A stretch of 64,000 nt of DNA from Candidatus Poriferisocius sp. GTDB lineage: Bacteria > Actinomycetota > Acidimicrobiia > Acidimicrobiales > Bin134. The notes below the pieces were generated by a model. It was given only the letters and a program-made list of their open reading frames with translations. It made no database searches and was not told where the DNA came from. The stretch is from assembly GCF_965208475.1 (NCBI RefSeq), contig NZ_OZ242338.1, positions 1,426,782-1,490,781 on the forward strand, written 5' to 3'. The translations under genes were made by a program, and so were the position numbers. The number at the start of each line of letters is the position of its first letter. Positions within the stretch are counted from its first letter, which is position 1. Positions 1 through 64,000 of this stretch are shown in pieces.

Positions 1-128
1 AGTTGGTCATGGGCAAAGCCGACGGCATCCCGGTGGCCGTCATCCGGGGCATCAACCCGGCCTGGCTCGGGCCAGGCAGCATCCAAGCCGATTTGGTCCG
101 CTCTCCGGCCGAGGACATGTTCCGCTAG
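1..128 (+). CDS. cofE: 3' end of F420-0:gamma-glutamyl ligase (CofE-like), partial, runs off left edge
   Basis: Frame +3 reads LVMGKADGIPVAVIRGINPAWLGPGSIQADLVRSPAEDMFR*. 'GKADGIPVAVIRG' matches the conserved C-terminal CofE/FbiB motif as I remember it. Confidence 0.5.
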   Translation, partial: LVMGKADGIPVAVIRGINPAWLGPGSIQADLVRSPAEDMFR

Positions 129-134
129 CGGTTG

Positions 135-1121
135 TCAGCCTGGTCCCGGCACCCGCTCGCTGCTCAAAACTGCGGCGGGGGCAATAGCCGCGCCGTCTCC
201 CACCACCGAGAGATCGCTGAGCCGGGCCCCGTCTCCGATCTCGGCCCCAAAGCCCACGACAGAGCGCTCGACGGCTGCCCGTCGGCCCACTGTGGCGCCA
301 GGAAGCAGCGCCGAGTTGGTGACCGATGCTCCCGAGGACACCTTCGCTCCCTCCATCACAATCGAACCTGAGACGAAGGCATCGGAATCGATCACTGCCC
401 TCGGGTGGATCCACCCGCCATCCGACAGCGCGAGCTGCACCTCCAGATAGGCCTCGGGAGTGCCGGCATCCACCCAGAATCCCTCCCACGACACGGCGTA
501 CATCTCGCCTTGATCCACCAAGCGGGGAAACACTTCCCGCTCGATCGAGGCCCGTGCGCCCTCGGGCACCGAGCCGAGCGCCGAGGGCTCCAAGGCGTAG
601 ATCCCCACGCTGATCTGGTTGCTGGGGGCCTGCTCGGCCGGGGGCTTCTCCAAGAATGCTCGCACCCGGCCGTCGGGATCGCACACCACCACCCCGTAGC
701 GGGAAGGATCGGCCACTGGGGCCAACGCGATGGTGGCTTGGGCGCTTGCCCGGCGGTGGGTTGCCAGAAGATCAATCAGGGGGAACCGGTTGATCACATC
801 GCCGTTCACCGCGATGAACGTGTCTTGGACGTCGGCGGTGCGGGCCGCGAAGCCAATGGCCCCCGCGGTGTCCAGCGGCTCGGGCTCCACCGCGTAAACC
901 AATTCCACTCCGGCACAGCGGCGCTGGGGATAGGCGGCTTCGAAGGCATCGGGCCTATACCCCAGCGACAGCACCGCCCGGGTGACTCCCTGCTGGCCCA
1001 GCCTCCCCACCACGTGCTCGATCATGGGCCGGTCCACCACCGGCAGCATCTGCTTCGGACGGGTCAGGGTCAGGGGCCGAAGCCGGGTGCCGAAGCCGCC
1101 GACCAGCACAACCGCGTCCAC
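135..1121 (-). CDS. NDP-sugar pyrophosphorylase (mannose-1-phosphate guanylyltransferase-like) with C-terminal left-handed beta-helix
   Basis: N-terminal 'VLVGGFGTRLRPLT..RPKQMLPV' nucleotidyltransferase signature. C-terminal hexapeptide-like repeats (VSGSIVMEGAKVSSGASV...). Confidence 0.85.
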   Translation of the reverse strand: MDAVVLVGGFGTRLRPLTLTRPKQMLPVVDRPMIEHVVGRLGQQGVTRAVLSLGYRPDAFEAAYPQRRCAGVELVYAVEPEPLDTAGAIGFAARTADVQDTFIAVNGDVINRFPLIDLLATHRRASAQATIALAPVADPSRYGVVVCDPDGRVRAFLEKPPAEQAPSNQISVGIYALEPSALGSVPEGARASIEREVFPRLVDQGEMYAVSWEGFWVDAGTPEAYLEVQLALSDGGWIHPRAVIDSDAFVSGSIVMEGAKVSSGASVTNSALLPGATVGRRAAVERSVVGFGAEIGDGARLSDLSVVGDGAAIAPAAVLSSERVPGPG

Positions 1122-1192
1122 TGTGGGCTAGCCCTGTTGCCCAGCAAACGGCCACGCTCGGGCAACCGGGATCATGGCGCGACCCAGCCCAC

Positions 1193-1960
1193 TCAACCGT
1201 CGTCTTCCACCCTGACGCCGGGAACGTTCTCGTCGATACTCTCGTCGAAGTCAACCGGCCCCTCGGGTTGGGAGAGATTGGCCACCAGCGAAGGCGACAC
1301 CCCGAGGAGATCGCCTACGGCGAGGGGCAGCGGCACCTCCGCATCCCGAGGCGCCAAGGCAATGGTGAAGGCCTCGCCGTCCCTCTTGAAGCGGACATCG
1401 CCGAAATCCTCGTAGATCCGCTCGTCGGGCTCGGCGGCGACCGCGGTGAGCGCGCTCGACCAGCGCACGATCTGCATCACAGCCGGCTGCCCATCGCACT
1501 CTGCGCCCACCGCGCTGATCACCCCGAACTCGGAGGCGGTGATGCCGTTCACGTCCATGGTCACGAACATCGACTCGAAGAACTTGGCCATGATGGCGTC
1601 CTCGCCCGCGGCGTTGGCAGTGAACGGGTGGATGTGGATGAGCCCGTCAGAGTGGGAGTGGATGCCCTCGGGGTCGTAGGGATAGCCCTGGCTGTTCTGC
1701 CGACCCTGGAAGATTGCCTGGAACGCGCCCTCGCCATCGCCGGCGGTGCAGTCCCATACTCCATAGGCGGAGTGCCAATGGTCGCTGAGGCCGGGGCGAG
1801 CCTCGGCCTCGCGCAGGAAGCGGGCGTACGCCACCACCCCGATGCCGATCAAGATGATGAGCACCACCACGGCGGGAAAGCCGATAGGCCGCCGCCGCTG
1901 TCCGACGCCGCCCATCGACGCGGCCCGCGCCACCTTTCGAGAACCAGAGGCTCTTGCCAC
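1193..1960 (-). CDS. Membrane-anchored hypothetical protein with His-rich motifs
   Basis: Basic N-terminus followed by one TM helix (FPAVVVLIILIGIGVVAY). Extracytoplasmic part has 'HWHSAYGVWDC' and 'GIHSHSDGLIHIHPF'. Codon usage is consistent with neighbours. Confidence 0.6.
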   Translation of the reverse strand: MARASGSRKVARAASMGGVGQRRRPIGFPAVVVLIILIGIGVVAYARFLREAEARPGLSDHWHSAYGVWDCTAGDGEGAFQAIFQGRQNSQGYPYDPEGIHSHSDGLIHIHPFTANAAGEDAIMAKFFESMFVTMDVNGITASEFGVISAVGAECDGQPAVMQIVRWSSALTAVAAEPDERIYEDFGDVRFKRDGEAFTIALAPRDAEVPLPLAVGDLLGVSPSLVANLSQPEGPVDFDESIDENVPGVRVEDDG

Positions 1961-1991
1961 GGCTGAACAGGCTACCGGCCTGATTGCCCGA

Positions 1992-3251
1992 TCAGCGCAT
2001 CAGCCGCCCGAACAACTCCAAGTACTGCTCGGCCACCTGTTGGGGACCGACGGCGTTTTCGGCGAATGCCCTCCCCCGCCGGCCCATCGCGGCCAGGCCG
2101 GCCGGATCGTCGACCATCTCGGCCACCGCCGCGCAGAAAGCAGCAGCATCGTCGGGGTCGACCGTCCGACCGGCGCCCGAGGCGGCCAGCAGCCGCTCCA
2201 CCTCGCTGCCCCGGTCGACGCTGGCCAGCACCGGACGGCCCGCGGCCAGCACCGAGTACACCTTGGAGGGCACGCTGGACTCGCCCAACCCGGCCCGCAG
2301 CAGAACCAATTGCAGATCAGCGGCGGCCAGCACCTCCCCCAGTCGCTCCGGCGGCTGCCAGCCCACCAGGTGCAGGTTGTCGAGCCGGTCGGCCGCGGCG
2401 GCCACCGGCGAGCGGTTCACCCCGTCGCCGTTGACCACAAACTGGACATCGGTCCGCCCCCAGAGGGCGAATTGCTCGGCCGCGGCCACCACCAGTTCCA
2501 GAGGCTGGGAGTGCCCCAGGTTCCCGGCGTACATGACCACCGTTTTGTCCGAGTCGCCCCCCGGCCCCAAATCGGCCCGGTATGGGTTGTGCCGATCTGA
2601 CGGGGTGATGCGGGCGGGGTCGACCGCGTTGGAGATGACCACCACCTTGTCCGGGCTGTCACTGTCGCCGAGCTTGGCCCGCACGTTGACGGCCATGCCC
2701 TCCGAGAGCACAGTCACCGCATCGGCCCGCCGATACATCCAGCGCTCAAGCCTGCGGGCCGCGGCCACCACCCGGGGGCTGCGCAGAACGCCGGTCTCCA
2801 CCGCGGCATCGGGGAACACATCCTGCACGTTGAACACCAGGGGCACCCTTCCCCGCAGGGCTGCGGCCCATCCCGCAGCCCCCAGAGTGAGCGGGGGCGA
2901 CATGGCGAGCACTGCATCGCAGCGGCGCGCCGCGACGACGGCGTCGGCCCCGGCCAGCACGGTAAACCCGGCGAATGCGGCCGCCCGGGCCGCCAAACGC
3001 CCCTTGTCGGCCGGAAACGGATGCCAGCGCCGGATCCGCCCCCACGATTCCCGCTGGGTCCGAACGAGGCGGCCCGACCATCCCTCGGCCACCGCATGGT
3101 CCCGGTACCACGGAAGGCTGGTCACCACTTCGACCTGATGGCCGCGGGCCGTCCATTGCCCGCAGATAGCGCTAATCACCTCTCCGGTGGGAGCGGAGTC
3201 CGGCTCATAGTGAGGGCACAGCACCAGGATGCGGAGACGATGCCCGCTCAT
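1992..3251 (-). CDS. Glycosyltransferase family 4 (WcaI-like)
   Basis: 'RILVLCPHYEPDSAPTGEV' N-terminus typical of WcaI-type GT4. C-terminal GT1 Rossmann region (VMYAGNLGHSQ...). Confidence 0.8.
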   Translation of the reverse strand: MSGHRLRILVLCPHYEPDSAPTGEVISAICGQWTARGHQVEVVTSLPWYRDHAVAEGWSGRLVRTQRESWGRIRRWHPFPADKGRLAARAAAFAGFTVLAGADAVVAARRCDAVLAMSPPLTLGAAGWAAALRGRVPLVFNVQDVFPDAAVETGVLRSPRVVAAARRLERWMYRRADAVTVLSEGMAVNVRAKLGDSDSPDKVVVISNAVDPARITPSDRHNPYRADLGPGGDSDKTVVMYAGNLGHSQPLELVVAAAEQFALWGRTDVQFVVNGDGVNRSPVAAAADRLDNLHLVGWQPPERLGEVLAAADLQLVLLRAGLGESSVPSKVYSVLAAGRPVLASVDRGSEVERLLAASGAGRTVDPDDAAAFCAAVAEMVDDPAGLAAMGRRGRAFAENAVGPQQVAEQYLELFGRLMR

Positions 3252-3291
3252 GGATCAAACGCCTCGCCACCAAGACCGCTGAGGCGATCCA

Positions 3292-4422
3292 TCATTGCGC
3301 CAGGGAGGCGTAGAGGGCGCACAGCCCCGCGGCCGAGTCGAACTCGGCCAGCTCGCGAACCCTGGACTGACCCGCCTCGACCAGCACCCGGCGGGCGACG
3401 GGATCGGTGGCCAGCTCGCCGATGGCCTCGGCCCACCGGGCATCGTCGTCGGCGGCCAGCAGTCGCCCGCCCGACCCCACCACCTCGGGCAGCGCCCCGG
3501 CACCGGCGGCCACCACCGGACAGCCCCGGGCCATGGCCTCCACCGCGGGGAGGCCGTAGCCCTCGTATTTCGACGGGAACACCGTGGCCACCGCCTGCCG
3601 GTACAGGCCGTCCAACACCGGGCGGGGAATGCGGCCCAGCCGGTGCCAGCGATGCCCTACCCCCAGATCGACGGCCATCTGGTCCAGCTTGGCATCCAGG
3701 GGGCCGGGCGCCCCGGTGACCACCAACTCCACGTCCACCCCGTCGGCGGCCAATCGGGCCAGCGCCCGCAGCAGCACTTCGTGGTTCTTGTGGGGATAGG
3801 CCACCGCCGGATACAGCACGAACGGGTGAGTCAGATCCGGCACGGCAGCGGCCAAGGGCCGGTTGGGTCCGCCAGAGGGCGAATCAACCGGCGCGGGCAG
3901 CACCGCCACCCGGCGGGCATCAGCTCCCAGGCGCTCCACCAAGCGGCGCCGACAGAACTCGCTCACCGTCACAACCGCCTCGGCCCGGCGCACCGACCAC
4001 GGCAGCATCATCCGCAAGTACAGCCGTTTGGTCAAACCGAAGTGCCTGGGATGGTCCAGGGGCTGCAAGTCGTGGACGGTCACTACCGCCGGCCGGATAC
4101 CCGCCCAGGGCACAGTCCCCCCAAAATGGTGGACCACCGCGATGTCGCGGCGACGGCATTGGGCGACCAGCCAGGTGTTCTCGATGAATACCCGCCGCGG
4201 CCGACTCCTCGCCGCCGGCGACTCCACCACCTCGTGGCGCTCGGCCAGCGCCGGTTGAGACTCGGCAAACCCTCTCGGCGCGAACAACGTCAGCCGCGTC
4301 GGCGCGTCCGGCGGAATGGCCGACAGCAGCCTGACCGCATAATCCTCGGCGCCCCCCACTCTGCCCGACCACAGCCACAGCAGGTTCACCCCCACCGAGA
4401 CCGCCAGGTCCGACGCGCCCAT
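3292..4422 (-). CDS. Glycosyltransferase family 4
   Basis: 'FPSKYEGYGLPAVEAMARGCPVVAAGAGALPEVVG' is the GT1/GT4 E-x7-E region. I place the start at ATG 4422 (MGASDLAVSVGVNLLW...), not at the ORF-track 4617, which would overlap the upstream GT. Confidence 0.8.
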   Translation of the reverse strand: MGASDLAVSVGVNLLWLWSGRVGGAEDYAVRLLSAIPPDAPTRLTLFAPRGFAESQPALAERHEVVESPAARSRPRRVFIENTWLVAQCRRRDIAVVHHFGGTVPWAGIRPAVVTVHDLQPLDHPRHFGLTKRLYLRMMLPWSVRRAEAVVTVSEFCRRRLVERLGADARRVAVLPAPVDSPSGGPNRPLAAAVPDLTHPFVLYPAVAYPHKNHEVLLRALARLAADGVDVELVVTGAPGPLDAKLDQMAVDLGVGHRWHRLGRIPRPVLDGLYRQAVATVFPSKYEGYGLPAVEAMARGCPVVAAGAGALPEVVGSGGRLLAADDDARWAEAIGELATDPVARRVLVEAGQSRVRELAEFDSAAGLCALYASLAQ

Positions 4423-4471
4423 CACCCGGCCAGCTCCCGGCACACGCCGGCCAACAGCACCCGATCGCCCA

Positions 4472-5605
4472 TCACCCGGCCAGCTCCCGGTACACATCGA
4501 GAAGCCCGCTTGCCGTGCGCTGCCAGGTGAACTCGGCCAGCGCTCGCTCGCGGCCCTGCTTGCCCAAGCGGGCGGCATCATCGGGGTCGTCGAGCAGCCC
4601 GGCCAGCGCCTCGGCAATCTCCTGCGACCTGGAGGGATCCACCAGCACTCCAGTGGGGCCGGCCACCTCAGCGGTGGCCCCCACCGCCGACGTCACCACC
4701 GGCGCCCCCTGCACCATCGCCTCCAGCACCGGCAGGCCGAACCCCTCGGTCAGGCTCGGAAAGCACACCACCGCAGCGGCCCGCATCAGAGCCCGCTTGT
4801 CAGCCTCAGCCACAAACCCCAGCCGGCGGACCGACTGGCCAGACGAACCCAACGAAGCGCCCAGGCCCGACTGGCCAGACGAACCCAACTCCCCGCCCAG
4901 GCCCGACTTCCACCCCTTTGGGCCCACCAGAACAAGGTCTTCGGCGGTCCGGCCCAGCATCCTCCAGGCCTCGAGCAGCCCGGCCAGGTTCTTGCGAGGC
5001 TCTGCTGTGCCCACCCACAGCACGAACCGATCGGCCAGGCCGAACCTCCGCCGCACCTCGTCGGCCTCCCCCAACGACACCAGGCGGTCGTCAGCCCAAT
5101 ACGGCACCAGGCGCACCCGGTCTCCGTCTATCCCCGCCCGAGCGCAGTCATCGGCCGTGTGCTGCGACGGGCACACCACGAGGTCGGCTTCGGTGCGGGT
5201 CAGATCGAGCGATCGGGCGAAAAACCGCACACCCCGCGGCGTGAAGTGGTCGGGATGGCGCAAGAACGCCAGGTCGTTCACCGTCACCGCCAGCGGCGCC
5301 GTCCGGGGAGGCACCGCCATGCCGGTGGCGTGGATCGCGTCCACCGGCCCCACCGCCCGCTCCAACGAAGGCCGTCGCATCTGGTGCCAGCCCCAGTACA
5401 AGGCGGCTCGGGGCAGCCGAACCGCCTCCACCGAGATGCCGGGAACGAACGGCTCGCCCGCAGGATTTCGATGCCAGGCCGAAACTCCCACCATCTCCGG
5501 CGGCGCCGGCAGCCGCCCCAATGCCTCCACGCATCCCAATGCGGCCGTTGCCGTCCCCCCTGGCACCCGGTGCCAGCACTGCTCCAGCGTGATCGCCACT
5601 CTCAC
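4472..5605 (-). CDS. Glycosyltransferase family 4
   Basis: 'FPSLTEGFGLPVLEAMVQGAPVVTSAVGATAEVAG' GT1/GT4 motif. Contains an in-frame 36-bp tandem duplication (GSSGQSGLGA/SLGSSGQS). Confidence 0.8.
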   Translation of the reverse strand: MRVAITLEQCWHRVPGGTATAALGCVEALGRLPAPPEMVGVSAWHRNPAGEPFVPGISVEAVRLPRAALYWGWHQMRRPSLERAVGPVDAIHATGMAVPPRTAPLAVTVNDLAFLRHPDHFTPRGVRFFARSLDLTRTEADLVVCPSQHTADDCARAGIDGDRVRLVPYWADDRLVSLGEADEVRRRFGLADRFVLWVGTAEPRKNLAGLLEAWRMLGRTAEDLVLVGPKGWKSGLGGELGSSGQSGLGASLGSSGQSVRRLGFVAEADKRALMRAAAVVCFPSLTEGFGLPVLEAMVQGAPVVTSAVGATAEVAGPTGVLVDPSRSQEIAEALAGLLDDPDDAARLGKQGRERALAEFTWQRTASGLLDVYRELAG

Positions 5606-5666
5606 TGCTCTGAGTCTGCCAGCCCCAACTCAATGTGTACGCCGCGGGCCACTAGTGTGACTTCAG

Positions 5667-6644
5667 ATGAGCGGCTTTTGGGTCGGCAAGCGAGTCTTGA
5701 TCACCGGCGGAACCGGATTCTTGGGCCAAGCAGTTTGCCGACTGGTCAACCAGCGGAGACCGGCCTTGCTGGTCGCCCCGTCCAGCGCCGACTACGACCT
5801 GCGCACTGCCGGCGACGCCCGCCGGCTGCTGGCCGAGACCCAACCCGATGTGGTCATCCACCTGGCCGCCCGGGTGGGGGGCATCGGCGCCAACCAGGAG
5901 CGGCCCGCCGACTTGTACCTGGACAACCTGCTCATGGGCACAAACGTCATCGAGCAGTGCCGACTGGCGGGAACCGACCGGCTGGCGGTGGTGGGCACCA
6001 TATGCTCGTACCCCAAGCACACCAGGGTCCCGTTCACCGAGGACTCTCTGTGGACCGGATACCCAGAAGAGACCAACGCCCCCTACGGGGTGGCCAAGCT
6101 GGCCCAGCTCGTGCAGCTCCAGGCCAACCGAGACCAGTACGGCCAGCAGGGCATCTATCTGATGCCCACCAATCTGTACGGCCCGGGCGACAAGTTCCAC
6201 CCGTCGGTGTCCCATGTCATCCCCGCGCTCATCAAGAAATGCGTGGATGCTGTCGAAGCCGGCCACGACACCATCGAGGTGTGGGGCACCGGCACGGCCA
6301 GCCGCGAGTTCCTCTACGTGGACGACGCCGCCGAGGGCATCCTGCTCGCCGCCGAGCACTACCGGGGAGCGGCCCCGGTCAACTTGGGGGCCAACCATGA
6401 GGTCGCCATCAAAGAGCTGATACACGATGTGGCCGAGATCACCGGATTCGCGGGCCGCATCGAATGGGATGGGGCCAAACCCGACGGCCAGCCCCGCCGC
6501 TGCGTCGACCCCGCCCGGGCCAAGGAGCTGTTCGGCTTCGAGGCCACCACCCCGTTCGCCGAGGGATTGGGCCGCACCTATCGGTGGTATCTGGCCAACC
6601 GTCACGAAGCCGAGTCGCGAGGCGCGCCGGAGACCGCGGCGTAG
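5667..6644 (+). CDS. fcl: GDP-L-fucose synthase (GDP-4-keto-6-deoxymannose 3,5-epimerase/4-reductase)
   Basis: 'VLITGGTGFLG' Rossmann motif, 'YGVAK' catalytic YxxxK, and 'NLYGPGDKFHPSVSHVIPALIKK' typical of Fcl/WcaG. Confidence 0.85.
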   Translation: MSGFWVGKRVLITGGTGFLGQAVCRLVNQRRPALLVAPSSADYDLRTAGDARRLLAETQPDVVIHLAARVGGIGANQERPADLYLDNLLMGTNVIEQCRLAGTDRLAVVGTICSYPKHTRVPFTEDSLWTGYPEETNAPYGVAKLAQLVQLQANRDQYGQQGIYLMPTNLYGPGDKFHPSVSHVIPALIKKCVDAVEAGHDTIEVWGTGTASREFLYVDDAAEGILLAAEHYRGAAPVNLGANHEVAIKELIHDVAEITGFAGRIEWDGAKPDGQPRRCVDPARAKELFGFEATTPFAEGLGRTYRWYLANRHEAESRGAPETAA

Positions 6645-7963
6645 TCCGCGCCCACCACCAACTCCACATCGGCGCCGTCGATCTCGCTCACTGGCTCCAA
6701 GAGCGGCGCGGGCACCACATAGCGGGCCAGCGTCTGCGCCTCTTCCTCGAATGCCCCGGTATAGCGAACCACCGTTCTGCCCACGTCGAACCGGTCGGCG
6801 TTGACCCGTTCCACCACGGAGAACCCGGCCCGCTCCAAAGCATCCTCCACCCCGGCCACAGTGCCCGACGCAGTACCGTTCAACACTCGCACCCGGACCC
6901 CGGCCAGGCTCCCCGCCCGGAAGAACTCCAGCACCGGCTGGGCCGCCTCCTCCACCAGCAGAAGCACCTGCTTGCCCTCGATGGTGGCATCGACCACCGG
7001 CAGCTTGCGGCGCTCGATCTGATCAACCTGGAACGACCGGAACTCATCGCCCAAATCCACGAGCTGGCCTACGGTGATGCGGTCGTCCAGGGTGACGCTG
7101 GGGCTGTCGCCGTCCAACAGCTCGTTGGCCACCCGTCGCAGGGTCAGCGGATTGCGGATGCCCTTCTCCACCGCCCGTTTGAGGGTGGCCACCATGAAGT
7201 CCTGCTGGCGCTGGTTGCGCTCCAAGTCGTTCCACACGCCGAGGCGCACCCAATCGTCGTCGACCGCCGGGTTGCCCCCCTCGACCAGCGTCAGCGGTCG
7301 ACGGGTCCGCACATAGGCCAGCGCCGCGTCGGGGTCGAGGGTCACCACCCCGGCCTGCTCGATCCTCAGCCCCACCGAATCGTCCCGGATGGGCTGGGCG
7401 ACATCCACCGGCACCCCGTCTACTGCCTCCACGATCCTGAGGAACCCGGCGAAGTTGATCTCCACGTAGTGGTGGATCGGCACCCCCAGATAATCCGACA
7501 CGGTTTCGATCAGGGTGCCGGGCCCGCCAATGCCCCTAGCGGCGTTCACCCGCTCGCTCCATCCCTTGCCGGCGATCGGCAGCCACAGGTCGCGGGGGAT
7601 CGACAGCATCGCCACCCGGTCGGCATCAGGATCAATGCGCACCAGGATCACCGAGTCGGTCAGCAGGGTGTTGACGTCCCGGTCGATGTGAATCGGGCTG
7701 TCGGGGTCGATCCCCGCAGCACTGTCCACCCCCACCAGCAAGAAGTTCTGGGCCTCCGAGTCGCTCTGCTCTTCGGAGGACAGCGAAAGGCCTACCGACA
7801 CCCGGGGAATCTTGCTTATCTGAGATTTCACCACGGCCAGCCCCGCCGCCCCGCCCACCGCGGCGGCGAACACCAGCAATCCGGCGACCACGATCGCCAA
7901 TTGCCCCCTTGTCCTCTTCCGCGCTCTCTTCCTGCGACCCATCGCCTGCCAGTGTAAAAGCAA
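6602..7963 (-). CDS. LytR-CpsA-Psr (LCP) family cell-wall glycopolymer ligase with LytR_C domain
   Basis: N-terminal TM helix. 'FLLVGVDS...TDSVILVRIDPDADRVAMLSIPRDLW' LCP core. C-terminal 'VRVRVLNGTASGTVAG' LytR_C-like region. Confidence 0.85.
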   Translation of the reverse strand: MLLHWQAMGRRKRARKRTRGQLAIVVAGLLVFAAAVGGAAGLAVVKSQISKIPRVSVGLSLSSEEQSDSEAQNFLLVGVDSAAGIDPDSPIHIDRDVNTLLTDSVILVRIDPDADRVAMLSIPRDLWLPIAGKGWSERVNAARGIGGPGTLIETVSDYLGVPIHHYVEINFAGFLRIVEAVDGVPVDVAQPIRDDSVGLRIEQAGVVTLDPDAALAYVRTRRPLTLVEGGNPAVDDDWVRLGVWNDLERNQRQQDFMVATLKRAVEKGIRNPLTLRRVANELLDGDSPSVTLDDRITVGQLVDLGDEFRSFQVDQIERRKLPVVDATIEGKQVLLLVEEAAQPVLEFFRAGSLAGVRVRVLNGTASGTVAGVEDALERAGFSVVERVNADRFDVGRTVVRYTGAFEEEAQTLARYVVPAPLLEPVSEIDGADVELVVGADYAAVSGAPRDSAS

Positions 7964-8007
7964 GCACCCCTTTCACAGAGGCAGCCCCGCCGAGCTAAAA
8001 GACGGAC

Positions 8008-11000
8008 TCAGGGATTCCACAACCCCATCGAGCAGATGACGCTCGGCTCGGTTCCGACGCCGCTTCGGGGCGCGGGGAGGCAGAGCCGGCCGTCTCGGTG
8101 GAGATCGATCACCAGCGCGGCCAAATCCTCGGGCGTCCGATTGCGGATGGCGTTGGACAGCTTCTGCTTCACCGCTTCATAGAGGGGCCGCTCGTTGATC
8201 GCATCGAGAACGGCGTCAAGCTCATCGGGGTCGACGAACAGGCTCGGGGCAATCGTTGCACGATGGTCGTTCAGCTTCCGCCAGCACTTCTCCCTCACGC
8301 CCAACAGCGCGCCCGTGGCTCTGTTCGGGGGTGCCCGCAGCGGGCCGTCGAGTGCAATCGCCACCATGTCGTGGTGATCTTCCATGCAGGCGGCCGGAAG
8401 CGTTTCGGGCTCGCAGCGGGACAGGTGCAGTGCCTCCTGTGGAGTGATGCGCCGGGATTCGCCATCGGTTGTGGTGAAGGCGAAGGCGTCTGCCCCGGTC
8501 GCCGATTGGGAGTGCACCACCACCCCTTCGGCAGTCCCACCGGTCTGGGCTTGCATGGCGGCGTACACCACGTTGGGCAGCGACTCAACCCGCTTGGCGA
8601 TCCTGGGATGGCTGTCGGCCGCCTGCCGCCAGATCTCATAGGCCATAGACACCGGATCGACGTCCTCGCCGCCGTCGGCGAATCGGAAGTCGGAGTGCTC
8701 GTCGTAGAGCCCGGAAATGACCGCCCGCTCCGTATCGTCACCGAAGAACTTCTCATCAGAGCCCAGCAGTTCGGCGTTTTCCTCCAGCCGCCCGCGAATG
8801 CGGTCCCGGAGGTTGATCTCCTCGTCCACCGACCCAGCGGGCATCAGCGAATAGACCAGCACCACTTCGGCTCGTTGTCCGATGCGGTCCACCCGACCGG
8901 CCCGCTGCACCAATCGCACAATGGCCCAGGGAAGGTCGTAGTTCACCACGATGCGGGCGTCTTGAAGGTTCTGGCCCTCCGAGAGCACGTCGGTTGATAT
9001 CAGCACCCGCAACTCGGGCTGGTCTCGACCTGCGGTGACGCCCTGGTTGGCCCTGGGCGAGAAACGGCGGGCCAGCGCGGTGGGGTTCTCCGAGTCCCCG
9101 GTGACCGCGGCCACCCCTTCGATGCCGCGACGGATCAATTCCTCGGCCACGTAATCCGCAGTGTCTGCCGCCTCCGTGAACACCAGCGCCTTCTCACCGG
9201 GGTGGCGCCGGGTGATCAACTCCACCAGCGAGGCGATCTTGCCGTCGTTGTCGGCATCCCAGGTGCCAAAGTGGCTGAGAAGCGACCGTATCGCGTCGGT
9301 GTCGGAGCGCAACGCCTCGCCAAACTCCTCTGCGAAGAGCTGAGGCCGCATCCACCGGATCCGACCGGGCCTGGCCTGGGCCAGCTTTTGGTAGGCCCTA
9401 GCTGGAACCGACAGGTCGGGCATTTCGTCGACATTGAACAGCCCCTCTTCGAACAGGTCGCCCTCCTGGGCGTCGAACTCGGCCGACCACAGGGCGTTGT
9501 CCACCGACCCCACCGGCAGCAGCAAGCGGTGGTCGATGGCGTGGATAGCGACGAGGTTTCGCAGCGCGTGGCGGCGAAGCGTGGCCAGAAACGCCGGCCC
9601 CGAAGAGGTGAGGCGCTTGAACATCATGATCCGGTTGAACCCGCTGAGGTTCCCGTTGGCGGAGTTGCGGAGATCGTCGATCACTTCCTGTTCGTCCTCG
9701 GTCGGCGCCACTCGGGGATCGAGATATCGGGCCAGGTTGTAGCGGGGCAACAGCAACTCGGCTATCGCGTCGATGGTGCGCTGGTCCATCATGGCCGCGG
9801 CCGGATCGCTGGGCACCACCTCCCGCTCGAGCGGCACCGCCTCTCTTTCGGGGAAATGGAAGGGCCGCCCGTCGCCAAAACTGAGGTGGGGACGGCCGTT
9901 CTCGTCCTCGTAGGCGTAGTTGTCCTGAATGAATCGACGTGTGCGCCGCACCAGGAACTGCGACATCAGGTCCTGCCAGTCTTCGAGGTGCTCTGATGCC
10001 TGAAATGCGGCCAGCGACGAGGTGCGGCCTTCGCACATCGCGGCGAACTCTGCCTCGCCGTGTTCGGCGACAGCCCGCTCGGGGCGTATGCCCAGGTCGT
10101 CGTCGGGTCTTGCAAACAGCGCGATCTGAGCGGCCACATCGGCGAACCCCTTGTTGTAGGGGGTGGCGGTGAGCAGCAGCACTTTGGAATCGTTCTCGGT
10201 GATGTAGTCGTGAAGGGCCTGGTAGTCCTGACGCTTGGGATTGCGCAGATTGTGTGACTCATCGATGAGCACCAGCCGGTGCCGCCGCATGTCGGGCAGT
10301 TCTCGGGTGACCATCGACAGCGAGAGCACCCGACCGTGAATCTGAAACTCGTGCTGATACGACTCCCACATGCCCACCAGGTTCTTCGGGCACACGACAA
10401 GCGTCTCGAACCCGTTCTCCTCCTGAAGGAGTCGGGCGATAGCCGTGCCCACCATCGTCTTGCCGAGCCCGACCACGTCGCCCACCATCGCCCCGCCCCG
10501 CTGGTTCACGATCCGGGCCGCGATCTTCACCGCCGCAGCCTGGAACTCCAGGAGCCTCTCGGCCATCGAGGCTGGCAGCCCGTACTGGATGAGCCCCTCA
10601 CGGGCCTCATGCGACAGGTGATAGGCCATCTTGAGGTACACCAGGTAAGGATCGAGCGGCGTCTCCGATGCCCATGACTCATCCAGCAGCTCAATCAACT
10701 CAATGTTCGCCGGCACCGAGAACTGGTCGACCCAGCGGTCCTCGAACCAGGCGGCAAGCTTGGCGGTGGCATCGGTGTCGAGCACGTCGACGTTCAGCTC
10801 GCCCTGCTCCCAAAGCCCGGCCCTGGTGAGGTTGGACGACCCGACATAGCCCACCCTGGGCGCCGCGGTGTCGTCGCGGTGGCACAGATAGAGCTTGGCG
10901 TGGAGGCGGTGAGCCAGGAATAGCCGCACCTCCACATCGCCTTCAGCCATCTGCCGACGCAACTTCCGCAGCGCCTTCTCGTCTTCGACCGTGGGGAGGC

Positions 11001-11400
11001 CGACCTGGAGTTGGGCTCGAAGCTCCTTTACCGCCTCATGGCGATGCTGTTCAGCCACCTCATTGGTCACCGGCTGCTCACCCCGCAGCCTCATCAAGCG
11101 ACGCATCTCTTCGTGGGGGGTCTCCGTCATGCCCACCAGCAGGCGAACCTTGGGCCTATTACCACCACGCTCCGGCAGGGCATCTACCCCATCGGCAATG
11201 AGCCGCCAGCCCCGAAGGTTGAAATACCCCACCGCCGCGTCCACCGAGTGCGACGACGCCAGCGACTTGAGCATCACCTCCTCAAGCGAAGTGTCGATGT
11301 TGTCGAGGATGAGAGGCACCAGGACTACTCCCTGTTCCCAAACGTCATCCGGTCTCGCAGATTGCCCGCCGCCTCGTACTGCTCCCTCGTCAACCCCCAA
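8008..11400 (-). CDS. PLD-family (single HKD) nuclease domain fused to SNF2-family helicase
   Basis: - HKD motif: 'HAKLYLCH...VGYVGSSNLTRAGL'.
- SNF2 motifs: 'VVGLGKTMVG', 'LIDESHNLRN', 'LLLTATPYNK', 'DVLSEGQNLQD', 'QRAGRVDRIGQ'.
- About 330 aa of C-terminal region with no motif I recognise.
- Alternative start at GTG 11319 (MPLILDNID...), 9 nt after a GGGAG and just past the methyltransferase stop. Confidence 0.85.
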   Translation of the reverse strand: MGVDEGAVRGGGQSARPDDVWEQGVVLVPLILDNIDTSLEEVMLKSLASSHSVDAAVGYFNLRGWRLIADGVDALPERGGNRPKVRLLVGMTETPHEEMRRLMRLRGEQPVTNEVAEQHRHEAVKELRAQLQVGLPTVEDEKALRKLRRQMAEGDVEVRLFLAHRLHAKLYLCHRDDTAAPRVGYVGSSNLTRAGLWEQGELNVDVLDTDATAKLAAWFEDRWVDQFSVPANIELIELLDESWASETPLDPYLVYLKMAYHLSHEAREGLIQYGLPASMAERLLEFQAAAVKIAARIVNQRGGAMVGDVVGLGKTMVGTAIARLLQEENGFETLVVCPKNLVGMWESYQHEFQIHGRVLSLSMVTRELPDMRRHRLVLIDESHNLRNPKRQDYQALHDYITENDSKVLLLTATPYNKGFADVAAQIALFARPDDDLGIRPERAVAEHGEAEFAAMCEGRTSSLAAFQASEHLEDWQDLMSQFLVRRTRRFIQDNYAYEDENGRPHLSFGDGRPFHFPEREAVPLEREVVPSDPAAAMMDQRTIDAIAELLLPRYNLARYLDPRVAPTEDEQEVIDDLRNSANGNLSGFNRIMMFKRLTSSGPAFLATLRRHALRNLVAIHAIDHRLLLPVGSVDNALWSAEFDAQEGDLFEEGLFNVDEMPDLSVPARAYQKLAQARPGRIRWMRPQLFAEEFGEALRSDTDAIRSLLSHFGTWDADNDGKIASLVELITRRHPGEKALVFTEAADTADYVAEELIRRGIEGVAAVTGDSENPTALARRFSPRANQGVTAGRDQPELRVLISTDVLSEGQNLQDARIVVNYDLPWAIVRLVQRAGRVDRIGQRAEVVLVYSLMPAGSVDEEINLRDRIRGRLEENAELLGSDEKFFGDDTERAVISGLYDEHSDFRFADGGEDVDPVSMAYEIWRQAADSHPRIAKRVESLPNVVYAAMQAQTGGTAEGVVVHSQSATGADAFAFTTTDGESRRITPQEALHLSRCEPETLPAACMEDHHDMVAIALDGPLRAPPNRATGALLGVREKCWRKLNDHRATIAPSLFVDPDELDAVLDAINERPLYEAVKQKLSNAIRNRTPEDLAALVIDLHRDGRLCLPAPRSGVGTEPSVICSMGLWNP

Positions 11401-12989
11401 GCCTGCGCCAACAACCAGTCCGCCTCATCGGTGATGTGGCGCAGCTTCCACATCATGTATCTGCCCACCAGCATTCTTGCGTTTCCACTGCCTCTTAGGT
11501 TGAACTCCACATACTTCACCATTTCGTCTTGAAGCTCCCTGGACAACCCCAACATACGCTGAACTAAACTCACGAGTTCCATGTCACACGGAGGGTGGTG
11601 AGACGCTGCTAAGCGTTCAATGTCACACGGAAGTGCGGATAGCACGCTCCGTGTGACATGGAACTCGTCTCCGAACATCAGCCACCACAAGTACCCCCAT
11701 CGACCGGCCAGGCAAAGCAAGGCCAAGTCTCGAGAACGCTCATTCTGGAAATTGAACCACGAGGGCTGACTTGAGTTTGTGGTTACAGGTCGCCTGGATA
11801 TGGGATCGACTACTGGGGGTTCCGTGACAAATGCTCCCAATGTTTGAACAGCAGCGACCTTCTTGACACCCAAATCAAATAGCTGGCCACTCTTGTTGTT
11901 AACGCTTACAAGTGGAGCACACATCTCTGCAAGTGATGTAAAGGCATCGACTACATCTCCATCATCTATAAACGGCCACTTGGTTGCGTCTCCACAATTG
12001 AAAAGTACTCGTGAAGGATTGCCGTATTCAATCGAAGAGAACAAATATGGGCGGCTAGGAGTCAACCAGCGGTGACACCTTGTCGTGTATATCCTACGTT
12101 TACCTCCTTTGCCAGATATAACTATACTATTTCTCACCTTGGCAGAACCAGAAAATAAACTATCTGAAGCTCTGCTGTAAGAGGACAGCCACAAAGTAGA
12201 GAACTGTACACTTAGGTTATTCCGCAACAACTCAAAATCGTTGCTGTAACACAGCGAGTGCATTACGATCATCGCAAATCGTCCTTTGTCGTTCAACAAG
12301 GTAGATGCGCGCTCGGCACAGACGGCGTAGATGTCTGGACAATTACCGGTCTCATACCCAATCCACTTGTAGTCGAACTGACTGCGTTTCTTGCCTTTGA
12401 GTCCGATGTAGGGCGGGTTGCCGATGATCGCGTCGAAGCCGCCGTTTCTCCAGACGGTGGGGAACTCGGCGAACCAATGGAAGGGCTTGTGGGTTTCCTT
12501 CCAGGTTTCGAGCGGGGCTGCATCGCCTCGCATCTTGTGGAGACCTCGGTCGGCTTGGTCGGCTACCTGACCGATGCGGGTTCTGAGGAGGCCTTTGGCC
12601 CGTTGCAGAGCCGCTAGATCGTCGGTTGAATCTTGAATCGCTACGAACTCCTCGTAGGCCACCGCCGCCGACTCCACGGCGTCCTCCACCTCAGCGATCC
12701 CGAAGGGCAGCACTCCCCTGTCTGAGAACCGCCGCTCGATATCTTCAGCGTCGGCGATTCCTACAAGGAGGTTGCCGGACTTGATGTTGAAGTCCAGGTC
12801 GGGGAGCGGCTCGATGTGGGAGGCGTTGTCGAGTTGGGCGGCCAACTTCAGAAACAGCCGCAGCTTGGCGATCTCGGCTGCCTCGGCCATGAGGTCGACG
12901 CCGTAGAGGTTGTTCAGGCAGAGAGTCTTAAGCAGCCAGTAGCGCGTGCTGGTGTGGGCCCGGGCCTCTCGGAGAAATGGGGCTTCCAC
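11325..12989 (-). CDS. C-terminal fragment of Eco57I/PglX-like N6-adenine DNA methyltransferase (motif IV + putative target-recognition domain)
   Basis: 'NLYGVDLMAEAAEIAKLRLFLKL' and 'FDAIIGNPPYIGLKGKK' (NPPY motif IV). Its frame joins the upstream fragment if the G tract at 12991-13001 changes by +1 or -2. Confidence 0.8.
   Translation of the reverse strand: MEAPFLREARAHTSTRYWLLKTLCLNNLYGVDLMAEAAEIAKLRLFLKLAAQLDNASHIEPLPDLDFNIKSGNLLVGIADAEDIERRFSDRGVLPFGIAEVEDAVESAAVAYEEFVAIQDSTDDLAALQRAKGLLRTRIGQVADQADRGLHKMRGDAAPLETWKETHKPFHWFAEFPTVWRNGGFDAIIGNPPYIGLKGKKRSQFDYKWIGYETGNCPDIYAVCAERASTLLNDKGRFAMIVMHSLCYSNDFELLRNNLSVQFSTLWLSSYSRASDSLFSGSAKVRNSIVISGKGGKRRIYTTRCHRWLTPSRPYLFSSIEYGNPSRVLFNCGDATKWPFIDDGDVVDAFTSLAEMCAPLVSVNNKSGQLFDLGVKKVAAVQTLGAFVTEPPVVDPISRRPVTTNSSQPSWFNFQNERSRDLALLCLAGRWGYLWWLMFGDEFHVTRSVLSALPCDIERLAASHHPPCDMELVSLVQRMLGLSRELQDEMVKYVEFNLRGSGNARMLVGRYMMWKLRHITDEADWLLAQAWGLTREQYEAAGNLRDRMTFGNRE
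11572..11668. repeat. 22-bp perfect inverted repeat (53-nt spacer) inside the methyltransferase 3' half
   Basis: acgagttccatgtcacacggag (11572-11593) is the reverse complement of 11647-11668. A third partial copy, caatgtcacacggaag, lies in the spacer. Confidence 0.9.
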
Positions 12990-14566
12990 ACCCCCCCCCC
13001 CGCGGCAATCTCTTCGGCGCGATTCAACACCGCTGTGTACAGGGGGTCGAGCACGTCATGGGCGGCCAGCAGGAACGCTCCCGATCCCACTGTGGGATCG
13101 CAAACCGTCAGAGAGCGGAGCACCTCGAACGCTCGCTGGCACTCGTCGGCAGAGTTGAGCGTGTAATAGAGGTAGTCGGCCAGCAGCGCGGCAAGATCCA
13201 GGTTCTGCGTGACAGCGTCGTTGATGTCGGCTACGCCTCCAGAATCCACCAGCTCTTTCTGCTCGGCGTATCGCTTGCGGCGATGGCTCACGTCGCACCA
13301 CCGCTCGCCGGGCAAGGTGATGTCCAGCCCCCCGTCAGGAAACTCGCTGGGCGGCAGATCGCCCTCAGGCAAGGGCACATCGATTCCGTAACCCATAGCG
13401 TCGTGCAAGTAGTCGTCGCCGCTGCTGGACAACAGCTCGCACGGACTCTCGAGGCCGGCATCCACCAGCCTGTCGGCAATAGCCGGAATGATGGCCGAGG
13501 TGGCCATGTAACCGGTTACGTCTGGTTTGGTGTAATACGCCCCTTGCTGCTTCTTGTTCACATACTGCTCGAAGATGAATCCCAAGATGTCGGGGTTGAT
13601 CTCCTTGGCATCGCCAGTGGGCCGCTCGTCGAGATGCCAGCGCCACTGGTCGAAGAAGTCGAACAGCTTCTCGAAAGCCGTGTCGGGAATCTCGATGCAG
13701 TAAGCGCCTTCCAGCGCGTGGGGCTCGAAGATGCCACCGTTCACATAGGGCACATCGCCAATGATCTGCTCGATCGCCGCATCGTCGTAGCGGCGGGCCG
13801 CAGGCGGGCTTCCCAACCCCTCGTGGAACAGCGGCAGCAGGAACTGGCGGAAGAATGCGTAGAACCGGTCGTCCCCGAGGCGCTCTCGCACCATTCCCAG
13901 CCGCTTGCGGAGGTAGTGGGTGTCGCCGGCCACGAAGCCCTTGCGCTGGATGAAGTACACGAACATGAGACGGTTCATCAGCACCGACGCATACCAGCGC
14001 TGGTCGTCTGGCCTGGGAATGCCCTCGATATGCTCGGCCAGTCGCTCATGATGGTCTTTGAACTCCCGGAAGAACGACTTGGTGACCTTCTCCACGTTGA
14101 ACGACCGCCGCACCCGTTCGAGCACCCTTACTGCGGTCAGCTCCGGCTGCTCAGCCATGGTGAAACAAACATCGCGCAGGCGTTGCAGCAGAGCATCGTT
14201 GCCGTGGTGCGGGCGATAGTGGTGATCCACGAGCCGATGCCCCACCCCGGAAGGACGCTGCTCCGGCCACAGCCAAAGCTGCTCCCCCGGTGAGGCGAAC
14301 ACCACGAGCTGGTCACGCGACAAACGCTTCGCCGCCTTCACGATCTTATGCTGCACCGACCGAAGCGGAATCTCGCTGCACCCCACCGACCAAACCGTCA
14401 CGCCCCGCTTGTCGGCCACTGCCTCTGCGTCCCAAACCGATTCCTCGGCCTCAACGGCGACAGCCAAGCCATGAATGGGGTTGTCCCAACCAAGCCGCCG
14501 GAACAAACCGCCGAAATCATCGGCGTCCATATATTCCTGCATCTCCTGGTCGGATGGCCCAGGCAT
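12914..14566 (-). CDS. N-terminal fragment of the same N6-adenine DNA methyltransferase (N-terminal domain, motif X, motif I)
   Basis: 'QQGAYYTKPDVTGYM' (motif X) and 'LTVCDPTVGSGAFLLAAHD' (SAM motif I). 'YASVLMNRLMFVYFIQRKGF' is the helix typical of Type IIG/PglX-like N-terminal regions. It terminates about 25 codons after the G tract. Confidence 0.8.
   Translation of the reverse strand: MPGPSDQEMQEYMDADDFGGLFRRLGWDNPIHGLAVAVEAEESVWDAEAVADKRGVTVWSVGCSEIPLRSVQHKIVKAAKRLSRDQLVVFASPGEQLWLWPEQRPSGVGHRLVDHHYRPHHGNDALLQRLRDVCFTMAEQPELTAVRVLERVRRSFNVEKVTKSFFREFKDHHERLAEHIEGIPRPDDQRWYASVLMNRLMFVYFIQRKGFVAGDTHYLRKRLGMVRERLGDDRFYAFFRQFLLPLFHEGLGSPPAARRYDDAAIEQIIGDVPYVNGGIFEPHALEGAYCIEIPDTAFEKLFDFFDQWRWHLDERPTGDAKEINPDILGFIFEQYVNKKQQGAYYTKPDVTGYMATSAIIPAIADRLVDAGLESPCELLSSSGDDYLHDAMGYGIDVPLPEGDLPPSEFPDGGLDITLPGERWCDVSHRRKRYAEQKELVDSGGVADINDAVTQNLDLAALLADYLYYTLNSADECQRAFEVLRSLTVCDPTVGSGAFLLAAHDVLDPLYTAVLNRAEEIAAGGGVWKPHFSERPGPTPARATGCLRLSA
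12991..13001 (-). repeat. Homopolymeric G11 (C11 on + strand) inside the methyltransferase catalytic domain
   Basis: Direct count gives c x11 at 12991-13001. It lies between motif I and motif IV. A length of 12 or 9 would give one roughly 1,080-aa ORF. Confidence 0.95.
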
Positions 14567-14707
14567 CCGAGCAAGCTAGGGCATATACCGCTCCCGAGCC
14601 AGCCCGCCCAATGAGTCGAGACGACAATAACGTCTTTGTGACCAATGTTGCTATTGTTTCATATTTTCTAAGTATTTCTCTGCTTTTACCAGATATTCAC
14701 AGGGTTA
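14567..14707. promoter_or_regulatory. AT-rich divergent intergenic region (probable promoters for the methyltransferase operon and the HNH gene)
   Basis: There is a sharp GC drop (…ttgctattgtttcatattttctaagtatttctctgcttttaccagatattcac…) between divergent genes. No specific -10/-35 boxes are assigned. Confidence 0.4.
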
Positions 14708-15322
14708 TTGTCACCGGTTGATGATATGCTTACAGCCATGAGGTTTGCCCCTGACCAGGCCGAACACACCGAGGCCCATAACTCCGCTGTAGACGGTTGC
14801 GGGGCTTCGGTGTGCATCAAGGGCTCGGCCAGAGGCATTGCCCTAGTGCTGGTGGCCGACTACGACGCCACCAGCCGGGAACTGGTCAACGCCCGCCTCG
14901 GCGACGGCACCCCGCTGCCGATGAAAGAACTCGTCCGGCTGGCCCTCAAAGCAGACATCTTCCCCGCGGTGTTCGACGCCAAGACTCAGAATCTGTGGCT
15001 CGGGCGCAGCAGGCGTACCGCCACCGACGCCCAGCGCATCGCCTTGATGGTACGCGACCAAGTCTGTATCGGCTGCGGCGGCGCCCCGAGCCGGTGTTTC
15101 GCCCATCATGTCAAGTTCTGGAAGAACAACGGGCCCACCGACTACCCCAACCTCGTCTTGGTCTGCAACGACTGCCACCACGAAATCCACGAACAAGGTT
15201 TCCAAGTCACGCAAGACCCCGGCACCGGCCGCTGGCAAACCCATCCCCCACCCGACCCATTCCCCGACACCGGCACAACAACTTGGCAACCCGTACACGC
15301 TGATTCCGTGCTGATGTGTTGA
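14708..15322 (+). CDS. HNH endonuclease domain protein, apparently N-terminally truncated (DUF222/13E12-type)
   Basis: 'RDQVCIGCGGAPSRCFAHHVKFWKNNGPTDYPNLVLVCNDCHHEIHEQG' HNH motif. Only about 110 aa precede it, whereas actinobacterial relatives normally carry a roughly 250-aa DUF222 region. Confidence 0.7.
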   Translation: MSPVDDMLTAMRFAPDQAEHTEAHNSAVDGCGASVCIKGSARGIALVLVADYDATSRELVNARLGDGTPLPMKELVRLALKADIFPAVFDAKTQNLWLGRSRRTATDAQRIALMVRDQVCIGCGGAPSRCFAHHVKFWKNNGPTDYPNLVLVCNDCHHEIHEQGFQVTQDPGTGRWQTHPPPDPFPDTGTTTWQPVHADSVLMC

Positions 15323-15399
15323 ATCCTCGAGCTTCCCCCTGAGGTTGCTCTCCCATTAGCAGAGACAAGCTTCGCAAATGCTCAAGTACACTGAACCCG

Positions 15400-16416
15400 A
15401 TGGAGGTGGCGGCTGTTGCCGTGGTGGGACACCACTTGTGTTCCAGGCTGGCCGATGTCACCGACGATTTAACCGCCTTGGAGTCGAGCGGGTTCTGGGC
15501 GGTGGCCATCGACTTCCACGGCAAAGCGGTGTGCGCCCGCTTCGACTCGGTGCGCCCCGCCCGCCCCTGGAAGGGCCGTCCCTGGAAGGGCCTCCCGGCC
15601 GACACCTGGACCAGCTCATTGGATCGGGCCGGTTTCGGCGCCGGTGTGTCGGCCATCCGGGAGATGATCGGCGCCGGCGACGTCTATCAGGTGAACCTCA
15701 CCCGCCGGCTGAGCGCGCCGCTCATCGATCCCGACACCGACATCGCCGCGTTGGGGGCGGCCCTAGCCGAGGGCAACCCCGCACCCTACGCCGCAGTGCT
15801 GCGCCTGCCCGATCACGGGGTGCACATCGCCTCGGCCTCACCGGAGCGGTTTGTGGTCCGCGACGGTCGGTGGGTGGAGTCGTCCCCCATCAAGGGAACC
15901 GCGGCCGAGCCGTCTGGGCTTACCCCCAAAGACCAAGCCGAGAATCTGATGATCGTGGATCTCGTGCGCAACGATCTGGGGCGGGTCTGCGACTACGGAA
16001 CGATCAGCGTGCCCGCTCTCTTCTCCCTGGAGCACCATCCTGGGCTCGTACACCTGGTTAGCACCGTTCAAGGGCGACTGCGCCCCGGCTGCGGGTGGCC
16101 CGAGCTGATCTCGGCAACATTCCCCCCCGGATCGGTCACCGGCGCCCCCAAACTAGCTGCGCTCGACGCCGTTGCCGCCTTGGAGCCGCAGGCCCGCGGG
16201 GTGTATTGCGGGGCCGTGGGCTGGGTGGACGCCGACCGGGGCAAGGGCGACTTGAACGTGGCCATCCGCACGCTGTGGATCGAAGACGGCCACCTCCACT
16301 TGGGCACCGGCGGCGGCATCACCTACGACAGCGACCCCGATGACGAGTGGCGGGAAACCGAGTTGAAGGCCGAGCGGCTGCTGGCTGTGGCCACCGGGGA
16401 GTACATCCACCTATGA
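15400..16416 (+). CDS. pabB: Aminodeoxychorismate synthase component I (short chorismate-binding enzyme)
   Basis: 'GDVYQVNLTRRL', 'SPERF', 'PKDQAENLMIVDLVRND' and 'FPPGSVTGAPKLAA' chorismate-utilising enzyme motifs. Confidence 0.8.
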   Translation: MEVAAVAVVGHHLCSRLADVTDDLTALESSGFWAVAIDFHGKAVCARFDSVRPARPWKGRPWKGLPADTWTSSLDRAGFGAGVSAIREMIGAGDVYQVNLTRRLSAPLIDPDTDIAALGAALAEGNPAPYAAVLRLPDHGVHIASASPERFVVRDGRWVESSPIKGTAAEPSGLTPKDQAENLMIVDLVRNDLGRVCDYGTISVPALFSLEHHPGLVHLVSTVQGRLRPGCGWPELISATFPPGSVTGAPKLAALDAVAALEPQARGVYCGAVGWVDADRGKGDLNVAIRTLWIEDGHLHLGTGGGITYDSDPDDEWRETELKAERLLAVATGEYIHL

Positions 16417-17252
16417 GCTCTGCTGAGCCCCGCATCGTTTGGATCAACGGGGCGCTGGTTCCCGAGGACCAAGCCCGGATCTCCCCGTTCGACCACGGCT
16501 GGCTGGTGGGAGACGCGGTGTTCGAGACCCTGGTCATCGTGCGGGGCATGCCGTTCGCCGCTCGCCGCCACTTGGAGCGGCTGGCCTATTCGGCCGAGCA
16601 CCTGGGCGTGGCGGTGCCCGACGCCGATGTGCTTCAAGAGGCAATGGTTGCGGTGGCCGCGGCCAACCAGCTCGAAGAGGGGCGGTTGCGGGTCACCGTC
16701 AGCAGCGGCACCGGGCCGCTGGGCAGCAACCGGGGCGACAGCCCGCCCACCGCCACGGTGGCCGCCACCCCCCAAGCCCCGTGGCCCGACACCACTTCGG
16801 TTGCCACCGTCGAATGGACCATCAACGAGCACAGCCCTTTGGCCGGCCTCAAAACCGTTTCCTACGGCGCCAACGTGCGGGCCCTGGCCGCGGCCAAGGC
16901 GGCCGGGGCCGGCGAGGCCATCTTCGCCAACACCCGGGGACTTCTCTGCGAGGGCACCGGCAGCAACGTGTTCCTGGCTTATCAGGGCCAGCTCATCACC
17001 CCTTCGCTGGCCTCGGGATGCCTGGCCGGCATCACCCGCCAACTGGTGATCGATCTGACCGGCGCGGTCGAACAAGACGTGCCCCTCAGCGCCCTCGCCG
17101 CCGCCGACGAGGCGTTTCTCACCTCCACCACCCGCGACGTTCAACCAGTCCACGCCGTCGACGGCCAGCGGCTGCCCGCCGCCCCCGGCCCCGTTACCCA
17201 AGCCGCCGCCCAAGCCTTCGCCCACCTCAAAGCGACCCAGATTGACCCCTGA
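16413..17252 (+). CDS. pabC: Aminodeoxychorismate lyase / class IV aminotransferase
   Basis: 'WINGALVPEDQARISPFDHGWLVGDAVFETL' fold-type IV PLP enzyme N-terminus. Its ATG overlaps the pabB TGA (ATGA). Confidence 0.7.
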   Translation: MSSAEPRIVWINGALVPEDQARISPFDHGWLVGDAVFETLVIVRGMPFAARRHLERLAYSAEHLGVAVPDADVLQEAMVAVAAANQLEEGRLRVTVSSGTGPLGSNRGDSPPTATVAATPQAPWPDTTSVATVEWTINEHSPLAGLKTVSYGANVRALAAAKAAGAGEAIFANTRGLLCEGTGSNVFLAYQGQLITPSLASGCLAGITRQLVIDLTGAVEQDVPLSALAAADEAFLTSTTRDVQPVHAVDGQRLPAAPGPVTQAAAQAFAHLKATQIDP

Positions 17253-17985
17253 GGCGGACAACATCTCCAACCACAACCCTTATCCCCCCCTCCAGAAGTA
17301 GCGCACCCCGCTCATCCAAGTCTTCGGCCAAACCCTCCAACACCGTTCCGTCGCCGAGCTCCACCGACACTCGGCAGCCCAAAGTGGCCGACTCGCGGCG
17401 CGCCGCCGCCATCAACGCAGCCTGGCCGGTTGCTACCTCGATTCTCTCCATCCAGTAGGCGAAACCGGTCAGAATCTCTGCCAGCAGCTCTCGGCGGTCG
17501 ATCACCTCACCACACACATCCTCAAGGGCTACGGAGGTTTCGGCAGCTTCGGAAGGCGCAGCACCCGTGCGCACGTTGAGACCCATGCCCACCACAACCG
17601 CCTCCAGCCGTCCCCCGGCCATAATTGACTCGGCCAGCACGCCGGCCAGTTTCCGATCGCCCACAACCAGATCGTTCGGCCACTTCAGCCCCGGCCGCAC
17701 CCCGGCTTGAGCCCGACACGCCTCCACTGCTGCTAGGGCCAACGCGGTGGTCGCCAAGTGGGACGACTCAACGGCGAGCCTGGGCCTTGTCAGCACCGAG
17801 AACAACAGGCCTGACTCCGGAGACGCATCCCAGGTTCTCCCCCGTCGGCCTCGTCCGGAGCGCTGGTAGTCGGCCACCAGGACTTTGCCGGGCTCGGCGC
17901 CGATACGGGCCGCAGCCAGGAGGTCGGCATTGGTCGAGCCGGTTTCAGCAACCCATTCCACCCGAAACCCTGAGACTCCCCTCAC
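17227..17985 (-). CDS. birA: Biotin--[acetyl-CoA-carboxylase] ligase
   Basis: 'GSTNADLL' and 'YQRSGRGRRGRTW' (GRGRxGRxW) motifs. Confidence 0.85.
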   Translation of the reverse strand: MRGVSGFRVEWVAETGSTNADLLAAARIGAEPGKVLVADYQRSGRGRRGRTWDASPESGLLFSVLTRPRLAVESSHLATTALALAAVEACRAQAGVRPGLKWPNDLVVGDRKLAGVLAESIMAGGRLEAVVVGMGLNVRTGAAPSEAAETSVALEDVCGEVIDRRELLAEILTGFAYWMERIEVATGQAALMAAARRESATLGCRVSVELGDGTVLEGLAEDLDERGALLLEGGIRVVVGDVVRLRGQSGSL

Positions 17986-18059
17986 ATCCTCACCCCTGCT
18001 CCCATATTCCCATCGGCCAGTATTCGCGTGTTCAAGAAACTCTCTGCCACCATATTGCC

Positions 18060-19820
18060 GTGTTGTCCAAGGTTCTGGTCGCGAACCGGGGGGAGATCGC
18101 CGTCCGGGTTATCCGGGCCTGCCGGGAGATGGGCATCGCCACGGTGGCGGTGTACTCCGATCTCGACCGCGGCGCCCTCCACGTGCGCATGGCCGACGAA
18201 GCCCACGCGCTGGGCGGCCAGACCGCGGCCGAGAGCTACCTGAACACCGAGGCCATCCTCGGGATCATCGAGCGCTCCGGGGCCGACGGCGTCCACCCCG
18301 GCTACGGGTTCTTCTCCGAGAACGCCGACTTCGCCCGGGCCATCACCGCCCGGGGGGTGGCGTTCATCGGCCCCAACCCCGAGGCGATAGAGATCATGGG
18401 CGACAAGATCTCCGCCCGCCAGGCCGCCGAGCGGGTGGGGGTCCAAGGCGTGCCCGGCACCACCGAGCTCATCACCGACCCCGCCCAAGTGCGGGCCTTC
18501 GGGGCCGAATACGGCTACCCGGTGGCCATCAAGGCGGCCTACGGGGGCGGCGGCCGGGGCATGAAAGTGGTGTCCGACGAGGGCGCGGTGGACGAGGCCA
18601 TCGAGTCGGCCCAGCGGGAGGCGCTCAGCTATTTCGGACGCGACGAGATCTACATGGAGAGATATCTGGAGAGGCCCCGCCATGTGGAGGTGCAGGTGCT
18701 GGCCGACGGCCACGGCAACTGCGTGTACCTGGGCACCCGCGACTGCTCGGCCCAGCGCCGTCATCAAAAGCTCATCGAGGAGGCCCCCGCGGCGGGCATC
18801 GACCCCGATGTGCTCGCCGCCATGGGGGAGGCCGCGGTCAAGGTGGCCCACGGCTGCGACTACGTGAATGCCGGAACGGTGGAGTTCCTGTATGAGGACG
18901 GCGCGTTCTACTACTTGGAGATGAACACCAGGCTCCAGGTGGAGCACCCGGCCACCGAGTTGGTGACCGGGATCGACTTGGTGGAGCAGCAGATCCGGGT
19001 GGCCTCGGGCGAGCCGCTGCCGTTCACCCAGGAGGAAGTGGCCATCTCCGGCCACGCCATCGAGGTGCGCATCAACGCCGAAGACCCCGCCGAGGGTGCA
19101 TTTTTGCCGTCGCCGGGGCCGATTGCCGGCCTGCGCCTGCCCAGCGGCTTCGGCACCCGCTGGGACGGCGGCTACGAGGCCGGCGACGAGATCAGCCAGT
19201 TCTACGACAACTTGGTAGGCAAGCTGATCTGCTGGGGCCGGGACCGGCCCACCGCCATTGCCCGCACCCTGCGGGCCCTCGATGAGCTGGAGGTGAGCGG
19301 AGTGGCCACCACTATCGCCGCCGATGCGGCCATTCTGGCCCACCCCGATTTCGCCGCCTTGGCCCACTCCACCAAGTGGGTGGAGGAGACCCTCGACCTC
19401 ACCGGGGTCGGGGCGGCCGCCACTGCGCCACCAGAGGTTGACAGCGACGAGCCCCGGGTGCAGCGAGACATCGATGTGGAGGTCAACGGCCAGCGCTTCT
19501 CGGTGCGGATGTGGGTGCCGGAGACCGCGGCAGCCGCGGCTCCGGCAACCGGTGCGGCCAAGCGCCCCAAGCGGGCGGGCGCCGGCAAGAGCGGGGGCAC
19601 CGGGGGCAGCGGCGACGTGGTAGTTCCCATGCAGGGCACCATCGTGAAGGTGATGGTGGCCGAAGGCGACTCGGTGGACGCGGGAGACGCCATCGTGGTG
19701 CTGGAAGCCATGAAGATGGAGAACAACGTCTGCGCCGAGAAGCCCGGCACAGTGGTTGAGATCCGGGTCGCCGAGGGCGACTCGGTGGGCAGCGGAGACG
19801 TGGTCGCGGTCATCGAATAG
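18060..19820 (+). CDS. accA: Acetyl/propionyl-CoA carboxylase alpha subunit (biotin carboxylase + BCCP)
   Basis: 'KVLVANRGEIAVRVIRACREMGI', ATP-grasp region, and C-terminal 'LEAMKMEN' biotinylation motif. GTG start at 18060; the ORF-track N-terminal extension is non-coding-like. Confidence 0.9.
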   Translation: MLSKVLVANRGEIAVRVIRACREMGIATVAVYSDLDRGALHVRMADEAHALGGQTAAESYLNTEAILGIIERSGADGVHPGYGFFSENADFARAITARGVAFIGPNPEAIEIMGDKISARQAAERVGVQGVPGTTELITDPAQVRAFGAEYGYPVAIKAAYGGGGRGMKVVSDEGAVDEAIESAQREALSYFGRDEIYMERYLERPRHVEVQVLADGHGNCVYLGTRDCSAQRRHQKLIEEAPAAGIDPDVLAAMGEAAVKVAHGCDYVNAGTVEFLYEDGAFYYLEMNTRLQVEHPATELVTGIDLVEQQIRVASGEPLPFTQEEVAISGHAIEVRINAEDPAEGAFLPSPGPIAGLRLPSGFGTRWDGGYEAGDEISQFYDNLVGKLICWGRDRPTAIARTLRALDELEVSGVATTIAADAAILAHPDFAALAHSTKWVEETLDLTGVGAAATAPPEVDSDEPRVQRDIDVEVNGQRFSVRMWVPETAAAAAPATGAAKRPKRAGAGKSGGTGGSGDVVVPMQGTIVKVMVAEGDSVDAGDAIVVLEAMKMENNVCAEKPGTVVEIRVAEGDSVGSGDVVAVIE

Positions 19821-19885
19821 CGAGGCTGGAGACGAGGCAGGGGCTGTCTGCAAGGCTGAACCACCGGTAGCATCGATCTAGCTTC

Positions 19886-21280
19886 ATGGCCGCGCTCAAA
19901 GTCATCGCCCCAGGTTCACCCGACATCGGCCTCGACCCCGACGACATAGCTGTACATCTGCCCGGCGACGCCCAGCTCGAGCCCAGGGCTGGCCAAGAGA
20001 TCCTGGCAGCAATGGCCGAACACCCCCAGGCGGTCGCAATCTACTGGGACATCATGGTGGGTGATCGGCGTCAAGCCCGGCCGGCGTGGTCGCCCACCAG
20101 GGTGCAATCCGAGCCGGGCGTGTGCCTGCCCCTCGCCGTCCGGGCGAACTGGCCACAGTTCGACCCGGCGGGCGGCCCCCAGGAAGTGGAACGCCGATTG
20201 GCCGAATCCAACGCAGTGGTTCTCCATGTCCCGAGCGTGCTCACCCGCCACGCTGGTCCAGCCGGCCCCCCGGCAGAACTCGTGGCCGACGACCCCCGGT
20301 TCGAGCCCGGCCCCCGGCCCGCCACTCGCCGCCGGAGCGCCTTTGGCCCGGGCCAGGCCAGCACGTCGATCATCATCCCCAGCGCTGGGCGCTCCCTTCC
20401 GGGGTCAACCGCCCCGATGCTGGCCCGCTGCCTGGAGACGCTCGCGCTTCTCGACCCCCCGCCGTTGGAGGCAATCGTGGTGATCGGCGATGAATACCAG
20501 GGCGACCTGCCTACACAGGCTGACGGCCTGCCGGTGCAGGTCGCACACCGCGGCGCCGGGCCTTTCGACTTCTCCAAAGCCGTCAACTGCGGCCTTTTGG
20601 CCAGCCGGGGCGAGCTCGTGCTGCTGTTCAACGACGACATCGAGGCCGAGACGACCGACTGGCTGGGCCGCATGGCCGCACACCTCCAGGATCCCACCGT
20701 GGGCGCGGTGGGCGCCGCACTGCTCTATCCCAACCGGACGGTGCAGCACGTGGGCATGGTGATCGACGGCGCCCACCCCCTTCACGCCTTTCAGAACCAC
20801 GAGCTGGCCGATACAGCCGCCCACGGCGGCGATGTGGCCCGCGACACAATCGGCGTGACCGGCGCCTGTCTGCTGGCTCGCCGACCCGATCTTCTGGCCG
20901 TCGGCGGCCTGTCCCAGGAGTATCCCGTCTCCTATGGCGATATCGACCTGTGCCTGCGGTTGCGCCGATCGGGATTCCGAGTGGTGGTCGAGCCCGCTGC
21001 GGTGCTGGTCCACCATGAGAGCGCCAGCCGAGAGCGGGTTATCGAGCCGTGGGAATGGGGCAGATTCATCTATCGATGGGGCGAAGTGGACGATCCGTGG
21101 TACCACCCCGGCTACCACAGGCCCGACGAACCGGACCACAAGAACCGCAACGCCGACCACCTCGGCCCAGTTGATCCCGATGCGTCATGGCCCTCCCGCG
21201 GCCCGGTGATCCAATCGAGGATGCATGAGTCTCAGATCCATGAATACCGGCTGGGAATCCCTCCTAGGATTCACCCATGA
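19886..21280 (+). CDS. Glycosyltransferase family 2 with N-terminal extension
   Basis: 'TSIIIPSAGRS', 'FDFSKAVNCG' and 'LLFNDDIEA' (DxD) GT-A motifs. Confidence 0.75.
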   Translation: MAALKVIAPGSPDIGLDPDDIAVHLPGDAQLEPRAGQEILAAMAEHPQAVAIYWDIMVGDRRQARPAWSPTRVQSEPGVCLPLAVRANWPQFDPAGGPQEVERRLAESNAVVLHVPSVLTRHAGPAGPPAELVADDPRFEPGPRPATRRRSAFGPGQASTSIIIPSAGRSLPGSTAPMLARCLETLALLDPPPLEAIVVIGDEYQGDLPTQADGLPVQVAHRGAGPFDFSKAVNCGLLASRGELVLLFNDDIEAETTDWLGRMAAHLQDPTVGAVGAALLYPNRTVQHVGMVIDGAHPLHAFQNHELADTAAHGGDVARDTIGVTGACLLARRPDLLAVGGLSQEYPVSYGDIDLCLRLRRSGFRVVVEPAAVLVHHESASRERVIEPWEWGRFIYRWGEVDDPWYHPGYHRPDEPDHKNRNADHLGPVDPDASWPSRGPVIQSRMHESQIHEYRLGIPPRIHP

Positions 21281-21603
21281 CCCCCGACCTGATCGATGGC
21301 GAGGACCGCGAGCAGCTCCGCCACGAGATTCTTCGCCTGCGAGATCAAGCCCTCGGGGCCGAGGTTCAATGCCAGTATCTTCGCGACCGGGTCGCCGAAC
21401 TGGAAGACCAGGTGGCCGAGCGGGACGCCCGCATCGCGGAGTGGAAGGACCGCGTCGCCGAGCGGGACACCCGAATCGCGGAGCGGGACACCCGAATCGC
21501 GGAGCGGGACGCCGAGATCCTCCGCCTGCGCGTTGACCTGAACCGTCCGGCCATCATCCGGCTCGCTCGGCGAATCGCCCGAAGACCGCTCCCAGATGCC
21601 TAG
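21277..21603 (+). CDS. Small coiled-coil protein built from 21-bp (heptad) tandem repeats
   Basis: 'VAERDARIAEWKDRVAERDTRIAERDTRIAERDAEILRL'. ATGA overlap with the upstream GT2 and an 8-nt overlap with the downstream gene. Confidence 0.6.
   Translation: MTPDLIDGEDREQLRHEILRLRDQALGAEVQCQYLRDRVAELEDQVAERDARIAEWKDRVAERDTRIAERDTRIAERDAEILRLRVDLNRPAIIRLARRIARRPLPDA
21418..21522 (+). repeat. Five tandem 21-bp units, two of them identical (21460-21480 and 21481-21501)
   Basis: gagcgggacacccgaatcgcg occurs twice perfectly, flanked by diverged units with the same 21-nt period. Confidence 0.9.
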
Positions 21604-22456
21604 ACCCGACCTCTCGGATGCCGAAGGGGTCGGCGCGGCCATCGAGGCTGAAGCCGAGAAGCAGCGCCGCGGCGACCGCTCCCTGGCCCAGTTCGAACTC
21701 GAGATCGAGCAGACATGGGCCGACGTCGCCCCTACTGAGGCTCCTGTTGACGGCGACGGCCCTCCCTTGGACCAGACCGCGAGACTGGCCGTGCTCGATC
21801 CACAGGTGCCCATCGGATCGCGTCGGGGATTGCGCGGCATCAAATGGGTGATCCGCAAACTGGCCTACTGGTATGTCCGGTTCTTGACCGACCAGTTCAA
21901 CGTGTTTGCCGAAATGCTCATGCGGCACCTGCGCAGCCTCGAAGCCCGCCTTGGAAAACTGGAGGCCGCCGCCGGCCATCCGGTGGCTCTCTCTGGCCAG
22001 TCGGCCTCGGACTGGCTGGACGACCCCCCTGAGCTTTCACCCGCCGTGGTGGCTTGCGTGGCCGGTTTGGCGGGCCCGGGGCCTTGCCTGGTGCTCTCTG
22101 GGGGGGAGGGCGCCATGGTCGAGGCCGACGATGAGGGATTCGGCACGATCATTCTGGCGGGATTCGTGGAGAAGCTGCCGGTGAGCGACCTGTTGGGGGT
22201 GATCCACGAAGCCGGTCGGAAGCTCGGCGATAACGGCCGGATCATCGTGGCGGTGGCCGATCCGACAAACCGGGGCCGAGTCGATTCGGAACTGGGATCA
22301 GGGCTGGGCATCTCGCCGACCTCGTGGCGGCACCTCTTGGAGCGGGCCGGCTTCAACGCCCGCCTAGTGCCCTGCTCTGACACCCGCATAACGGAGATCG
22401 TCGTGGCCGACCGCTCGACAAGCCCGTCGCGCGACTCCGTCCAAAGCCAGCCATGA
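21596..22456 (+). CDS. Hypothetical protein, class-I methyltransferase-like C-terminal half (degenerate SAM motif)
   Basis: 'FGTIILAGFVEKLPVSDLLGVIHEAGRKLGDNGRIIV' resembles MTase motifs II-III. Motif I is weak (LVLSGGEGA). The N-terminal half is helical/coiled. Confidence 0.5.
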   Translation: MPRPDLSDAEGVGAAIEAEAEKQRRGDRSLAQFELEIEQTWADVAPTEAPVDGDGPPLDQTARLAVLDPQVPIGSRRGLRGIKWVIRKLAYWYVRFLTDQFNVFAEMLMRHLRSLEARLGKLEAAAGHPVALSGQSASDWLDDPPELSPAVVACVAGLAGPGPCLVLSGGEGAMVEADDEGFGTIILAGFVEKLPVSDLLGVIHEAGRKLGDNGRIIVAVADPTNRGRVDSELGSGLGISPTSWRHLLERAGFNARLVPCSDTRITEIVVADRSTSPSRDSVQSQP

Positions 22457-23520
22457 GCCCTGCTGTCGACATTTTGGTTCCGCAGATGGCCTCGGGGGAC
22501 GCCACTAGCAACCACACCCGTCTGATTCGAGAACTCATCGAGGACAGGGGAATGCGAGTTCGCATCGTGGTCGAGCGCAAAACCCGGTCAGCCAGGGGCA
22601 CCGTCTCCATCGAGAAATGGAAGGCCGATGGCCGGATGGCGATACTCCAGCACTCCATCGGCTCGGAGGTTGCCCAGCAGGTGATCCGGCGCAATATCCC
22701 GATCGTGTTGAATTACCACAACATCACACCCTCGAGATTCTTCGGCGCCTGGCAGCCGGAGTTGGCCAAGAGCGTTGAGCGGGGACGCCAGCAACTAGGC
22801 CAATTGGCAGCCCTCACTGTTCGGGGCATCGCCGACTCCGAGTACAACGCTCAAGAGCTCAGAGACTTGGGCATCGACGACGTGGTGGTTTCACCCGTGC
22901 TGTGGCAGATGTCCGGCGCCACAGCCCGAGCTGCTCAAAACAACGGGGCGGCATCTGATGGCTCGGCGGCATCTGAGGACGGCGGGACCGTGCTGTTCGT
23001 GGGGCGGCTGGTGCCCAACAAGTGCCAGCACGACCTCATCGCCGCCTTCGCCGTCCTTTCCCGGTTCCGGCCCCGGTCGCGGCTAGTGCTGGTGGGCGAC
23101 GCCTCCCCGCCCCGATACCTGCAATCCCTGAGATACCTCGCCCGGCGGCTCGATGTTCATGATCGGGTGGTTTTCGCCGGCAAAGTCTCCAATCAAGGCT
23201 TGTTGCATTGGTATCAGACGTCGGATGTGTTCGCCTGCGCGTCAGAACACGAGGGTTTCGGGGTACCCCTGGTGGAAGCCATGGCCAGCGGCCTGCCGGT
23301 GGTGGCCTATGACGCGGCCGCGGTGGCCGAAACGGTCGGCGACTCCGGCATCGTGCTCAAAGACAAGCGGCCGCTGACCATGGCCCTGGCCCTGCACCGG
23401 GTGCTGGGCGACGGCCGGCTCAACCAGTGTCTGCGCGACCAAGGCATTGAATCGGCCCAGCGATTCGATATCTCAGTCACCCGCGAGCAGATGTGGACCG
23501 CCCTGAAGGACTTGCTCTAG
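22453..23520 (+). CDS. Glycosyltransferase family 4
   Basis: 'ACASEHEGFGVPLVEAMASGLPVVAYDAAAVAETVGDSG' GT1/GT4 motif. Confidence 0.8.
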   Translation: MSPAVDILVPQMASGDATSNHTRLIRELIEDRGMRVRIVVERKTRSARGTVSIEKWKADGRMAILQHSIGSEVAQQVIRRNIPIVLNYHNITPSRFFGAWQPELAKSVERGRQQLGQLAALTVRGIADSEYNAQELRDLGIDDVVVSPVLWQMSGATARAAQNNGAASDGSAASEDGGTVLFVGRLVPNKCQHDLIAAFAVLSRFRPRSRLVLVGDASPPRYLQSLRYLARRLDVHDRVVFAGKVSNQGLLHWYQTSDVFACASEHEGFGVPLVEAMASGLPVVAYDAAAVAETVGDSGIVLKDKRPLTMALALHRVLGDGRLNQCLRDQGIESAQRFDISVTREQMWTALKDLL

Positions 23521-23526
23521 GAGTAG

Positions 23527-25440
23527 TCAACTTCGTCGAATCAGCCCGCCGATCTTGTTGTGGATCCGCTCCCGCCAGGCCACCCGGGCCAGGCGGGCCT
23601 GAGCCGCAGCCAGCTCTGCCCGCTGTTGCCCCAACTCCGCCTCGGCTCGGGCCAGGCGGGCTTGGGCCTGCTCCAAGTCCGCAGACATCTGGCGGGGGCC
23701 GGTGAGCTCGGCGATCAGCTCCTGCTGGCGGTGGACCAAGTGCTCCATGCGCCGGTACGGGGCCAGCGGCGACCCCAGGAGATCCATCCGGGAGCGGTTT
23801 CCGGCATCGTGCAGTTCCGCCAATCGAACTGCGGGCTGGCGGTAGACCCGGCGAATCAAATCCTCCTCGGCCTGCCGCCACTGTTCCATCAGCTCGCCTT
23901 CGATGTCCTCGCCCACCAAGCTGCCCAAGTGAGCCACCAGGCGGTCGTTGCTCCAGGTGACCGGCCAGGGCAGATGACAGCGGGCCCTCAACATGGCCGA
24001 CGCTGCTTTCCAAAGCCCTCTGACCACGGCCAGCCGAGCATCCACCCCGCCGGCGGCCACCCATTCCCGGTCCACGAACACAAGACCGTCCGCAGTCACC
24101 ACGAAGTTGTCGGGCCCCACATCCAGCCACTCGGGAGGCAGCACCCGGGCGGCATCGGCCGGCAGATAGGGGTGGGGCGCTGAAACCGAGCCAACCGGCG
24201 TCTCGTGAGCAGCCAATTCCGCCCGCCAGGCCCGCAACAGCCCGGCTATCCCGTCGCCGTCGCCTTGGCGGGCGCGCTCCAGCAGGCATTGCTCGAGATT
24301 GCGGCCTACGACATAGGGCTCCTCGCCCACCTCAACTTGCCCGAGCCACCCTTCAAAATCGCCGGCTCGATCATCGGCCGTCAGGCGGCGTCTCATGGTC
24401 AAACCCTGATTCGAGTTGACCACCGCTGCTTGCTGGCTCCAGCGCCGTCGGCGGTCAGGCGCCACCCGCCACGCCAGCACCGCCGGATCAACCCGCTCCG
24501 CCACCGCGTCGGGATGCCGGCCAGCCACAACCAGGAAGGAATTGGCCACGTCAGGCCCCAGGCCCGCCTCCAGCAGCCCTATGTGGGCGGCCCGGTCATC
24601 GGCGACCAGCACCGGGCGGGAGTACTCGCTGCTTGCGGGGTGGCCCACCAATTGGTCCACCATGTCGACCCCGCCGGGCTGGTGGTATATCTCCTCGGCC
24701 AGCACCGCGGCGGGCAGCTTGTAGTCGGGAAACGGATACAGCCATTTCTGGGCGGCCAATCCGGCGTCAGCCAGCATCTGGGCCAGCTCCCGTCGAGACC
24801 AAGTGGTCGGCTCGCCGTCGCGGTAGCCCTCCAAACCCGCCCAGGGCAGGCCCAAATGGTCTTCGGGAAATCCCAGCAGATACTTGAGTCCCAGGCGATT
24901 TTCGATGGCCAGCACCACCACCCCGCCCGGGGCCAGGGCATCCACCACCTGCTCGAGGAGCGCATAGGGCCCATCGCCTCCGCCCGGGCTGGTCCCGGCA
25001 TACTCCAGCACCCCCACCAACAGCACGACGTCGAAGGCCTCTCGACGGTCGGCCCCCAGCCCTTCGAGCGGGCCGCACAAGACCTCGACGCCTCCAAGCC
25101 CGGCGCAGCGGTGGGCGATCAGCTCCGCTCGGGCCGCGCTGGCCTCCACCGCGGTCACCGCAGCCCCCAAGTCGGCGCAGATCCGGGTGTTGACCCCCGA
25201 GCCCGCCCCGACGTCCAGCACTCGGTCATCGGGGCTGATGGCCAGCGGAGCCAAAAGGACGGCCCGCTCCGGGGCCAGGTGATAGGCGGTGGGCCAATCT
25301 CGAATCGCCGCGGCCAGCTCATCCGACCCAACTCGGCGGTCATCGACCGACCGGAACAAGGCCAGCAGCTCAGCCTCGGCCCCGTCGGCATAGGGCAGCG
25401 AGCCGCCGATCGAGGTGACCGGGCGGGGCTCAGGGCCCAC
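23527..25440 (-). CDS. SAM-dependent methyltransferase + kinase-like region + C-terminal coiled coil (WbdD-like glycan chain terminator candidate)
   Basis: 'VLDVGAGSGVNT' motif I. Central 'LDVGPDNFVVTADGLVFVDREW' is reminiscent of a kinase-fold catalytic loop. C-terminal 'LEQAQARLARAEAELGQQRAELAAAQARLARV' is coiled coil. Confidence 0.6.
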   Translation of the reverse strand: MGPEPRPVTSIGGSLPYADGAEAELLALFRSVDDRRVGSDELAAAIRDWPTAYHLAPERAVLLAPLAISPDDRVLDVGAGSGVNTRICADLGAAVTAVEASAARAELIAHRCAGLGGVEVLCGPLEGLGADRREAFDVVLLVGVLEYAGTSPGGGDGPYALLEQVVDALAPGGVVVLAIENRLGLKYLLGFPEDHLGLPWAGLEGYRDGEPTTWSRRELAQMLADAGLAAQKWLYPFPDYKLPAAVLAEEIYHQPGGVDMVDQLVGHPASSEYSRPVLVADDRAAHIGLLEAGLGPDVANSFLVVAGRHPDAVAERVDPAVLAWRVAPDRRRRWSQQAAVVNSNQGLTMRRRLTADDRAGDFEGWLGQVEVGEEPYVVGRNLEQCLLERARQGDGDGIAGLLRAWRAELAAHETPVGSVSAPHPYLPADAARVLPPEWLDVGPDNFVVTADGLVFVDREWVAAGGVDARLAVVRGLWKAASAMLRARCHLPWPVTWSNDRLVAHLGSLVGEDIEGELMEQWRQAEEDLIRRVYRQPAVRLAELHDAGNRSRMDLLGSPLAPYRRMEHLVHRQQELIAELTGPRQMSADLEQAQARLARAEAELGQQRAELAAAQARLARVAWRERIHNKIGGLIRRS

Positions 25441-25455
25441 CGGTGCACCCCAAGC

Positions 25456-26682
25456 TCAGCACCCGGCCCGCCAGTCGCCGTCCAGGTTCAACAGCCCGTT
25501 GGCCCCGGGGTCGGGCTCTCCGGAGACTTGCAGCCAGAATTCCCGGGCCCGGCGGTCGTAGAGGAAGGAGGCATCAGAATCCTGCACGGCGGCATTGACA
25601 TGAAACGCTCCCGAGCGGAACGGGATGCGGGGCAGGCGGAACTCCACCCACCCCCCTCCGTCCAGCTTTCCGGGGCGGAACCCGCCGACATGGGAGCGGG
25701 GACCGGCCAGATGGAGATTGTTGTGGTCGTAGAAGCCGAGCGAGAACACCGGGTCATCTATCGGCTCGGAGGCGAGGTAGTGGATGCGCACGATCAGCGG
25801 GTCGCCGGATGCAAAGGTCTTGGGCCGGTGACCGGCTTCGTCATAGAACTCCAGATCGGTGATGGCCAGCGGGCTTGTCCCCTCGCCGGCGGGGCGGGGC
25901 CGATGGCCCACTGAGGCCGCCGCCTCGGTGTCGATGGTATCGAGGTAGGCGTTGATCACTTCCTGCGGCTCGCCCACCGCGGCCACCAGCCCCCGGTTCA
26001 GCCACGCCATCTGATCGCAGTTGGCCCGCAGCATCCCCAGGTCGTGGCTGACCAGCACGATGGTCACCCCCTGGGCCCGCAGCGCCTCAAGATGGCTGAA
26101 GCAGCGGAGCTGGAACTCCTCGTCGCCCACGGCCACCACCTCGTCGACGATGAGGATCTCGGGATCGACGTGGACGGCCACCGCGAAGCCCAGCCGCACA
26201 TACATGCCGCTGGAGTAGATCTTCACCGGGCTGTCGATGAACTCCTCGAGGCCCGCGAACTGCACGATCCGATCCACCCGCTCGTCGATCTGGGATTTGG
26301 GCACCCCGAGCACCGAGGCGTTGAGGTAGATGTTCTCGCGCCCGCTCAGCGCGGGATGGAACCCCGCCCCCAGCTCCAATAGGGCCGATGTCCGGCCTTG
26401 GACCTCGACCCGGCCCTCGGTGGGGCGGTAGATGCCGGCCATGATCCGCAGCAGGCTGGACTTGCCCGACCCGTTGCGGCCGACCAGCCCGTACATCGAG
26501 CCCCGGGGCACCGCCAGGCTGACGTCTCGAAGGGCCCAGAACGGCTCGCTGCGCACCCGGCGGAACCGGCGGCCCGAACCGGGCCGCATACCGGTCCACG
26601 CCTCCTTCAGGCTGAGCGGCCGGTCGGTGGTCAGACGAAAGCGCTTGGACACGCCGTCTACGACCACGGCGTTCTCGCTCAT
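25456..26682 (-). CDS. wzt: Polysaccharide ABC exporter ATP-binding protein with C-terminal carbohydrate-binding-type extension
   Basis: Walker A 'GRNGSGKSS', signature 'YSSGMYVRLGFA', Walker B 'ILIVDE'. About 150 aa beta-rich C-terminal extension. ATGA overlap with wzm. The 643-aa ORF-track model is an upstream read-through. Confidence 0.85.
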   Translation of the reverse strand: MSENAVVVDGVSKRFRLTTDRPLSLKEAWTGMRPGSGRRFRRVRSEPFWALRDVSLAVPRGSMYGLVGRNGSGKSSLLRIMAGIYRPTEGRVEVQGRTSALLELGAGFHPALSGRENIYLNASVLGVPKSQIDERVDRIVQFAGLEEFIDSPVKIYSSGMYVRLGFAVAVHVDPEILIVDEVVAVGDEEFQLRCFSHLEALRAQGVTIVLVSHDLGMLRANCDQMAWLNRGLVAAVGEPQEVINAYLDTIDTEAAASVGHRPRPAGEGTSPLAITDLEFYDEAGHRPKTFASGDPLIVRIHYLASEPIDDPVFSLGFYDHNNLHLAGPRSHVGGFRPGKLDGGGWVEFRLPRIPFRSGAFHVNAAVQDSDASFLYDRRAREFWLQVSGEPDPGANGLLNLDGDWRAGC

Positions 26683-27506
26683 AGCTCCTCGGCGATGTCG
26701 CGGGTTCGGGCTTTGAACACCAGCCAGCCGGCTGTGCCCACTGCCAGCGAGATCAGGGCCATAAGCCCCAATCGAAGTACACCGGGCCAGTCCAGCCCGT
26801 ACAGCAGCTCTCGGGAAGCCTCGGTGAACTGGGACAAGGGGTTCAGCCGGATGATGTCGCGCACCGGCAGCCCCATGGCCCGCTCGGGGATGAGCGACAG
26901 CGGGTAGACGATCGGGGTCACGTAGAAGAGGAACTGCAAGGCGATGGTGGCCAGGTAGCCCACGTCGCGATAGCGCACGTTCCACACGCTCAGCACCAGT
27001 CCGATGCCCAGAGCGAACACCGCCAGCAGCACCAGCAGCACCGGCCACAGCAGGAATGTCCAGCTCACGTTGGCCAGGCAGATGAGGATCAGCATGAGGA
27101 TCGACGCCTCTATGCCCGCCTGGAACAGCACCGTCAAAAGGGCGGCGACCGCGGGCGCCTCCGGCGGGAAGTACACCTTGCCCAGAAGCGAGCCGAGATC
27201 CAGCAGCGAGCTCATCGCCCCGGTGATCACTCCGTGGAAGGCGTTCCACATGACCAGCGCGCAGAACAGGTAGAGGGCGAAGTTGTCGAAGCGCCCGTTG
27301 CCCGCCCGAGGGGGGTCGAACTTCAGCAGCACCCCGAAAACCAGGGCGTAGATGGCCAGCGTGGCCGCCGGATTGAGCATCGACCACAGCCAGCCCAGCA
27401 CCGACCGCTTGTAGCGCGCCCCCAGCTCCCGCTGCACCAGCCGACCGATCAGCTCGCGGTAGCCCCAGATCTCGAGAACACCGCCCCGGCTGGTCATCTC
27501 AGTCAT
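26679..27506 (-). CDS. wzm: ABC-2 type polysaccharide exporter permease
   Basis: 'YRELIGRLVQRELGARYKRSVLGWLWSMLNP' ABC-2 N-terminal signature and about six TM helices. Confidence 0.85.
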   Translation of the reverse strand: MTEMTSRGGVLEIWGYRELIGRLVQRELGARYKRSVLGWLWSMLNPAATLAIYALVFGVLLKFDPPRAGNGRFDNFALYLFCALVMWNAFHGVITGAMSSLLDLGSLLGKVYFPPEAPAVAALLTVLFQAGIEASILMLILICLANVSWTFLLWPVLLVLLAVFALGIGLVLSVWNVRYRDVGYLATIALQFLFYVTPIVYPLSLIPERAMGLPVRDIIRLNPLSQFTEASRELLYGLDWPGVLRLGLMALISLAVGTAGWLVFKARTRDIAEEL

Positions 27507-30500
27507 GGCCGGGCTCGGGATCGCACAGGTAGTCGTACACGCCGGCCAGGTTCTGATCCCAGCGGGCGTGGCGGGCGGCGATGTCGGCCAGGCCCTGCTC
27601 GGCCAACCGCCGGCGGCGGTCGGGGTCTCGGGCCAGGGCCACGATCTCGGCGGCCAGCCCGTCGGCGGTCTGAGGCGATTGCATGCAGTTGTGGTCGTGG
27701 CGCAGCAGCCAGTCGCCGGCCGGGTTCTCGAACGAAACCACCGCGGCGCCGCAGGCCATCAGCTCCAACGGCAGATAGGAGGGGTGCTCGGAGGTGGTGA
27801 GGGCCACTCCGATGTCGCAGGTGCGGTACAGCGGTCCGGTCTCCCGGTAGTCGAGCTGGCCCATGTGGGTGATGAGGGCGTCCATGTGCTCGGGGAAGGC
27901 CCACGACCCGGCGGTCACGATGCGCACGCCGTCGGCCAATTCGTCCTTCACCAGGCGCACGGCCCGGGCGGCCAGCTCCCAGCAGTTGCGCAGATGGCCG
28001 GGGCGGGCATAGATGAACACGGTCACCGGGCGGTCGGGGTCGGGCTCGATGCGGCCGCGGGCGTGGAAGACCGAGCCGTCCACCGCGGGCCAGAAATGGC
28101 GGGCTACCCCGTCGTAGCCATCCTGGTACATGTCGGCCAGATGCCCGGTGTTGCACAGTCCGTAGAGTCCCAATCGGTAGCTGTGCTCGGCCAAGGCATA
28201 CAGCGTGCCCGCCGGGTAGAACATGGGCTCGAAGTCCTGGATGAGATAGAAGCGGCGGACCTGGCCGGGAGTGCGGGCCGCGAAGTAGGCAGTGGTCCAC
28301 ATGGTGGCAATGGCCGCGTCGGCCGGAGGCACCTCGCCGGGATCGAAGGCGAATGAGTCGTGATAGGCGATGGGGCTGTCGGCCAGCGAGGCGAAGGCCG
28401 CGGAGATCCCCGACCGATACCACCGCTCGTCGTGGTCCACCGGGCCCGCCATCACCATGAACCGGTTCTCCACCCCGTGATGGGCGGCGAGGTGGTCGGC
28501 CAGGCGGAACACGGTGTGGATGCCGCCGTAGAACGGGTTCTGGAACTCGGGCACGAACCAGTTGACCGTTCCCACCTCCCGGCGCCGTCCAACCGCCCGG
28601 TGGCCTTGGCGTACCGCTTCGGCCAGGCCTCGGTCGGCTTTGGAGACCAGCGCCAGGGCGTGGGCCTCCCCCGCCTCGTTGCGCTGGTAGAAGACCTCCA
28701 TTTGACGCCCCAGCATCTGGGCGAGCTGCTTGAGCACCCCCGGCTCCTCCTCGCAGTGCAGCACCGGCTCGGGATGGGCCGCGCTGAGGTTCGGGGAGAA
28801 ATAGGGGTCACCGCCCATCAGCCACCGCTGGTATGGCCAATAGCTGGCGAACACGTCGCCTTCGGGCACATGCGCGCCTCGGGTGGCCGCCTCCTTGTGG
28901 GTGATAGGGGTGGCTGGGGAGACCACATTGCGGTACCCGGCCTGCCGGGCCCGCAACCCGAGCACCACATCGCTGCCGCACAGCTCCAGGCGCTCGTCGA
29001 ACCCCCCGACCTCCTCGAACACCGCCCGGCGCACCGCGAGGCAGGCCCCGGTGACCGACACTGTGTTTCGAGTCCAGTCTGTCGACCCGAGCAGGCTGTC
29101 GGAGTGCGGTGCCATGCCCTGGAACAGGTGCCCGGCCAAACCGGTCATCCCGATGACCACCCCGCCGTGCTGGATGAGACCGTCGTCGTCGATGAGCTGG
29201 AGCCCGGCCACCCCGATCTCGGGGCGTTGGGCCCAGCCAATGATGTTGTGGAGCCACTGGGGGTGACCGGGCGAGGTGTCGTCGTTCAAGAACACCAGCA
29301 CGTCGCCGGTAGCCTGGGCCGCGGCCCGGTTGTTGACCGCCGAGTAGTTGAACGGCTCGTCCCACCAGATGATCTGGGGCGACAGATCGGCAGCATGGGC
29401 CTCGTACCACCCCTCGTTCTCCTCGCTGCGCCCGCCGTTGTCCGCGATGACCAGCTCCAGCCCAAGATGGCCCGCCGATCGGATCAGGGCCAGCGCACCG
29501 GCCAGCATCTCTCGGTTGTGGCGGCTGGCGATGATGACGCTGACCTGGGCGGTGCGATCCGGCGACCACGTCAAGTGGATGCCGTTGGGCCCGGCCTCGG
29601 CTCTGGCAGGCCAGCGATGGCGGGCCAGCCAGCGGTCCACCAGTTCCCGGTGGTGGGGCTCGACTTGATCGCACCGGCGGCTCAGGGCCTGCAACACCGC
29701 CGGCAGGCGGCACACCTGTTGTTCGCCCACATCCAAACCCAGCAGCACATCCCACCACAATGCGTCGTCATCGGATCCCGCGCCCTGATGGCGAAGCGCG
29801 GTTTCCGGCCCAAGGCGCCGGGCCCGCACCGCGAATGCCCGTCCGATGTAGTTCGCGCACCCCAGAAGGTCGGGCGACCAACCCGGTTTGATGCGTGGGT
29901 CGCCAATCTTGGCCAAATCGCTGCCGGAGTAGACGCCCTCGGGCCTGCCGTCGAGGTACCAGTCCCACACATCGGCCAGATCAGAGAGGTCGTCGTCCCA
30001 GTACACCAACTCCAGCCACGGATCCCGCCACGCCGCCTGGGCCATCTGGTAGGCGGCGTCGGCCCGCAACCGGTCACCGGCCCGCAGCATCACCACCAAG
30101 TCGTCGGGATGCTCCTGAGACAGTCGGGTGAACTCATCGGCCAATCCGCCCGGTTCGGCCTTGACCACCTCCACCAACCCCCACGACTGGTTTCGCAGCG
30201 AGGCCTCAGAGGCGGCCACATCGCCCCCGTCGTCCACCACCACCCCCCAAACCCTCCGCGGGCGCGGCCACTCCTCGAACCACTGGCGCTGAACCGCCAA
30301 GATGCTGGGATCGGCCGGCAGGCGGCAGAACCAGTCTTGATAGGCGAACCCCGACGACTGGGCCGACGATTCCCGTCCCGGTTGCCGACCGGGCTCATGC
30401 CTGGCCCCTGCCCGGCGCCGCTGCCACTCGTCTCGGGTGCGGACCGCGGCACTGCGACCCTCCCGAACAACCACCATCAACCCGCTGATCAGCCTTCGGC

Positions 30501-30546
30501 GACGGGTCCCCGGAGGCAGAACTCGCTCAAGAAGGCGCCGGACCAC
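27499..30546 (-). CDS. Multidomain glycosyltransferase (GT2 domain(s) + C-terminal WsaF/GT4-like rhamnosyltransferase-type domain)
   Basis: 'VSVIIASRHNR...VFLNDDT' GT-A domain. C-terminal 'VNWFVPEFQNPFYGGIHTVFRLA' resembles the WsaF-type domain. An 8-nt overlap with wzm. Confidence 0.75.
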   Translation of the reverse strand: MVRRLLERVLPPGTRRRRLISGLMVVVREGRSAAVRTRDEWQRRRAGARHEPGRQPGRESSAQSSGFAYQDWFCRLPADPSILAVQRQWFEEWPRPRRVWGVVVDDGGDVAASEASLRNQSWGLVEVVKAEPGGLADEFTRLSQEHPDDLVVMLRAGDRLRADAAYQMAQAAWRDPWLELVYWDDDLSDLADVWDWYLDGRPEGVYSGSDLAKIGDPRIKPGWSPDLLGCANYIGRAFAVRARRLGPETALRHQGAGSDDDALWWDVLLGLDVGEQQVCRLPAVLQALSRRCDQVEPHHRELVDRWLARHRWPARAEAGPNGIHLTWSPDRTAQVSVIIASRHNREMLAGALALIRSAGHLGLELVIADNGGRSEENEGWYEAHAADLSPQIIWWDEPFNYSAVNNRAAAQATGDVLVFLNDDTSPGHPQWLHNIIGWAQRPEIGVAGLQLIDDDGLIQHGGVVIGMTGLAGHLFQGMAPHSDSLLGSTDWTRNTVSVTGACLAVRRAVFEEVGGFDERLELCGSDVVLGLRARQAGYRNVVSPATPITHKEAATRGAHVPEGDVFASYWPYQRWLMGGDPYFSPNLSAAHPEPVLHCEEEPGVLKQLAQMLGRQMEVFYQRNEAGEAHALALVSKADRGLAEAVRQGHRAVGRRREVGTVNWFVPEFQNPFYGGIHTVFRLADHLAAHHGVENRFMVMAGPVDHDERWYRSGISAAFASLADSPIAYHDSFAFDPGEVPPADAAIATMWTTAYFAARTPGQVRRFYLIQDFEPMFYPAGTLYALAEHSYRLGLYGLCNTGHLADMYQDGYDGVARHFWPAVDGSVFHARGRIEPDPDRPVTVFIYARPGHLRNCWELAARAVRLVKDELADGVRIVTAGSWAFPEHMDALITHMGQLDYRETGPLYRTCDIGVALTTSEHPSYLPLELMACGAAVVSFENPAGDWLLRHDHNCMQSPQTADGLAAEIVALARDPDRRRRLAEQGLADIAARHARWDQNLAGVYDYLCDPEPGHD

Positions 30547-30673
30547 TACGACACCCTACCCGGACACCGAGGACCGGCTTTCACCCGCCGAACCATTCCG
30601 CCTACCGCCGCTGGCCCCCGCGACCGCGCTTCACCGCGGGGGGTACTTGATGAGAGGGGGCGAAACTGGGAGC

Positions 30674-33600
30674 ATGTCAGGGCGGGCGGCCAACCGTTTT
30701 GGACGTTCTATGCCCTGGCAGCGGCCGGCGCCGATGAGGTGCCCTCGCTTATCTCTGCTACTCGCCGCCTCGTCGGCCCTGGCGATCGCGGCTTCGATGC
30801 TGATTTCAGCACCGGTTCTTGCCCAAGACAGCTCCGATCCCGAGCCGGCGCTCGTGGTCGACCCCGACGCGGAGATCACCTTCTCGGGAAGCGGTTGGGG
30901 CCACGGGGTGGGCATGAGCCAGTGGGGGACCTACTCCCGGGCCCTCGCCGGGCATCTCGTCGCCGACATCTTGAACTACTACTACGAGGGCGCCGAGCTG
31001 GTCGAGAACTACGGGCGTCCCGAGGGCGGCCCCGACCCCAGGCCAACGCCGACGCCCGCGCCAACCCCGGTCCGGGCGCCGACACCGACTTCGCCCGAAG
31101 ATCCCGCTCTCGTCTTGCTGGCCACCGCCCAATCCACCACCCTCACCCCCGGAGGCCTCAACCGCATCACCATCGACAACACCGACATACCCCACGACGG
31201 CCAGGAAACAACCCGACCCCCCGCGGGCACCCCCATCACCTTCACCCGCGCCGACGGCCGCTGGCACATCGCCTACAACGGCATCGACATCTGCCCCAAC
31301 GGCTGCGCCGGCCAAACCGCCCAACTCCACTTCGCCACCGACACCGCCGTAGCCGTATCCAACACCGGACGCTCCTACTCCCACGGGCGCATCAACCTCA
31401 CCACCACCGCCCAAGACCCAAACCGGTTCCACATCACCCTCGACTCCCTCACCATCGACAAATACCTAAACGACCCCCACAACCATCCGGCCTCACAACA
31501 AGAGGCACCCGAGACTCCCCCGCTCGTCTTGCTGGCCACCGCCCAATCCACCACCCTCACCCCCGAGGGCCTCAACCGCGTCACCATCGACAACACCGAC
31601 ATACCCCACGACGGCCAGGACGCAACCCGACCCCCCGCGGGCACCCCCATCACCTTCACCCGCGCCGACGGCCGCTGGCACATCGCCTACAACGGCATCG
31701 ACATCTGCCCCAACGGCTGCGCCGGCCAAACCGCCCAACTCCACTTCGCCACCGACACCGCCGTAGCCGTATCCAACACCGGACGCTCCTACTCCCACGG
31801 GCGCATCAACCTCACCACCACCGCCCAAGACCCAAACCGGTTCCACATCACCCTCGACTCCCTCACCATCGACAAATACCTAAACGACCCCCACAACGCC
31901 ATCTTCGGGATCCCCGAACCGGAGCTCGGACCGCCCCCCGAGCCGGTGTACCCCGAGGATGCCATTCGCATTCTGCTGGCCACCACCGCCGGCACCACGC
32001 TGACCCCCGGGGGCCCCAACCGCATCACCATCGACGGCCAGGGCGACATCCGGATACCTGCGGGAACCCCCGTCGCCGTCACCCGCCATGGCAACCACTG
32101 GCACATCGTCCACAGCGGCATCGACGTCTGCGGCGCAGGCTGCGCCGGGCAAACCGCCCAACTCCACTTCGCCACCGACACCTCGGTGGCTGTCTCCAAC
32201 ACCGGACGCTCCTACTCCCACGGGCGCATCAACTTGGTTCCCACCGGCGGGACACCCACCGAGTTCTACGTGGTCCTCGATTCGATGGCCATGGAGGACT
32301 ACCTGCGGGGCATCGCGGAGGTGCCATTGGACTGGCCGCTGATCGCCCAAGAAGTCCAAGCCATCGCCGCTCGCAGCTATGCCACCGCCACGCTCCGGGA
32401 ACGGCGGGCGTCAGCCTCGTGGACCAGGCCGTTCGACCTGTACTCCACCGTGTGGGATCAGGCATTCGTGGGCGACACCCGGGAGAAGCACGCCAGCGCC
32501 GGAACATGGCTCCAAGCGGTGACCAACACCGCGGGCCAAGTGCTGTTCTACGAGGGGGCGCCGATTCGGGCGTTCTACTCCTCCTCCAACGGCGGCCACA
32601 GCGAGCGCAGCAGCTACGTGTTCCACGCCGACCTCCCCTACCTGCCGGCCAAGCCCGACGAATTCGACACCCAAAACAGCCCCCATGCCACCTGGGAACG
32701 CGCCTATGGGGTGCGCGACTTCAACCAGTGGCTGAACGACCACCCCGACACCTCGGTGGGCCAGCTTCAGAGCATGGAGATCTCCGGCGGCGCCGGGGTG
32801 TCGGGCCGGGTGGACAAGGCCGACATACGGATCACGGGCACCACCCGCACCGTCACCGTCACCGGCAGCCGGCTTCAGAGCCGGATCAACACCGCGGCCG
32901 GAGAGCGCGGGCAGGGACAACTGCTGTCCACCAAGTTCGCATTCAGCCTCCCGGTAGACACGCTCGTCGCCGACACATCCCAGCCGGCCCCGCCAGGGGA
33001 GGCGCCGCGCGATGATGCCGTGTTCTTTTCGGGGATCATCGACGGCCCCGACTTCTGCTTGAACCGCAGCCTGGGCGGACCCACCACCTACCCCCACGAC
33101 AGCGACGGCGACGGCATAGCCGACGTCTGCTCCCTCCCCCGCACCCGCCGGGAAGCCGCCGCCCGACAGCAGACCCTGGAGAATATGGCCATGCTGCCGG
33201 GATTCAGGGAACGCTTCAGCGCCTACCTGGCCGAGGAATGCCTCTCGGTGCCCGAGACCCTCGGCGAGCCCGACAAAGAGCCGGCCGACGAATGCCAGCA
33301 GCACCGAACGCGCTCGGCCAATGCGCCGGCTGACACCGGTTCGCCCCCGCCCGTGTCCACTGCCCCGGCGCCGCCCATCAGCAACGACGGATCGCCGGGC
33401 GAAACCGGAGACGGGCTCTACTTCTCGGGGGTCATAGACGGCCCCGACTTCTGTCTGAACTACAGCCTGGGCGGACCCACCACCTACCCCCACGACAGCG
33501 ACGGCGACGGCATAGCCGACGTCTGCTCCCTCCCCCGCACTCGCAGGGAGGCCGCCGCCCGACAGCGGGCCCTAGAGCGTGTGGCGCTCGACAGTCCCGG

Positions 33601-33715
33601 CGAGTTCGCCCTGCTCTTGCGGTTGGCCTGCATACAGGGCCCCAAGACTCTGGGGGAGCCCGACAAAGAAGCCCTCGACCAGTGCCAACCCCATCTCGAC
33701 GCCCAGCCAGATTGA
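30674..33715 (+). CDS. Secreted SpoIID/LytB-domain protein with duplicated N-subdomains and two C-terminal Asp-rich Cys repeats
   Basis: - Signal peptide 'LSLLLAASSALAIAASMLISAPVLAQ'.
- 'GWGHGVGMSQWGT...ILNYYY' near the N-terminus.
- 'YLRGIAEVPLDWP...QAIAARSYA...FYSSSNGGHSE' SpoIID core.
- The start could also be ATG 30650 or 30710. Confidence 0.8.
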   Translation: MSGRAANRFGRSMPWQRPAPMRCPRLSLLLAASSALAIAASMLISAPVLAQDSSDPEPALVVDPDAEITFSGSGWGHGVGMSQWGTYSRALAGHLVADILNYYYEGAELVENYGRPEGGPDPRPTPTPAPTPVRAPTPTSPEDPALVLLATAQSTTLTPGGLNRITIDNTDIPHDGQETTRPPAGTPITFTRADGRWHIAYNGIDICPNGCAGQTAQLHFATDTAVAVSNTGRSYSHGRINLTTTAQDPNRFHITLDSLTIDKYLNDPHNHPASQQEAPETPPLVLLATAQSTTLTPEGLNRVTIDNTDIPHDGQDATRPPAGTPITFTRADGRWHIAYNGIDICPNGCAGQTAQLHFATDTAVAVSNTGRSYSHGRINLTTTAQDPNRFHITLDSLTIDKYLNDPHNAIFGIPEPELGPPPEPVYPEDAIRILLATTAGTTLTPGGPNRITIDGQGDIRIPAGTPVAVTRHGNHWHIVHSGIDVCGAGCAGQTAQLHFATDTSVAVSNTGRSYSHGRINLVPTGGTPTEFYVVLDSMAMEDYLRGIAEVPLDWPLIAQEVQAIAARSYATATLRERRASASWTRPFDLYSTVWDQAFVGDTREKHASAGTWLQAVTNTAGQVLFYEGAPIRAFYSSSNGGHSERSSYVFHADLPYLPAKPDEFDTQNSPHATWERAYGVRDFNQWLNDHPDTSVGQLQSMEISGGAGVSGRVDKADIRITGTTRTVTVTGSRLQSRINTAAGERGQGQLLSTKFAFSLPVDTLVADTSQPAPPGEAPRDDAVFFSGIIDGPDFCLNRSLGGPTTYPHDSDGDGIADVCSLPRTRREAAARQQTLENMAMLPGFRERFSAYLAEECLSVPETLGEPDKEPADECQQHRTRSANAPADTGSPPPVSTAPAPPISNDGSPGETGDGLYFSGVIDGPDFCLNYSLGGPTTYPHDSDGDGIADVCSLPRTRREAAARQRALERVALDSPGEFALLLRLACIQGPKTLGEPDKEALDQCQPHLDAQPD
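31109..31897 (+). repeat. Two near-identical tandem 414-bp units within the SpoIID-like gene (a third, diverged copy follows at about 31960-32290)
   Basis: 31109-31483 versus 31523-31897 differ at only a handful of positions. The period is 414 nt (138 aa). Confidence 0.9.
33023..33581 (+). repeat. Two copies (period 396 bp) of a module of about 55 aa, 'F(F/Y)SG(I/V)IDGPDFCLN.SLGGPTTYPHDSDGDGIADVCSLPRTRREAAARQ'
   Basis: The core of about 78 bp is identical in both copies (agcctgggcggacccaccacctacccccacgacagcgacggcgacggcatagccgacgtctgctccctcccccgcac). Confidence 0.9.
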
Positions 33716-33790
33716 CGCCGCGGCCCCCGTTCCCAAGAAAACCGTACACACCGCCCGCCTTCGGGGGGAGGGGGTGGGTGGCGCCGGGAG

Positions 33791-34636
33791 TCAGCCCAGC
33801 AATAGGGCCACCAGACTTCTGAGCGGCACCCTGTAATCGGGGGGGAGGTCTAGGCCGGCGAGAGCCAGCGCCCGGTTCTCCAGAACCGAGTTGGCCGGGC
33901 GCGCCGCGGGGCGGGGCGGTTGCAGTTCTGCGGTGGCGATGGGCGCCACCCGGTCGGGATCGCGACCGGCGGCGGCCATGATCTCCCGGGCGAACTCATA
34001 CCTGGACACCGGCCCCTGATTGGTCACGTGGTACACGCCCGGGCGGCGGTCGGCGCACAGCCGTTCGATCACCGCGGCCACATCAGCGGTGAACGACGGA
34101 ATGCCCCGCTGGTCGTCCACGAACTGCATCGGCCCGCCCTCGGCAGCCAGCCGCAACACCGTGCTCACCATGTTGGATCCGTGGCGACCGCACAGCCACG
34201 AGGTTCGCACCACGGTGGCCTCCCCGCTGGCCTCGTGCTCGCCGGCCAGCTTGCTGGTGCCGTAGGCCGACCGGGGATCGGGCCGATCCCACTCGTGGTA
34301 GGGCTCGGACTGATCGCCGGAGAACACGTAGTCGGTGGAGATGTGGCACAGGTGGGCGCCGAACCGGCGGGCGGCCTCGGCCACATGGCGCACCGCCAGG
34401 GCGTTGATCTGGTAGGCCCGGCCGACATCGGTCTCGCAGGCGTCCACCGCGGTGTATGCCGCGCAGTTGACCACAACATCGGGGCCGATGCCGCCAACGG
34501 CACCCAGCACCTGATCGCGACGGGTGACGTCCAGCTCCCGGCGCCCGGCAGCAACCACCTCGTGGCCCGAAGCGGCGAAGCGCTCGACCGTGTCACGGCC
34601 CAGCTGCCCGCCGGCCCCGGTAACCAACACCCTCAT
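33791..34636 (-). CDS. rfbD: dTDP-4-dehydrorhamnose reductase
   Basis: 'MRVLVTGAGGQLG' and 'YGTSKLAGE' catalytic motif. Located in an rml operon. Confidence 0.9.
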   Translation of the reverse strand: MRVLVTGAGGQLGRDTVERFAASGHEVVAAGRRELDVTRRDQVLGAVGGIGPDVVVNCAAYTAVDACETDVGRAYQINALAVRHVAEAARRFGAHLCHISTDYVFSGDQSEPYHEWDRPDPRSAYGTSKLAGEHEASGEATVVRTSWLCGRHGSNMVSTVLRLAAEGGPMQFVDDQRGIPSFTADVAAVIERLCADRRPGVYHVTNQGPVSRYEFAREIMAAAGRDPDRVAPIATAELQPPRPAARPANSVLENRALALAGLDLPPDYRVPLRSLVALLLG

Positions 34637-34666
34637 CGGCCAGCCCCCCTCACGGTGCCGCCGCCA

Positions 34667-35629
34667 TCATGGCAGGGCCTTCTTCAGCGGTTCCCACCAC
34701 CATCGGTTGTCCCGGTACCAGGAAACGGTGGCCGCCAGGGCCTCGTCCAGCTCCCAGACCGGCCGCCATCCCAGCCTCTGGATCTTGGCGGTGTCCACCG
34801 AATACCGCCGGTCATGGCCCAGCCGGTCGGCCACTGGCCTGATGAGCGACTCGTCCTGCCCGCATAGCTCCACCAGGCGGGCCGCCAGGTCGCGGTTGGC
34901 CAGCTCGTTGCCCCCGCCGATGTTGTAGACCTCCCCCGGCAGCCCCTGGCGCAGCACCATGTCAATGGCCGCGCAGTTGTCCTCCACATGGCACCAGTCC
35001 CGCACGTTCTGGCCGTCGCCGTACAACGGCACCGCCAGCCCGTCCAGCAGGTTGGTGGTGAACAGGGGGATGACCTTCTCCGGGTGCTGGTAAGGGCCGA
35101 AGTTGTTGGACGACCGGGTAACGGCCACCGGCAGTCCGAACGTCTTCCGATAGGCCAGCGCGATCAGGTCGGCTCCGGCTTTGGAAGCCGAGTAGGGCGA
35201 GCTGGGCGCCAGCCGGTCGGCCTCGGTGAACGAACCCGCCTCGATCGATCCGTACACCTCGTCGGTGGAGACGCACACCACCTTTTCCAATTCCAGGCGC
35301 CGGGCGGTGTCGCACACCACGTTGACGCCACCGCAGTTGGTGCGAACGAAGGCGTCGGGGCTGACGATGGAGCGGTCCACATGGCTCTCGGCCGCGAAGT
35401 GGACCACGGCGTCGCAGCCGGCCATGGCCTCGGCCACCCCTTCGCGGTCGCACACGTCGCCCTTCACGAACACCAGGCGGCGGTCGCCCTCGAGATCCCG
35501 CAGGTTGTCCCGGTTGCCGGCGTAGGTAAGGGCGTCGTACACCACCATGTCGTCGTCGGAGTGGGACATCACCCAGCGGGCGTAGTTGGCGCCCACGAAC
35601 CCCGCGCCCCCGGTGATGAACAGCCTCAC
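34667..35629 (-). CDS. rfbB: dTDP-glucose 4,6-dehydratase
   Basis: 'LFITGGAGFVGANY', 'FAAESHVDRS' and 'YSASKAGADL'. Confidence 0.9.
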   Translation of the reverse strand: MRLFITGGAGFVGANYARWVMSHSDDDMVVYDALTYAGNRDNLRDLEGDRRLVFVKGDVCDREGVAEAMAGCDAVVHFAAESHVDRSIVSPDAFVRTNCGGVNVVCDTARRLELEKVVCVSTDEVYGSIEAGSFTEADRLAPSSPYSASKAGADLIALAYRKTFGLPVAVTRSSNNFGPYQHPEKVIPLFTTNLLDGLAVPLYGDGQNVRDWCHVEDNCAAIDMVLRQGLPGEVYNIGGGNELANRDLAARLVELCGQDESLIRPVADRLGHDRRYSVDTAKIQRLGWRPVWELDEALAATVSWYRDNRWWWEPLKKALP

Positions 35630-35699
35630 GCCACGCCCCCAGCCTCAGTCGAGGCCTGGACGCTCCGGGAATGTTCGCCATGGCCGCGGCCCGCCAGGC

Positions 35700-36260
35700 T
35701 CATCTCTCCCACCGGGGCCTCAAATGGTCGGGAATATCCGCCCGTCGGGGGTTTGCCCGGTCCCGGTCGGACAGCACCGGGTTCTCCACCCCCCAATCGG
35801 CTGCGATGTCGGGGTCGTCCCACGCCACGCCCAGTTCGTCGGCCGGGTTGTAGTAGCGGTCAACCAGGTAGGTGATGGTCATATCGGTCAGCGCCGCGAA
35901 CCCGTGGGCCACGCCAGGGGGGATGTACACCCCGAGATGGCGGTTGGCGCCGTCGAACTCGGTGCCCAGGGGCACCTCTATGGTGCGCCCGCAGGAGGGC
36001 GAACCCGACCTAAGGTCATGGAGCACCACGCGGGCCCGACCGAAGGGCACATACCAGTAGTCGGCCTGTTGGCGGTGATAGTGCAGGCCCACCACCGAGC
36101 CAGCCAGCCGGTCGCCCCGATTGGCCTGGACCATCTCCCCGGCGCCCGGGATCCACTCCCGCCGGTAGGTCTCCACGAAAACCCCCCGCTGGTCGCCGTG
36201 GATGTCGGGGTACACGATGAACACGCCCGAGATCGCATCGCAGGGGCTTACCTCGGCCAC
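35700..36260 (-). CDS. rfbC: dTDP-4-dehydrorhamnose 3,5-epimerase
   Basis: 'DIHGDQRGVFVETYR', 'GLHYH' and 'IPPGVAHGF' cupin motifs. I place the start at GTG 36260, just after the rfbA stop; the longer ORF-track model overlaps rfbA. Confidence 0.85.
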   Translation of the reverse strand: MAEVSPCDAISGVFIVYPDIHGDQRGVFVETYRREWIPGAGEMVQANRGDRLAGSVVGLHYHRQQADYWYVPFGRARVVLHDLRSGSPSCGRTIEVPLGTEFDGANRHLGVYIPPGVAHGFAALTDMTITYLVDRYYNPADELGVAWDDPDIAADWGVENPVLSDRDRANPRRADIPDHLRPRWER

Positions 36261-36265
36261 TTTCC

Positions 36266-37372
36266 CTACCCAAGCTGTAGCTGCGAATGGTCGCCCAGCG
36301 TCAGCCGGACAGCCGGGCGGCGCTCCGGCGAGCGGGATACCCGCACCTGCTGGCCGATCAGCGAGTCGGTGATGCGGCTGATGCCCGCGATATGGCTCCC
36401 GTCCATCACCACCGAGTGGTCCAGTTCGGCATCGGCGATCACGCAGTCGGCGCCGACAGAGGTGTACGGCCCGATGAACGCGTTCTCGATGCGGGCATCG
36501 GCGCCGATCACCGCCGGTCCCCTGACCGTGGAGTTCACGATCTTGGCGCCCTCGGCCACCACCACCCTGCCCTCCACCCGGGAGGCGTCGTCCACCGCGC
36601 CGCCCACCTTGCGGACCACAGTGTCGAGCACCAGCCGGTTGCACTCCAACAGCGGATCCTTCTTGCCGGTGTCGATCCACCAGCCGTCCAGCATCTGGTG
36701 GCTCACCCGATGGCCGTTGCGGATGAGCCAGTCAATGGCATCGGTGATCTCCAGTTCGCCCCGGGCCGATGGCTCGATAGACGCCACCGCCTCATGGATG
36801 GCGGCGTCGAAGATGTACACCCCCACCAGCGCCAAGTCTGAGGGCGGGTCGGCGGGCTTTTCCACCAGGTTAACCACATCGCCGCCGGGTCCGATCTCAG
36901 CAACTCCGAACGACGACGGGTTCTGAACCGGCGTCAGCAGGATCTGGGCCCGGCACGGCCCGGCGGCGGCGTCGTCCAGCAGGCTGGGGCGGTGTCGGCG
37001 CCCCTGCTCGAACCGCTCGACGAACTCGCCGAGCCCCTGCTCCAGCATGTTGTCGCCCAGATACATCACGAAGCAGTCATCGCCCAAAAACCCGCGGGCG
37101 ACGTGTACGCAGTGGGCCAGTCCCAATGGAGCGTCTTGGCGGATGTAGGTCACCGTCACCCCGAAGCGCGACCCGTCGCCCACTGCGTCTTCGATCTCCT
37201 GGTGGGTGTCGCCCACCACGATGGCGATGTCGGTGATACCCGCGGCGGCCATGTCCTCTATGCCGTAGAACAGCACCGGCTTGTTGGCGATGGGCACCAA
37301 CTGCTTGGCCCGAGTGTGGGTCAGCGGGCGCAGCCTCGTGCCCGCGCCCCCCGACAAGATCAACCCCTTCAT
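36266..37372 (-). CDS. rfbA: Glucose-1-phosphate thymidylyltransferase (long form with C-terminal beta-helix)
   Basis: 'MKGLILSGGAGTRLRPLTHTRAKQLVPIANKPVLFY' plus a C-terminal hexapeptide-repeat region. Confidence 0.85.
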   Translation of the reverse strand: MKGLILSGGAGTRLRPLTHTRAKQLVPIANKPVLFYGIEDMAAAGITDIAIVVGDTHQEIEDAVGDGSRFGVTVTYIRQDAPLGLAHCVHVARGFLGDDCFVMYLGDNMLEQGLGEFVERFEQGRRHRPSLLDDAAAGPCRAQILLTPVQNPSSFGVAEIGPGGDVVNLVEKPADPPSDLALVGVYIFDAAIHEAVASIEPSARGELEITDAIDWLIRNGHRVSHQMLDGWWIDTGKKDPLLECNRLVLDTVVRKVGGAVDDASRVEGRVVVAEGAKIVNSTVRGPAVIGADARIENAFIGPYTSVGADCVIADAELDHSVVMDGSHIAGISRITDSLIGQQVRVSRSPERRPAVRLTLGDHSQLQLG

Positions 37373-37462
37373 GCGCCAGCCAGTGTACGGCCCGCCCGCT
37401 GCCGCCGCGACACCGCCAACTCGACCCGGCCGACCCCACCCGGCCAGTCGCCGACGGCGCGC

Positions 37463-37711
37463 TCAGGCTTCTCGGGGGTCGTCGATGGTAACAGCGCCCA
37501 CCTCAGCCAGGCGAGTGCTCACCATGTCCAAGGCGATCTGCTCCAGGAACTCCTTGGGCATCACGCACTCGCGGCACTCGGCGCCCTCGAGGATGAGGCG
37601 CAGGGCCACAGCCCCGCCAGACGCCGACAGCAACTCCACGTCACCGCCGTCGAGGGCCACCAGCGCCCGCAATTCATCTACGGCTTCGTCTAACAGGGCT
37701 TGATCCATCAC
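37463..37711 (-). CDS. NifU-like (C-terminal domain) protein
   Basis: 'LDGGDVELLSASGGAVALRLILEGAECRECVMP' resembles the NifU C-terminal CxxC module. Confidence 0.6.
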   Translation of the reverse strand: MMDQALLDEAVDELRALVALDGGDVELLSASGGAVALRLILEGAECRECVMPKEFLEQIALDMVSTRLAEVGAVTIDDPREA

Positions 37712-38523
37712 GGCGTCTCCTGGCTGGCATCTTGTCCGAGATTCGGGGGCCGGGTTCGAGACAAGAATGCACCGGCGTCGGCCAAAATGAGCTGGCCGGT
37801 TATGCAGCGGGCCAGGTCAGAGGCCAGATACACCGACAGTCGGCCCAACTCCTCGGGCAGGGTCTCCCGACGCAGCGGGGTGGCGGCCACGATGGCATCG
37901 TGGTGGCCGGGCGGGAAGGCCCTTCTGACCTCCTCGGTGAGCGTGGTGCCGGGAGCAATGGCGTTGACCCGGATGTTGTGGGGGCCGAGCTCCACCGCCG
38001 CCGACCAGGTCAGGTGGTTGATGGCCGCCTTGGCCGCGGCGTAGCTCGACATCATGGGCGAAGGCCGCGTCGTCTCTCCCGAGCTGACGTTGATGATGAC
38101 CCCGCCGCCCTGCCCCATCATCACCAGGGCCTCGGCCCGGGCACACAGCGCGGTGAGCACCAAGTTCTGGTCGACGATGTCCCGCCAGAACGCCCCGTCC
38201 ATGTCCACGAACCGAGCGGTCCCCCGCCCCGCCATCATCCCCACATTGTTGACTGCGATGTCCAGCCGCCCTCCCCAGGCCGCCACATCGGCCACCAGCC
38301 GGTCGATGGCGGCATCGTCCCGCAGATCAGCCGCGAACGCTTCGGCATCGCCCCCCTCGCGGGCAATGCGGGCCACCGTCTCTTCGGCCTGACCAGCCCG
38401 AACGTCGTTCACCGCCACCGAGGCGCCGGCCCGGGCCATCCACCGGGCGATCTCCCGGCCGATGCCCGCTCCCGAGCCGGTGACCAGCGCCACCTTGCCC
38501 GAGTGGTCGATCTCGATGCCCAT
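37708..38523 (-). CDS. Short-chain dehydrogenase/reductase (SDR)
   Basis: 'KVALVTGSGAGIGREIA' TGxxxGxG, 'NNVG' and 'YAAAKAA' YxxxK. Confidence 0.85.
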   Translation of the reverse strand: MGIEIDHSGKVALVTGSGAGIGREIARWMARAGASVAVNDVRAGQAEETVARIAREGGDAEAFAADLRDDAAIDRLVADVAAWGGRLDIAVNNVGMMAGRGTARFVDMDGAFWRDIVDQNLVLTALCARAEALVMMGQGGGVIINVSSGETTRPSPMMSSYAAAKAAINHLTWSAAVELGPHNIRVNAIAPGTTLTEEVRRAFPPGHHDAIVAATPLRRETLPEELGRLSVYLASDLARCITGQLILADAGAFLSRTRPPNLGQDASQETP

Positions 38524-38535
38524 GCTCCTGTGGCT

Positions 38536-39606
38536 TCAGCCGTGCCTGAGCCCGACCCGCACCGCATCGCGGCCGGCGGTGCGCTGGAGCATGGCCATGG
38601 CCTCGTCGATCCGATCGATGTCGAACACCTCGCCCAGCAGCGGGCCGGTGGGGAACTCCCCCGTGTTCAAGATGGCCACCGCCTCCTCCATAGAGCCATG
38701 GCTGGATCCGGAACCGCCCTGCACGGTTAGGCCCTTCAGCACGATCAGATCGCTGGTCAACTCCACCGGGGCCATGTTCTTCAACCCGGCCAAGAGCACC
38801 TTGCCCCCTTGGCGCACCAAATCGAGGCACAACGGGACGGTCGCGGCGGTATCAGCGGCCAAATCGACCGCCATGTCGGCCATGGCCCCACCGGTTATCT
38901 CGGCCACCAGCGCGACGGGGTCGGTCTTGGTCACGTCGATGGTCACATCGGCGCCCACGTCGCGGGCCACCTCGAGGCGAAGCCCGTCGGCATCGGTCCC
39001 GGTGACGATCACCGTCTCGGCACCCCGGCGCTTGGCCTCGGCCGCGCACACCAGCCCCATGTGGCCCGGGCCCTGCACCACCACGGTCTCGCCCTCGGCC
39101 ACCGGCATCATCTTGAACCAGTTGCACACGCTGGCCAGCGGCTCGAACAGGGTCAGCTCGGCTGCGTCAACGTCTTCGGTCAGCTTCATGAGGTGGGATC
39201 CGGGCAGCAATCCCATGTACTCCCCGTAGCCGCCCCACAGCCCGTGGTCGTCGTCTGTGCCCATGGTGTAGCCGTACAGGTTGCCCAGGCCGAACGGGTT
39301 GGCCTCGGTGGGCGGCACCCGCACGTTCAGGTCTACCGCCACCCGGTCGCCCACTGCCACCCCCAAGTCGGCGCCATCGGCCAGCTCGTGTACCCGGCCC
39401 ACAATCTCGTGGCCGGGAACCAGCGGGGACTTCTCGCCCGGGACGTGCTGGTGGCCGTGGAGCTGGGCCAGGTCGCTGCCGCACATGCCCACGGCTTCCA
39501 CTCTCAGCACACCGCCGCCCGGGGGCGGCTCGGGCACGGCGAAGTCGTCGCGCTTGGCGTAGGTGCCGTCGCCGTTGAACACCACTCCCCGACAGGTTCC
39601 GCTCAT
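38536..39606 (-). CDS. Zinc-dependent alcohol dehydrogenase family (MDR)
   Basis: 'GMCGSDL', 'PGHEIVGRV' and 'VVVQGPGHMGL' motifs. Confidence 0.85.
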   Translation of the reverse strand: MSGTCRGVVFNGDGTYAKRDDFAVPEPPPGGGVLRVEAVGMCGSDLAQLHGHQHVPGEKSPLVPGHEIVGRVHELADGADLGVAVGDRVAVDLNVRVPPTEANPFGLGNLYGYTMGTDDDHGLWGGYGEYMGLLPGSHLMKLTEDVDAAELTLFEPLASVCNWFKMMPVAEGETVVVQGPGHMGLVCAAEAKRRGAETVIVTGTDADGLRLEVARDVGADVTIDVTKTDPVALVAEITGGAMADMAVDLAADTAATVPLCLDLVRQGGKVLLAGLKNMAPVELTSDLIVLKGLTVQGGSGSSHGSMEEAVAILNTGEFPTGPLLGEVFDIDRIDEAMAMLQRTAGRDAVRVGLRHG

Positions 39607-39651
39607 GATCGCCGCCTTCCTACCGGAGCTCGCGGGCCGCCGAACGCGGAA

Positions 39652-40854
39652 TCAGCTGATCCCGCTCTTCTCCAGAATGTGGACACCGCAGCTTGACCCC
39701 AGGCCGATCACATGGGCCAGGCCCACGTTGGCCCCGGCCACCTGGCGATCGCCGGCCTCGCCCCGCAGGTGGGTGGCCACCTCGTAGACATTGGCCACAC
39801 CGGTGGCCCCGATGGGATGGCCCTTGGAGATGAGCCCGCCGGACACGTTCACCGGGGTCTCGCCGTCGCGCCACGGGGCGCCCCGGTCGATGAAGTCGCC
39901 CGCGCCGCCCGGCTCGCACAAGCCCAGGTTGTCGTAGTGGATGAGCTCGGCGGTGGCGAAACAGTCGTGCAACTCCACCAGGCTGAGGTCCTCGGGACCC
40001 ACCCCGGCCTGCTCGTAGGCGGCCTGGGCGGCGTTGCGGGTAAGGGTGTTCACGTCGGGCTGCATCTGCCCCGATTCCACATAGGGGTCGGTGGTCAGCA
40101 CCGAGGCGGAGATCTTCACCGCCCGGGACTGCTGCTCCCGGCTCAGCGAAGCGAAACGCTCCTCCCCCACCAACACGCAGGCGGCAGCGCCATCGCCGGT
40201 GGGGCAGCACATCAGCAGGGTGTTGGGGTACGACTGCATGGGCGAGCCCATGACCTCCTCCAGGGTGAACTCCTTCTGATACTGGGCCAGGGGGTTCAGG
40301 GTGGAGTGGGCGTGGTTCTTCTGGGCCACCTTGGCAAACTGCTCGAAGCCCACCCCGTCGTTGTCGTTTGAGTACTCCATGCCGGCTTGGGCGAACACGC
40401 CGGGCATGGTGTCGGTGCCCAAGATGCCGTCAACGGGCATGACCGCGCCGTAGCGTCCCGACGGCTCGTACACGTTCTTCTCCTTGCGGGCGCCGCCGGC
40501 CAGAAGGCCCATCTTGCCCATCTGCTCCACGCCGATGGCCAAGCCCACGTCGGCCTCGCCGGCCCGAATGGCCATGATCACCGTGCGCAGGGCGGTGGCC
40601 CCGGTAGCGCAGGCGTTGGCCACGTTGTATACGGGGATGCCGGTCTGGCCGATCTGCTTCTGCACCTGCTGGCCCATGCCGGAGTTGGCCTGGAACAGGG
40701 TCCCGCAAGCCAGGATGTCCACGTCGGAAATGGCCACCCCGCCGTCGTCGAGCGCCCCCAAGGCCGCGGTGGCGGCCAAGTCCACCGCATCCTGGTCGGG
40801 GTAGCGGCCGAACGCCGTCATGTGCGTTCCCAGAACCCAGATGTCTTGAGCCAT
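39652..40854 (-). CDS. Thiolase-like lipid-transfer protein (SCP-x type)
   Basis: 'NVANACATGATAL' active-site Cys region and 'GGLISKGHPIGATG'. Paired with the DUF35 gene downstream. Confidence 0.8.
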   Translation of the reverse strand: MAQDIWVLGTHMTAFGRYPDQDAVDLAATAALGALDDGGVAISDVDILACGTLFQANSGMGQQVQKQIGQTGIPVYNVANACATGATALRTVIMAIRAGEADVGLAIGVEQMGKMGLLAGGARKEKNVYEPSGRYGAVMPVDGILGTDTMPGVFAQAGMEYSNDNDGVGFEQFAKVAQKNHAHSTLNPLAQYQKEFTLEEVMGSPMQSYPNTLLMCCPTGDGAAACVLVGEERFASLSREQQSRAVKISASVLTTDPYVESGQMQPDVNTLTRNAAQAAYEQAGVGPEDLSLVELHDCFATAELIHYDNLGLCEPGGAGDFIDRGAPWRDGETPVNVSGGLISKGHPIGATGVANVYEVATHLRGEAGDRQVAGANVGLAHVIGLGSSCGVHILEKSGIS

Positions 40855-40933
40855 TTTCGGCCTCCTGTCGGTTGGTTGGGTCTCGTGGTCGGCCTGGCCG
40901 ATCCCTGTGTCGGATCAGCCTAGGGTCAGATTG

Positions 40934-41362
40934 TCACGCCGGGGCGTACCCGAAGGCAACGGCCTGTTGGCCGTCGTCGTCGGTGCCCACCACATATGTG
41001 TCGAGCTTCACCTTCATGCCCAGCGTGATCTTGGCTGGATCGGATGCCACATTGATGAGGTTGGATCGAACCGAGGTGCCGTCGTCGGTGACGACGATGG
41101 CCGACACGTAGGGCGTGGGGATGGTGGGGGCAGCCCGGTACACGATGCTGAAAGTCCGCAGCGTGCCCGTGTCGCTCACCCTTGCGGTTCTGAATTCCCG
41201 CCCCCCGCACTGGGCACAGGCGTTGCGGCGGCCGAAGAACCGGGCACCGCAGCTTTCGCACTCGTTGGCCTGCAAATAGGGGCCGTCGTCCAAGACGAGA
41301 TATTCCACCAGGGGGATCTGCACGACGGGCAGACTACCCCAGCGGCCCCTTCGCCGACCCAA
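40934..41362 (-). CDS. Zn-ribbon/OB-fold protein (DUF35 family, thiolase partner)
   Basis: 'CESCGARFFGRRNACAQCGG' rubredoxin-like ribbon followed by an OB-fold-like region. Confidence 0.75.
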   Translation of the reverse strand: MGRRRGRWGSLPVVQIPLVEYLVLDDGPYLQANECESCGARFFGRRNACAQCGGREFRTARVSDTGTLRTFSIVYRAAPTIPTPYVSAIVVTDDGTSVRSNLINVASDPAKITLGMKVKLDTYVVGTDDDGQQAVAFGYAPA

Positions 41363-41368
41363 CCGCCG

Positions 41369-41860
41369 CTACTCGGGGACGCCGAAACCCTGGGGGAATC
41401 CGCCATCGTGGTAGCCCGACTGCTCGACCTTTTTGGCGATGCGGAAACCGTCGGGGGTGCGGGTCACGGTGTCGTGGTACCAGCCGCCCACGTAGAACAT
41501 GAACAGCTTGGCGCCGTTGGGGTCGAAGGTCTTGCCGTCGTCGGCCACCGGCGCGCCCATGGGGTTGTGGAACAGCGTCGTACACTGGGCGGTGTCGCCG
41601 TCCCAGCTGCGGACGTAGGTCTTGCCCACCATGTGCTGGGTCATGGGGAATAGGGAGAGCGCGGTCTGAAGCCAGCGCTTGACCGTGGGATAGTCGGCGT
41701 TGGCGTCGTCCACGCCGGGGGCCGACGAGGAGTAGTCCAGATGGGCGTCGGGGGTGAATACCGTGTCGAGGAGGTCCCAGTCCTTCTCGTCAATGGCAAT
41801 GGTGTAACGGACGATGGTGTCCTCGATGGCCAGGCGGTCGACGGGATCAGGCATGTTCAT
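41369..41860 (-). CDS. SnoaL-like / NTF2-fold protein
   Basis: 'DRLAIEDTIVRYTIAIDEKDWDLLDTVFTPDAHLDY' is typical of the SnoaL_4 family. Confidence 0.65.
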   Translation of the reverse strand: MNMPDPVDRLAIEDTIVRYTIAIDEKDWDLLDTVFTPDAHLDYSSSAPGVDDANADYPTVKRWLQTALSLFPMTQHMVGKTYVRSWDGDTAQCTTLFHNPMGAPVADDGKTFDPNGAKLFMFYVGGWYHDTVTRTPDGFRIAKKVEQSGYHDGGFPQGFGVPE

Positions 41861-42447
41861 GGCCGGGAACCGTAGTAGATGATCTCGTCCAATGGCCGCC
41901 TGGGGCGGGCCGCGGAGCGGCTGGGCCTAGTTGACGACGGGTAGCCCAGCGCCACGGTGCCCACTATGCGGCGGTCGTTGGCGATGCTGAGGCCCTCGAC
42001 AACGGCCGCCTCATGTTCGAAAACGCCGAAGAAGCAGGCGCCCAGGCCGGCTGCCGATGCTCCCAGCAGGAGACTGTGGACTGCCATGCCGGCGTCCACC
42101 CACCAGTAGGGAACCGGCCAGGCCTCGGCGCTGTCGCCCAGGCCGGTATGGGCCTTGTCGGGCTCGGAGTAGCGGCGGAGGTACCGCTCGGGGTTGGTGA
42201 GCACCACCACCAGAACGGGTGCGGCCAGCAAACCGGGCCAGGGGAACTCGGCTCGGCGCTCGGGCGTGAGGGTCAGCCGCCAGTACTGCTCGGGGTCGGA
42301 GACCACGCAGAACTCCACGGCCTGGGTGTTGCCCGCCGACGGTGAGCGCCGGGCCTGGTCGAGCAGCTCGGCCACTGAGCCATCGGGGAGCGGATCGGCG
42401 AGGAAGTCGCGGCACATCGGCCGCCGAGTAGGAGGTGAGCCGCTCAT
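41857..42447 (-). CDS. Nitroreductase family protein
   Basis: 'RRSPSAGNTQAVEFCVV' nitroreductase N-terminal motif and size of about 196 aa. Confidence 0.7.
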   Translation of the reverse strand: MSGSPPTRRPMCRDFLADPLPDGSVAELLDQARRSPSAGNTQAVEFCVVSDPEQYWRLTLTPERRAEFPWPGLLAAPVLVVVLTNPERYLRRYSEPDKAHTGLGDSAEAWPVPYWWVDAGMAVHSLLLGASAAGLGACFFGVFEHEAAVVEGLSIANDRRIVGTVALGYPSSTRPSRSAARPRRPLDEIIYYGSRP

Positions 42448-42505
42448 GGCAGGCGCGGCCCAACAGCCACCGGGCCCACGGCCACCGGGTCTACGGCCAG
42501 CTTGT

Positions 42506-43174
42506 TCAGGCGTACTTGAGCAGGTTCTCGGCCATGATCCAGCCGAAGGCGATCATGGTGTCGCCTCCGCCGCGGTCCACCTTGTCGAACAGGGCGACCA
42601 CCTCGGGGGCGATGCTGTCGGGCTTGGCCGTCTCGTAGTCGAGCAGACAGGCCTGGTTGTCGTTGCCCACCACCCGGAAGTCCCGGTCGAGATACCGGGA
42701 GGCGCTGATGTGGAACCGTTTGGCCAGCCGGCGGCCCCAGGCCCGCTCCTCCCCGGAGGCCTTGTGCCCCGGGCGGGGAACGATGTCCACCAGGGGCTTG
42801 AAGGTGTCGAACCCGCCGGGGTTGTCGAACTGGGTGCCCATCAGCACGTCTTCGTCGGGGAAGGCCATCAGCGCCCGGTGGAGCTGGGCCTCGGTGATCT
42901 GGCGGAGAACGGTGCTGCGCTTAGAGGTGCGGGCCACCGACGCCAGCCCCACCAGCACGCTCGGCGTCCCGCCGATGCGCTCCAGCGTGGAGAAGGAGAA
43001 TCCTCGGAGCTTCCCGTTCTCCCGGGCGGTGGAGATCAGCACCCACTCCTCGGTCTGCTTGGAGAGCAGCCCCACCGAGAACGGATTGGGGCCGTCAGCA
43101 CACATGTCCGCCATCTCGGCCAGCTCAGCGTCGGTGACCGCTGTGCAGTCCTTGGTTTCGACGTCTATTGCCAT
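42506..43174 (-). CDS. Hypothetical protein
   Basis: 222-aa ORF with normal composition and no motif I recognise. Confidence 0.45.
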   Translation of the reverse strand: MAIDVETKDCTAVTDAELAEMADMCADGPNPFSVGLLSKQTEEWVLISTARENGKLRGFSFSTLERIGGTPSVLVGLASVARTSKRSTVLRQITEAQLHRALMAFPDEDVLMGTQFDNPGGFDTFKPLVDIVPRPGHKASGEERAWGRRLAKRFHISASRYLDRDFRVVGNDNQACLLDYETAKPDSIAPEVVALFDKVDRGGGDTMIAFGWIMAENLLKYA

Positions 43175-43325
43175 GCGCTGCTCTCTCTCCTCGCTCGCTT
43201 TTTCCCACAGATCCCCCCGTGGGCACCCCTATAGTCCATCAACCGCCCCGGTAGGCGCGCAAACCCGCAGGAACACAAGGGTTTCACCGATGGGCTTGCC
43301 CCCGGCAAAATGCCAGCTAGTCGGG

Positions 43326-46300
43326 CTACACGGCGATGGCGTTCTCGCCCAGCATCTCCCGCAGCTCGCCGATCAAACCGCTTCCCGCGTCCACCCCATA
43401 GGCCGAGGAGAGCTTGATGCCCTTGTCGGCGCCGAGCATGAGAATCACCTCGGACTTGCCGGGATGGCCGGCAAGAGCCGACTTGAGGCCGTCGATGCGA
43501 TCGGGGGTCAGCCTGCGAGCAGGGAGATTCACCCGCAGGGGCCCCAGGCCGTTGGCCCAGTCGAGGCGCACCGGCTCCACTCGGCTGCACAGAAGCTTGG
43601 GCTCTTCGTCGCGGCTTTCCAGCCTCCCCTCCATGACAACCACGAGATCGTTCTCGATCTTGTGGCCGTGCTCGGCAAGGGCCTTGGGGAACAGAGTCAC
43701 CTCCAGGCTGCCGTAGAGGTCCTCTAGCTCGCACGACCCCATCTGGTCGCCTCGCTTGGTCCACCTCTTGCTGAAGTTGCTGACAACCCCGCCCACCTTG
43801 ACCCGGGTGCCCTCCTCGACATCCACAAGCTGGTCGATCCGGTGGCTGGTCCTGCGGGCCAGCACCCCCTCCAAGCCCATGACCGGATGATCGGACACGT
43901 ACAGCCCCAGCATCTCCCTCTCGGCGGCCAGTCGGCGGGCCTTGTCGAACTCGGTGTCGGGGATGGCGATGTCCTCGTAGACGGAATCGAGGGCGCCCTC
44001 GTCGAACAGGCTCATCACCCCTTGCTCGCGCTCGCGCTGCTGCTGGATGCCTCGCCGCATGATCGGCTCGAACACGTTGAGCAGCCCCTGGCGGGGGTGG
44101 CCCAGCGAGTCGAAACTGCCCGCTTTGACGAGGGCTTCCACGACCCCCTTGTTCAGCACCATCGGGTCGACCCGCTGGCAGAAGTCGTAGAAGTCGGCGA
44201 ACGGGCCATTCTCGGCCCGCTCGTCCAGAATCATCTGCGCCGCGCCCGCCCCCACTTGGCGGATGGCGGAGAGCCCGAAGGAGATGGACGGCTCGCCGCC
44301 GGGCGATCGGATGGCGGCGAAGTCGGAATGGGAGAGGTTCACGTCGGGCAGGGTCACCCTGATCCCCCGCTGGCGGCAGTCGGCCAGGTACACAGCCGCC
44401 TTCTCCAGCTTGTTCTTCACGCTGGTCAAAAGGGCGGCCATGTACTCCACCGGGTAGTTGGCCTTGAGGTAGGCCCCCTGATATGCGATCAGGCCGTAGC
44501 CATAGGAGTGGCTCTTGTTGAAGGCGTAGTCGGCGAACTGTTCGATGATGTCGAACAGCTCCGTGCCCAGATCGGTGCCGTAGCCGTGCTGATCGCAGCC
44601 CTCCACGAAGGAGTCCCGCTCCTTGGCCATCAGCTCGCGGTCTTTCTTGCCGCAGGCCTTGCGGAGGTTGTCGGCCTCGGCCAGGGAATAGCCGGCGAAC
44701 CGCTGGGCCACCCGCATGACGCTCTCCTGGTAGATCATAAGACCGTAGGTGTCGGCCAAGATGTCGGACGCGTCCTCGTGGAAGAACTCCACCGGCCGGC
44801 GGCCGTTCTTGCGATCGGCGTAGTCGTGGTGCATGTTGGCGGCCATCGGGCCGGGCCGATACAGGGCCACCAGGGCGGCCACATCGTCGAAGCAGGTGGG
44901 CTTCAGGGATCGCATCAACGCTCGAATCGGGGGGCTCTCCAGCTGGAACACCCCGATGGTGTCGCCCCGGGCCAGCAGCTCGTAGGTGGCCGAGTCGTCC
45001 AGCGATACGTTGTCGATGTCCATCGCAGTGCCCAGGGACTGCTCGATGAGCCCGAGCGCATCTTCGATGACGTCCAGGTTCCGCAAGCCCAGGAAGTCCA
45101 TCTTCAGCAGGCCCAGGTCTTCCACCGCGTGCATCTCATACTGGGTGACGATGGGCACCTCGTCGAGGCTCTGGTTCGGTGAGGCCTTGCGCTGGATGGG
45201 GAGGTGCTCGGTAAGCGGCTCCTTGGTGATCACCACCGCGGCGGCGTGGATGCCGTCCTGGCGGCGCAGGCCCTCTAGGCCGCGGGCCACATCGATCACC
45301 TTGTGGGCGTCCTCGTCGCTCTCGCGCATCTCCCGCAGTTCGGCCGCCGCCTTGTATCCGTCGGCGTACTCCTCGGTCGGTTCCAAACAGGCCCACAGCG
45401 GGGTGTCGCGGCCCAGCACCAGCGGGGGCATGGCCTTGGCCAGCTTGTCGCCCAGCGAATAGGGAAGGTCCAGCACCCGGGCGCTGTCGCGCACCGCGGC
45501 CCGGGCCTTGATGGTGGAGAAGGTGATGATCTGGGCCACGTGGTCCCGGCCGTACTTCTCGGTGGCGTAGCGGATGATCTCGTCCCGGTAGCGGGAGTCG
45601 AAGTCCATGTCGATGTCGGGCATGGACACCCTCGACGGGTTGAGGAACCGCTCGAACAGCAGGTCGTAGCGAATGGGATCCAGGTCGGTGATCCGCAGGC
45701 AGTAGGCCACCGCGCACCCCGCGGCGCTGCCCCGGCCCGGGCCCACCCGGATGCCCCGCTCGCGGGCGTAGCGGATCAAGTCCCAGGTGATGAGGAAGTA
45801 GGAGGAGAAGCCCATGTCGGAGATGACCTTGAGCTCGTAGGCCAGCCGGTCGGCGGCCCCGTCGGAGAGCGGGCGGCCCCAGCGGGACTCAGCCCCTTTC
45901 AAGGTCAGCTCCCGGAGGTAGTCGTCGGCGGTTTCGAAACCCTCGGGGATGGGAAAGTCGGGCAGCTGGGGATTGCCGAACTCGATCTCCACGTCGGCGC
46001 GCTCGGCGATCCACAGCGTGTTGTCGCAGGCCGGGCCCAGCTCGGCGAACAGGCCTCGCATCTCGGCGGACGACTTGAGATAGTGCTCGTTGCCGTGGAA
46101 CCTCAGGCGGTCGGGATCGCTGACCAGCGAGCCGGTCTGCACGCACAGCAGGGCGTCGTGGGCCTCGGCGTCAGATCGATGGGTGTAGTGGCTGTCGTTG
46201 GTGGCCAGCAGGGGGGCGCCGATCTGCTCGGCCAGCCGAAGCAGCTCGGGGTTGGTCCTCTGCTGCTCGGGGATGCCGTGATCCTGGATCTCCACGAACA

Positions 46301-46853
46301 GGTTGTCCTTGCCGAAGATGTCCTGGAGGCGGGCCGCCTTGGCCACCGCCTCCTCGTACTCGTCGCGCAATAGGGACTGGAGCACGTGCCCGCCCAGACA
46401 GCCGGTGGTGGCAATCAGGCCATCGCTGTGCTCGGCCAACAGATCCCAGTCCAGCCGGGGCTTGTAGTAGTAGCCCTCGAGGAATGCCCGGCTGGACAGC
46501 TGGATGAGGTTCTTGTAACCGGCGTTGTCCTCGGCCAAAAGGGTGAGGTGGTAGTAGAGCTTGGCCCCTCCCTCGGTGCTGCCCCCGCCGTCGTCCATCT
46601 TGCCCCGCCGGGGCGGGCGCTCCGACCGGTTCTCGTGGGCCATGTAGGCCTCCGTGCCGATAATGGGCTTGACGCCCTCGGCCCGGCAGGCCCGGTAGAA
46701 GTCGATGACCCCGTACATGTTGCCGTGGTCGGTGATCCCCAGCGCGGGCTGCCCGTCGGCAGCCGCCGCCTTGACCAGGTCACCAACCCGGGAGGCGCCG
46801 TCGAGAATGGAGTACTCGGTGTGGACGTGGAGGTGGGTAAAGGAATCGGACAC
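43326..46853 (-). CDS. dnaE: DNA polymerase III alpha subunit
   Basis: 'FTHLHVHTEYSILDGA' PHP domain; polymerase core and OB region throughout. GTG start at 46853 preferred over 46955. Confidence 0.95.
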   Translation of the reverse strand: MSDSFTHLHVHTEYSILDGASRVGDLVKAAAADGQPALGITDHGNMYGVIDFYRACRAEGVKPIIGTEAYMAHENRSERPPRRGKMDDGGGSTEGGAKLYYHLTLLAEDNAGYKNLIQLSSRAFLEGYYYKPRLDWDLLAEHSDGLIATTGCLGGHVLQSLLRDEYEEAVAKAARLQDIFGKDNLFVEIQDHGIPEQQRTNPELLRLAEQIGAPLLATNDSHYTHRSDAEAHDALLCVQTGSLVSDPDRLRFHGNEHYLKSSAEMRGLFAELGPACDNTLWIAERADVEIEFGNPQLPDFPIPEGFETADDYLRELTLKGAESRWGRPLSDGAADRLAYELKVISDMGFSSYFLITWDLIRYARERGIRVGPGRGSAAGCAVAYCLRITDLDPIRYDLLFERFLNPSRVSMPDIDMDFDSRYRDEIIRYATEKYGRDHVAQIITFSTIKARAAVRDSARVLDLPYSLGDKLAKAMPPLVLGRDTPLWACLEPTEEYADGYKAAAELREMRESDEDAHKVIDVARGLEGLRRQDGIHAAAVVITKEPLTEHLPIQRKASPNQSLDEVPIVTQYEMHAVEDLGLLKMDFLGLRNLDVIEDALGLIEQSLGTAMDIDNVSLDDSATYELLARGDTIGVFQLESPPIRALMRSLKPTCFDDVAALVALYRPGPMAANMHHDYADRKNGRRPVEFFHEDASDILADTYGLMIYQESVMRVAQRFAGYSLAEADNLRKACGKKDRELMAKERDSFVEGCDQHGYGTDLGTELFDIIEQFADYAFNKSHSYGYGLIAYQGAYLKANYPVEYMAALLTSVKNKLEKAAVYLADCRQRGIRVTLPDVNLSHSDFAAIRSPGGEPSISFGLSAIRQVGAGAAQMILDERAENGPFADFYDFCQRVDPMVLNKGVVEALVKAGSFDSLGHPRQGLLNVFEPIMRRGIQQQREREQGVMSLFDEGALDSVYEDIAIPDTEFDKARRLAAEREMLGLYVSDHPVMGLEGVLARRTSHRIDQLVDVEEGTRVKVGGVVSNFSKRWTKRGDQMGSCELEDLYGSLEVTLFPKALAEHGHKIENDLVVVMEGRLESRDEEPKLLCSRVEPVRLDWANGLGPLRVNLPARRLTPDRIDGLKSALAGHPGKSEVILMLGADKGIKLSSAYGVDAGSGLIGELREMLGENAIAV

Positions 46854-47003
46854 TGCGTTCCTGTGGAAGATGTGTGGCCTGTATGTGGATAACTTACAGG
46901 CTTGTGGTTTGGCCTGCCCCGACCATACCAACACCCGGCGACTCGTGCTTATCACCGGCTGAGGGCGCGTGTTCTCCCTGGTACACGGCTACTTGGCCAT
47001 GAG

Positions 47004-47036
47004 CTAGCGGCGTGTCGAGTGTTTGGTTGCGGTGTT
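47004..47036. repeat. Left arm of a 33-nt inverted repeat (25 nt perfect: 47012-47036)
   Basis: ctagcggcgtgtcgagtgtttggttgcggtgtt. The reverse complement of 50299-50331 is ctagtggtgtgtcgagtgtttggttgcggtgtt (2 mismatches). Confidence 0.95.
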
Positions 47037-47075
47037 AGGCAGCGTGTCGCCGGCAGGCTGCTGTGGTCGTTGGGC

Positions 47076-49817
47076 TTATCCGGCTGCCTGGGCGGTGAGC
47101 GCTGCCTGCACTTTGGGCAGCGTGCCGATGCCGTCGGCCCACCCGTGACGGCGCGCCCGGGCGAGCCACGCCGCTATGTCGTCGTCGCTCATGCCGCCGC
47201 TGCGGCCCTCGAGCCGGTCGAGCACCGCTGTCCAGTCGCGCACCCCTGCATGGTGGCGGCGCGCCCTGAACGACGCGATGTGCGCTTCGACCTCAGCGAT
47301 CAGCGCCGGGTCCATCACGTACGCGACGGTCACCTCGGGCACTACGACCGGCGGCGGATCCTGCTGCTGCTGTTGTTGTTGTTGTTGTTGGGTTTGGGCG
47401 GCTGCCTGGACGGTGAGGGCTGCCTGCACTTTGGGGAGTGTGCCGATGCCGTCGGCCCAGCCGTGACGGCGTGCCCGGGCGAGCCACGCCGCTATGTCGT
47501 CGTCGCTCATGCCGCCGCTGCGGCCCTCGAGCCGGTCGAGCACCGCTGTCCAGTCGCGCACCCCTGCTTGGTGGCGGCGCGCCCTGAACGACGCGATGTG
47601 CGCTTCGACCTCCGCGACCAGCGCCGGCGAGATGCCCGCGCCGTCGCCGCTGTCCGCGTCGGGGACGGCCTGCTGCTGATCGGCCCCGTCCTGGTCGTGG
47701 GGGGGTGCCTGCTGGCCGTCGGACACCGGGTCGCTGTTGTCGTCGACGCTGGGAGAGGTCTCCAGGTTCGGCCCGTAGCTGACCGTGACCTGGCGGTGCG
47801 CTGACGGCTCGCCGTTCGCCCGCTCCAGGCTCATCGAGATGTCATAGGCGCCGGTGGAACCGTACAACGCCGGATCCAGCGTCAAATCGACCCGCAACAG
47901 CCTGTCCCAGTGGCCCGGCTTGACATGCATGGCGAACCAGTGCCTGGGCCCCGCGACCTTCGTGTACGACGACGGGCTGGCGCCCGCCTGATCGGCGCGA
48001 TGCACCGTCGCGGCCACCGGCGCGTTGTCCCACGACCCGTCGGGGCGGCCGGTGCGCAGCCGGATGCGCAGCACATCCCAGCACAACCCCGCAGAGCGGC
48101 CCTCGCAGTCGGGCGGCCCGTCGACCCTGAGCCAGAACCGTCCCAGCCCCGAACGGCTCTCGCCCGCACGGCTCAACACGCTGACCTGACCGATCACCGC
48201 CCCATCGGCGCCCACAGCATCGAAGCCCCTCAGATCGTCGTCGACTACCGCCACCGCCATGTTGAAGTCCGACTCCGCCTGAGCCTTGGACTCGCTTCGC
48301 CGCAGGATCTTCGACAGCGAACCCGACGTGTCCCAGTTCTCGCTGAACACATGACGAATGATGCGGGTCTCGGACCTCACATCGTCGTCGTGAGCGGCGG
48401 TCACCGTCACCGTGCGCACCTCATCGTGATCGCGGTGCGTCCACGACACCACCGCAGGGTCGAACGACAGCCCCTCGCCGGTGGGGGTGATCGTCAACGG
48501 CGACCCCGGCGCGGGAATGTTGGAGTTGCGCACCGTGTACTGAACGGTGCGGCCCTCCCCGACGCGCAGACACTCCCGCTCGCGACAGTGGAAACTGAAA
48601 CGCGGATCAGGGTCGAACACCGGATCCAACCCCCGGGAGCGCTTAACCACCACCGTGACCGGCGCGAACGCCACCGACGCGTCCGACGACGACAACAACA
48701 ACTGGAACTTCGCGTCAGGCCCATTCGCCGGCAAACCATCCGCGCCAGAAGCCACACCAGTCACCTCCACCACCCGATAACCCTTGTGCAGCGCAGGCTC
48801 GTCAATAGACGTGTAACCCGCCCAATCCGCAGCAGTGAAATCGAAACTCACCGACCCAGACCGCGCACGCCTCTCGGTAAACACCCACTCTCTGATAACC
48901 CCAGTACCGGTAGTCTTTTCATGCAGACGACCAGGGCCCGCAACATAACCATCCTGCACCTTCTCGCCCACAACACCGTTACGCGCGTTATGGCCATTCA
49001 CATACTTGCGGCCCATGAACAAAACCGCAGGATGATTCACCAAAAAACGCGACGGATCAGACGACGCAGCCGTCACCGACACCCGCGAAGTCACCTCCTT
49101 AGCCAAATCCAAACGCACAGACACCGTCTCACCCTCACCCACAAACACCACCGAAGGCGCCGACACCAACAGATCCGACGCCTCATTCACCGACCCGTTC
49201 ACCCCGATCTTCATGGTCTCCGTGCGGGGGGCGGACCACGAGCCGCTGCTGACACTGGAGCTACGCACAAAGCTGCTGTCAGCGATGCTGAAGCCGGGCG
49301 TCCCGCCCGAGTCCTCGTTGTTTGAAGCCGCGCTGTCGACACGGTTGTTGCCCGAAAGACTGCCATGGTTGTCGAGCACAATGAAATACTCGGTGTCCGC
49401 CGCGAGGCTGATGCCGCTCCCCGGCGCCGCGAAACGCAGCCTCTGAACACTGCTGAACGGCGAGAAAGCCGGCCACGCCAACGTCCCGACAACACCGCCG
49501 GGGCGGCCGTCCGCCTCAGCATGCACCGACACCGACAACTTCGAAACCGCAGCAGCATCAGTCAACTGAGCAAACTGCACATGGACACTGCTCAACGTGT
49601 AACCCAACGCGTTGCCGCCCGTCGAGAACGCCTGCGCAGCATCCAACAAAGGCAACTCGTAGTCGTTCCCCTCGCTCTGGCCCAGATTGCTCACCAACAC
49701 CGACTCAGTCGGCGACTGCGCCCCAGCAGGCGACGACGGCGACACAGCCAGCACCGCAGCCAACACCGCCAACACCGCCAACACGCGCACCACGCGGCAT
49801 CGGCCCCTCACAGGCAC
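47076..49817 (-). CDS. Large secreted/surface repeat protein of unknown function
   Basis: Signal peptide 'RGRCRVVRVLAVLAVLAAVLAVSPSSPAGAQ'. Beta-rich body. C-terminus has two near-identical modules joined by Q10. Start taken as GTG 49817, directly after the G23 tract; the open frame continues to 50021. Confidence 0.7.
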   Translation of the reverse strand: MPVRGRCRVVRVLAVLAVLAAVLAVSPSSPAGAQSPTESVLVSNLGQSEGNDYELPLLDAAQAFSTGGNALGYTLSSVHVQFAQLTDAAAVSKLSVSVHAEADGRPGGVVGTLAWPAFSPFSSVQRLRFAAPGSGISLAADTEYFIVLDNHGSLSGNNRVDSAASNNEDSGGTPGFSIADSSFVRSSSVSSGSWSAPRTETMKIGVNGSVNEASDLLVSAPSVVFVGEGETVSVRLDLAKEVTSRVSVTAASSDPSRFLVNHPAVLFMGRKYVNGHNARNGVVGEKVQDGYVAGPGRLHEKTTGTGVIREWVFTERRARSGSVSFDFTAADWAGYTSIDEPALHKGYRVVEVTGVASGADGLPANGPDAKFQLLLSSSDASVAFAPVTVVVKRSRGLDPVFDPDPRFSFHCRERECLRVGEGRTVQYTVRNSNIPAPGSPLTITPTGEGLSFDPAVVSWTHRDHDEVRTVTVTAAHDDDVRSETRIIRHVFSENWDTSGSLSKILRRSESKAQAESDFNMAVAVVDDDLRGFDAVGADGAVIGQVSVLSRAGESRSGLGRFWLRVDGPPDCEGRSAGLCWDVLRIRLRTGRPDGSWDNAPVAATVHRADQAGASPSSYTKVAGPRHWFAMHVKPGHWDRLLRVDLTLDPALYGSTGAYDISMSLERANGEPSAHRQVTVSYGPNLETSPSVDDNSDPVSDGQQAPPHDQDGADQQQAVPDADSGDGAGISPALVAEVEAHIASFRARRHQAGVRDWTAVLDRLEGRSGGMSDDDIAAWLARARRHGWADGIGTLPKVQAALTVQAAAQTQQQQQQQQQQDPPPVVVPEVTVAYVMDPALIAEVEAHIASFRARRHHAGVRDWTAVLDRLEGRSGGMSDDDIAAWLARARRHGWADGIGTLPKVQAALTAQAAG
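47082..47612 (-). repeat. Two 213-bp near-identical blocks (period 318 bp) encoding the duplicated C-terminal module
   Basis: 47082-47294 versus 47400-47612 show about 7 substitutions. Protein module: 'ALIAEVEAHIASFRARRH.AGVRDWTAVLDRLEGRSGGMSDDDIAAWLARARRHGWADGIGTLPKVQAAL'. Confidence 0.9.
47361..47390 (-). repeat. Trinucleotide repeat (CAA)6(CAG)4 encoding Q10 between the two modules
   Basis: The + strand reads ctgctgctgctgttgttgttgttgttgttg. Confidence 0.95.
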
Positions 49818-49819
49818 GA

Positions 49820-49842
49820 CCCCCCCCCCCCCCCCCCCCCCC
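49820..49842 (-). repeat. Homopolymeric G23 (C23 on + strand) immediately 5' of the signal-peptide coding sequence
   Basis: Direct count gives c at 49820-49842. Confidence 0.95.
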
Positions 49843-50091
49843 GAACGGAGAGACCCATCAACAACACCAACAACAGACGAACCAGCCAACACGCTCACAA
49901 CATGACCCTCCCGCTCAGCCTTCAACGGCCTGCGATATCTTTGCAGCATCCAAGCGCTGAACACATCCCGACGCCGGAACACGCGCAGCAATACATGCAG
50001 CCAGCATACGGACCCACACACACCCGGTCAACGACGCCATAGCCCCAGCGCCCTGCCGGCCGCCTTGGGCGCTGCCGTGCGCCACGCGAAT

Positions 50092-50113
50092 GACCCGGGC
50101 CGAAGCCCGGGTC
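50092..50113 (-). terminator. 9-bp GC stem with UUCG loop (minus-strand RNA), candidate U-tail-less terminator or stabiliser downstream of bpa
   Basis: The minus strand reads gacccgggc-ttcg-gcccgggtc. It lies 215 nt after the bpa stop. There is no U tract. Confidence 0.35.
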
Positions 50114-50298
50114 GACAGCCGAATCGTGCAAAGTCGCTTTCGTTCTCGTGTTCATCCACAAGCTGGTTCAGGCGCAGGGGGTCGACTCCTGGCACGAACC
50201 CAGTCGAATGGGTCCGGACGCGATATGGCTCGGCCGACAGGGATGCGTCCGGCCACAGTCCGCAACGCAGCACACATGCTCACGACACGACACCAACC

Positions 50299-50331
50299 AA
50301 CACCGCAACCAAACACTCGACACACCACTAG
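50299..50331. repeat. Right arm of the 33-nt inverted repeat; overlaps the bpa stop codon (CTAG)
   Basis: See the left arm. The terminal ctag contains the TAG stop of bpa (50328-50330). Confidence 0.95.
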
Positions 50332-50855
50332 AGATAGGTGCCCGGGGCGCGGTCGGGGCCGGGGACAGGGGCGCCGGGGGGCAGTTCGGCCCGGATGTTG
50401 GCAAGCTGCTGCTGCGCGGAGACCTGCTGGGCGAACAGGGCGGCCTGGATGCCCTGGATCAGGCCCTCCAGCCACCCCACCAACTGGGCTTTGGCCACCT
50501 GGAGCTCGGGTTGGCTGGGGGGGTGGTCTTGGGGAAACGGCAGGATCAGGCGGTCGAGCTCCTCGCTCAGATCAGGGGACAGCGCCGAGCCCAGCTCCTC
50601 GATCGAAGTGGCGTATATCTCCCGCAGCCGGTCGCGGCTGGACTCGTCCAGCGAAGCCTGGCGAACCTCTTCCAAGAGCTGCTTCATCATCGTGCCGACC
50701 CTCATCACCTTGGCCGGCTGCTCTATGGCCTCCCTGGCCGTCTCGGGCTCAGTCTTCCCGCTATCGGGAAGCGCCCCATCGTGGACAACCTCGGCGGGCT
50801 CAGCAGGCATCGGCTGGCGGGTGTCGGACATGGCTGGCAATCTACCCGCTGCCAC
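50328..50855 (-). CDS. bpa: Bacterial proteasome activator (Bpa/PafE-like)
   Basis: Helical protein of about 170 aa ending in 'GTYL', compared with the GQYL proteasome-docking motif of Bpa. The start may be ATG 50831. Confidence 0.65.
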   Translation of the reverse strand: MAAGRLPAMSDTRQPMPAEPAEVVHDGALPDSGKTEPETAREAIEQPAKVMRVGTMMKQLLEEVRQASLDESSRDRLREIYATSIEELGSALSPDLSEELDRLILPFPQDHPPSQPELQVAKAQLVGWLEGLIQGIQAALFAQQVSAQQQLANIRAELPPGAPVPGPDRAPGTYL

Positions 50856-50875
50856 CCAGATCCGGGCAACGCTGT

Positions 50876-52063
50876 TCAGCCCCGGGTTCCGTAGGCGGCC
50901 AGACAGGGGACCAGCATCTCAGCCGAGGTCAGCGAGCCGTGGCGGGCGATCAACTGGAACGCCGCCTTCGACTCTTTGCCCGAAGGATTTTTCGCCGGGG
51001 GCTTGGGCTCGGTGAACGCCACCGGGTCGCGCGGCGCCAAGACCACATCGCCCATCCGCGACCGAGCCTCCGGGCTCACCCGGGGACCGAGCCACTCCTC
51101 GTCCAGAACCTGCTGCCGCCCGGCCACCAGGCCGTAGCGGCCGTAGCGGTCGGCGGCCGCCGCCAACAGCTCGGCAGCCCGGCCGGGCCGGGCGTGCAGC
51201 CAGCGGAACCGGGCCTCCCCCGAGACCACCGCCGACAGGGCCAGCACCTCGCGGTCGAGTTCCACGGTGGCGTCGCCCACCATGACCAGACCGTGGTCGG
51301 ACACCACCACCAGCGCCGCCTCCGGGGGCAGCGCGGCCAGGAGCTGGGCCACCAGATGGTCCACATCGGCGTACTCGGCGTCCAGGTGGGGGCCGAATCC
51401 GTACTCGTGGGCCACCCGGTCGGGCCCGTCGTAGTAGGCGTACACCAGCGGTGCGCCGCCGTCCACCAGCATCTGCGCCTCCACCGCGATAGAGCTGGTC
51501 AGCTTGTAGCCCCGGTGGTCGACCCCGTCGAGATGGGCCCGGGTGAAGCCGGTCCCGCGGAACTCGCTGCGGCCCACCACCGGCACCCGCCGCCCGAAGA
51601 AAGGGGGCCGGGTCTGCACCTGCTCGGGCACGATCGTCTTGCGGGCATCGGCCTTCTTCGGCCCCGCCGTCCATCGCAAGGCGTTCAACACCTGTCCCTG
51701 GATGTGTATCTGGTAGCCGATCAGGCCGTGCTCGCCGGGGGTCGCGCCAGTGGTCAGCGAGGTCAGCGCCGTGGTGGTGGTGGTGGGCGCCACCGTGGTG
51801 ATGGGGCCGCCTTCCATGGCCGACAGCACCGGGGCCAGCCCAGCCCGCACCTGAAGCTGCTCCCACCCCATGCCGTCCACCAGCAACAGCACCACTGCCT
51901 TGGCGTCGCGGGCCGGCGCGGGCAGCCAGCCCGAGGCGTCCGGCGGGCCGAGCAGGGCGGGCACCACGTTGCTCAGACAAGCCCCCCGGTAGTCGGGCAG
52001 CACCGGGAAACCTCTCCCCGGATCGCCGGTATCCAGCCTGTCGCTGCCGCGGTCACTACCCAT
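50876..52063 (-). CDS. Alkaline-phosphatase superfamily protein (nucleotide pyrophosphatase/phosphodiesterase-like)
   Basis: 'VVLLLVDGMGWEQL', 'LTSLTTGATPGEHG', 'YYDGPDRVAHEYG' and 'VVSDHG' metal-site motifs. Confidence 0.75.
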   Translation of the reverse strand: MGSDRGSDRLDTGDPGRGFPVLPDYRGACLSNVVPALLGPPDASGWLPAPARDAKAVVLLLVDGMGWEQLQVRAGLAPVLSAMEGGPITTVAPTTTTTALTSLTTGATPGEHGLIGYQIHIQGQVLNALRWTAGPKKADARKTIVPEQVQTRPPFFGRRVPVVGRSEFRGTGFTRAHLDGVDHRGYKLTSSIAVEAQMLVDGGAPLVYAYYDGPDRVAHEYGFGPHLDAEYADVDHLVAQLLAALPPEAALVVVSDHGLVMVGDATVELDREVLALSAVVSGEARFRWLHARPGRAAELLAAAADRYGRYGLVAGRQQVLDEEWLGPRVSPEARSRMGDVVLAPRDPVAFTEPKPPAKNPSGKESKAAFQLIARHGSLTSAEMLVPCLAAYGTRG

Positions 52064-52183
52064 CGAGCCTTCAACCTAACCGCCCACCACCGCCCACCAC
52101 CCGCATTGCAATGCCCCGAACACAGTGCCAGCCAATGGCACCAGCACATCACCGGCAAACAGCCACCACTAGGGTGAGGGGCG

Positions 52184-52627
52184 GTGAGAGTATCGACGCG
52201 GGGGGACTACGCCAGCCGGGCGCTGCTGTCGCTGGCCCTGCACGCCGAAGAGGCCGGCCCCACCTCGGTGCGCGACATCGCCGAGCGCACCGGCCTCCCC
52301 CAGCCCTACCTGGAGCAGATCCTCCAAGCCCTGAAAGGGGCAGGGCTGGTCCGCTCCAAACGGGGGGCGGGCGGGGGCTACGCCTTGGCCCGCCCGGCCG
52401 ACGAGATCAAGCTGAGCGAGATCGTCAGCGCAGTGGACGGGCCAATCGTGCTCGGCGATTTCGGAGAACCCCACCAAGACGGGGCCTGCGACCACGAGGG
52501 CCAGTGCGTGCTGCTGGCCATTTGGACCCACGCCGGCGACATCATGCACGACCTGCTCAGCGACTACACCCTGGCCGACATCGCCATGGCCGCCAGCGGC
52601 CTGCTCCCCTGGCCCGGAACCGACTGA
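52184..52627 (+). CDS. Rrf2 family transcriptional regulator
   Basis: 'MRVSTRGDYASRALLSLA...SVRDIAERTGLPQPYLEQILQALKGAGLVRSKRGAGGGYALA'. Confidence 0.9.
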   Translation: MRVSTRGDYASRALLSLALHAEEAGPTSVRDIAERTGLPQPYLEQILQALKGAGLVRSKRGAGGGYALARPADEIKLSEIVSAVDGPIVLGDFGEPHQDGACDHEGQCVLLAIWTHAGDIMHDLLSDYTLADIAMAASGLLPWPGTD

Positions 52628-52677
52628 CGCCCCCTCAGCGCCTGCTCCTGTGGCCCCGGTATCGACTGATCTCCCAG

Positions 52678-53631
52678 TTACTGTTGGAGAAGCCGGTAGA
52701 GCCGGGAGAGGTCCGCGGGAAGCTCGGCCTCAAAATGGAGCCGTTCGCCGGTACCGGGATGGTCGAAGGCCAGGGTGCGGGCGTGCAGCGCAGGGCGGCC
52801 GATGCCGACGACGGTCGGGCCGCCGTAGAGGTCGTCGCCCAGTACCGGGTGGCCGATGGCGGCCAGATGCACCCTGATCTGATGGGTGCGTCCGGTTTCC
52901 AGCTCCAGTTCCAAACAGGCGGTGTCATAGGCAACCACATCGTCGGATGACTCGGCGCCGGCCGGCATTCGGGCCGCAACCCGATAGCGGGTTCGAGCCG
53001 GGCGGCCGTCGGCGGCCACCGCCATCTTGACGGGGTGGCGGGCAGAGCGGCCCACCGGGGCGTCGATCACCCCCCGGTCGTCGGGCGGCATTCCCGCTAC
53101 CAGGGCGGTATAGCCCCGATGAACCTCCCGCCGGCCCAACGCCGCGGTAAGCGCCTCATGGCCATCCGGTGTGCGGGCCACCATGAGCAGCCCCGAGGTG
53201 CCCTTGTCGAGCCGGTGGACAATACCGGGCCGCTCCGGCGCGCCCACCTCGGCAATCTCGGGGAACCGGGCCAGCAGGCCGTTCACCAACGTGGCCGACC
53301 CATGGCCCGATCCGGGGTGGACCACCAGATTGGCCGGCTTGTGTACCACGATCACCTGTTCGTCGGCGTGCAGCACCTCGATCTCTACTGAAGGGTCAGG
53401 CCCCGGTGCCAGCCGGCCCGCCGACGGGGCCTCCAGCAGCATTATCTGATCGCCGATCACCATCCGCTGCGACCGCCCGTCGGCTGGAGCACCGTTTATC
53501 GCCACCTTTTGGCCATCGATCAGGCGGGCGGCCTCGGCTCGGCTGCATTCCCACACCAGCGCCACCACCCGGTCAAGGCGCTCGCCGGCCAGCGCCTGGG
53601 GCACAACTCCCTCAAGGCTCAAGGGACTCAT
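52678..53631 (-). CDS. rluD: RluA-family 23S rRNA pseudouridine synthase
   Basis: S4-like N-terminus and 'HRLDKGTSGLLMVA' catalytic motif. Confidence 0.85.
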   Translation of the reverse strand: MSPLSLEGVVPQALAGERLDRVVALVWECSRAEAARLIDGQKVAINGAPADGRSQRMVIGDQIMLLEAPSAGRLAPGPDPSVEIEVLHADEQVIVVHKPANLVVHPGSGHGSATLVNGLLARFPEIAEVGAPERPGIVHRLDKGTSGLLMVARTPDGHEALTAALGRREVHRGYTALVAGMPPDDRGVIDAPVGRSARHPVKMAVAADGRPARTRYRVAARMPAGAESSDDVVAYDTACLELELETGRTHQIRVHLAAIGHPVLGDDLYGGPTVVGIGRPALHARTLAFDHPGTGERLHFEAELPADLSRLYRLLQQ

Positions 53632-54181
53632 CGGGCGGGACCTGTGCAGACACCGGCTCAGGCCGGCGATGGCGGGGAGCGATCAGAACCAGGGTGATCC
53701 CGGCCACCACGATGGCGGCGTCGGCCGCGTTGAACACCGGCCACCACTGGAGGTCGACGAAGTCCACCACCGCCCCGCCCAAGAACCCGTCGCCGGCCCT
53801 GGCCGCCCGGTCGGCCAGGTTGCCCACCGCCCCGCCCAGCACCATGCCCAACAGCGCCGGCGGCAGCGTCAGGCGGCGGCCTCCCCAGCTGGCCCAGGCC
53901 ACCACGGACACAAACAGCAGGGCGACCACCGCGATGGCGGTCTCGAGATCCTGGCCCAGGCCGAAGGCGGCCCCGGTGTTGTGAACCAAGTGCAGCCGCA
54001 AAGTCCACACCAAGTCGATGTCCCGGTCGTCCAGGGCCTCCAGCGCCCACCACTTGGTCAACTGGTCTACGGCCACCACCAACGCAGCCACCACCAGCAA
54101 TACCTGGTTGTGGCGCCGGCTAGACCGGGGCTCTGCCCCGGCCGGGGAATCAGCCCTAGAATCCACCGGCTTTGTGCTCAA
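53612..54181 (-). CDS. lspA: Lipoprotein signal peptidase II
   Basis: 'VHNTGAAFGL', 'GGAVGNLADR' and 'VVDFVDLQWWPVFNAADAAI'. Confidence 0.9.
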   Translation of the reverse strand: MSTKPVDSRADSPAGAEPRSSRRHNQVLLVVAALVVAVDQLTKWWALEALDDRDIDLVWTLRLHLVHNTGAAFGLGQDLETAIAVVALLFVSVVAWASWGGRRLTLPPALLGMVLGGAVGNLADRAARAGDGFLGGAVVDFVDLQWWPVFNAADAAIVVAGITLVLIAPRHRRPEPVSAQVPPDESLEP

Positions 54182-54638
54182 CCCGCTCAGCCGCCCACGG
54201 AATGGCGTTGAGCCGCTGGCGGGGGATCGGCTTGCCCGACACCAGGCAAATGCCGTAGCTGCCGTTTTCGATCCGGGCCAGGGCGGCGTCGATCTGATCG
54301 ACCGCGGCCCGGGCGTGGGCGCTTAGCGCCAGGTCGCGCTCCCGCTCCACCGCCAGGGTGTCGCCCTCGCCCGACTCCTCGTCGAACTGGACGTCGCCGG
54401 GCTCCCGCTCCTCCACCAGGGAGTCGGCCTCAGCCTTGAGCCGGGTGGCCGAGGTGACATAGCGGCTGCGCTCTTCCAGCAGCAACCGGCGCTGCTTGTC
54501 CAGGTACTTGGCATCGAAGAGCGGCTTCTTGGCCGCGGGCTTCTTCGCCGCGGGCCCGCGGTCGCCGGCTTTTTTCTCTGCCGGCTGTTTTGGTGCGGTC
54601 TTCTTGGCAGCCATCGCAGGCGGGAGTGTAGCCGCCAT
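54156..54638 (-). CDS. DksA/TraR-family protein with Lys/Ala/Pro-rich N-terminal tail and degenerate zinc finger
   Basis: Coiled-coil 'LLLEERSRYVTSATRLKAEADSL' and C-terminal 'YGICLVSGKPIPRQRLNAIPWAAERVEH' (only 1 of 4 Cys present). Confidence 0.65.
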   Translation of the reverse strand: MAATLPPAMAAKKTAPKQPAEKKAGDRGPAAKKPAAKKPLFDAKYLDKQRRLLLEERSRYVTSATRLKAEADSLVEEREPGDVQFDEESGEGDTLAVERERDLALSAHARAAVDQIDAALARIENGSYGICLVSGKPIPRQRLNAIPWAAERVEHKAGGF

Positions 54639-54714
54639 TCGCTTCCCAATGGCCCAGGGGGGCTAAACAATGTCCGAACCTGCTTTTTGACCGGTTATTT
54701 TGTGGTTTCCCGCC

Positions 54715-57700
54715 ATGCCTGGAGGCCCTTTGACCGACCCGACCACCCCCTACCCCGAAGTCGATCCCAAGCCCTCCTTCCCCGAGATCGAGCGCCGGGT
54801 GCTGGAATCGTGGGTCCAGGACCAGACCTTCGCCCATTCGGTGCAGGGGCGGCCCGCCGGCGCCGACGGCGAAAACGAGTACGTGTTCTACGACGGCCCC
54901 CCGTTCGCCAACGGACTCCCCCACCACGGCCATCTGCTCACCGGCTACGTCAAAGACGTGATCCCCCGCTACCGCACCATGCGGGGCCGCCGGGTGGAGC
55001 GCCGTTTCGGATGGGACTGCCACGGCCTGCCCGCCGAGATGGAGGCCGAGAAGGAGCTGGCGGTGTCGGGGCGGGCCGCCATAACCGCCTACGGCGTCGA
55101 CCGCTTCAACGACTACTGCCGCCAATCGGTGCAGCGCTACACCCAGGAGTGGGAGACCACCGTGGCCCGACAGGCCCGCTGGGTGGACTTCGACAACGAC
55201 TACAAGACCATGGACCTGCCCTACATGGAATCGGTCATGTGGGCGTTCAAGACGCTGTGGGACAAGGGCCTCGTCTATGAGGCCTACCGGGTGATGCCCT
55301 ACTCCTGGGCCGCCGAAACCCCGCTGTCCAACTTCGAGATACGGCTGGACGACGCCACCCGGCCCCGGCAGGACCCGGCCATCACCGTGGCTTTCGACCT
55401 GCTGCCCGAGCCCGGCGACCCGGGGCCGATGCGCATGCTGGCCTGGACCACCACCCCGTGGACCCTCCCATCCAACCTCATGCTGATCGTGGGACCCGAA
55501 GTGGAATACGCCATCGTGGAGCACGACGGCGGCCATGTGGTGCTGGCCGCGGCCACCCTGGAGGCCTATGGGGCCGAGCTGGGACAAAGCCGGGTGGTGG
55601 GCGCGGTAGCCGGGACCGAGCTGATCGGCCGGCGCTACCAGCCCCTGTTCGACTACTTCGCGCCCCTGGCCTCCAACGGCGCCTTCCGGGTGGTGGGGGC
55701 CGAGTTCGTGGACACCGCCGAGGGCACCGGCGTGGTCCATGCCGCCCCCGGCTTCGGCGAGGACGACCAGCAGGCGGCCGAGGCCAACGGGGTGCCCGTG
55801 GTGGTTCCGGTGGACGACCAGGGCCGCTTCACCGCCGAGGTGGCCGACTGGTCGGGCATGAACGTGTTCGAGGCCAACCGGGGCATCATCGCCCGGCTCA
55901 AGGAGCAGGGGCGGATTCTGCGCCACGCCACCCAAGAGCACAACTACCCGCACTGCTGGCGCACCGACGAGCCGATCATCTACCGGGCACTCAGTTCGTG
56001 GTTCGTGCGGGTCACCGAGATCCGCGACAAGATGCTGGCGCTGAACCAGCAGATCAACTGGGTGCCGGGCCACGTGCGAGACGGCAGGTTCGGCACCTGG
56101 CTGGAGGGGGCGCGGGACTGGTCGATCAGCCGGAACCGATTCTGGGGATCGCCCATCCCGGTGTGGCGCAGCGACAACCCCGAGTACCCCCGGATCGACG
56201 TGTACGGCGGCCTAGACGAGATCGAGCGGGACTTCGGCGTTCGGCCCGTCGACCTGCACCGGCCGTTCATCGACGAGCTCACCCGCCCCAACCCCGACGA
56301 CCCCACCGGCGCCTCGGCCATGCGGCGGGTCCCCGAGGTGCTCGACTGCTGGTTCGAGTCGGGGTCGATGCCCTTCGCCCAGGTCCACTATCCGTTCGAG
56401 AACAAGGAGTGGTTCGAGCACCACTTCCCGGCCGACTTCATAGTGGAGTACATCAATCAGACCAGGGGCTGGTTCTACACCCTCCACGTGCTGGCCTCTG
56501 CCCTGTTCGACCGGCCGGCGTTCAACAACGTGATCTGCCACGGCATCCTGCTCGACGCAGAGGGCAGGAAGCTGTCCAAGAAGCTCAGAAACTACACCGA
56601 GCCCGAGGAGGTCTTCGCCACCAAGGGCTCCGACGCCCTGCGCTGGTACCTGATGGGCTCGCCCATCGTCCGGGGCGGCGACCTCCGCCTCGACGACTCG
56701 GGGCTCGACGACGTGCTGCGCCAGGTGATCATCCCCATCTGGAACGCCTATTACTTCTTCGCGCTGTACGCCAACGCCGACGGCATCCGCGCCAAGCCCC
56801 GAGCCAGCTCCGAGGAGCTGTTGGACCGCTACATCCTGGCCAAGACCCGCCAGTTGGCCGAGGCGGTCACCCAGCGCATGGACGCCTATGACCTGCCCGG
56901 CGCCGCCTCTGAGCTGGAGGGGTTCATCGACTCCCTCAACAACTGGTACATCCGTCGCAGCCGAGACCGGTTCTGGGCGCCGGCCCGCCCATCGTCGGCC
57001 GACGGCAAACAGGATGCCTACGACACGCTGTACACCGTGCTCACCACCCTGACCCGGCTCTTGGCCCCGTTCCTGCCCCTGGTGTCCGAGGAGATCCATC
57101 GGGGCCTCACCGGGGACTCGAGCGTTCATCTGTGCGATTGGCCCGATCCCGCCGAGCTGCCAGCCGACCCCGAGCTGGCCGCGGCCATGGACCGGGCCCG
57201 CGATGTGTGCTCCACGGGGCTGCGGGTGCGAGAGGACGAGGGGATTCGGGTCCGCCAGCCCCTGATGTCGCTCACCGTGGCCGGTAGAGAGGTAAGCGCT
57301 CTGGCGCCGTTCGCCCACCTGATCGCCGATGAGGTGAACGTGAGGGAGGTCGTTCTCAGCGACGACCTGACGGCCTACGGCCAGTTCGTGCTCCGTCCCA
57401 ACGGCCAGGTGCTGGGGCCCCGCCTGGGCCAGAGCGTGCAGGAGGTGTTCGCCGCCGCCCGATCGGGCCGGTGGGCCCACAACCCCGATGGCACCGTCAC
57501 CGCAGCCGGCCACACACTGTCAGGCGCCGAGTTCGAACTGGCCCTCAACCCGGCCGAGGGCACCAGCGCCGCCGCACTGCGCACCAACGATGCCCTGGTA
57601 GCCGTGGACACCGCGGTCAGCCCCGAACTCGCCGCCGAGGGGATTGCCCGAGACGTGGTCCGGGCGATCCAAGCCGAGCGCAAGAACCAAGACCTCGACG

Positions 57701-57900
57701 TCACCGATCGGATCACCGTGACCCTCACCGCCGACAGGGAGATCATCGACGCGATCAGAGCCCATGAGGCCTACGTCTGCGATCAGGTCTTGGCATCCGC
57801 CGGGCCTGAACTGGTCGTCTCCGGCGTGGCGCCGGTTCTCGCCGGCACGCCGGCCATCGCCGCTGGCCCGCTCCGCATCGAATTGGCAAAGACCGACTAG
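54715..57900 (+). CDS. ileS: Isoleucine--tRNA ligase (type 2)
   Basis: 'PPFANGLPHHGHLL' (HIGH) and 'KLSKKLRN' (KMSKS). ATG 54715; the ORF-track start at 54700 is a TTG. Confidence 0.95.
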   Translation: MPGGPLTDPTTPYPEVDPKPSFPEIERRVLESWVQDQTFAHSVQGRPAGADGENEYVFYDGPPFANGLPHHGHLLTGYVKDVIPRYRTMRGRRVERRFGWDCHGLPAEMEAEKELAVSGRAAITAYGVDRFNDYCRQSVQRYTQEWETTVARQARWVDFDNDYKTMDLPYMESVMWAFKTLWDKGLVYEAYRVMPYSWAAETPLSNFEIRLDDATRPRQDPAITVAFDLLPEPGDPGPMRMLAWTTTPWTLPSNLMLIVGPEVEYAIVEHDGGHVVLAAATLEAYGAELGQSRVVGAVAGTELIGRRYQPLFDYFAPLASNGAFRVVGAEFVDTAEGTGVVHAAPGFGEDDQQAAEANGVPVVVPVDDQGRFTAEVADWSGMNVFEANRGIIARLKEQGRILRHATQEHNYPHCWRTDEPIIYRALSSWFVRVTEIRDKMLALNQQINWVPGHVRDGRFGTWLEGARDWSISRNRFWGSPIPVWRSDNPEYPRIDVYGGLDEIERDFGVRPVDLHRPFIDELTRPNPDDPTGASAMRRVPEVLDCWFESGSMPFAQVHYPFENKEWFEHHFPADFIVEYINQTRGWFYTLHVLASALFDRPAFNNVICHGILLDAEGRKLSKKLRNYTEPEEVFATKGSDALRWYLMGSPIVRGGDLRLDDSGLDDVLRQVIIPIWNAYYFFALYANADGIRAKPRASSEELLDRYILAKTRQLAEAVTQRMDAYDLPGAASELEGFIDSLNNWYIRRSRDRFWAPARPSSADGKQDAYDTLYTVLTTLTRLLAPFLPLVSEEIHRGLTGDSSVHLCDWPDPAELPADPELAAAMDRARDVCSTGLRVREDEGIRVRQPLMSLTVAGREVSALAPFAHLIADEVNVREVVLSDDLTAYGQFVLRPNGQVLGPRLGQSVQEVFAAARSGRWAHNPDGTVTAAGHTLSGAEFELALNPAEGTSAAALRTNDALVAVDTAVSPELAAEGIARDVVRAIQAERKNQDLDVTDRITVTLTADREIIDAIRAHEAYVCDQVLASAGPELVVSGVAPVLAGTPAIAAGPLRIELAKTD

Positions 57901-57954
57901 TCGCCGGCCATCAGCCGATCGAGCCGGCCAAGGCCCATAAGCGGCCGGCTTCGG

Positions 57955-58473
57955 TCAGGAGTTCTGGTAGTCGGTCTGCTCCATGCGGCGCCGTTCCTCG
58001 GCCGACACCTCAACGTTGGAGGGGGTCAGCAGGTAGACGTGGTCGGCAACCCGCTCCATGCGGCCATCCAGCCCATAGCAGAGGCCGCTGGCGAAATCGA
58101 TGAGCCGCCGGGCCACCTCTCGGCTGCCGTGCTGCAAGTTCACGATGACCGCCTGTCCGCCTCGGAAGCAGTCCCCCACATCTTTGGCGTCGTCGAAAGA
58201 GGCGGGAGTCACCACCGACGGCTTGGAAGACACCGAGGGAATGGGGCGCACGAAGCTGGTATGGGGCTGCTCGGACTTCGTCTCGCCCCCAGACGGGTCG
58301 CTCGATGGTATCGGTCGGACCGAGCCGGTATCGCCTACCGGCGAATAGCGGTCTTCGGATGTCGGCGCCACGAGGCGCATGTCGGGCTCCTGGTCCATGT
58401 AGCTCCCAGAGGGGAACTCCTCCTCAGTCCCGAATCCGAGCCAGAACTTTGTTTTCTGCCACATGGATGACAT
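57955..58473 (-). CDS. sepF: Cell division protein SepF
   Basis: 'MSSMWQKTKFWLGFG' N-terminal membrane-targeting helix. 'AVIVNLQ...ARRLIDFASGLCYGLDGRMERVADHVYLLTPSNVEV'. Confidence 0.85.
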   Translation of the reverse strand: MSSMWQKTKFWLGFGTEEEFPSGSYMDQEPDMRLVAPTSEDRYSPVGDTGSVRPIPSSDPSGGETKSEQPHTSFVRPIPSVSSKPSVVTPASFDDAKDVGDCFRGGQAVIVNLQHGSREVARRLIDFASGLCYGLDGRMERVADHVYLLTPSNVEVSAEERRRMEQTDYQNS

Positions 58474-58586
58474 ATGCGCATCCCCCTCTCGGCAGTCGCT
58501 CACCTAATCCTGCCGATGGTACCCGAATCAGCCCGCAGATCGGGGTCATGGGGCTCTGATCCCCGTTCCACAGGGGGCGGAGGGCC

Positions 58587-59246
58587 TCAACGGGGGCGAG
58601 GCCCGAACAGCGCGGTGCCCACTCTGACCATGGTGGAACCCTCCTCCACCGCCACCTCCATATCAGCGCTCATGCCCATGGAGAGCTCGGGAAGGCCGAG
58701 ATCAGCGGCTTGGGCCGCCAGCAGGCGGAAACCGGGCCGGGCGCGCTCGGGCGGGCCGGGCTCTCCCACCGCCATCAGCCCGGCAACCTCGAGGCCGGCC
58801 TGTCGGCAGCCGGCGACGAGCTGAGCAGTGTCCTGGGCAGGGCATCCCCCGCGGCCCCCTACGCCGGCGGTGTCCACCTGGACGAGCACGCGGGCGCCCG
58901 GCGCCCACCGGGCAATCTCAATAGCGGTCTCCGTGCGGTCCACGCTCTGCCAGAGGTCTATCAAGCTCGCGACTTTGCGTATCTTGTTGCGCTGGAGCCG
59001 GCCGATGAAGTGCCAGCGGGGTCGGCGCCCGTCGTCGCGCCCTTCGCCGACGCTGTCTGCTTTTGCCAGCAGATCTTGGGCGTAGTTCTCCCCCACCTCC
59101 ATCAGGCCGGCGCCCATCGCAGCAAACACTGCCTCGGGGCCGAAGCCCTTGGTCACCGCCACTACCCGCACCCGGTCGCCCCCGACGCGCGTCAGCCGCT
59201 CCCGCAGCGCGCCCAGTCGGTGGGCGACTTCTGGCGCGCTGGTCAC
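58587..59246 (-). CDS. yggS: YggS-family pyridoxal-phosphate homeostasis protein
   Basis: 'VAVTKGFG', 'GENYAQDL' and 'WHFIGRLQRNK'. Confidence 0.85.
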   Translation of the reverse strand: MTSAPEVAHRLGALRERLTRVGGDRVRVVAVTKGFGPEAVFAAMGAGLMEVGENYAQDLLAKADSVGEGRDDGRRPRWHFIGRLQRNKIRKVASLIDLWQSVDRTETAIEIARWAPGARVLVQVDTAGVGGRGGCPAQDTAQLVAGCRQAGLEVAGLMAVGEPGPPERARPGFRLLAAQAADLGLPELSMGMSADMEVAVEEGSTMVRVGTALFGPRPR

Positions 59247-59276
59247 CGCACCGGCCGGCCGAAGCAGGCCATCGGG

Positions 59277-60362
59277 CTACCGGAGGAACGAGGGGATGTC
59301 GAACTCGTCTTCGACATCGGAGGCCAAGAGGTCGTCGTCGGCGCCACCGAACACATCGGCCACATCTGACGGGCCCGAAGAGTCGGCAACCGACATCCGA
59401 GTGGCCCGCTCGCCTTCCCACCGGTCGAACCCGGCGGCGATCACCGTCACCCTGATGTGGTCGCCCATCGCATCGTCCACCACCGTGCCGAAGATGATGT
59501 TGGCGTCGGGATGGGCCACCCCCTGAACAATCTCCGCGGCCTCATTGACCTCGAAGATGCCCAGATCCTGACCGCCCGAGATGCTCAGCAGGATCCCGCG
59601 GGCACCTTCGATGGAGGCCTCCAGCAGCGGGCTGGCGATGGCCTTGCGGGCCGCGCTGGCCGCCCGACCCTCGCCGGAGGAGATGCCGACGCCCATGAGC
59701 GCAGATCCGGCGTCCTGCATCACCATTCGCACATCGGCGAAGTCGGTGTTGATGAGCCCCGGCGTGGTAATCAGGTCGGTGATCCCCTGCACCCCCTGCA
59801 ACAGCACCTCGTCAGCCTTGCGGAACGCGTCCACAACCGAGGTGTGGTCGTCGGAGATGGTGAGCAGCCGGTCGTTGGGGATGACGATCTGGGTATCGAC
59901 CTTGTCCTTGAGGGCCTGGATCCCGCCCTCGGCCTGCACCGAGCGTCGGCGGCCCTCAAAGCCGAACGGACGGGTCACCACCGCGATGGTGAGCGCGCCG
60001 AGGCCCTTGGATATCTCCGCGATGACCGGCGCCGCCCCGGTGCCGGTGCCGCCGCCTTCTCCCGCGGTGATGAACACCATGTCGGCGCCGCTGAGCGCCT
60101 CCTCGATGTCCTTGCGGTGGTCAGTGGCGGCCTGGGCGCCGACATCGGGATCGCTGCCCGCGCCCAAACCTCGAGTCAGCTCTCGGCCGATATCGAGTTT
60201 CACCTCGGCTGAGCTCATGAGCAGAGCCTGGGCATCGGTGTTGACGGCCACGAACTCGACGCCGCGCAAGCCGGACTCGATCATGCGGTCAACCGCGTTG
60301 ACCCCGCCGCCGCCCACGCCGATGACCTTAATGACTGCCAAATAGTTCTGGGGTTCAATCAT
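59277..60362 (-). CDS. ftsZ: Cell division GTPase FtsZ
   Basis: '[14 protein letters not shown]' and '[13 protein letters not shown]'. ATG 60362 is preceded by GGAGTGAGGA. Confidence 0.95.
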
Positions 60363-60386
60363 GGGATTCCTCACTCCAAAGCTCAA

Positions 60387-60467
60387 ACCTTAACTCTCAA
60401 CAAATGGTTTATATGAATGAGAGATTGAGGCTTCAGAACCTATTCCTCTAGTTGAGGTACATCCAGC
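60387..60467 (-). promoter_or_regulatory. AT-rich ftsQ-ftsZ intergenic region (probable ftsZ promoter/leader)
   Basis: About 80 nt of markedly lower GC (…caaatggtttatatgaatgagagattgaggcttcagaacctattcc…) directly upstream of ftsZ. Confidence 0.35.
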
Positions 60468-61259
60468 TTAAGGGCAGTTGTCCTGCCGGGTCAAGACGGG
60501 GAGCTCCGGGACGCTCAGATTCACCCTTTCCAAGCAGTTCAAGTCGACCCTTTCCAGCACGGTGGCCAGCGCGGTCGCCTTGCCGCGAGGGTCGTCTCGC
60601 GCTCCCCAATAGGCCTCACCGTCTCCGGGAAGCTCCACCACCACCTGGCCGCCCACCAGTGTGATCGAGCCGATGCCATCCCCTTTGAGAGGGATCAGGG
60701 CCTCGCTGGCCTCCAAGAGGGGCAATGCCGCATCCCGCAGCCAACCCCCTGGCTGGGGAACCGGGTTGACCAACACCACCGGCAGTTCCCAAGGAGTCGG
60801 GCTTTGCTGGAGCACCCTTCCCAGGGAATCGGCCAGCGCCCATCCCCCATCGACTGGGATCTGGGCCACCGCTTCTCTCTCGGTGACCTCAAGGGTTACC
60901 TTCCCCCCCCATGTCCGACTGGCCCGGACTTGATCCACCCAGGGCAAAGCGGCGATGGTTTTCCGGGGACCCGACAGGTCCAGCCCCAATAGCGGGGTTC
61001 CCACCTCCACCCCCGCGGCCTCCAGGATCTGGTCGGCGCCAGTGCGCGACGCGCCGATGACCTCGATCTCGTCCACATCCAAAAGAGGGCTCTGGAACAC
61101 CCCGAAGGCGGCGGCCGCCAAAACGACGGCAATCCCCGCGGTGATCCATGCCCGAAGCCGGCGACGGTTCAGAACGTCATTGCGCCGGGCCTCGATCCGG
61201 GGATCAACCGGAGGGCGGTGATCGGCCAGCCCGCCGTCAGGGGTCTGCACTGAGGGCAT
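60468..61259 (-). CDS. ftsQ: Cell division protein FtsQ (POTRA domain)
   Basis: Single TM helix 'WITAGIAVVLAAAAFGVF' and 'LLDVDEIEVIGASRT' POTRA start. ATG 61259 lies directly after the murB stop. Confidence 0.8.
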   Translation of the reverse strand: MPSVQTPDGGLADHRPPVDPRIEARRNDVLNRRRLRAWITAGIAVVLAAAAFGVFQSPLLDVDEIEVIGASRTGADQILEAAGVEVGTPLLGLDLSGPRKTIAALPWVDQVRASRTWGGKVTLEVTEREAVAQIPVDGGWALADSLGRVLQQSPTPWELPVVLVNPVPQPGGWLRDAALPLLEASEALIPLKGDGIGSITLVGGQVVVELPGDGEAYWGARDDPRGKATALATVLERVDLNCLERVNLSVPELPVLTRQDNCP

Positions 61260-61260
61260 C

Positions 61261-62208
61261 TCAGCCTGCCCGACCGCTCCACGGCCCTGGGCCGAAACCG
61301 ACGAGACGAGTCTCCGGCCGCAGGGAAACGCCCGATCGGGCCTCGACTCGCGCGAAGACATCGCACATGAGTGCGAAGACATCGTCGGCCGAGCCATCCC
61401 GATCGGCGATGAAGAAGTTGGCGTGCTTGTCGGAAACGCGGGCGGTGCCCACCCGGCACCCCTTCAGGCCTGCGGCGTCGATGATCCGCCCCGCGTGGTC
61501 GCCGCGGGGATTGGCGAACACTGAGCCCGTATTCTGACCTCCGGGCTGACTCCCGCGTCTCCACGCCACTATGTCGGCGATCAGGGCTTGGGAAGCCGCC
61601 TCGTCGCCTGCGGCCAACCCCACTTCGGCCCACACCACCAAATGGTGGTCCGCCAACGCGGAACTCCGGTATCCTAGATTCAGCCGCGCCACATCCCACT
61701 GCTCCACACCGCCGCCCCCCAGATCGGCCACTTCGGCCCGTGTCAGGGATGCGGCCATATCGGCGCCGTGGCCACCGGCGTTCATGCGAACCCCGCCTCC
61801 CAGCGAGCCCGGCACCCCGACAGCCCACTCAAAGCCGGTCAACCCGGCCGCCGCACTCCGGCGGGCCATCACCGGAAGCCCTGTCGCAGCCCCGGCCCTG
61901 AGCTCGGTGCCATCGATCTCCACCCAGTCGTGTCCGGCGCCCAGCCACACGGCCACGCCGTCGAACCCGGCGTCGGCCACCAGCAGATTGGAGCCCTTGC
62001 CCACCACCAGCACGTCGGCGCGGTGGGCGGCCAGCGCCTCGGCCAGCGCGGCCTTGTCGGCGTCAACAGCCAAGGTCACCCCAACCCGAGCCGCACCTCC
62101 CACCCGGTATGTGGTGTGGGGGCCGATCGGGCGCTCTCGGCACACCGCTTCTGCTCCCAATACCCGGGCCAGGTCTCCAGCCAGCCGGTCCCAGTCCGCG
62201 GCACTCAT
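61261..62208 (-). CDS. murB: UDP-N-acetylmuramate dehydrogenase
   Basis: 'YRVGGAARV', 'GKGSNLLVAD' and 'VPGSLGGGVRMNAGGHG'. Confidence 0.9.
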   Translation of the reverse strand: MSAADWDRLAGDLARVLGAEAVCRERPIGPHTTYRVGGAARVGVTLAVDADKAALAEALAAHRADVLVVGKGSNLLVADAGFDGVAVWLGAGHDWVEIDGTELRAGAATGLPVMARRSAAAGLTGFEWAVGVPGSLGGGVRMNAGGHGADMAASLTRAEVADLGGGGVEQWDVARLNLGYRSSALADHHLVVWAEVGLAAGDEAASQALIADIVAWRRGSQPGGQNTGSVFANPRGDHAGRIIDAAGLKGCRVGTARVSDKHANFFIADRDGSADDVFALMCDVFARVEARSGVSLRPETRLVGFGPGPWSGRAG

Positions 62209-63578
62209 CGCCGCCCGGCAAGCGTCGAGATCACCTGGTCTGGCACTCTCGTCAGATCACCGGCCCCCAGGGTCAAGCACAGGTCTCCGGGGCGCAGCAT
62301 GTCGGCCAGGTGATCGGCGGCGTCATCGAGGCGGGCCACGTAGGCGACATCCCGCCCCGGATGGGCGTCGGCCACCGCCTGCCAGATGAGCTCCCCGGAA
62401 ACCCCGGGGAGGGCCGGCTCCCCGGCGGCGTAGACGTCGGTGATGATCACCTTGTCGGCGGCTTCGAAGCAGTGGGCGAAGGCCGTCCACAGCTGCGAGG
62501 TACGGGTGTAGCGGTGGGGCTGGAACACGCAAACCACCCGATCCCAGCCGCCCTCGGATGCGGTCTTCAGCGCACAGGCCACTTCGGTGGGCAAGTGGGC
62601 ATAGTCGTCGATGAAGTCGATCCCAGCGGCCTCGCCTCGACGCTCGAACCGCCGGGCCACCCCTCCGAACCCGGCCAAGGCCCCGACGGCGTCGGGCCAG
62701 TCCACCCCCAGCTCGCGGGCCATGGCCAGCGCCCCCAGCGCATTGAGGGCGTTGTGGTCTCCGGGCATGGGCACGATCACCGAGCCCAGCGGTTCATCGC
62801 GGCAGAAGACCTCGCCGACCACCGTGTGCCGGTCGCGGCGCAGGCCATTCCAGCGGTATTCGACATCAGGTCCGGTGCCATAGAGGACCCGGTCGCATCC
62901 CTCAGAGACCCTCACCGCGCCGACGTCGTCGGCGCACACCACCAGCCCATCGGCAGCGCCGGCGCAGAACCGGGCGAACTCGGCCTCCAGATCGGCCTGA
63001 GGGCGGTCGGGGCGCAGGTGGTCGGGCTCAACGCTGGTCACCACTGCCCGACTCACGATCAGCTCTCCGAATGTCCCGTCGCTCTCGTCGGCCTCCACCA
63101 CGAACCACGGACTCCCAGACCATCGGGCCCCGATGCTGCCATCGGCCATAACCCCGCCGACCACGAAACCGGGATCGGCGCCGGCCGCCACCAGCACATG
63201 GGACAGCATGGCCGCAGTGGTGGTCTTGCCGTGGGTGCCGGCAACAGCCACCGTGGAGCGCATTGCGGTTATGGCCGACAGGATCTCAGCCCGGCGGTGT
63301 ACCGGAATGCCGGCCCGACAAGCGGCGACAACCTCGGGATTGTCGTCGCCGATCGCGCTGGAGCGGGCAACCAGGTCCGCCCCCGACACCTGGGAGGCGT
63401 TATGGCCGACGAAGACATCCACCCCCTGAGCGCGCAGGCGGTCGAGCACCGGGGAGTCGGCTATGTCGCTGCCGCTCACCTGGCAGCCAAGGGCGCTCAA
63501 CACGACGGCGATGGCCGACATGCCTGCTCCGCCCACGCCCAAGAGGTGAACCCGGGCCGCTGAGCTCAGATTTACCAT
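62205..63578 (-). CDS. murC: UDP-N-acetylmuramate--L-alanine ligase
   Basis: 'VHLLGVGGAGMSAIA' and 'VAGTHGKTTTAAM'. ATG 63578. Confidence 0.9.
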   Translation of the reverse strand: MVNLSSAARVHLLGVGGAGMSAIAVVLSALGCQVSGSDIADSPVLDRLRAQGVDVFVGHNASQVSGADLVARSSAIGDDNPEVVAACRAGIPVHRRAEILSAITAMRSTVAVAGTHGKTTTAAMLSHVLVAAGADPGFVVGGVMADGSIGARWSGSPWFVVEADESDGTFGELIVSRAVVTSVEPDHLRPDRPQADLEAEFARFCAGAADGLVVCADDVGAVRVSEGCDRVLYGTGPDVEYRWNGLRRDRHTVVGEVFCRDEPLGSVIVPMPGDHNALNALGALAMARELGVDWPDAVGALAGFGGVARRFERRGEAAGIDFIDDYAHLPTEVACALKTASEGGWDRVVCVFQPHRYTRTSQLWTAFAHCFEAADKVIITDVYAAGEPALPGVSGELIWQAVADAHPGRDVAYVARLDDAADHLADMLRPGDLCLTLGAGDLTRVPDQVISTLAGRR

Positions 63579-63583
63579 ATGCC

Positions 63584-64000
63584 CTATTGTTGCTTCCTCC
63601 GACGACGCGGTACGGGTTGGCGAGCACACTCCTCCAGCAGATCAGCTACCCGATTGTCGGCATCGCGGCGCCCCAATCCGGCAGCAGCCATGCCCATGGA
63701 AGCGAGGAGCTGAGGGGTCGCCAGCAAACCGTCGACCTCGGAAACCAGACGGGCGCCATCGAGCTCGGCGTCGGACACCATCACCGCCCCTCCAGCGGCT
63801 ACAAGCCCAGCGGCGTTGGCCGTCTGGTGGTCTCCAGGCGCCCCCGGCAGCGGAATCAGCACCGAGGGCAGTCCGACGACGGCCAACTCGGCCACGCTGG
63901 TCGCACCGGCTCTGCCCACGACCAGGTCGGCCGCGGCGTACACCCCTGCCATGTCCTCCTCGAACTCAACCGCTCGGTAGTCGAGCGAGGCGTCGGACAG
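63584..64000 (-). CDS. murG: MurG (lipid II N-acetylglucosaminyltransferase), 3' part; continues beyond the right edge
   Basis: The frame is open to position 64000 (...LSDASLDYRAVEFEEDMAGVYAAADLVVGRAGATSVAELAVVGLPSVLIPLPGAPGDHQTANA). Confidence 0.85.
   Translation of the reverse strand: MSDASLDYRAVEFEEDMAGVYAAADLVVGRAGATSVAELAVVGLPSVLIPLPGAPGDHQTANAAGLVAAGGAVMVSDAELDGARLVSEVDGLLATPQLLASMGMAAAGLGRRDADNRVADLLEECARQPVPRRRRKQQ

Follow-up and report, generated by a model that had tools for sequence, protein, structure and literature searches.

The window analysed here, a 64,000-nt stretch of Candidatus Poriferisocius sp. DNA, carries a two-gene operon on its minus strand, with a methylase gene upstream and a helicase-nuclease gene downstream. 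The methylase is split over two open reading frames (ORFs; 12914..14566 for the N-terminal and 11325..12989 for the C-terminal fragment), and the helicase frame is open over 8008..11400. At the gene junction (11317..11327), 5 nt separate the methylase TAG (11325-11327) from a GTG at 11319, which is preceded by AGGGAG. The earlier sequence-only reading had described tight coupling of the genes with 11400 or this GTG as candidate starts; since the helicase homologues are ~1103 aa long with N-termini that read MPLILDNID, we assigned the start to 11319. The operon is flanked, as that reading had it, by an LCP gene (6602-7963, minus strand) on one side and by a 204-aa DUF222-HNH remnant (14708-15322, plus strand) and pabB (15400-16416, plus strand) on the other, and its claim that DISARM, BREX and Type I partner genes are absent was borne out in the flanks of the pair within the window. 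An AT-rich region upstream of the operon (14567..14720, minus strand) probably serves as its leader and promoter region; a sigma-70 scan of the minus strand found no convincing promoter upstream of the operon.

The part of the methylase that precedes the frameshift (13002..14566) comprises an alpha/beta domain (~aa 1-115), a helical region, motif X (GAYYTKPDVTGYM, 13505-13543) and motif I (VCDPTVGSGAFLL, 13067-13105). The remainder, in the -1 frame (11325..12990), contains the NLYGVD...LRLFL helix (NLYGVDLMAEAAEIAKLRLFL, 12849-12911), motif IV (IIGNPPYIG, 12402-12428), the target-recognition domain (TRD) and the TAG stop. Pfam assigned Eco57I (90 bits, aa 552-783) and also MmeI_Mtase, and the PADLOC model PDLC03628 ('REase_MTase_IIG') covered the protein end to end with 566 bits. 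In the AF2 model of a 75% identical homologue (P0121, pLDDT 86.9), the top PDB match was BrxX/PglX, with an E of 6e-14 over the full length; DrdV, MmeI and LlaGI came next, and LlaBIII was also among the structural relatives. Over 54 full-length homologues, motif I and NPPY were invariant or at least 90% conserved. Within aa 1-115, only L21, F22, G26, W27, A51, G55, P67, E/D85, W98, W100 and R104 reached at least 90% conservation, and no D..E.K nuclease triad was present among them, which makes the PADLOC label "Type IIG" doubtful. The model and the motifs thus identify the ~1080-aa protein as a PglX-like gamma-class NPPY N6-adenine methylase with a predicted non-catalytic N-terminal domain and a putative C-terminal TRD, both of which had been proposed from the sequence; the TRD region is variable across the 54 homologues.

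The second protein was predicted to fuse a single-HKD PLD nuclease to a SNF2 motor, and Pfam agreed on both parts. The N-terminal PLD domain (10645..11319) matched PLDc_2 and RE_NgoFVII, the latter above threshold (30.4 vs 23.8), and carries HAKLYLCH (10879-10902) and GSSNLTRAGL (10813-10842). The Swi2/Snf2 motor of RapA/BrxHII-like type (8740..10551) matched SNF2-rel_dom and Helicase_C and contains GLGKT (10456-10470), DESH (10252-10263), TATP (10159-10170), SEGQNLQD (8959-8982) and QRAGRVDRIGQ (8875-8907); all the motifs quoted earlier for the two proteins were located. H140, K142, G160-N163 and the motor motifs are invariant in 46 homologues, and conservation of the HKD, Walker A/B and motif VI elements as a group is complete or at least 90%. 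The C-terminal region (~aa 861-1103 plus the stop codon, 8008..8739) contains conserved columns, including VDPVSMAYEIWR (8626-8661); Pfam found no family on it and no DUF3427 or other modified-base reader in the protein. The top Foldseek match of the helicase model was RapA (8spg, E 1.6e-14, ~1100 aligned columns). As confidence in this model is no more than moderate (pLDDT 69.8, pTM 0.45) and low in the C-terminal region, the domain assignment there is weak, and a RapA-like alpha+beta or partner-docking region is a candidate.

The two methylase fragments are separated solely by a G11 run (12991..13001, minus strand; C11 on the plus strand), a frameshifting simple-sequence repeat. A joined gamma-class methylase of about 1,080 aa had been anticipated on repair of the tract to 12 G, and 12 G or 9 G was computed to give a single ORF of 1080-1083 aa; what that reading had made little use of is that the tract is an allele of a repeat-based switch. 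At the same site, relatives carry G8, G9 (ON), G10, G12, a second G12 or (TG)15, and (AG)17 occurs there as well. Across the relatives the repeats comprise G8-G17, (TG)15, (AG)17 and (CGAC)27 and fall at two hot-spots, both in loops of the methylase. A change in repeat length alone restored the full ORF in 9/9 frameshifted relatives tested; with the window, ten OFF alleles are each a single repeat unit away from an uninterrupted frame (1070-1219 aa). These ten and five ON alleles, 15 in all, showed no further lesion; the frame of a sixteenth, L004, was not restored by changing the repeat length. In total, 5/16 repeat-bearing alleles are ON and 11/16 OFF, single calls, the window's among them, being uncertain because homopolymer lengths in assemblies may err by +/-1. 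Repeats were present in 14/21 methylase-first loci vs 3/67 helicase-first loci, an association confounded by phylogeny since the methylase-first loci form one clade, and in 0/88 helicase genes. By these comparisons the frameshift sits in a putative contingency repeat, and the G tract is apparently one variant of a convergent switch built on repeats, with G11 as its presumed OFF state.

A second source of variation was found in the TRD. The N-terminal part of the methylase shares 83-89% amino acid identity with its counterparts in loci L001, L002, L003 and L084. A cassette corresponding to ~aa 755-1044 (11435..12300, minus strand; bounded by blastn breakpoints) showed no DNA similarity by blastn to alleles that are otherwise 81-88% identical. 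Its GC3 is 0.65 vs 0.78-0.81, and the GC content of the region is low, dropping to 0.50 at 11500-12500 with flanks at 0.65-0.70. The same region shows no conservation across the 54 homologues. The TRD cassette of the window methylase is swapped.

In a tblastn survey, ~74/80 helicase loci, from more than 10 phyla, had a methylase homologue that adjoins the helicase and shares its strand, with both gene orders represented. The paired loci belong to Acidimicrobiia, Latescibacterota, Chloroflexota, Poribacteria, Verrucomicrobiota, Cyanobacteria, Bacteroidota, Mesorhizobium, Microbacterium and others. On the plasmids pR1CP2 of Rhodococcus and pPRO1 of Pelobacter, the two genes abut and no other defence-like genes lie near them; in L093 the pair sits in an unrelated, mobile-looking context. 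Three of the 6/80 loci that lack the methylase are cut by contig ends, and two such loci, L042 and L052, have different neighbours. ORF clustering around the helicase loci revealed no further universal gene, and neither DrmA/B, PglZ/BrxC nor DUF499/DUF3780 recurred as a partner among the 80. The conserved adjacency that had been set as a test in advance is therefore real, and it points to a functional pair and to a widespread two-gene cassette of restriction-like, presumably defensive, character.

The earlier reading had left open whether the pair is catalogued. No classifier model placed it in a known system with a full set of components, but the methylase family is already in PADLOC and REBASE, labelled 'Type IIG', and a motif has tentatively been given to one member, M.Ssp6803IV. 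HKD-SWI2/SNF2 fusions in restriction-modification (R-M) contexts were also noted years ago. A close parallel in architecture is MANTIS (Gao_RL, Type-2 BREX-related or BR; MtsABCD), whose effector MtsD has an N-terminal single HKD/PLD on a RapA/BrxHII-like SF2 motor, forms a dimer with one PLD site and requires for targeting its N6-adenine methylase, which marks asymmetric sites; a dimer with a single active site would be the model here too. MANTIS differs in its DUF499 AAA+ loader (MtsA) and DUF3780 protein (MtsB), absent from the window and the 80 loci, and in its DPPY methylase MtsC, in contrast to the 1080-aa NPPY enzyme of Eco57I/PglX type, which carries a TRD of its own; for the helicase, the PADLOC 'HKD+Snf2' model gives only a partial match (129 bits). 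Class 1 DISARM (DrmD + DrmMI + DrmABC) and ARMADA (ArmA + ArmB + YprA helicase) share the module of adjacent BrxHII/RapA-like Snf2 helicase and PglX-like methylase, and the DrmD and DrmMI models match both proteins, but the pair lacks the YprA/DrmA-DrmB (DUF1998) helicase, its DrmC-like PLD nuclease is fused to the Snf2 protein, and the NCBIfam DrmD score of 117 lies below the cutoff of 610. Similarly, BREX PglX/BrxX is the closest structural relative of the methylase, and Pgl phase variation in the actinobacterium S. coelicolor is caused by a G tract within pglX; unlike BREX and Pgl, the cassette has an explicit nuclease and no PglZ, BrxC, BrxA/B or BrxL, and NCBIfam PglX scores 63.5 (cutoff 500). 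In Type III (Mod/Res) and Type ISP (LlaGI/LlaBIII) R-M systems a methylase-TRD also sets the specificity of an SF2 motor-nuclease with hemimethylation of asymmetric sites, and Type III further shares mod upstream of res and repeat-driven switching in mod. However, Mod is beta-class, Type ISP is a single chain rather than two polypeptides, and the nuclease here is PLD, not PD-(D/E)xK or Mrr, on an Snf2/RapA-type motor. SauUSI and CglI/NgoAVII share the ATP-dependent PLD-type nuclease; SauUSI is modification-dependent with a DUF3427 reader, and CglI/NgoAVII divide PLD and ATPase between two proteins and have a B3-like DNA-binding domain and a C5 methylase.

M.Ssp6803IV, which has a REBASE entry, is Slr6050 of Synechocystis PCC 6803 plasmid pSYSX, 34% identical to the window methylase over its full length (1100 aa). 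Its gene has no repeat tract, and its locus is helicase-first, with an intact HKD-Snf2 homologue upstream and a VapBC pair between the two. It was published as an orphan/Eco57I-like methylase without mention of the helicase, with asymmetric GA(m6A)GGC assigned tentatively, by elimination only; the m6A motif occurs at 1317 chromosomal sites, and segregation of an slr6050 deletion was not achieved (PMC6105098). This non-segregation fits a methylase-independent nuclease at least as well as the targeting model, and polyploidy may be a confounder.

We consider it fairly probable that the pair is a stand-alone, phase-variable, ATP-dependent R-M-like defence cassette of two proteins, in which the methylase targets the PLD-Snf2 nuclease. 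A homopolymer error or ordinary gene decay, with no biological OFF state, is an unlikely but not negligible account of the window frameshift: most platforms are prone to errors in G/C homopolymers of at least 10, the relatives include several long-read MAGs, and an i.i.d. model at 67% GC gives an estimated ~0.5-1 G/C run of at least 11 per 64 kb. Errors of +/-1 do not explain all of the lengths 8, 9, 10, 11 and 12 seen with conserved flanks in independent assemblies, nor distinct dinucleotide repeats at one site, and decay should have left extra stops, of which the ten 3.2-kb OFF genes have none; in any case, this account bears on the state of the window and not on the existence of the switch. 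The pair might instead serve mainly epigenetic regulation, as a 'phasevarion' in which methylase switching would alter host gene expression, with defence secondary. The prevalence of OFF alleles favours this role, as does the fact that phasevarions are classically recognised by Type III mod and Type IIG genes that switch through repeats. Yet a regulator needs no obligately linked, catalytically intact nuclease-motor, and the cassette occurs on plasmids and in mobile contexts; we hold this role, which is compatible with defence, to be improbable as the main one.

It is likewise improbable that the methylase alone makes up a complete Type IIG/IIL enzyme, cutting with a nuclease in its N-terminal domain, and that the HKD-Snf2 protein is an accessory factor or the product of an independent defence gene next to it. 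The end-to-end PADLOC match, MmeI and DrdV among the structural relatives, the alpha/beta fold of the first 115 aa and a weak HSDR_N similarity of Slr6050 (Hagemann et al., PMC6105098) favour it, but the N-terminal domain has no conserved acidic/lysine triad, PglX is without a nuclease, and a near-obligate nuclease-motor neighbour in both orders would be unexplained if the methylase cut DNA itself. Least probable, in our view, is that the nuclease is modification-dependent (Type IV, SauUSI-like) or that the pair follows a Pgl-like logic, with the methylase marking invading DNA for destruction instead of protecting the host's own. Methylase-OFF alleles beside an intact nuclease are common and would be harmless to such an enzyme, and SauUSI has the PLD + SF2 architecture; however, the helicase lacks a SauUSI-type reader domain, a nuclease cutting the product of a co-inherited active methylase would be suicidal, and in Synechocystis a methylated chromosome coexists with an intact helicase while methylase loss is not tolerated.

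In the targeted-nuclease mechanism that we favour, the methylase would recognise a short asymmetric site, methylate one strand of host DNA and probably double as the specificity subunit for restriction. At unmodified sites, the helicase-nuclease would be recruited and use ATP for DNA movement or remodelling, and cleavage would follow once the half-sites of two protomers have joined to form a single PLD active site, the arrangement of BfiI, SauUSI and MtsD. Inverted site pairs are probably preferred, if Type III, Type ISP and MANTIS are a guide. Slippage of the repeat, which encodes part of a methylase surface loop, would switch the methylase gene ON and OFF, and the exchange of TRD cassettes by recombination may act as a second diversity generator in the lineage of the window. 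Because the methylase lies upstream with its stop 5 nt from the nuclease start, its premature termination should silence the nuclease too, through polarity and lost coupling; in the G11 state, the nuclease would moreover be disarmed for want of its targeting subunit. In MANTIS, an mtsC knockout is non-toxic.

The building blocks and the pairing logic are already described from DISARM-I, ARMADA, BREX-3 and Type-2 BR/MANTIS, and the cassette is a minimal two-gene relative of BREX, DISARM and MANTIS with a Type III-like logic, widespread yet uncharacterised.

The interval 8008-14566 is taken up by three long minus-strand ORFs. Two of them, at 12914-14566 and 11325-12989, are the halves of one gene for a PglX/Eco57I-like N6-adenine methyltransferase (hereafter the methylase), and the sole separator between them is a run of eleven G (12991-13001; C11 on the plus strand). 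At 12 or 9 G the tract gives a single methylase ORF of 1080-1083 aa. The third ORF encodes an HKD/PLD nuclease fused to an Snf2 motor (hereafter the helicase). All the motifs quoted in the sequence-only reading were present and could be located on coordinates; its observation as a whole was confirmed and its interpretation supported. It had left the helicase start at either 11400 or GTG 11319. As more than 100 homologues, ~1103 aa in length, begin with MPLILDNID, the true start is GTG 11319, and 11400 was dropped. Only 5 nt lie between the methylase TAG and this GTG, and an AGGGAG ribosome-binding site for the helicase sits within the methylase 3′ end.

The flanking genes encode LCP, a truncated DUF222-HNH protein, pabB, a class IV aminotransferase and biotin carboxylase. 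The proposed setting between core genes and next to a truncated HNH gene thus held, with LCP, pabB and the DUF222-HNH remnant at the island edges, and since the flanks are housekeeping genes, the island consists of exactly two genes. GC content falls to 0.50 in the methylase 3′ half. A scan for sigma-70 promoters and terminators gave counts close to the shuffled expectation, with a single weak hairpin (7983-7965) after the helicase stop. The DUF222-HNH gene (14708-15322, plus strand) is a 204-aa remnant from which ~640 bp are gone by comparison with the relative locus L001 (5896-6533 there). In 10 loci such genes lie close to the pair, though not at a fixed position, which suggests a mobile element that frequents the island.

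In the methylase, Pfam recognizes Eco57I (90 bits) and MmeI_Mtase, and NPPY, with N717 and Y720 as presumed catalytic residues, follows motif I, the gamma order of Eco57I-type enzymes. The AlphaFold2 model of an intact homologue (P0121, 75% identical) reached a pLDDT of 86.9 and a pTM of 0.90. Its closest PDB folds were BREX BrxX/PglX, matched over the whole length (E 6e-14), followed by CamA, DrdV, MmeI and Type ISP enzymes. Across the family the last ~300 aa are unconserved, as expected for a target-recognition domain (TRD).

The helicase matches PLDc_2, RE_NgoFVII, SNF2-rel_dom and Helicase_C in Pfam, and among homologues neither its HKD motif (H140) nor any of the Snf2 motifs varies; the Walker A lysine is K287. 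E. coli RapA was the top PDB fold for its model, over ~1100 columns. As this model is of moderate confidence (pLDDT 69.8), the C-terminal domains were not interpreted past the RapA match. The protein is RapA/BrxHII-like with an N-terminal HKD domain in place of the Tudor domain, the layout of Type-2 BREX-related systems. A PDB sequence search returned no close relative, with matches confined to generic Snf2 cores and to PglX around motif IV.

A search of species-representative genomes with the helicase gave at least 600 matched stretches, 578 of which were confirmed, and alignment of homologues yielded 80 loci. All 80 carry a full-length helicase (41-83% identity), and they span Acidimicrobiia, Latescibacterota, Chloroflexota, Poribacteria, Verrucomicrobiota, Cyanobacteria, Bacteroidota, Proteobacteria, Microbacterium and others. 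By tblastn with the joined methylase as query, a same-strand methylase homologue directly adjoins the helicase in ~74 of the 80, so that conserved adjacency, which had been proposed as a test of the module, is borne out. The methylase precedes the helicase in the Acidimicrobiia clade of the window and follows it in every distant clade. Of the six loci lacking a methylase, three are cut short, their contigs ending at the helicase. Elsewhere, the helicase neighbours an Hsp70-like protein (L042, 9984-12413); RNAP-alpha-CTD-like, Schlafen/AlbA_2 and AAA_15 genes but no methylase (L052, 13435-18547); or, in L082 (13024-18327), a 1292-aa partner that is methylase-like in its N-terminal ~170 aa only and is followed by a separate beta-class (N6_N4) methylase.

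When all ORFs from 83 loci were clustered, the helicase and the methylase were the only two universal families, and no recurrent DUF499, DUF3780, DrmA/B, PglZ or BrxC was found. In 31 distant-clade loci (e.g. L047, 16546-17298; L040, 16622-17281) the pair is followed on its own strand by a DprA-like gene (Pfam DNA_processg_A, ~200 aa), which occurs neither in the window nor in its clade and could be a third member of the system in that sub-family. ABC/AAA_21 ATPase and PIN genes occur sporadically near the pair, and in some helicase-first loci a VapBC/PIN toxin-antitoxin pair lies between the two genes (L094, 10487-11120, Synechocystis pSYSX; L038, 13430-14038). On the plasmids pR1CP2 of Rhodococcus and pPRO1 of Pelobacter the two genes abut or overlap, with nothing else defence-like beside them, and in L093 the pair sits amid small phage-like ORFs, WhiB and TnpB. 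The helicase family comprises ~1530 clusters at 50% identity (E≤1e-30) and is present on 22 plasmids. The plasmid occurrence and the mobile contexts indicate that the cassette is mobile. In L093, a divergent gene for a RAMA-domain (restriction enzyme adenine methylase associated) protein lies just upstream of the intact pair (5992-7620).

The composition of the cassette was compared with those of established systems. A Type IIG or IIL enzyme would match the methylase end to end, and the best PADLOC match is indeed the REBASE-derived 'Type IIG' model PDLC03628 REase_MTase_IIG (566 bits, aa 9-1066 of 1080). Such enzymes, however, cut through an endonuclease domain of their own, whose catalytic residues are conserved (for example PD-(D/E)xK in MmeI and Eco57I). 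In aa 1-115 of 54 full-length members, the residues conserved in at least 90% are L21, F22, G26, W27, A51, G55, P67, E/D85, W98, W100 and R104, a set that, as judged by sequence conservation, holds no D/E/K nuclease triad; the self-contained Type IIG reading was rejected on this ground. The likeness to BREX BrxX is confined to the fold level: the best NCBIfam PglX score was 63.5 bits against a cutoff of 500, the NCBIfam BREX models in general fell far under their cutoffs, and the PADLOC DrmMI and PglX models matched the methylase in part only. PglZ and BrxC/PglY, which BREX places beside the methylase, are absent from the window, with its LCP, HNH and pabB flanks, and neither recurs in the 83 loci. 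Type III restriction-modification differs in both subunits, its Mod being beta-class with an internal TRD, unlike the Eco57I-type, gamma-order methylase here, and its Res bearing a C-terminal PD-(D/E)xK domain where the helicase has an N-terminal PLD nuclease. It had also been considered that the helicase might be a stand-alone SauUSI-like Type IV enzyme. SauUSI acts alone and reads modified cytosine through a C-terminal DUF3427, for which the helicase gave no Pfam match, and the methylase neighbour here is near-obligate; this alternative was not borne out.

Closer parallels are found among multi-gene systems. A BrxHII/RapA-like helicase paired with a PglX-like methylase is the module common to DISARM class 1, ARMADA and BREX-3, and the adjoining Snf2 (DrmD/ArmA-like) and PglX-like pair of DISARM class 1 and ARMADA is present here, but their YprA-family helicase with DUF1998 (DrmA/DrmB or ArmC) is missing from the window island and the locus clusters. 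The earlier statement that DISARM and BREX partners are lacking is accordingly upheld, as YprA helicase, PglZ and BrxC are all missing from the island. An HKD-Snf2 effector is the hallmark of Type-2 BR (Gao_RL, MANTIS), and the helicase has the N-terminal HKD that replaces Tudor on a RapA-like Swi2/Snf2 core; the DUF499 AAA+ ATPase and the DUF3780 protein of that system are missing from the window and the locus clusters. In MANTIS, a dimer of the effector MtsD builds one PLD site, restriction depends on the methylase to find its targets, the asymmetric sites are hemimethylated, knockout of the methylase gene mtsC is non-toxic, a catalytically dead MtsC is toxic unless the nuclease is mutated as well, and methylase loading requires two extra proteins. 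HKD-SWI2/SNF2 fusions in restriction-modification contexts were noted long ago. The cassette is thus a PglX/Eco57I-type methylase with a MANTIS-type effector, without DUF499, DUF3780, YprA helicase, PglZ or BrxC. Our literature search found only related multi-gene systems and no naming or test of the two-gene PLD-Snf2 and Eco57I/PglX-like form. It is a minimal member within the BREX/DISARM/MANTIS/Type III-like methylation-based defences, new as a two-gene form and made of known building blocks.

An experimental anchor is provided by plasmid pSYSX of Synechocystis PCC 6803, where the order is helicase, VapBC, methylase. The methylase, Slr6050, is 34% identical to P0121 over 1100 aa, and the helicase, encoded upstream of it at pSYSX 43696-47151, has intact catalytic motifs. 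Slr6050 was named M.Ssp6803IV and tentatively assigned the asymmetric motif GA(m6A)GGC, with 1317 chromosomal sites, and its deletion failed to segregate (Hagemann et al. 2018, PMC6105098). The same paper nowhere mentions the helicase and calls the strain virtually free of restriction enzymes (PMC6105098). The apparent essentiality of slr6050 would be explained by a linked active nuclease. The failure to segregate fits equally a nuclease that targets DNA without the methylase, and so leaves the targeting step unsettled.

The window island is 81-88% identical in DNA to L001, L002, L003 and L084, the TRD excepted. Similarity breaks at 12300-11435 against L001, at ~12250-11705 against L002 and L084, and at 12256-11705 against L003. 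Within the break there is zero remaining similarity and the GC content is 0.50, which indicates that the TRD was replaced and that specificity is therefore likely to differ between strains.

The tract that splits the methylase also varies among relatives. At the same site (~aa 525), the frame is shifted (OFF) by G8 in L084, G10 in L001, G12 in L002 and L085 and (TG)15 in L003, and is open (ON) with G9 in L093, an intact gene, and with (AG)17, read as ERERER, in L013. A second loop at ~aa 400 carries G9 (L007), G10 (L020) and G17 (L011) in OFF alleles and G17 (L005), (CGAC)27 (L008) and C15 (L014) in ON alleles; any single length call may be one too long or too short through sequencing. A change of one repeat unit was enough to give back an ORF (1070-1219 aa) to the window allele and to 9/9 frameshifted relatives tested. 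There are ten OFF alleles (the window and nine relatives) and five ON repeat-bearing alleles, and none of these 15 has a second lesion; in a sixteenth, L004 (G13), no tract length restores the frame. The methylase carries a repeat in 14 of 21 methylase-first loci versus 3 of 67 helicase-first loci (Fisher p = 9e-9, for loci that are phylogenetically non-independent), and no repeat is present in any of 88 helicase genes. The di- and tetranucleotide repeats of the methylase were the only ones found in ~90 loci. What defines a contingency locus is a repeat within the coding region whose length varies between close relatives and sets the frame ON or OFF in genes otherwise free of lesions; that pattern, found here, is the signature of selected, reversible switching. 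Phase variation through a pglX G tract has a precedent in the Streptomyces Pgl system; we found no paper on it in sponge symbionts. This layer is a well-supported addition to the sequence-only reading. One assembly, GCA_001752985.1, holds three diverged methylase copies (88%, 65% and 62% identity to the window; L083, L085 and L086 on LXNI01000057, LXNI01000579 and LXNI01000354), two of them with OFF G tracts.

The only other homopolymer of at least 9 nt in the window is a C23 run at 49820-49842 (minus-strand G23). A GTG ~25-30 nt downstream of it begins a signal-peptide-like N-terminus in the long minus-strand ORF 47076-50021, which has no Pfam match. The run is a candidate promoter or leader contingency tract of a large secreted protein. 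In L002, two paralogous ORFs of ~970 aa and a PhdYeFM/PIN pair are inserted between the genes for the helicase and LCP, and runs of C16 (13522-13537) and C15 (17613-17627) precede the two ORFs by ~50 nt; the ORF scanned (13585-16494) gave a Calx-beta match below cutoff. Homology between the window ORF and the C16-associated ORFs was considered and rejected, BLASTP giving no match.

We propose that the methylase would set specificity and mark self DNA, and that an HKD-Snf2 dimer would act as an ATP-dependent nuclease. Slippage in the methylase gene, which lies upstream and is translationally coupled, would then shut off the whole system without self-killing. One OFF allele sits in a helicase-first locus (L036), and the tolerance of OFF alleles, this one included, supports our inference that the nuclease depends on the methylase. 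A broader reading, which we put forward tentatively and rate somewhat short of even, is that the pair is the minimal self-sufficient core elaborated into BREX-3, DISARM-I, ARMADA and MANTIS-type systems, the PglX-like methylase loading and directing an HKD-RapA-like motor nuclease by itself, unaided by an AAA+ loader, a YprA helicase or PglZ. On the same reading, uncultivated Acidimicrobiia, for the most part associated with sponges, convergently gained slippery repeats of at least four kinds at two loop positions, which, together with TRD shuffling, would let populations hedge their bets by reversibly switching the whole restriction system.

With only two proteins and an explicit nuclease, such a version would offer the simplest setting for reconstituting the coupling of a PglX-type methylase to an Snf2-RapA motor, a question that concerns BREX-3, DISARM-I and ARMADA. 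The family is common, with full-length members in at least 578 stretches among species-representative genomes. Current classifiers would read the cassette as a lone 'Type IIG' enzyme and overlook the nuclease, a label that misstates restriction barriers, including those of the model cyanobacterium Synechocystis 6803, where the linked nuclease may account for the undeletable slr6050. The repeat switch, in turn, adds uncultivated symbionts to the pathogens and the Streptomyces Pgl system in which contingency loci are known.

What the first reader, a model, noticed from the sequence alone, without database searches (positions are those of the whole stretch)
12991..13001. G11 homopolymer splits the methyltransferase one nucleotide away from a full-length reading frame (possible phase-variable switch)
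On the coding (minus) strand the sequence reads GCC GCG GGG GGG GGG GTG TGG…
- With 11 G the N-terminal fragment terminates about 25 codons later.
- The downstream fragment (…GGT GTG GAA GCC CCA TTT = …VEAPFLREARAH…) comes into frame only if the run is 12 or 9 G.
- The break falls between SAM motif I and NPPY motif IV, so neither fragment can be a functional MTase alone.

Homopolymer slippage in mod genes is the classical mechanism of phase-variable Type III systems ('phasevarions'). Here it would also perturb translational coupling to the nuclease-helicase. The alternatives are a fixed inactivating mutation, transcriptional or ribosomal slippage, or a homopolymer sequencing error.
Basis: seen in the sequence. 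Interest (0 to 1): 0.7.

Follow-up and report, generated by a model that had tools for sequence, protein, structure and literature searches.

The report
Poly-G on/off switch in defence methylase
An 11-G run knocks a DNA-methylase gene of a restriction-like defence system out of frame, and relatives in sponge-symbiont bacteria carry similar runs of differing length at the same spots, which fits a reversible slippage on/off switch better than a dead gene.

Summary
An 11-G run at 12991-13001 (minus strand) splits a 1080-codon PglX/Eco57I-like N6-adenine methyltransferase between motif I and NPPY. A run of 12 or 9 G restores a full-length protein.

Comparative evidence favours a hypermutable slipped-strand switch.
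- Syntenic orthologues in two Illumina-only sponge metagenomes carry G10 and G8 at the same site.
- More distant homologues carry G9 (in frame), G12 and G13 there.
- Other Acidimicrobiia copies carry G9-G17, C10, C12 or (TC)10 at two further loop sites.
- In each case the repeat is the only lesion, and a change of one base restores about 1080 codons.
- Runs of 9 or more are about 240 times enriched in these genes over Acidimicrobiia background.
- The out-of-frame downstream half is still under purifying selection (dN/dS about 0.2).
- The downstream PLD-SNF2 nuclease-helicase gene is intact in all 22 Acidimicrobiia-clade loci where it was checked.

Nearly all sampled alleles are OFF. Switching within one population cannot be shown without reads.

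The mechanism has precedents in Streptomyces pglX and Campylobacter cj0031. The host clade and the two-gene system are new for it. A second run, G23, lies upstream of a secreted-protein gene in the same window.

The parts
12991..13001 (-). G11 homopolymer (C11 on the + strand). This is the slippage-prone tract. It is in frame at G12 or G9 and out of frame as sequenced.
   Evidence: Homologous tracts at the same site: L082 G10, L083 G8, L087 G12, L017 G13 and L001 G9.
11325..14566 (-). The whole methyltransferase gene, 1080 codons once the frame is restored. It is a PglX/Eco57I/MmeI-like gamma-class N6-adenine MTase with an N-terminal domain, a helical region, the catalytic domain and a C-terminal TRD.
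   Evidence: PADLOC PDLC03628 matches end to end at E=3.8e-170. Pfam Eco57I matches at 1.9e-25. Full-length homologues are 1050-1100 aa. The AF2 model of the 75%-identical P0001 has BrxX/PglX as its best PDB match.
12914..14566 (-). N-terminal fragment ORF as sequenced (550 aa). It holds residues 1-524 including motif I (13073-13099), followed by a 25-residue out-of-frame tail.
11325..12989 (-). C-terminal fragment ORF (554 aa) in the other frame. It holds NPPY (12408-12419) and the TRD (about residues 755-1040). A GTG lies directly after the tract.
   Evidence: dN/dS is 0.18-0.20 against the orthologues.
8008..11319 (-). PLD(HKD) nuclease-SNF2 helicase gene (1103 aa), the presumed restriction partner. 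Its GTG start lies 5 nt after the MTase TAG, with AGGGAG just upstream of it.
   Evidence: Pfam PLDc_2, SNF2-rel_dom and Helicase_C; PADLOC 'HKD+Snf2' and DrmD-like. Junction read. Intact in a single frame in all 22 Acidimicrobiia-clade loci checked.
14708..15322 (+). HNH/DUF222 gene fragment at the upstream edge of the lower-G+C two-gene island.
   Evidence: Full-length DUF222-HNH genes adjoin the system in L170 and L171.

Best explanation
The G11 run is a hypermutable simple-sequence tract. It sits in a surface loop of the methyltransferase/specificity subunit of a two-gene, restriction-modification-like defence module. The module pairs a PglX-like N6A-MTase with a PLD-SNF2 nuclease-helicase, in a sponge-associated Acidimicrobiales bacterium.

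Slipped-strand mispairing during replication changes the run by one base. That toggles the gene between in frame (G9 or G12, full 1080-aa enzyme) and out of frame. The sequenced G11 allele is OFF: translation stops 25 codons after the tract, before motif IV and the TRD.

The MTase carries the target-recognition domain. The nuclease-helicase gene starts 5 nt after the MTase stop codon. OFF is therefore inferred to silence methylation and, through lost coupling or a lost partner, restriction as well.

Shown: the tract, the frame arithmetic, length polymorphism among orthologues, both states in the family, purifying selection, and enrichment. Inferred: high-frequency reversibility in a living population, the defence function, and the polar effect on the nuclease.
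For: 1. Frame arithmetic and a full-length match after adding one G.

2. Orthologous loci with shared flanks on both sides, at 84-89% nt identity, carry the same flanking sequence GCCGC[Gn]CGTGGAAGCC with G10 (L082, Sarcotragus foetidus) and G8 (L083, Aplysina aerophoba). The window has G11. Both of those assemblies are Illumina-only (PMC5099237 and PMC5649159).

3. At the same site, L001 has G9 in frame, L087 has G12 and L017 has G13, the last two out of frame.

4. At two other loop sites:
- L005 G11
- L007 G9
- L009 G10
- L016 G9
- L022 G17
- L010 C12
- L084/L085 C10
- L008 (TC)10
- L170 G17, in frame
In every out-of-frame case a change of one base restores 1070-1220 codons stop-to-stop, so the repeat is the sole lesion.

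5. Enrichment: 13 tracts of 9 or more in 84 kb of these genes, against 1 in 1.57 Mb of Acidimicrobiia background. That is about 240-fold, Poisson P about 5e-27. None occurs in the adjacent helicase genes. None occurs in the MTase genes of 64 loci from other phyla or of 11 viral loci.

6. dN/dS for residues 530-750, downstream of the tract and out of frame in all three genomes, is 0.18, 0.20 and 0.37. Upstream it is 0.10-0.20.

7. The same poly-Gly peptide is encoded by interrupted codons in L171, L172 and L173. These are stabilised alleles.

8. The tract maps to a loop between two helices in a model with pLDDT 91. The same loops carry in-frame (ER)n and (GRTD)n repeats in other members.

9. 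Elsewhere the window looks clean. A G8 run in ftsQ is in frame, and five adjacent ORF pairs that might have been halves of split genes carry unrelated Pfam families or none, which gives no sign of frameshift splitting.

10. Precedents exist: the G tract in Streptomyces pglX (PMC4365076) and the poly-G tract in the Type IIG gene cj0031 of Campylobacter (PMC4889913).
Against: - No reads are available, so heterogeneity and reversibility within one population are untested.
- No in-frame allele was found in the window's own lineage. G8, G10 and G11 are all OFF.
- Among tract-bearing loci retrieved without regard to frame, 0 of 12 are in frame (P=0.008 if lengths were random). A simple unbiased switch does not predict this. 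It needs selection for OFF, or another way of expressing the gene.
- Many tract-bearing loci come from long-read MAG assemblies, where long homopolymers are the main error mode.
- Defence activity has never been shown for this two-gene family.
Confidence: 0.7

Rival explanations
1. Homopolymer length error in this assembly. The real genome would have G12 (or G9) and the gene would simply be intact.
For: - An 11-base G run is hard for every platform.
- Several homologous tracts come from long-read MAGs (OZ... chromosomes and ctg..x_c contigs).
- One SPAdes contig (L004) ends 12 nt before the tract.
- The window's platform is unknown.
Against: - Out-of-frame lengths at the same site occur in Illumina-only assemblies: L082 G10, L083 G8 and L087 G12.
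- L008, a contig whose NODE_..._cov_ name indicates a SPAdes assembly, is out of frame at a (TC)10 repeat.
- The corrections needed go both ways (+1 and -1), so there is no systematic under-calling.
- ON tracts G9 and G17 come from the same long-read pipeline.
- No other gene in the window looks frameshifted, and a G8 run in ftsQ is in frame.
- Even if this particular length were wrong, the tract and its family-wide pattern would remain.
Confidence: 0.12
2. Plain decay. The tract is only a mutational weak spot, and the gene is an irreversibly dying pseudogene with no adaptive switching.
For: - Defence genes are often lost.
- Other family members carry lesions unrelated to repeats: L006 has a 1-nt deletion, L054 is N-terminally truncated, and L086 has a frameshift near residue 855.
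- OFF alleles predominate.
Against: - No second lesion exists in any of the 13 repeat-disrupted copies.
- dN/dS is about 0.2 in the part that is out of frame in all three orthologues, over dS of about 0.3-0.5.
- The partner gene is intact in all 22 Acidimicrobiia-clade loci where it was checked.
- Repeats of different kinds (G, C, TC) have arisen independently at three sites, and tracts are about 240-fold enriched in a clade that otherwise avoids them.
Confidence: 0.1
3. Expression from the out-of-frame genotype. RNA-polymerase or ribosome slippage on the G run would supply a low dose of full-length enzyme. Alternatively, re-initiation at the GTG just after the tract could yield two fragments that complement each other. 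'OFF' would then really be 'low'. This does not exclude DNA-level switching.
For: - 0 of 12 frame-blind alleles are in frame, although selection maintains the full coding sequence.
- G GGG GGG lets tRNAs re-pair in any frame (sequence).
- A GTG follows the tract in the downstream frame.
- The split falls in a permissive loop.
Against: - The frame shift needed differs between alleles (+1 in some, -1 in others), so no single programmed direction fits.
- No stimulatory RNA structure lies downstream (z=+1.04).
- From general knowledge, transcriptional slippage is best documented on A/T runs, not G/C runs.
- The C-fragment lacks motif I.
Confidence: 0.08

Closest known systems
Pgl (BREX type 2) pglX of Streptomyces coelicolor: phase variation through a G tract (Sumby & Smith 2003, as cited in PMC4365076)
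   Same: - Both are in an actinobacterium with high G+C.
- Both have a poly-G run inside the coding sequence of a PglX-type N6-adenine MTase of a phage-defence system.
- In both, contraction or expansion of the run turns the gene on or off.
- The best PDB matches of the family model are BrxX/PglX.
   Different: - No PglZ, PglW or PglY (BrxC) genes are present. The partner here is a PLD-SNF2 nuclease-helicase.
- NCBIfam PglX models score far below their cut-offs (68.7 against 500).
- Switching has been measured in Streptomyces but not here.
cj0031 of Campylobacter jejuni: phase-variable Type IIG R-M enzyme with a poly-G tract (PMC4889913)
   Same: - Both are Eco57I/MmeI-like MTase-TRD polypeptides.
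- In both, an intragenic G tract sets ON or OFF.
- The PADLOC model that the window protein matches is labelled Type IIG.
   Different: - cj0031 is a single-polypeptide enzyme with its own nuclease. Here the nuclease lies in a separate PLD-SNF2 gene.
- The host here is an uncultured marine symbiont, not a low-G+C pathogen.
Phase-variable Type III mod genes (phasevarions)
   Same: - A repeat in the mod/specificity gene, not in the nuclease gene, switches the system.
- The nuclease-helicase partner is left intact.
- The TRD is swapped between alleles.
   Different: - The MTase belongs to a different class and its TRD is placed differently.
- The partner has an N-terminal PLD nuclease with an SNF2 motor, not a DEAD-type helicase with a C-terminal PD-(D/E)xK nuclease.
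- No evidence for a regulon.
Type-2 BREX-related (Hma) systems (PMC12839542)
   Same: Both combine an N6-MTase with an HKD-endoDNase-Swi2/Snf2 helicase fusion as the effector.
   Different: The DUF499 ATPase and DUF3780 that define those systems are absent from the window island and from five homologous loci.

Membership tests
SSR-driven phase-variable (contingency) locus | Long simple-sequence repeat inside the ORF whose length sets the reading frame, with no other lesion | tested here: met
   The G11 run is in frame at G12 or G9 and there is no other stop codon in 1080 codons.
SSR-driven phase-variable (contingency) locus | Tract length differs between close relatives at the orthologous site | tested here: met
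   G11 (window), G10 (L082) and G8 (L083), with shared flanks and synteny on both sides.
SSR-driven phase-variable (contingency) locus | Both ON and OFF lengths occur in nature | tested here: inconclusive
   ON alleles are seen only in more distant members: L001 G9 at the same site and L170 G17 at site B. All three alleles of the window's own lineage are OFF.
SSR-driven phase-variable (contingency) locus | Coding sequence downstream of the repeat stays under purifying selection | tested here: met
   dN/dS is 0.18-0.37 for residues 530-750.
SSR-driven phase-variable (contingency) locus | High-frequency reversible switching, or mixed lengths, within one population | not testable with these tools
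   This needs raw reads or cultures. The window's proteins are not in the exact-match contig collection.
Type III restriction-modification | Mod with an internal TRD, plus Res built as an SF2 helicase with a C-terminal PD-(D/E)xK nuclease | tested here: not met
   The MTase is Eco57I/PglX-like with a C-terminal TRD. The partner is an N-terminal PLD with an SNF2 motor.
BREX / Pgl | PglZ and the BrxC/PglY ATPase in the locus; PglX above the curated model cut-off | tested here: not met
   The island holds only two genes. NCBIfam BREX PglX models score 25-69 bits against cut-offs of 400-900.
Type-2 BREX-related / Hma system | DUF499 AAA+ ATPase and DUF3780 next to the MTase and the HKD-SNF2 helicase | tested here: not met
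   The window's neighbours are LytR, an epimerase, HNH/DUF222 and a chorismate-binding enzyme. Neither DUF appears in L001 or L170-L173.
DISARM class 1 | DrmA helicase and DrmB (DUF1998) together with DrmD and DrmMI | tested here: not met
   There are only partial hits to DrmD and DrmMI, and no DrmA or DrmB gene.
Type IIG R-M (PADLOC model PDLC03628 REase_MTase_IIG) | Nuclease and MTase-TRD in a single polypeptide | tested here: inconclusive
   The model matches end to end at E=3.8e-170. No catalytic nuclease motif was verified in the N-terminal domain, and the conserved partner gene supplies a PLD nuclease.

The most novel reading that the evidence does not exclude
In this clade the out-of-frame genotype would be the selected resting state, since 0 of 12 frame-blind alleles are in frame while the full coding sequence stays under purifying selection. 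The enzyme would then be supplied at a low, tunable dose by RNA-polymerase or ribosome slippage on the G run, or by complementation of two fragments split in a permissive loop. The G23 run upstream of a secreted-protein gene would belong to the same pattern. Sponge-symbiont Acidimicrobiia would then run a poly-G 'phasome', something so far associated with small-genome pathogens.
Probability: 0.1. Interest if true: 0.8.

Novelty: new member of a known kind. Interest (0 to 1): 0.6.

Why it matters
Repeat-driven phase variation of restriction-modification genes is textbook for Neisseria, Haemophilus, Helicobacter and Campylobacter. It is known once in actinobacteria, in Streptomyces pglX.

Here the same device appears repeatedly, and apparently independently at three loop sites, in uncultured, high-G+C Acidimicrobiia that live in marine sponges. 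It sits in an uncharacterised two-gene methylase plus PLD-SNF2 module, and nearly all sampled alleles are OFF.

If confirmed with reads, three things follow.
- Contingency loci would extend to environmental symbionts.
- Many 'pseudogenised' defence genes in MAGs would have an explanation. Annotation pipelines would miscall them.
- It would offer a natural handle on the cost-benefit dynamics of defence systems in a phage-rich host environment.

Tried and rejected
- Exact-pattern scans of species-representative genomes for the window's tract flanks found nothing. The window's species is not in that collection.
- Exact-protein look-ups of the window's N-fragment, helicase and chorismate-binding protein found no contig. 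Multi-sample comparison of the very same contig was therefore impossible.
- Programmed ribosomal frameshifting: there is no downstream RNA structure, and the shift direction needed differs between alleles.
- The tract as a recombination junction: the window's N-half resembles L082/L083 and its C-half resembles L001. A sliding-window comparison puts the breakpoints near residues 440 and 720-760, not at the tract.
- Viral contigs hold only distant relatives (27-38% identity), and none has a tract.
- The extra ORF between the MTase and helicase genes in L009 has no Pfam hit.
- Promoter and terminator scans around the operon did not exceed the shuffle controls.
- My recollection that LXNI was the Aplysina hybrid assembly was wrong. 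The papers show it is the Sarcotragus foetidus Illumina assembly.

Full report
**Observation**

The minus strand at 12991-13001 is a run of exactly 11 G. It interrupts a gene that runs from 14566 down to 11325.
- The upstream ORF (550 aa) carries motif I, DPTVGSGAF, at 13099-13073. It ends 25 codons after the run.
- The downstream ORF (554 aa) starts VEAPFL directly after the run and carries NPPY at 12419-12408.
- Adding one G or removing two fuses the two ORFs into 1080 codons. Other lengths do not.

Composition alone does not make the run remarkable: dinucleotide shuffles give 0.85 G11 matches per window. Real Acidimicrobiia DNA does make it remarkable, with one run of 9 or more in 1.57 Mb.

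**What the genes are**

The repaired protein matches PADLOC model PDLC03628 end to end (E=3.8e-170). It also matches Pfam Eco57I and MmeI_Mtase. Its homologues are 1050-1100 aa.

An AlphaFold model of the closest homologue, P0001 (75% identity), is confident (pLDDT 91.2, pTM 0.93). Its best solved relatives are the BREX methylase BrxX/PglX, followed by DrdV, CamA, LlaBIII and MmeI. The gene therefore encodes a gamma-class N6-adenine methylase with an N-terminal domain and a C-terminal target-recognition domain (TRD).

Five bases after its TAG, and preceded by AGGGAG, a GTG opens an 1103-aa gene. That gene encodes an N-terminal PLD (HKD) nuclease fused to an SNF2 helicase.

The pair forms a lower-G+C island (59-60% against 67%). 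The island lies between housekeeping genes: LytR and an epimerase on one side, and an HNH/DUF222 fragment and a chorismate-binding enzyme on the other.

The same two genes are adjacent in all 22 Acidimicrobiia-clade loci checked, and the nuclease-helicase is intact in each.

The system fails the membership tests for four known families (PMC12839542).
- Type III: wrong MTase class and wrong Res architecture.
- BREX/Pgl: no PglZ or BrxC, and PglX models score far below cut-off.
- DISARM: no DrmA or DrmB.
- Type-2 BREX-related/Hma: no DUF499 ATPase and no DUF3780.

It is best described as an uncharacterised, compact, R-M-like module. By architecture it should work like an R-M system in which the methylase subunit provides target recognition.

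**Organism**

DnaE in the window is 83% identical to that of Candidatus Poriferisocius aerobius and of an Acidimicrobiales MAG. The closest MTase homologues come from sponge-associated Acidimicrobiia.

**The tract in relatives**

This is the decisive evidence. Three repeat sites exist. Site C is the window's site, near residue 520. Site B is near residue 400 and site A near residue 310.

- *Orthologues.* Two metagenome contigs share both flanks, the N-terminal two-thirds of the MTase and the helicase with the window, at 84-89% nt identity. They have the same sequence around the run, GCCGC[Gn]CGTGGAAGCC. L082 (LXNI01000057) has G10 and L083 (MKWU01007373) has G8, and both are one base away from the in-frame G9.
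- *Platform.* LXNI is the Sarcotragus foetidus assembly (Illumina MiSeq, IDBA-UD). MKWU is the Aplysina aerophoba Illumina-only SPAdes assembly (PMC5099237 and PMC5649159). These calls do not depend on long-read homopolymer accuracy.
- *Same site, more distant copies.* L001 (P0001) has G9 in frame. L087 has G12 and L017 has G13, both out of frame. The SPAdes contig L004 simply ends 12 nt before the site.
- *Site B.* Other Acidimicrobiia copies carry G9, G10, G9, G17, C12, C10 and a (TC)10 dinucleotide repeat. Site A carries G11. L170 has G17 at site B in frame, at 192x coverage.
- *Sole lesion.* In every out-of-frame case, changing the repeat by one base restores an ORF of 1070-1220 codons.
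- *Stabilised alleles.* In L171-L173 the same Gly-rich peptide is written with mixed codons, such as GGGAGGCGGGGGG.
- *Structural position.* All three sites fall in loops of the model. Site C is the loop 517-522 between helices 491-516 and 523-529. The same loops carry in-frame (ER)n and (GRTD)n expansions in other members.

**Statistics**

- There are 13 tracts of 9 or more in 84 kb of these MTase genes, against 1 in 1.57 Mb of background. That is about 240-fold (Poisson P about 5e-27).
- No run of 9 or more lies in the helicase genes of the Acidimicrobiia-clade loci.
- No tract occurs in the MTase genes of 64 homologous loci from other phyla or of 11 viral loci.
- GGG makes up only 24-33% of Gly codons in these genes.

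**Selection**

Between the window and its orthologues, dN/dS for residues 530-750 is 0.18 and 0.20. Between L082 and L083 it is 0.37. This region is downstream of the tract and out of frame in all three genomes. Upstream of the tract the values are 0.10-0.20, at dS of about 0.1-0.6. The downstream half has therefore been translated in the MTase frame for most of the divergence. That is what a reversible switch predicts and what an old pseudogene does not.

The TRD (about residues 755-1040) cannot be aligned between the three orthologues. The window's TRD is about 85% identical to that of L001. Specificity modules are evidently exchanged. The breakpoints lie near residues 440 and 720-760, not at the tract.

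**The sequencing-error rival**

Four things argue against a simple length error.
- Illumina-only assemblies also give out-of-frame lengths.
- The corrections needed go in both directions.
- ON tracts come from the same long-read pipeline as OFF tracts.
- The window has no other frameshifted gene that I could find, and a G8 run in ftsQ is in frame.

I cannot exclude that the true length here is 12. That would change the state of the switch, not its nature.

**What remains odd**

Among tract-bearing loci retrieved without regard to frame, none of 12 is in frame (P=0.008 under random lengths). Either OFF is favoured in these sponge populations, for example by a cost of the nuclease or a benefit of gene uptake, or some expression occurs from the out-of-frame genotype.
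- No stimulatory RNA structure follows the tract.
- The shift direction needed varies between alleles.
- I therefore rate slippage-dependent expression as a minority possibility.

**Known parallels and verdict**

The closest precedents are the G tract in Streptomyces coelicolor pglX (PMC4365076) and the poly-G Type IIG gene cj0031 of Campylobacter (PMC4889913). Full-text searches found no report of phase-variable R-M in sponge symbionts or Acidimicrobiia.

The mechanism is of a known kind. The host clade, the two-gene system and the multi-site convergence are new.

Noticed in passing
window 49820-49842 (C23 on +, G23 on -): A second, longer homopolymer lies about 35 nt upstream of the likely GTG start and signal peptide of a roughly 900-aa secreted protein (47076-49790, minus strand). 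That protein has a 'choice-of-anchor R' domain (NCBIfam, E=3e-24). This is the classic position for a phase-variable surface-protein gene. The gene is absent upstream of dnaE in the two closest genomes (L090, L091).
   Followed up: partly
window 11400-12300 (MTase residues about 755-1040), compared with L082, L083 and L001: The target-recognition region cannot be aligned between the three syntenic orthologues. The window's version is about 85% identical to that of the otherwise more distant L001. This is a mosaic gene with swapped specificity modules. Breakpoints lie near residues 440 and 720-760.
   Followed up: yes
L003 and L012 (site B); L002, L021, P0005, P0007 and P0071 (site C); P0064: The loops that hold the G/C tracts carry long in-frame tandem repeats in other family members: (GRTD)n or (GRSV)n with up to about 20 units, (ER)n, and (PAQPS)n. 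These loops are general slippage hot spots.
   Followed up: partly
L173 6148-6154; protein P0100: The NPPY motif is encoded as AAC CCC CCC TAC, which gives a C7 run. P0100 goes out of frame immediately after GNPP. This suggests a further slippage-prone spot inside the catalytic motif.
   Followed up: no
L001 (ENA ERZ25070917 ctg125309_11x_c, 431,941 bp, named circular): The in-frame G9 allele sits on a 432-kb contig among many small ORFs, a WhiB gene, a TnpB/OrfB_IS605 gene and a RAMA-domain gene. The contig may be a megaplasmid or a very large phage rather than a chromosome.
   Followed up: no
L008, L009, L010 and L016, between the MTase and helicase genes: A 1.2-1.5 kb insert separates the two genes in this subclade. 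In L009 it holds an ORF of about 370 aa (8408-9514) with no Pfam match.
   Followed up: partly
window 14708-15322; L170 and L171 downstream of the helicase gene: A DUF222-HNH endonuclease gene adjoins the system. It is a fragment in the window and full-length in L170 and L171. It may be a mobility or accessory gene of the island.
   Followed up: no
window 31094-31897 and 47100-47700: A 414-bp tandem duplication (97% identical, 1.9 copies) lies inside the large ORF 30344-33715 (+). In the secreted protein, a duplicated C-terminal module of about 90 aa is separated by a poly-Q run, (CAA)n at 47371-47390.
   Followed up: no

Follow-up and report, generated by a model that had tools for sequence, protein, structure and literature searches.

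A probable non-autonomous transposon carries a secreted-protein gene into the CTAG stop codon of bpa in a sponge-symbiont genome

We report that a 3.3-kb unit in the genome of Candidatus Poriferisocius sp., which carries a single gene for a secreted protein, has inserted at a CTAG doubling as the stop codon of bpa. The window analysed is a stretch of 64,000 nt (NZ_OZ242338.1, positions 1,426,782-1,490,781), and all coordinates below are window positions. We propose, with a probability of about 0.8, that the unit (47004-50331) belongs with the mobile insertion cassettes (MICs), a type of non-autonomous DNA transposon, and has a putative cognate transposase. Indeed, it combines terminal inverted repeats, a target-site duplication with a matching empty site and a passenger without transposase. 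A cargo-carrying, non-autonomous transposable element had been the first of three readings offered by the initial annotation, and it is now supported by empty sites, an excision alignment, a second insertion and a MITE.

Results

An inverted-repeat search returned two arms of 33 nt (47004-47036 and 50299-50331; 94% complementary, spacing 3262 nt) as the top-ranked inverted repeat, both locally and across the whole 64-kb window. The arms match at 31/33 positions, as first described, and would pair perfectly over 25 nt. Even at 3 mismatches, the window contains this 25-nt core, GTGTCGAGTGTTTGGTTGCGGTGTT, exactly twice, against an expectation of 0.00 in shuffled sequences.

The flanking genes and the cargo are all encoded on the minus strand. 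The proteasome activator gene bpa (50328-50831; Pfam BPA, 1e-58) is intact and ends in ...GTYL-TAG; as had been noticed, its stop lies within the right-hand CTAG (50328-50331), TAG being minus-strand 50330-50328. On the other side, dnaE (43326-46853) encodes five DNA pol III alpha domains. The initial annotation had suggested a search for an empty site in related genomes, and the bpa-dnaE interval is indeed empty in close relatives: in nine contigs with the same gene order and a bpa 88-93% identical to that of the window, a gap of 140-160 nt separates the two genes. At the insertion point, six of these nine contigs have an exact single CTAG (TATCTCTAGCTCAT), reading TATCT-CTAG-CTCAT where the window reads TATCT-CTAG-(3320 bp)-CTAG-CTCAT. 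Excision in silico of the element and one CTAG gives a colinear alignment with the empty sites, which extends to the spacer of about 150 nt upstream of dnaE (46854-47003). The filled site was seen in this one genome only.

Since the empty sites hold a single CTAG, we identify CTAG (or its central TA) as the target-site duplication, with one copy at 50328-50331 and the second at 47004-47007. By virtue of this duplication bpa keeps its stop and C-terminus and dnaE keeps its upstream spacer. The palindromic CTAG had been thought inseparable from the inverted repeat and its outer copies had been counted as part of it; the empty sites settle this point, CTAG being the pre-existing target. The palindrome still makes a duplication of TA, of CTAG or of 3 bp, or a recombinase core, look alike here.

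The repeat proper is thus 29 nt long, with 27/29 identical positions (30 nt if the duplication is TA only). The 5′ terminal inverted repeat lies on the minus strand at 50299-50327 (TGGTGTGTCGAGTGTTTGGTTGCGGTGTT) and the 3′ one on the plus strand at 47008-47036 (CGGCGTGTCGAGTGTTTGGTTGCGGTGTT), the latter with two T-to-C differences at tip positions 1 and 4. With these two tip mismatches in its downstream arm, the window copy may no longer be mobile. Between the 3′ repeat and the cargo stop lies an untranslated stretch (47037-47075, minus strand), in which homology to four paralog loci (L003, L004, L008 and L009) ends at 47046; about 30 nt right after the stop are also present in repeat-less paralogs.

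The initial annotation had described a single enclosed gene without transposase or recombinase, and we likewise find one gene and no match to such families. The cargo (47076-49793, minus strand) encodes a secreted choice-of-anchor-R/beta-sandwich protein; the public annotation gives it 905 aa, starting at 49793, and its open frame (50021-47076) covers 981 aa. It has a signal peptide and matches NCBIfam NF041539 (3.9e-24). Its AlphaFold model consists of beta-sandwiches and two C-terminal helical modules, for which Foldseek returned Ig-like/adhesin arrays only and no transposase fold. Pfam and NCBIfam searches of the cargo, of an 81-aa ORF in the leader and of a long antisense ORF gave no transposase or recombinase family.

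A locus search with the single cargo protein yielded no confirmed relative, and the paralog loci used here were found by an alignment-based search. In the source genome, the cargo and its paralogs correspond to P0001, P0002 and P0004. Run against 1.84 billion proteins, the cargo profile gave 13,237 matches; among the matches listed, most of the best ones hit the modules at the N-terminus (profile 3-200) and at the C-terminus (about 810-1014), which recur within giant proteins. This search tells nothing on mobility. Searching PDB profiles with the cargo alignment returned poly-Q artefacts only, and these were set aside.

Two features were noted in the leader upstream of the cargo (49843-50298, minus strand, about 455 nt): a GC hairpin at 50092-50113, closed by a UUCG loop (centroid -21.4 kcal/mol, z -1.9), and, at 50003-50031, a single match of sigma-70 type, TTGACC-17-TATGCT. 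The cargo probably has its own expression signals. The leader has no homolog in any of the fetched loci; with no family match either, we rejected its descent from a former transposase or from some other locus. A poly-G tract of 23 nt (49820-49842, minus strand), which could switch the cargo on and off, directly precedes the region that codes for the signal peptide. Poly-G tracts of 6-23 G occupy the same 5′ position in 20 of 22 distinct paralog loci.

A second insertion was found in another species (OZ242339.1). It is 3338 bp long, carries a paralog of the window cargo and lies where a DUF35 gene ends in a CTAG stop, a site that is empty in 22 related genomes. It is headed by a 39-nt block, made up of CTAG, the repeat and GGTTGG, which is 100% identical to the 5′ end of the window element (50293-50331, minus strand). 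This 39/39 identity is to be compared with about 78% in the alignable cargo (P ~5e-5 under equal divergence). A 14-nt match (GGTTGCGGTGTTGG) in four paralogs raised the idea that the 39-mer is a relic of signal-peptide coding sequence; we judged it a compositional coincidence. In the OZ242339.1 insertion, a repeat can be recognised at just one end, and its right end lacks even a degenerate one (end alignment p = 0.49); that other end is common to the L012 paralog and likewise stops at CTAG. Such a single-repeat insertion fits poorly with a transposase that strictly requires two repeats. At the same DUF35 site, two more genomes hold a 164-nt miniature element (MITE) whose 18-nt repeat is perfect. 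The 5′ repeat of the window, the L035 insertion and the L045/L048 MITE have the tip TGGTGTGTCG in common. As far as can be read from sequence, an insertion with the same end and a MITE with the same tip point to repeated transposition.

Flanking repeats were also sought at the other 21 paralog loci, where a first pass gave none of the window type (type A). A second, CTAG-anchored pass over the same loci revealed a second type (type B), with ends made of CTAG plus ACGGTTTGTTCCAAGGGGT... The repeats of L019 and L005 are not significant end-to-end, and these loci were counted solely since each of their ends fits the type-B consensus. Among the 4229 CTAG-CTAG pairs in all the DNA fetched, three have at least 14/20 inverted identity beside the CTAGs; each of these contains a paralog of the cargo between its CTAGs, and the background maximum is 13/20.

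We also searched for an autonomous element with the same ends and found none in the window, in about 1.9 Mb of related loci or, using the exact 25-mer, in 185,579 species genomes (GTDB). In PLSDB plasmids, a sensitive blastn with both repeat types gave chance-level matches only, none of them at an annotated transposase. The tip sequences occur in literature full text as unrelated primers only. An exact 21-mer had one match in JGI metagenomes, on an unrelated contig of low GC content whose flanks showed no similarity; we judged this match to be due to chance.

Discussion

In our proposal, a single passenger gene is framed by 29-nt terminal inverted repeats, and the element would depend on a DDE transposase encoded elsewhere, which would bind the repeats and cut or copy the unit into CTAG sites. 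Such an enzyme could be IS630/Tc1-mariner-like, with TA duplicated inside CTAG, or IS5-like, with CTAG duplicated. As this 67% G+C genome appears to have five-fold fewer CTAGs than expected, and as these often lie at gene ends, insertions there would be harmless.

The closest known kind is the MIC, in which passenger genes between IS-type repeats, without transposase, are mobilised in trans; examples are the TALE-gene MICs of Xanthomonas, bounded by TnXax1 repeats, and the Bacillus cereus MICs cited in the same work (PMC4337579). Like MICs, the window element has a passenger between terminal inverted repeats, no transposase inside and a target-site duplication. The resemblance extends to the family, in which solo-repeat variants adjoin other gene copies and the passenger comes from a multi-copy, repeat-containing gene family for host interaction. 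Unlike in MICs, the repeats of the window are tied to no described IS, the cognate transposase being putative, and the duplication is CTAG/TA instead of the 5 bp of the Tn3 type. In addition, the host is a sponge-associated member of the Acidimicrobiia, one and the same cargo family is carried by two or more types of repeat, and one insertion is single-ended. The Bacillus cereus example, MIC231, is an IS231 derivative; IS231-type duplications are 10-12 bp, which also differs from the CTAG/TA of the window.

Regarding the enzyme, IS630 duplicates TA within CTAG (PMC2577343, Table 1). The window element shares with IS630/Tc1-mariner elements the CTAG preference and terminal repeats some tens of bp long, and it is compatible with a TA duplication, although this is indistinguishable here from a duplication of CTAG. 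Non-autonomous derivatives are common in IS630/Tc1-mariner, and a 164-nt MITE with the same tip is present here too. However, a 3-kb cargo is unusual for derivatives of that family, and neither the window nor the 1.9 Mb of related loci yielded an IS630-type transposase. IS5 is flanked by CTAG direct repeats and has a 4-bp target (PMC10379815), and the window element likewise has CTAG at both ends. Against an IS5-type enzyme, a 4-bp duplication would leave tips starting with T and C, which are mismatched, and the same two sets of sequences yielded no IS5-type transposase. The type-B ends may resemble those of IS427/IS1031.

Site-specific integration, by a tyrosine or serine recombinase or by cutting and re-ligation at a C^TAG restriction site, is an unlikely alternative to transposition. 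Strand exchange would then occur inside a CTAG core flanking the insert, and the repeats would be recombinase-binding arms. This would fit the palindromic nature of CTAG, which makes a repeated core indistinguishable from a target duplication, as well as the OZ242339.1 and L012 cassettes, which end at CTAG without a matching repeat there, and the DUF35 site, where CTAG, CTAGCTAG and near-CTAG variants are present. However, beyond CTAG the target flanks have nothing in common with the arms, and both the perfect repeat of the 164-nt MITE and the 27/29 repeats of the window are hallmarks of DDE transposons. The Pfam and NCBIfam scans, which covered the window element, also revealed no recombinase.

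It is very improbable that the unit is an invertible segment of the Gin/Hin type, in which a recombinase encoded elsewhere would flip the 3.3 kb and so switch the cargo relative to read-through from bpa. Invertible segments such as phage Mu G, P1 C and Salmonella H do share with the window element a size of about 3 kb and inverted repeats of about 30 bp; the Mu G segment is about 3 kb long with 34-bp repeats, and the cargo is co-directional with bpa. Inversion, the second reading of the initial annotation, nevertheless found no support, since it makes neither a target duplication nor empty sites. It also leaves unexplained the single-ended OZ242339.1 copy and the MITE, which have no counterpart among invertible segments. 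Moreover, only one orientation was observed, no recombinase family was matched inside the element and no adjacent invertase was seen. The unit carries one complete gene with its own leader; given the hairpin and the promoter-like site in this leader, the direction of the cargo with respect to bpa need not be of consequence.

The last of the earlier readings, dispersed REP-like or regulatory repeats that happen to face each other, to which we add a 33-bp RNA duplex between 5′ and 3′ UTRs across the cargo mRNA, is the least probable of all: the arms, if transcribed, would pair over the 25-nt core and the upstream one travels with the gene in OZ242339.1, but that insertion has a single arm, the empty sites and the duplicated CTAG are left unexplained, Rfam gave no match on the element even at a permissive threshold, and the core, far from occurring in the many, mostly solitary copies of REP/BIME-like repeats, is limited to its two copies in 64 kb, even at 3 mismatches, one exact match in the 185,579 genomes and, in the related loci, the elements described here, being absent beside the 20 other paralogs.

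Coming back to the MIC-type transposon, a wider reading can be advanced tentatively, and we consider it possible rather than likely. The cassettes would form an undescribed lineage that targets CTAG/stop codons in sponge-symbiotic Acidimicrobiia, of which only non-autonomous members are visible, with one cargo family of poly-G, probably phase-variable surface proteins, and with two or more diverged types of repeat, besides CTAG-bounded copies that are single-ended or have no repeat. If this were true, there would be an unrecognised mobilising enzyme, or one-ended mobilisation, and variable surface-protein genes would be parked right behind the stop codons of housekeeping genes.

With its empty sites, the bpa-dnaE interval cleanly illustrates the spread of a large family of surface-protein genes, both inside single genomes and from one genome to another, in uncultivated sponge symbionts: transposase-less cassettes bring the genes onto CTAG stop codons and leave core genes, here bpa and dnaE, undamaged. 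The tip TGGTGTGTCG and its second-type equivalent ACGGTTTGTTCCAAGGGGT can serve as sequence tags to hunt for the missing transposase in complete genomes. Finally, the combination of poly-G tracts and cassettes suggests that these symbionts vary their surface by slipped-strand switching plus transposition, a variation that is relevant to the persistence of a symbiont in a phagocytic, filter-feeding host.

An insertion at the bpa-dnaE junction

The arms at 47004-47036 and 50299-50331 (33 nt, 94% complementary, 3262 nt apart) rank first among the inverted repeats of the entire 64-kb window, confirming that the repeat described in the initial annotation is real. Its perfect 25-nt core has exactly two matches in the window with three mismatches tolerated, shuffled sequences giving an expectation of 0.00. 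The cargo gene enclosed by the arms (50021..47076, minus strand; 981 aa, or 905 aa from position 49793 in the public annotation) lies between bpa (50831..50328, minus strand; Pfam BPA, 1e-58) and dnaE (46853..43326, minus strand). The arms could pair as the 5′ and 3′ ends of an RNA only if both are transcribed, and such pairing, an unlikely reading, cannot account for the insertion itself.

The initial annotation proposed looking for an empty bpa-dnaE site in relatives. We traced bpa homologs 88-93% identical to that of the window to nine metagenome contigs. All nine are empty and share the gene order of the window (phosphodiesterase, bpa, dnaE, a 222-229-aa gene, nitroreductase), with 140-160 nt from bpa to dnaE. 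At the junction, six carry a single CTAG (...TATCT-CTAG-CTCATCC...), two a TGA stop and one GTAG. The window reads ...TATCT-CTAG-TGGTGTGTCGAG...CTCGACACGCCG-CTAG-CTCATGG..., and in silico removal of the element and one CTAG renders the junction colinear with the empty sites. CTAG is therefore part of the target, and the insertion duplicated it. The earlier concern that CTAG could not be separated from the repeat is settled by the empty sites. As CTAG is palindromic, a 2-bp TA duplication (with element tips G...C) and a 4-bp CTAG duplication are indistinguishable. Once CTAG is assigned to the target, the repeat proper is 29 nt long with 27 matching positions. Two positions of the downstream arm deviate from the consensus tip, so the window copy may be immobile.

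As first read, the right-hand CTAG contains the TAG stop codon of bpa. The duplication regenerates this codon, the protein still ends in ...GTYL, and the ~150-nt spacer upstream of dnaE is untouched, so that neither core gene seems to be damaged by the insertion. The window holds 36 CTAGs where its base composition predicts about 193, and 11 of the 36 close a reading frame that has stayed open, on one strand, for 150 codons or more.

A second insertion site and a miniature element

Among 185,579 species genomes, the exact 25-mer has a single match, in the Acidimicrobiales MAG OZ242339.1. There, 39 nt (CTAG, the repeat and GGTTGG) are 100% identical to the upstream end of the window element. 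They begin at the CTAG stop codon of a DUF35-type gene, and a cargo paralog comes next. The alignable cargo DNA of the two elements is ~78% identical, and 39 identities out of 39 are very unlikely under equal divergence (P about 5e-5); this end is thus either under constraint or has moved recently.

We fetched the thiolase-DUF35 locus from 33 close relatives. In 22 of them it is empty, the DUF35 stop abutting that of a convergent gene (e.g. GGCTAGCTGGAGG, GACTAGCTAGCTGGAGG), while OZ242339.1 carries an insertion of 3338 bp. A 164-nt miniature element (MITE; 8587-8750 in both fetched loci, L045 and L048) occupies the same point, the DUF35 CTAG stop, in two other genomes, OX638350.1 and an assembly of Ca. 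Poriferisocius, the copies being 99.4% identical. Its terminal repeat, TGGTGTGTCGTGGGTTTA, is perfect over 18 nt and its first 10 nt are the tip of the window element. The DUF35 site is a second, independent insertion site, and the elements form a family sharing tip and CTAG target. The right-hand duplication copies are imperfect there: GTAG in OZ242339.1 and CTGG in the MITE genomes, where the flank reads CTGG-CTAG and not CTAG. Some empty relatives carry CTAGCTAG, which could be an excision footprint.

This locus, near position 8583 of the fetched sequences (L036-L063), is a hot spot for insertions: the CTAG stops of two convergent genes coincide or adjoin here. Its states comprise a single CTAG, CTAGCTAG, the MITE and the 3.3-kb cassette; L051 instead has an unrelated insert of ~1.5 kb with a predicted 415-aa ORF bearing a P-loop-like GPRSVGKST motif.

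Although the boundaries of the OZ242339.1 insertion are exact, a repeat is recognisable only on its left side. A paralog of another genome has the same right end (...GATATTGCTGACGCGCTCA..CTAG), with CTAG ending both: the last ~70 nt are shared (L012 9248-9322, L035 11855-11927), including 48 nt beyond the stop codon, and neither right end forms an inverted repeat with its left end. Mobilisation from one end, a third type of end or a mechanism needing only CTAG could account for this. The combination of a repeat at one end and a shared, CTAG-stopping end at the other also keeps site-specific recombination alive, at low probability, as an alternative to transposition. Inversion of the segment between the arms, the second reading initially offered, is not supported, as it leaves the CTAG duplication, the empty sites, the single-ended copy and the MITE unexplained. 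With two copies in the window and one 25-mer match in the species genomes, the numbers contradict the third reading, a dispersed REP-like repeat.

The cargo family and its repeats

The N-terminus of the cargo resembles a signal peptide, and residues 111-276 constitute a choice-of-anchor R domain (NCBIfam NF041539, 3.9e-24); a Pfam scan gave no match. In the AlphaFold model (mean pLDDT 63.7), domains of beta-strands span residues ~120 to 750, and the C-terminal part consists of two helical modules. With this model, Foldseek retrieved only Ig-like/adhesin-type domain arrays from the PDB, and a PDB sequence-profile search returned poly-Q artefacts only. None of these searches revealed any resemblance to a transposase or recombinase, and an 81-aa leader ORF and a long antisense ORF had no family match, in agreement with the initial finding that the arms enclose no such gene. 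A 251-nt direct repeat (47059-47309/47377-47627, 94%) codes for the two ~80-aa helical modules, with poly-Q between them. When the C-terminal columns of the paralogs are aligned, a Calx-beta-like insert and two unrelated types of C-terminal module prove to be shuffled, suggesting that family members have recombined with one another.

No fetched locus holds a homolog of the ~455-nt leader, and Rfam gave no match to it. A GC hairpin of 9 bp closed by a UUCG loop lies at 50092-50113, and one sigma-70-like match, TTGACC-17-TATGCT, at 50003-50031. A 23-nt poly-G tract (49820-49842) directly precedes the signal-peptide codons. Such tracts, of 6-23 nt, occupy this position in 20 of 22 distinct paralog loci (window, L002-L021 and L024), spread over the source and three other genomes, and are absent only from two distant homologs of a fourth genome (L022, L023). 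Against the 23 G of the window, the other tracts count 7-21 G. Tracts of this kind classically mark slipped-strand phase variation, but they may equally reflect uncertain assembly of homopolymers.

Elsewhere in the window, an 11-nt poly-G tract (12991-13001, minus strand) marks the exact junction of two ~550-aa ORFs (14566..12914 and 12989..11325, both minus strand). The downstream ORF is an Eco57I-type restriction-modification methylase (5e-26), and the two appear to be a single gene broken by a homopolymer frameshift. As the next gene (11400..8008) is a PLD-nuclease/SNF2-helicase fusion, the region probably represents a defence island whose methylase is phase-variable or mis-assembled. Near these genes lies a 26-nt hairpin palindrome (11572-11597/11643-11668; 96% complementary, 45-nt loop).

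The cargo family is multi-copy: the source chromosome carries three members, and three related chromosomes yielded 4 to 10 each. The terminal repeat of the window element (type A) is absent from the other 20 paralog loci. In three further genomes, paralogs are bounded by CTAG and a second repeat, type B (CTAG-ACGGTTTGTTCCAAGGGGT..), with CTAG-ACGGTTTGTTCCAAGGGGTCGG.. upstream and, reverse-complemented, CTAG-ACGAGTAGTTCCAAGGGGTGG... downstream. Both ends are present in L017 (5775-8310), where the pair is significant, and in L019 (5765-9613) and L005 (5849-9336), where the ends match the consensus and the pair alone is not significant. Single ends occur in L013, L015, L020 and L023, the last beside a homolog of 33% identity that belongs to a fourth genome. 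Many of the flanking CTAGs are stop codons of long neighbouring ORFs. Past a 3-nt gap, the two types share roughly 60% of positions, hinting that they are related. As a control, we examined 4229 CTAG-CTAG pairs lying 60-8000 bp apart across all fetched DNA: three had an inverted identity of at least 14/20 beside the CTAGs, all three enclosing a cargo paralog, and the background maximum was 13/20.

A probable mobile insertion cassette

Altogether, transposase-less, repeat-bounded units with a cargo-family gene have inserted at CTAG at least twice, duplicating the site, and a miniature element has the same tip and target. The duplicated CTAG, the empty sites, the second insertion and the MITE support the first reading initially offered, a non-autonomous cargo transposon. 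A DDE transposase supplied in trans would recognise the terminal repeats. We found no autonomous element in the window, ~1.9 Mb of related loci, the 185,579 species genomes (exact 25-mer), JGI metagenomes or PLSDB. In known systems, IS630 duplicates TA inside CTAG (PMC2577343, Table 1) and CTAG direct repeats are reported for IS5 (PMC10379815).

By definition, the IS-related inverted repeats of a mobile insertion cassette (MIC) enclose passenger genes but no transposase, and a cognate transposase activates the unit (PMC4337579). The window element has the same overall architecture and is very probably a MIC. A close analogue is provided by the Xanthomonas TALE genes, a multi-copy host-interaction family partly packaged in MICs, with solo repeats beside other copies (PMC4337579). 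More interesting than a plain MIC is the possibility that these cassettes are a dedicated stop-codon-targeting vehicle, perhaps with an unusual mode of mobilisation, for a phase-variable surface-protein family.
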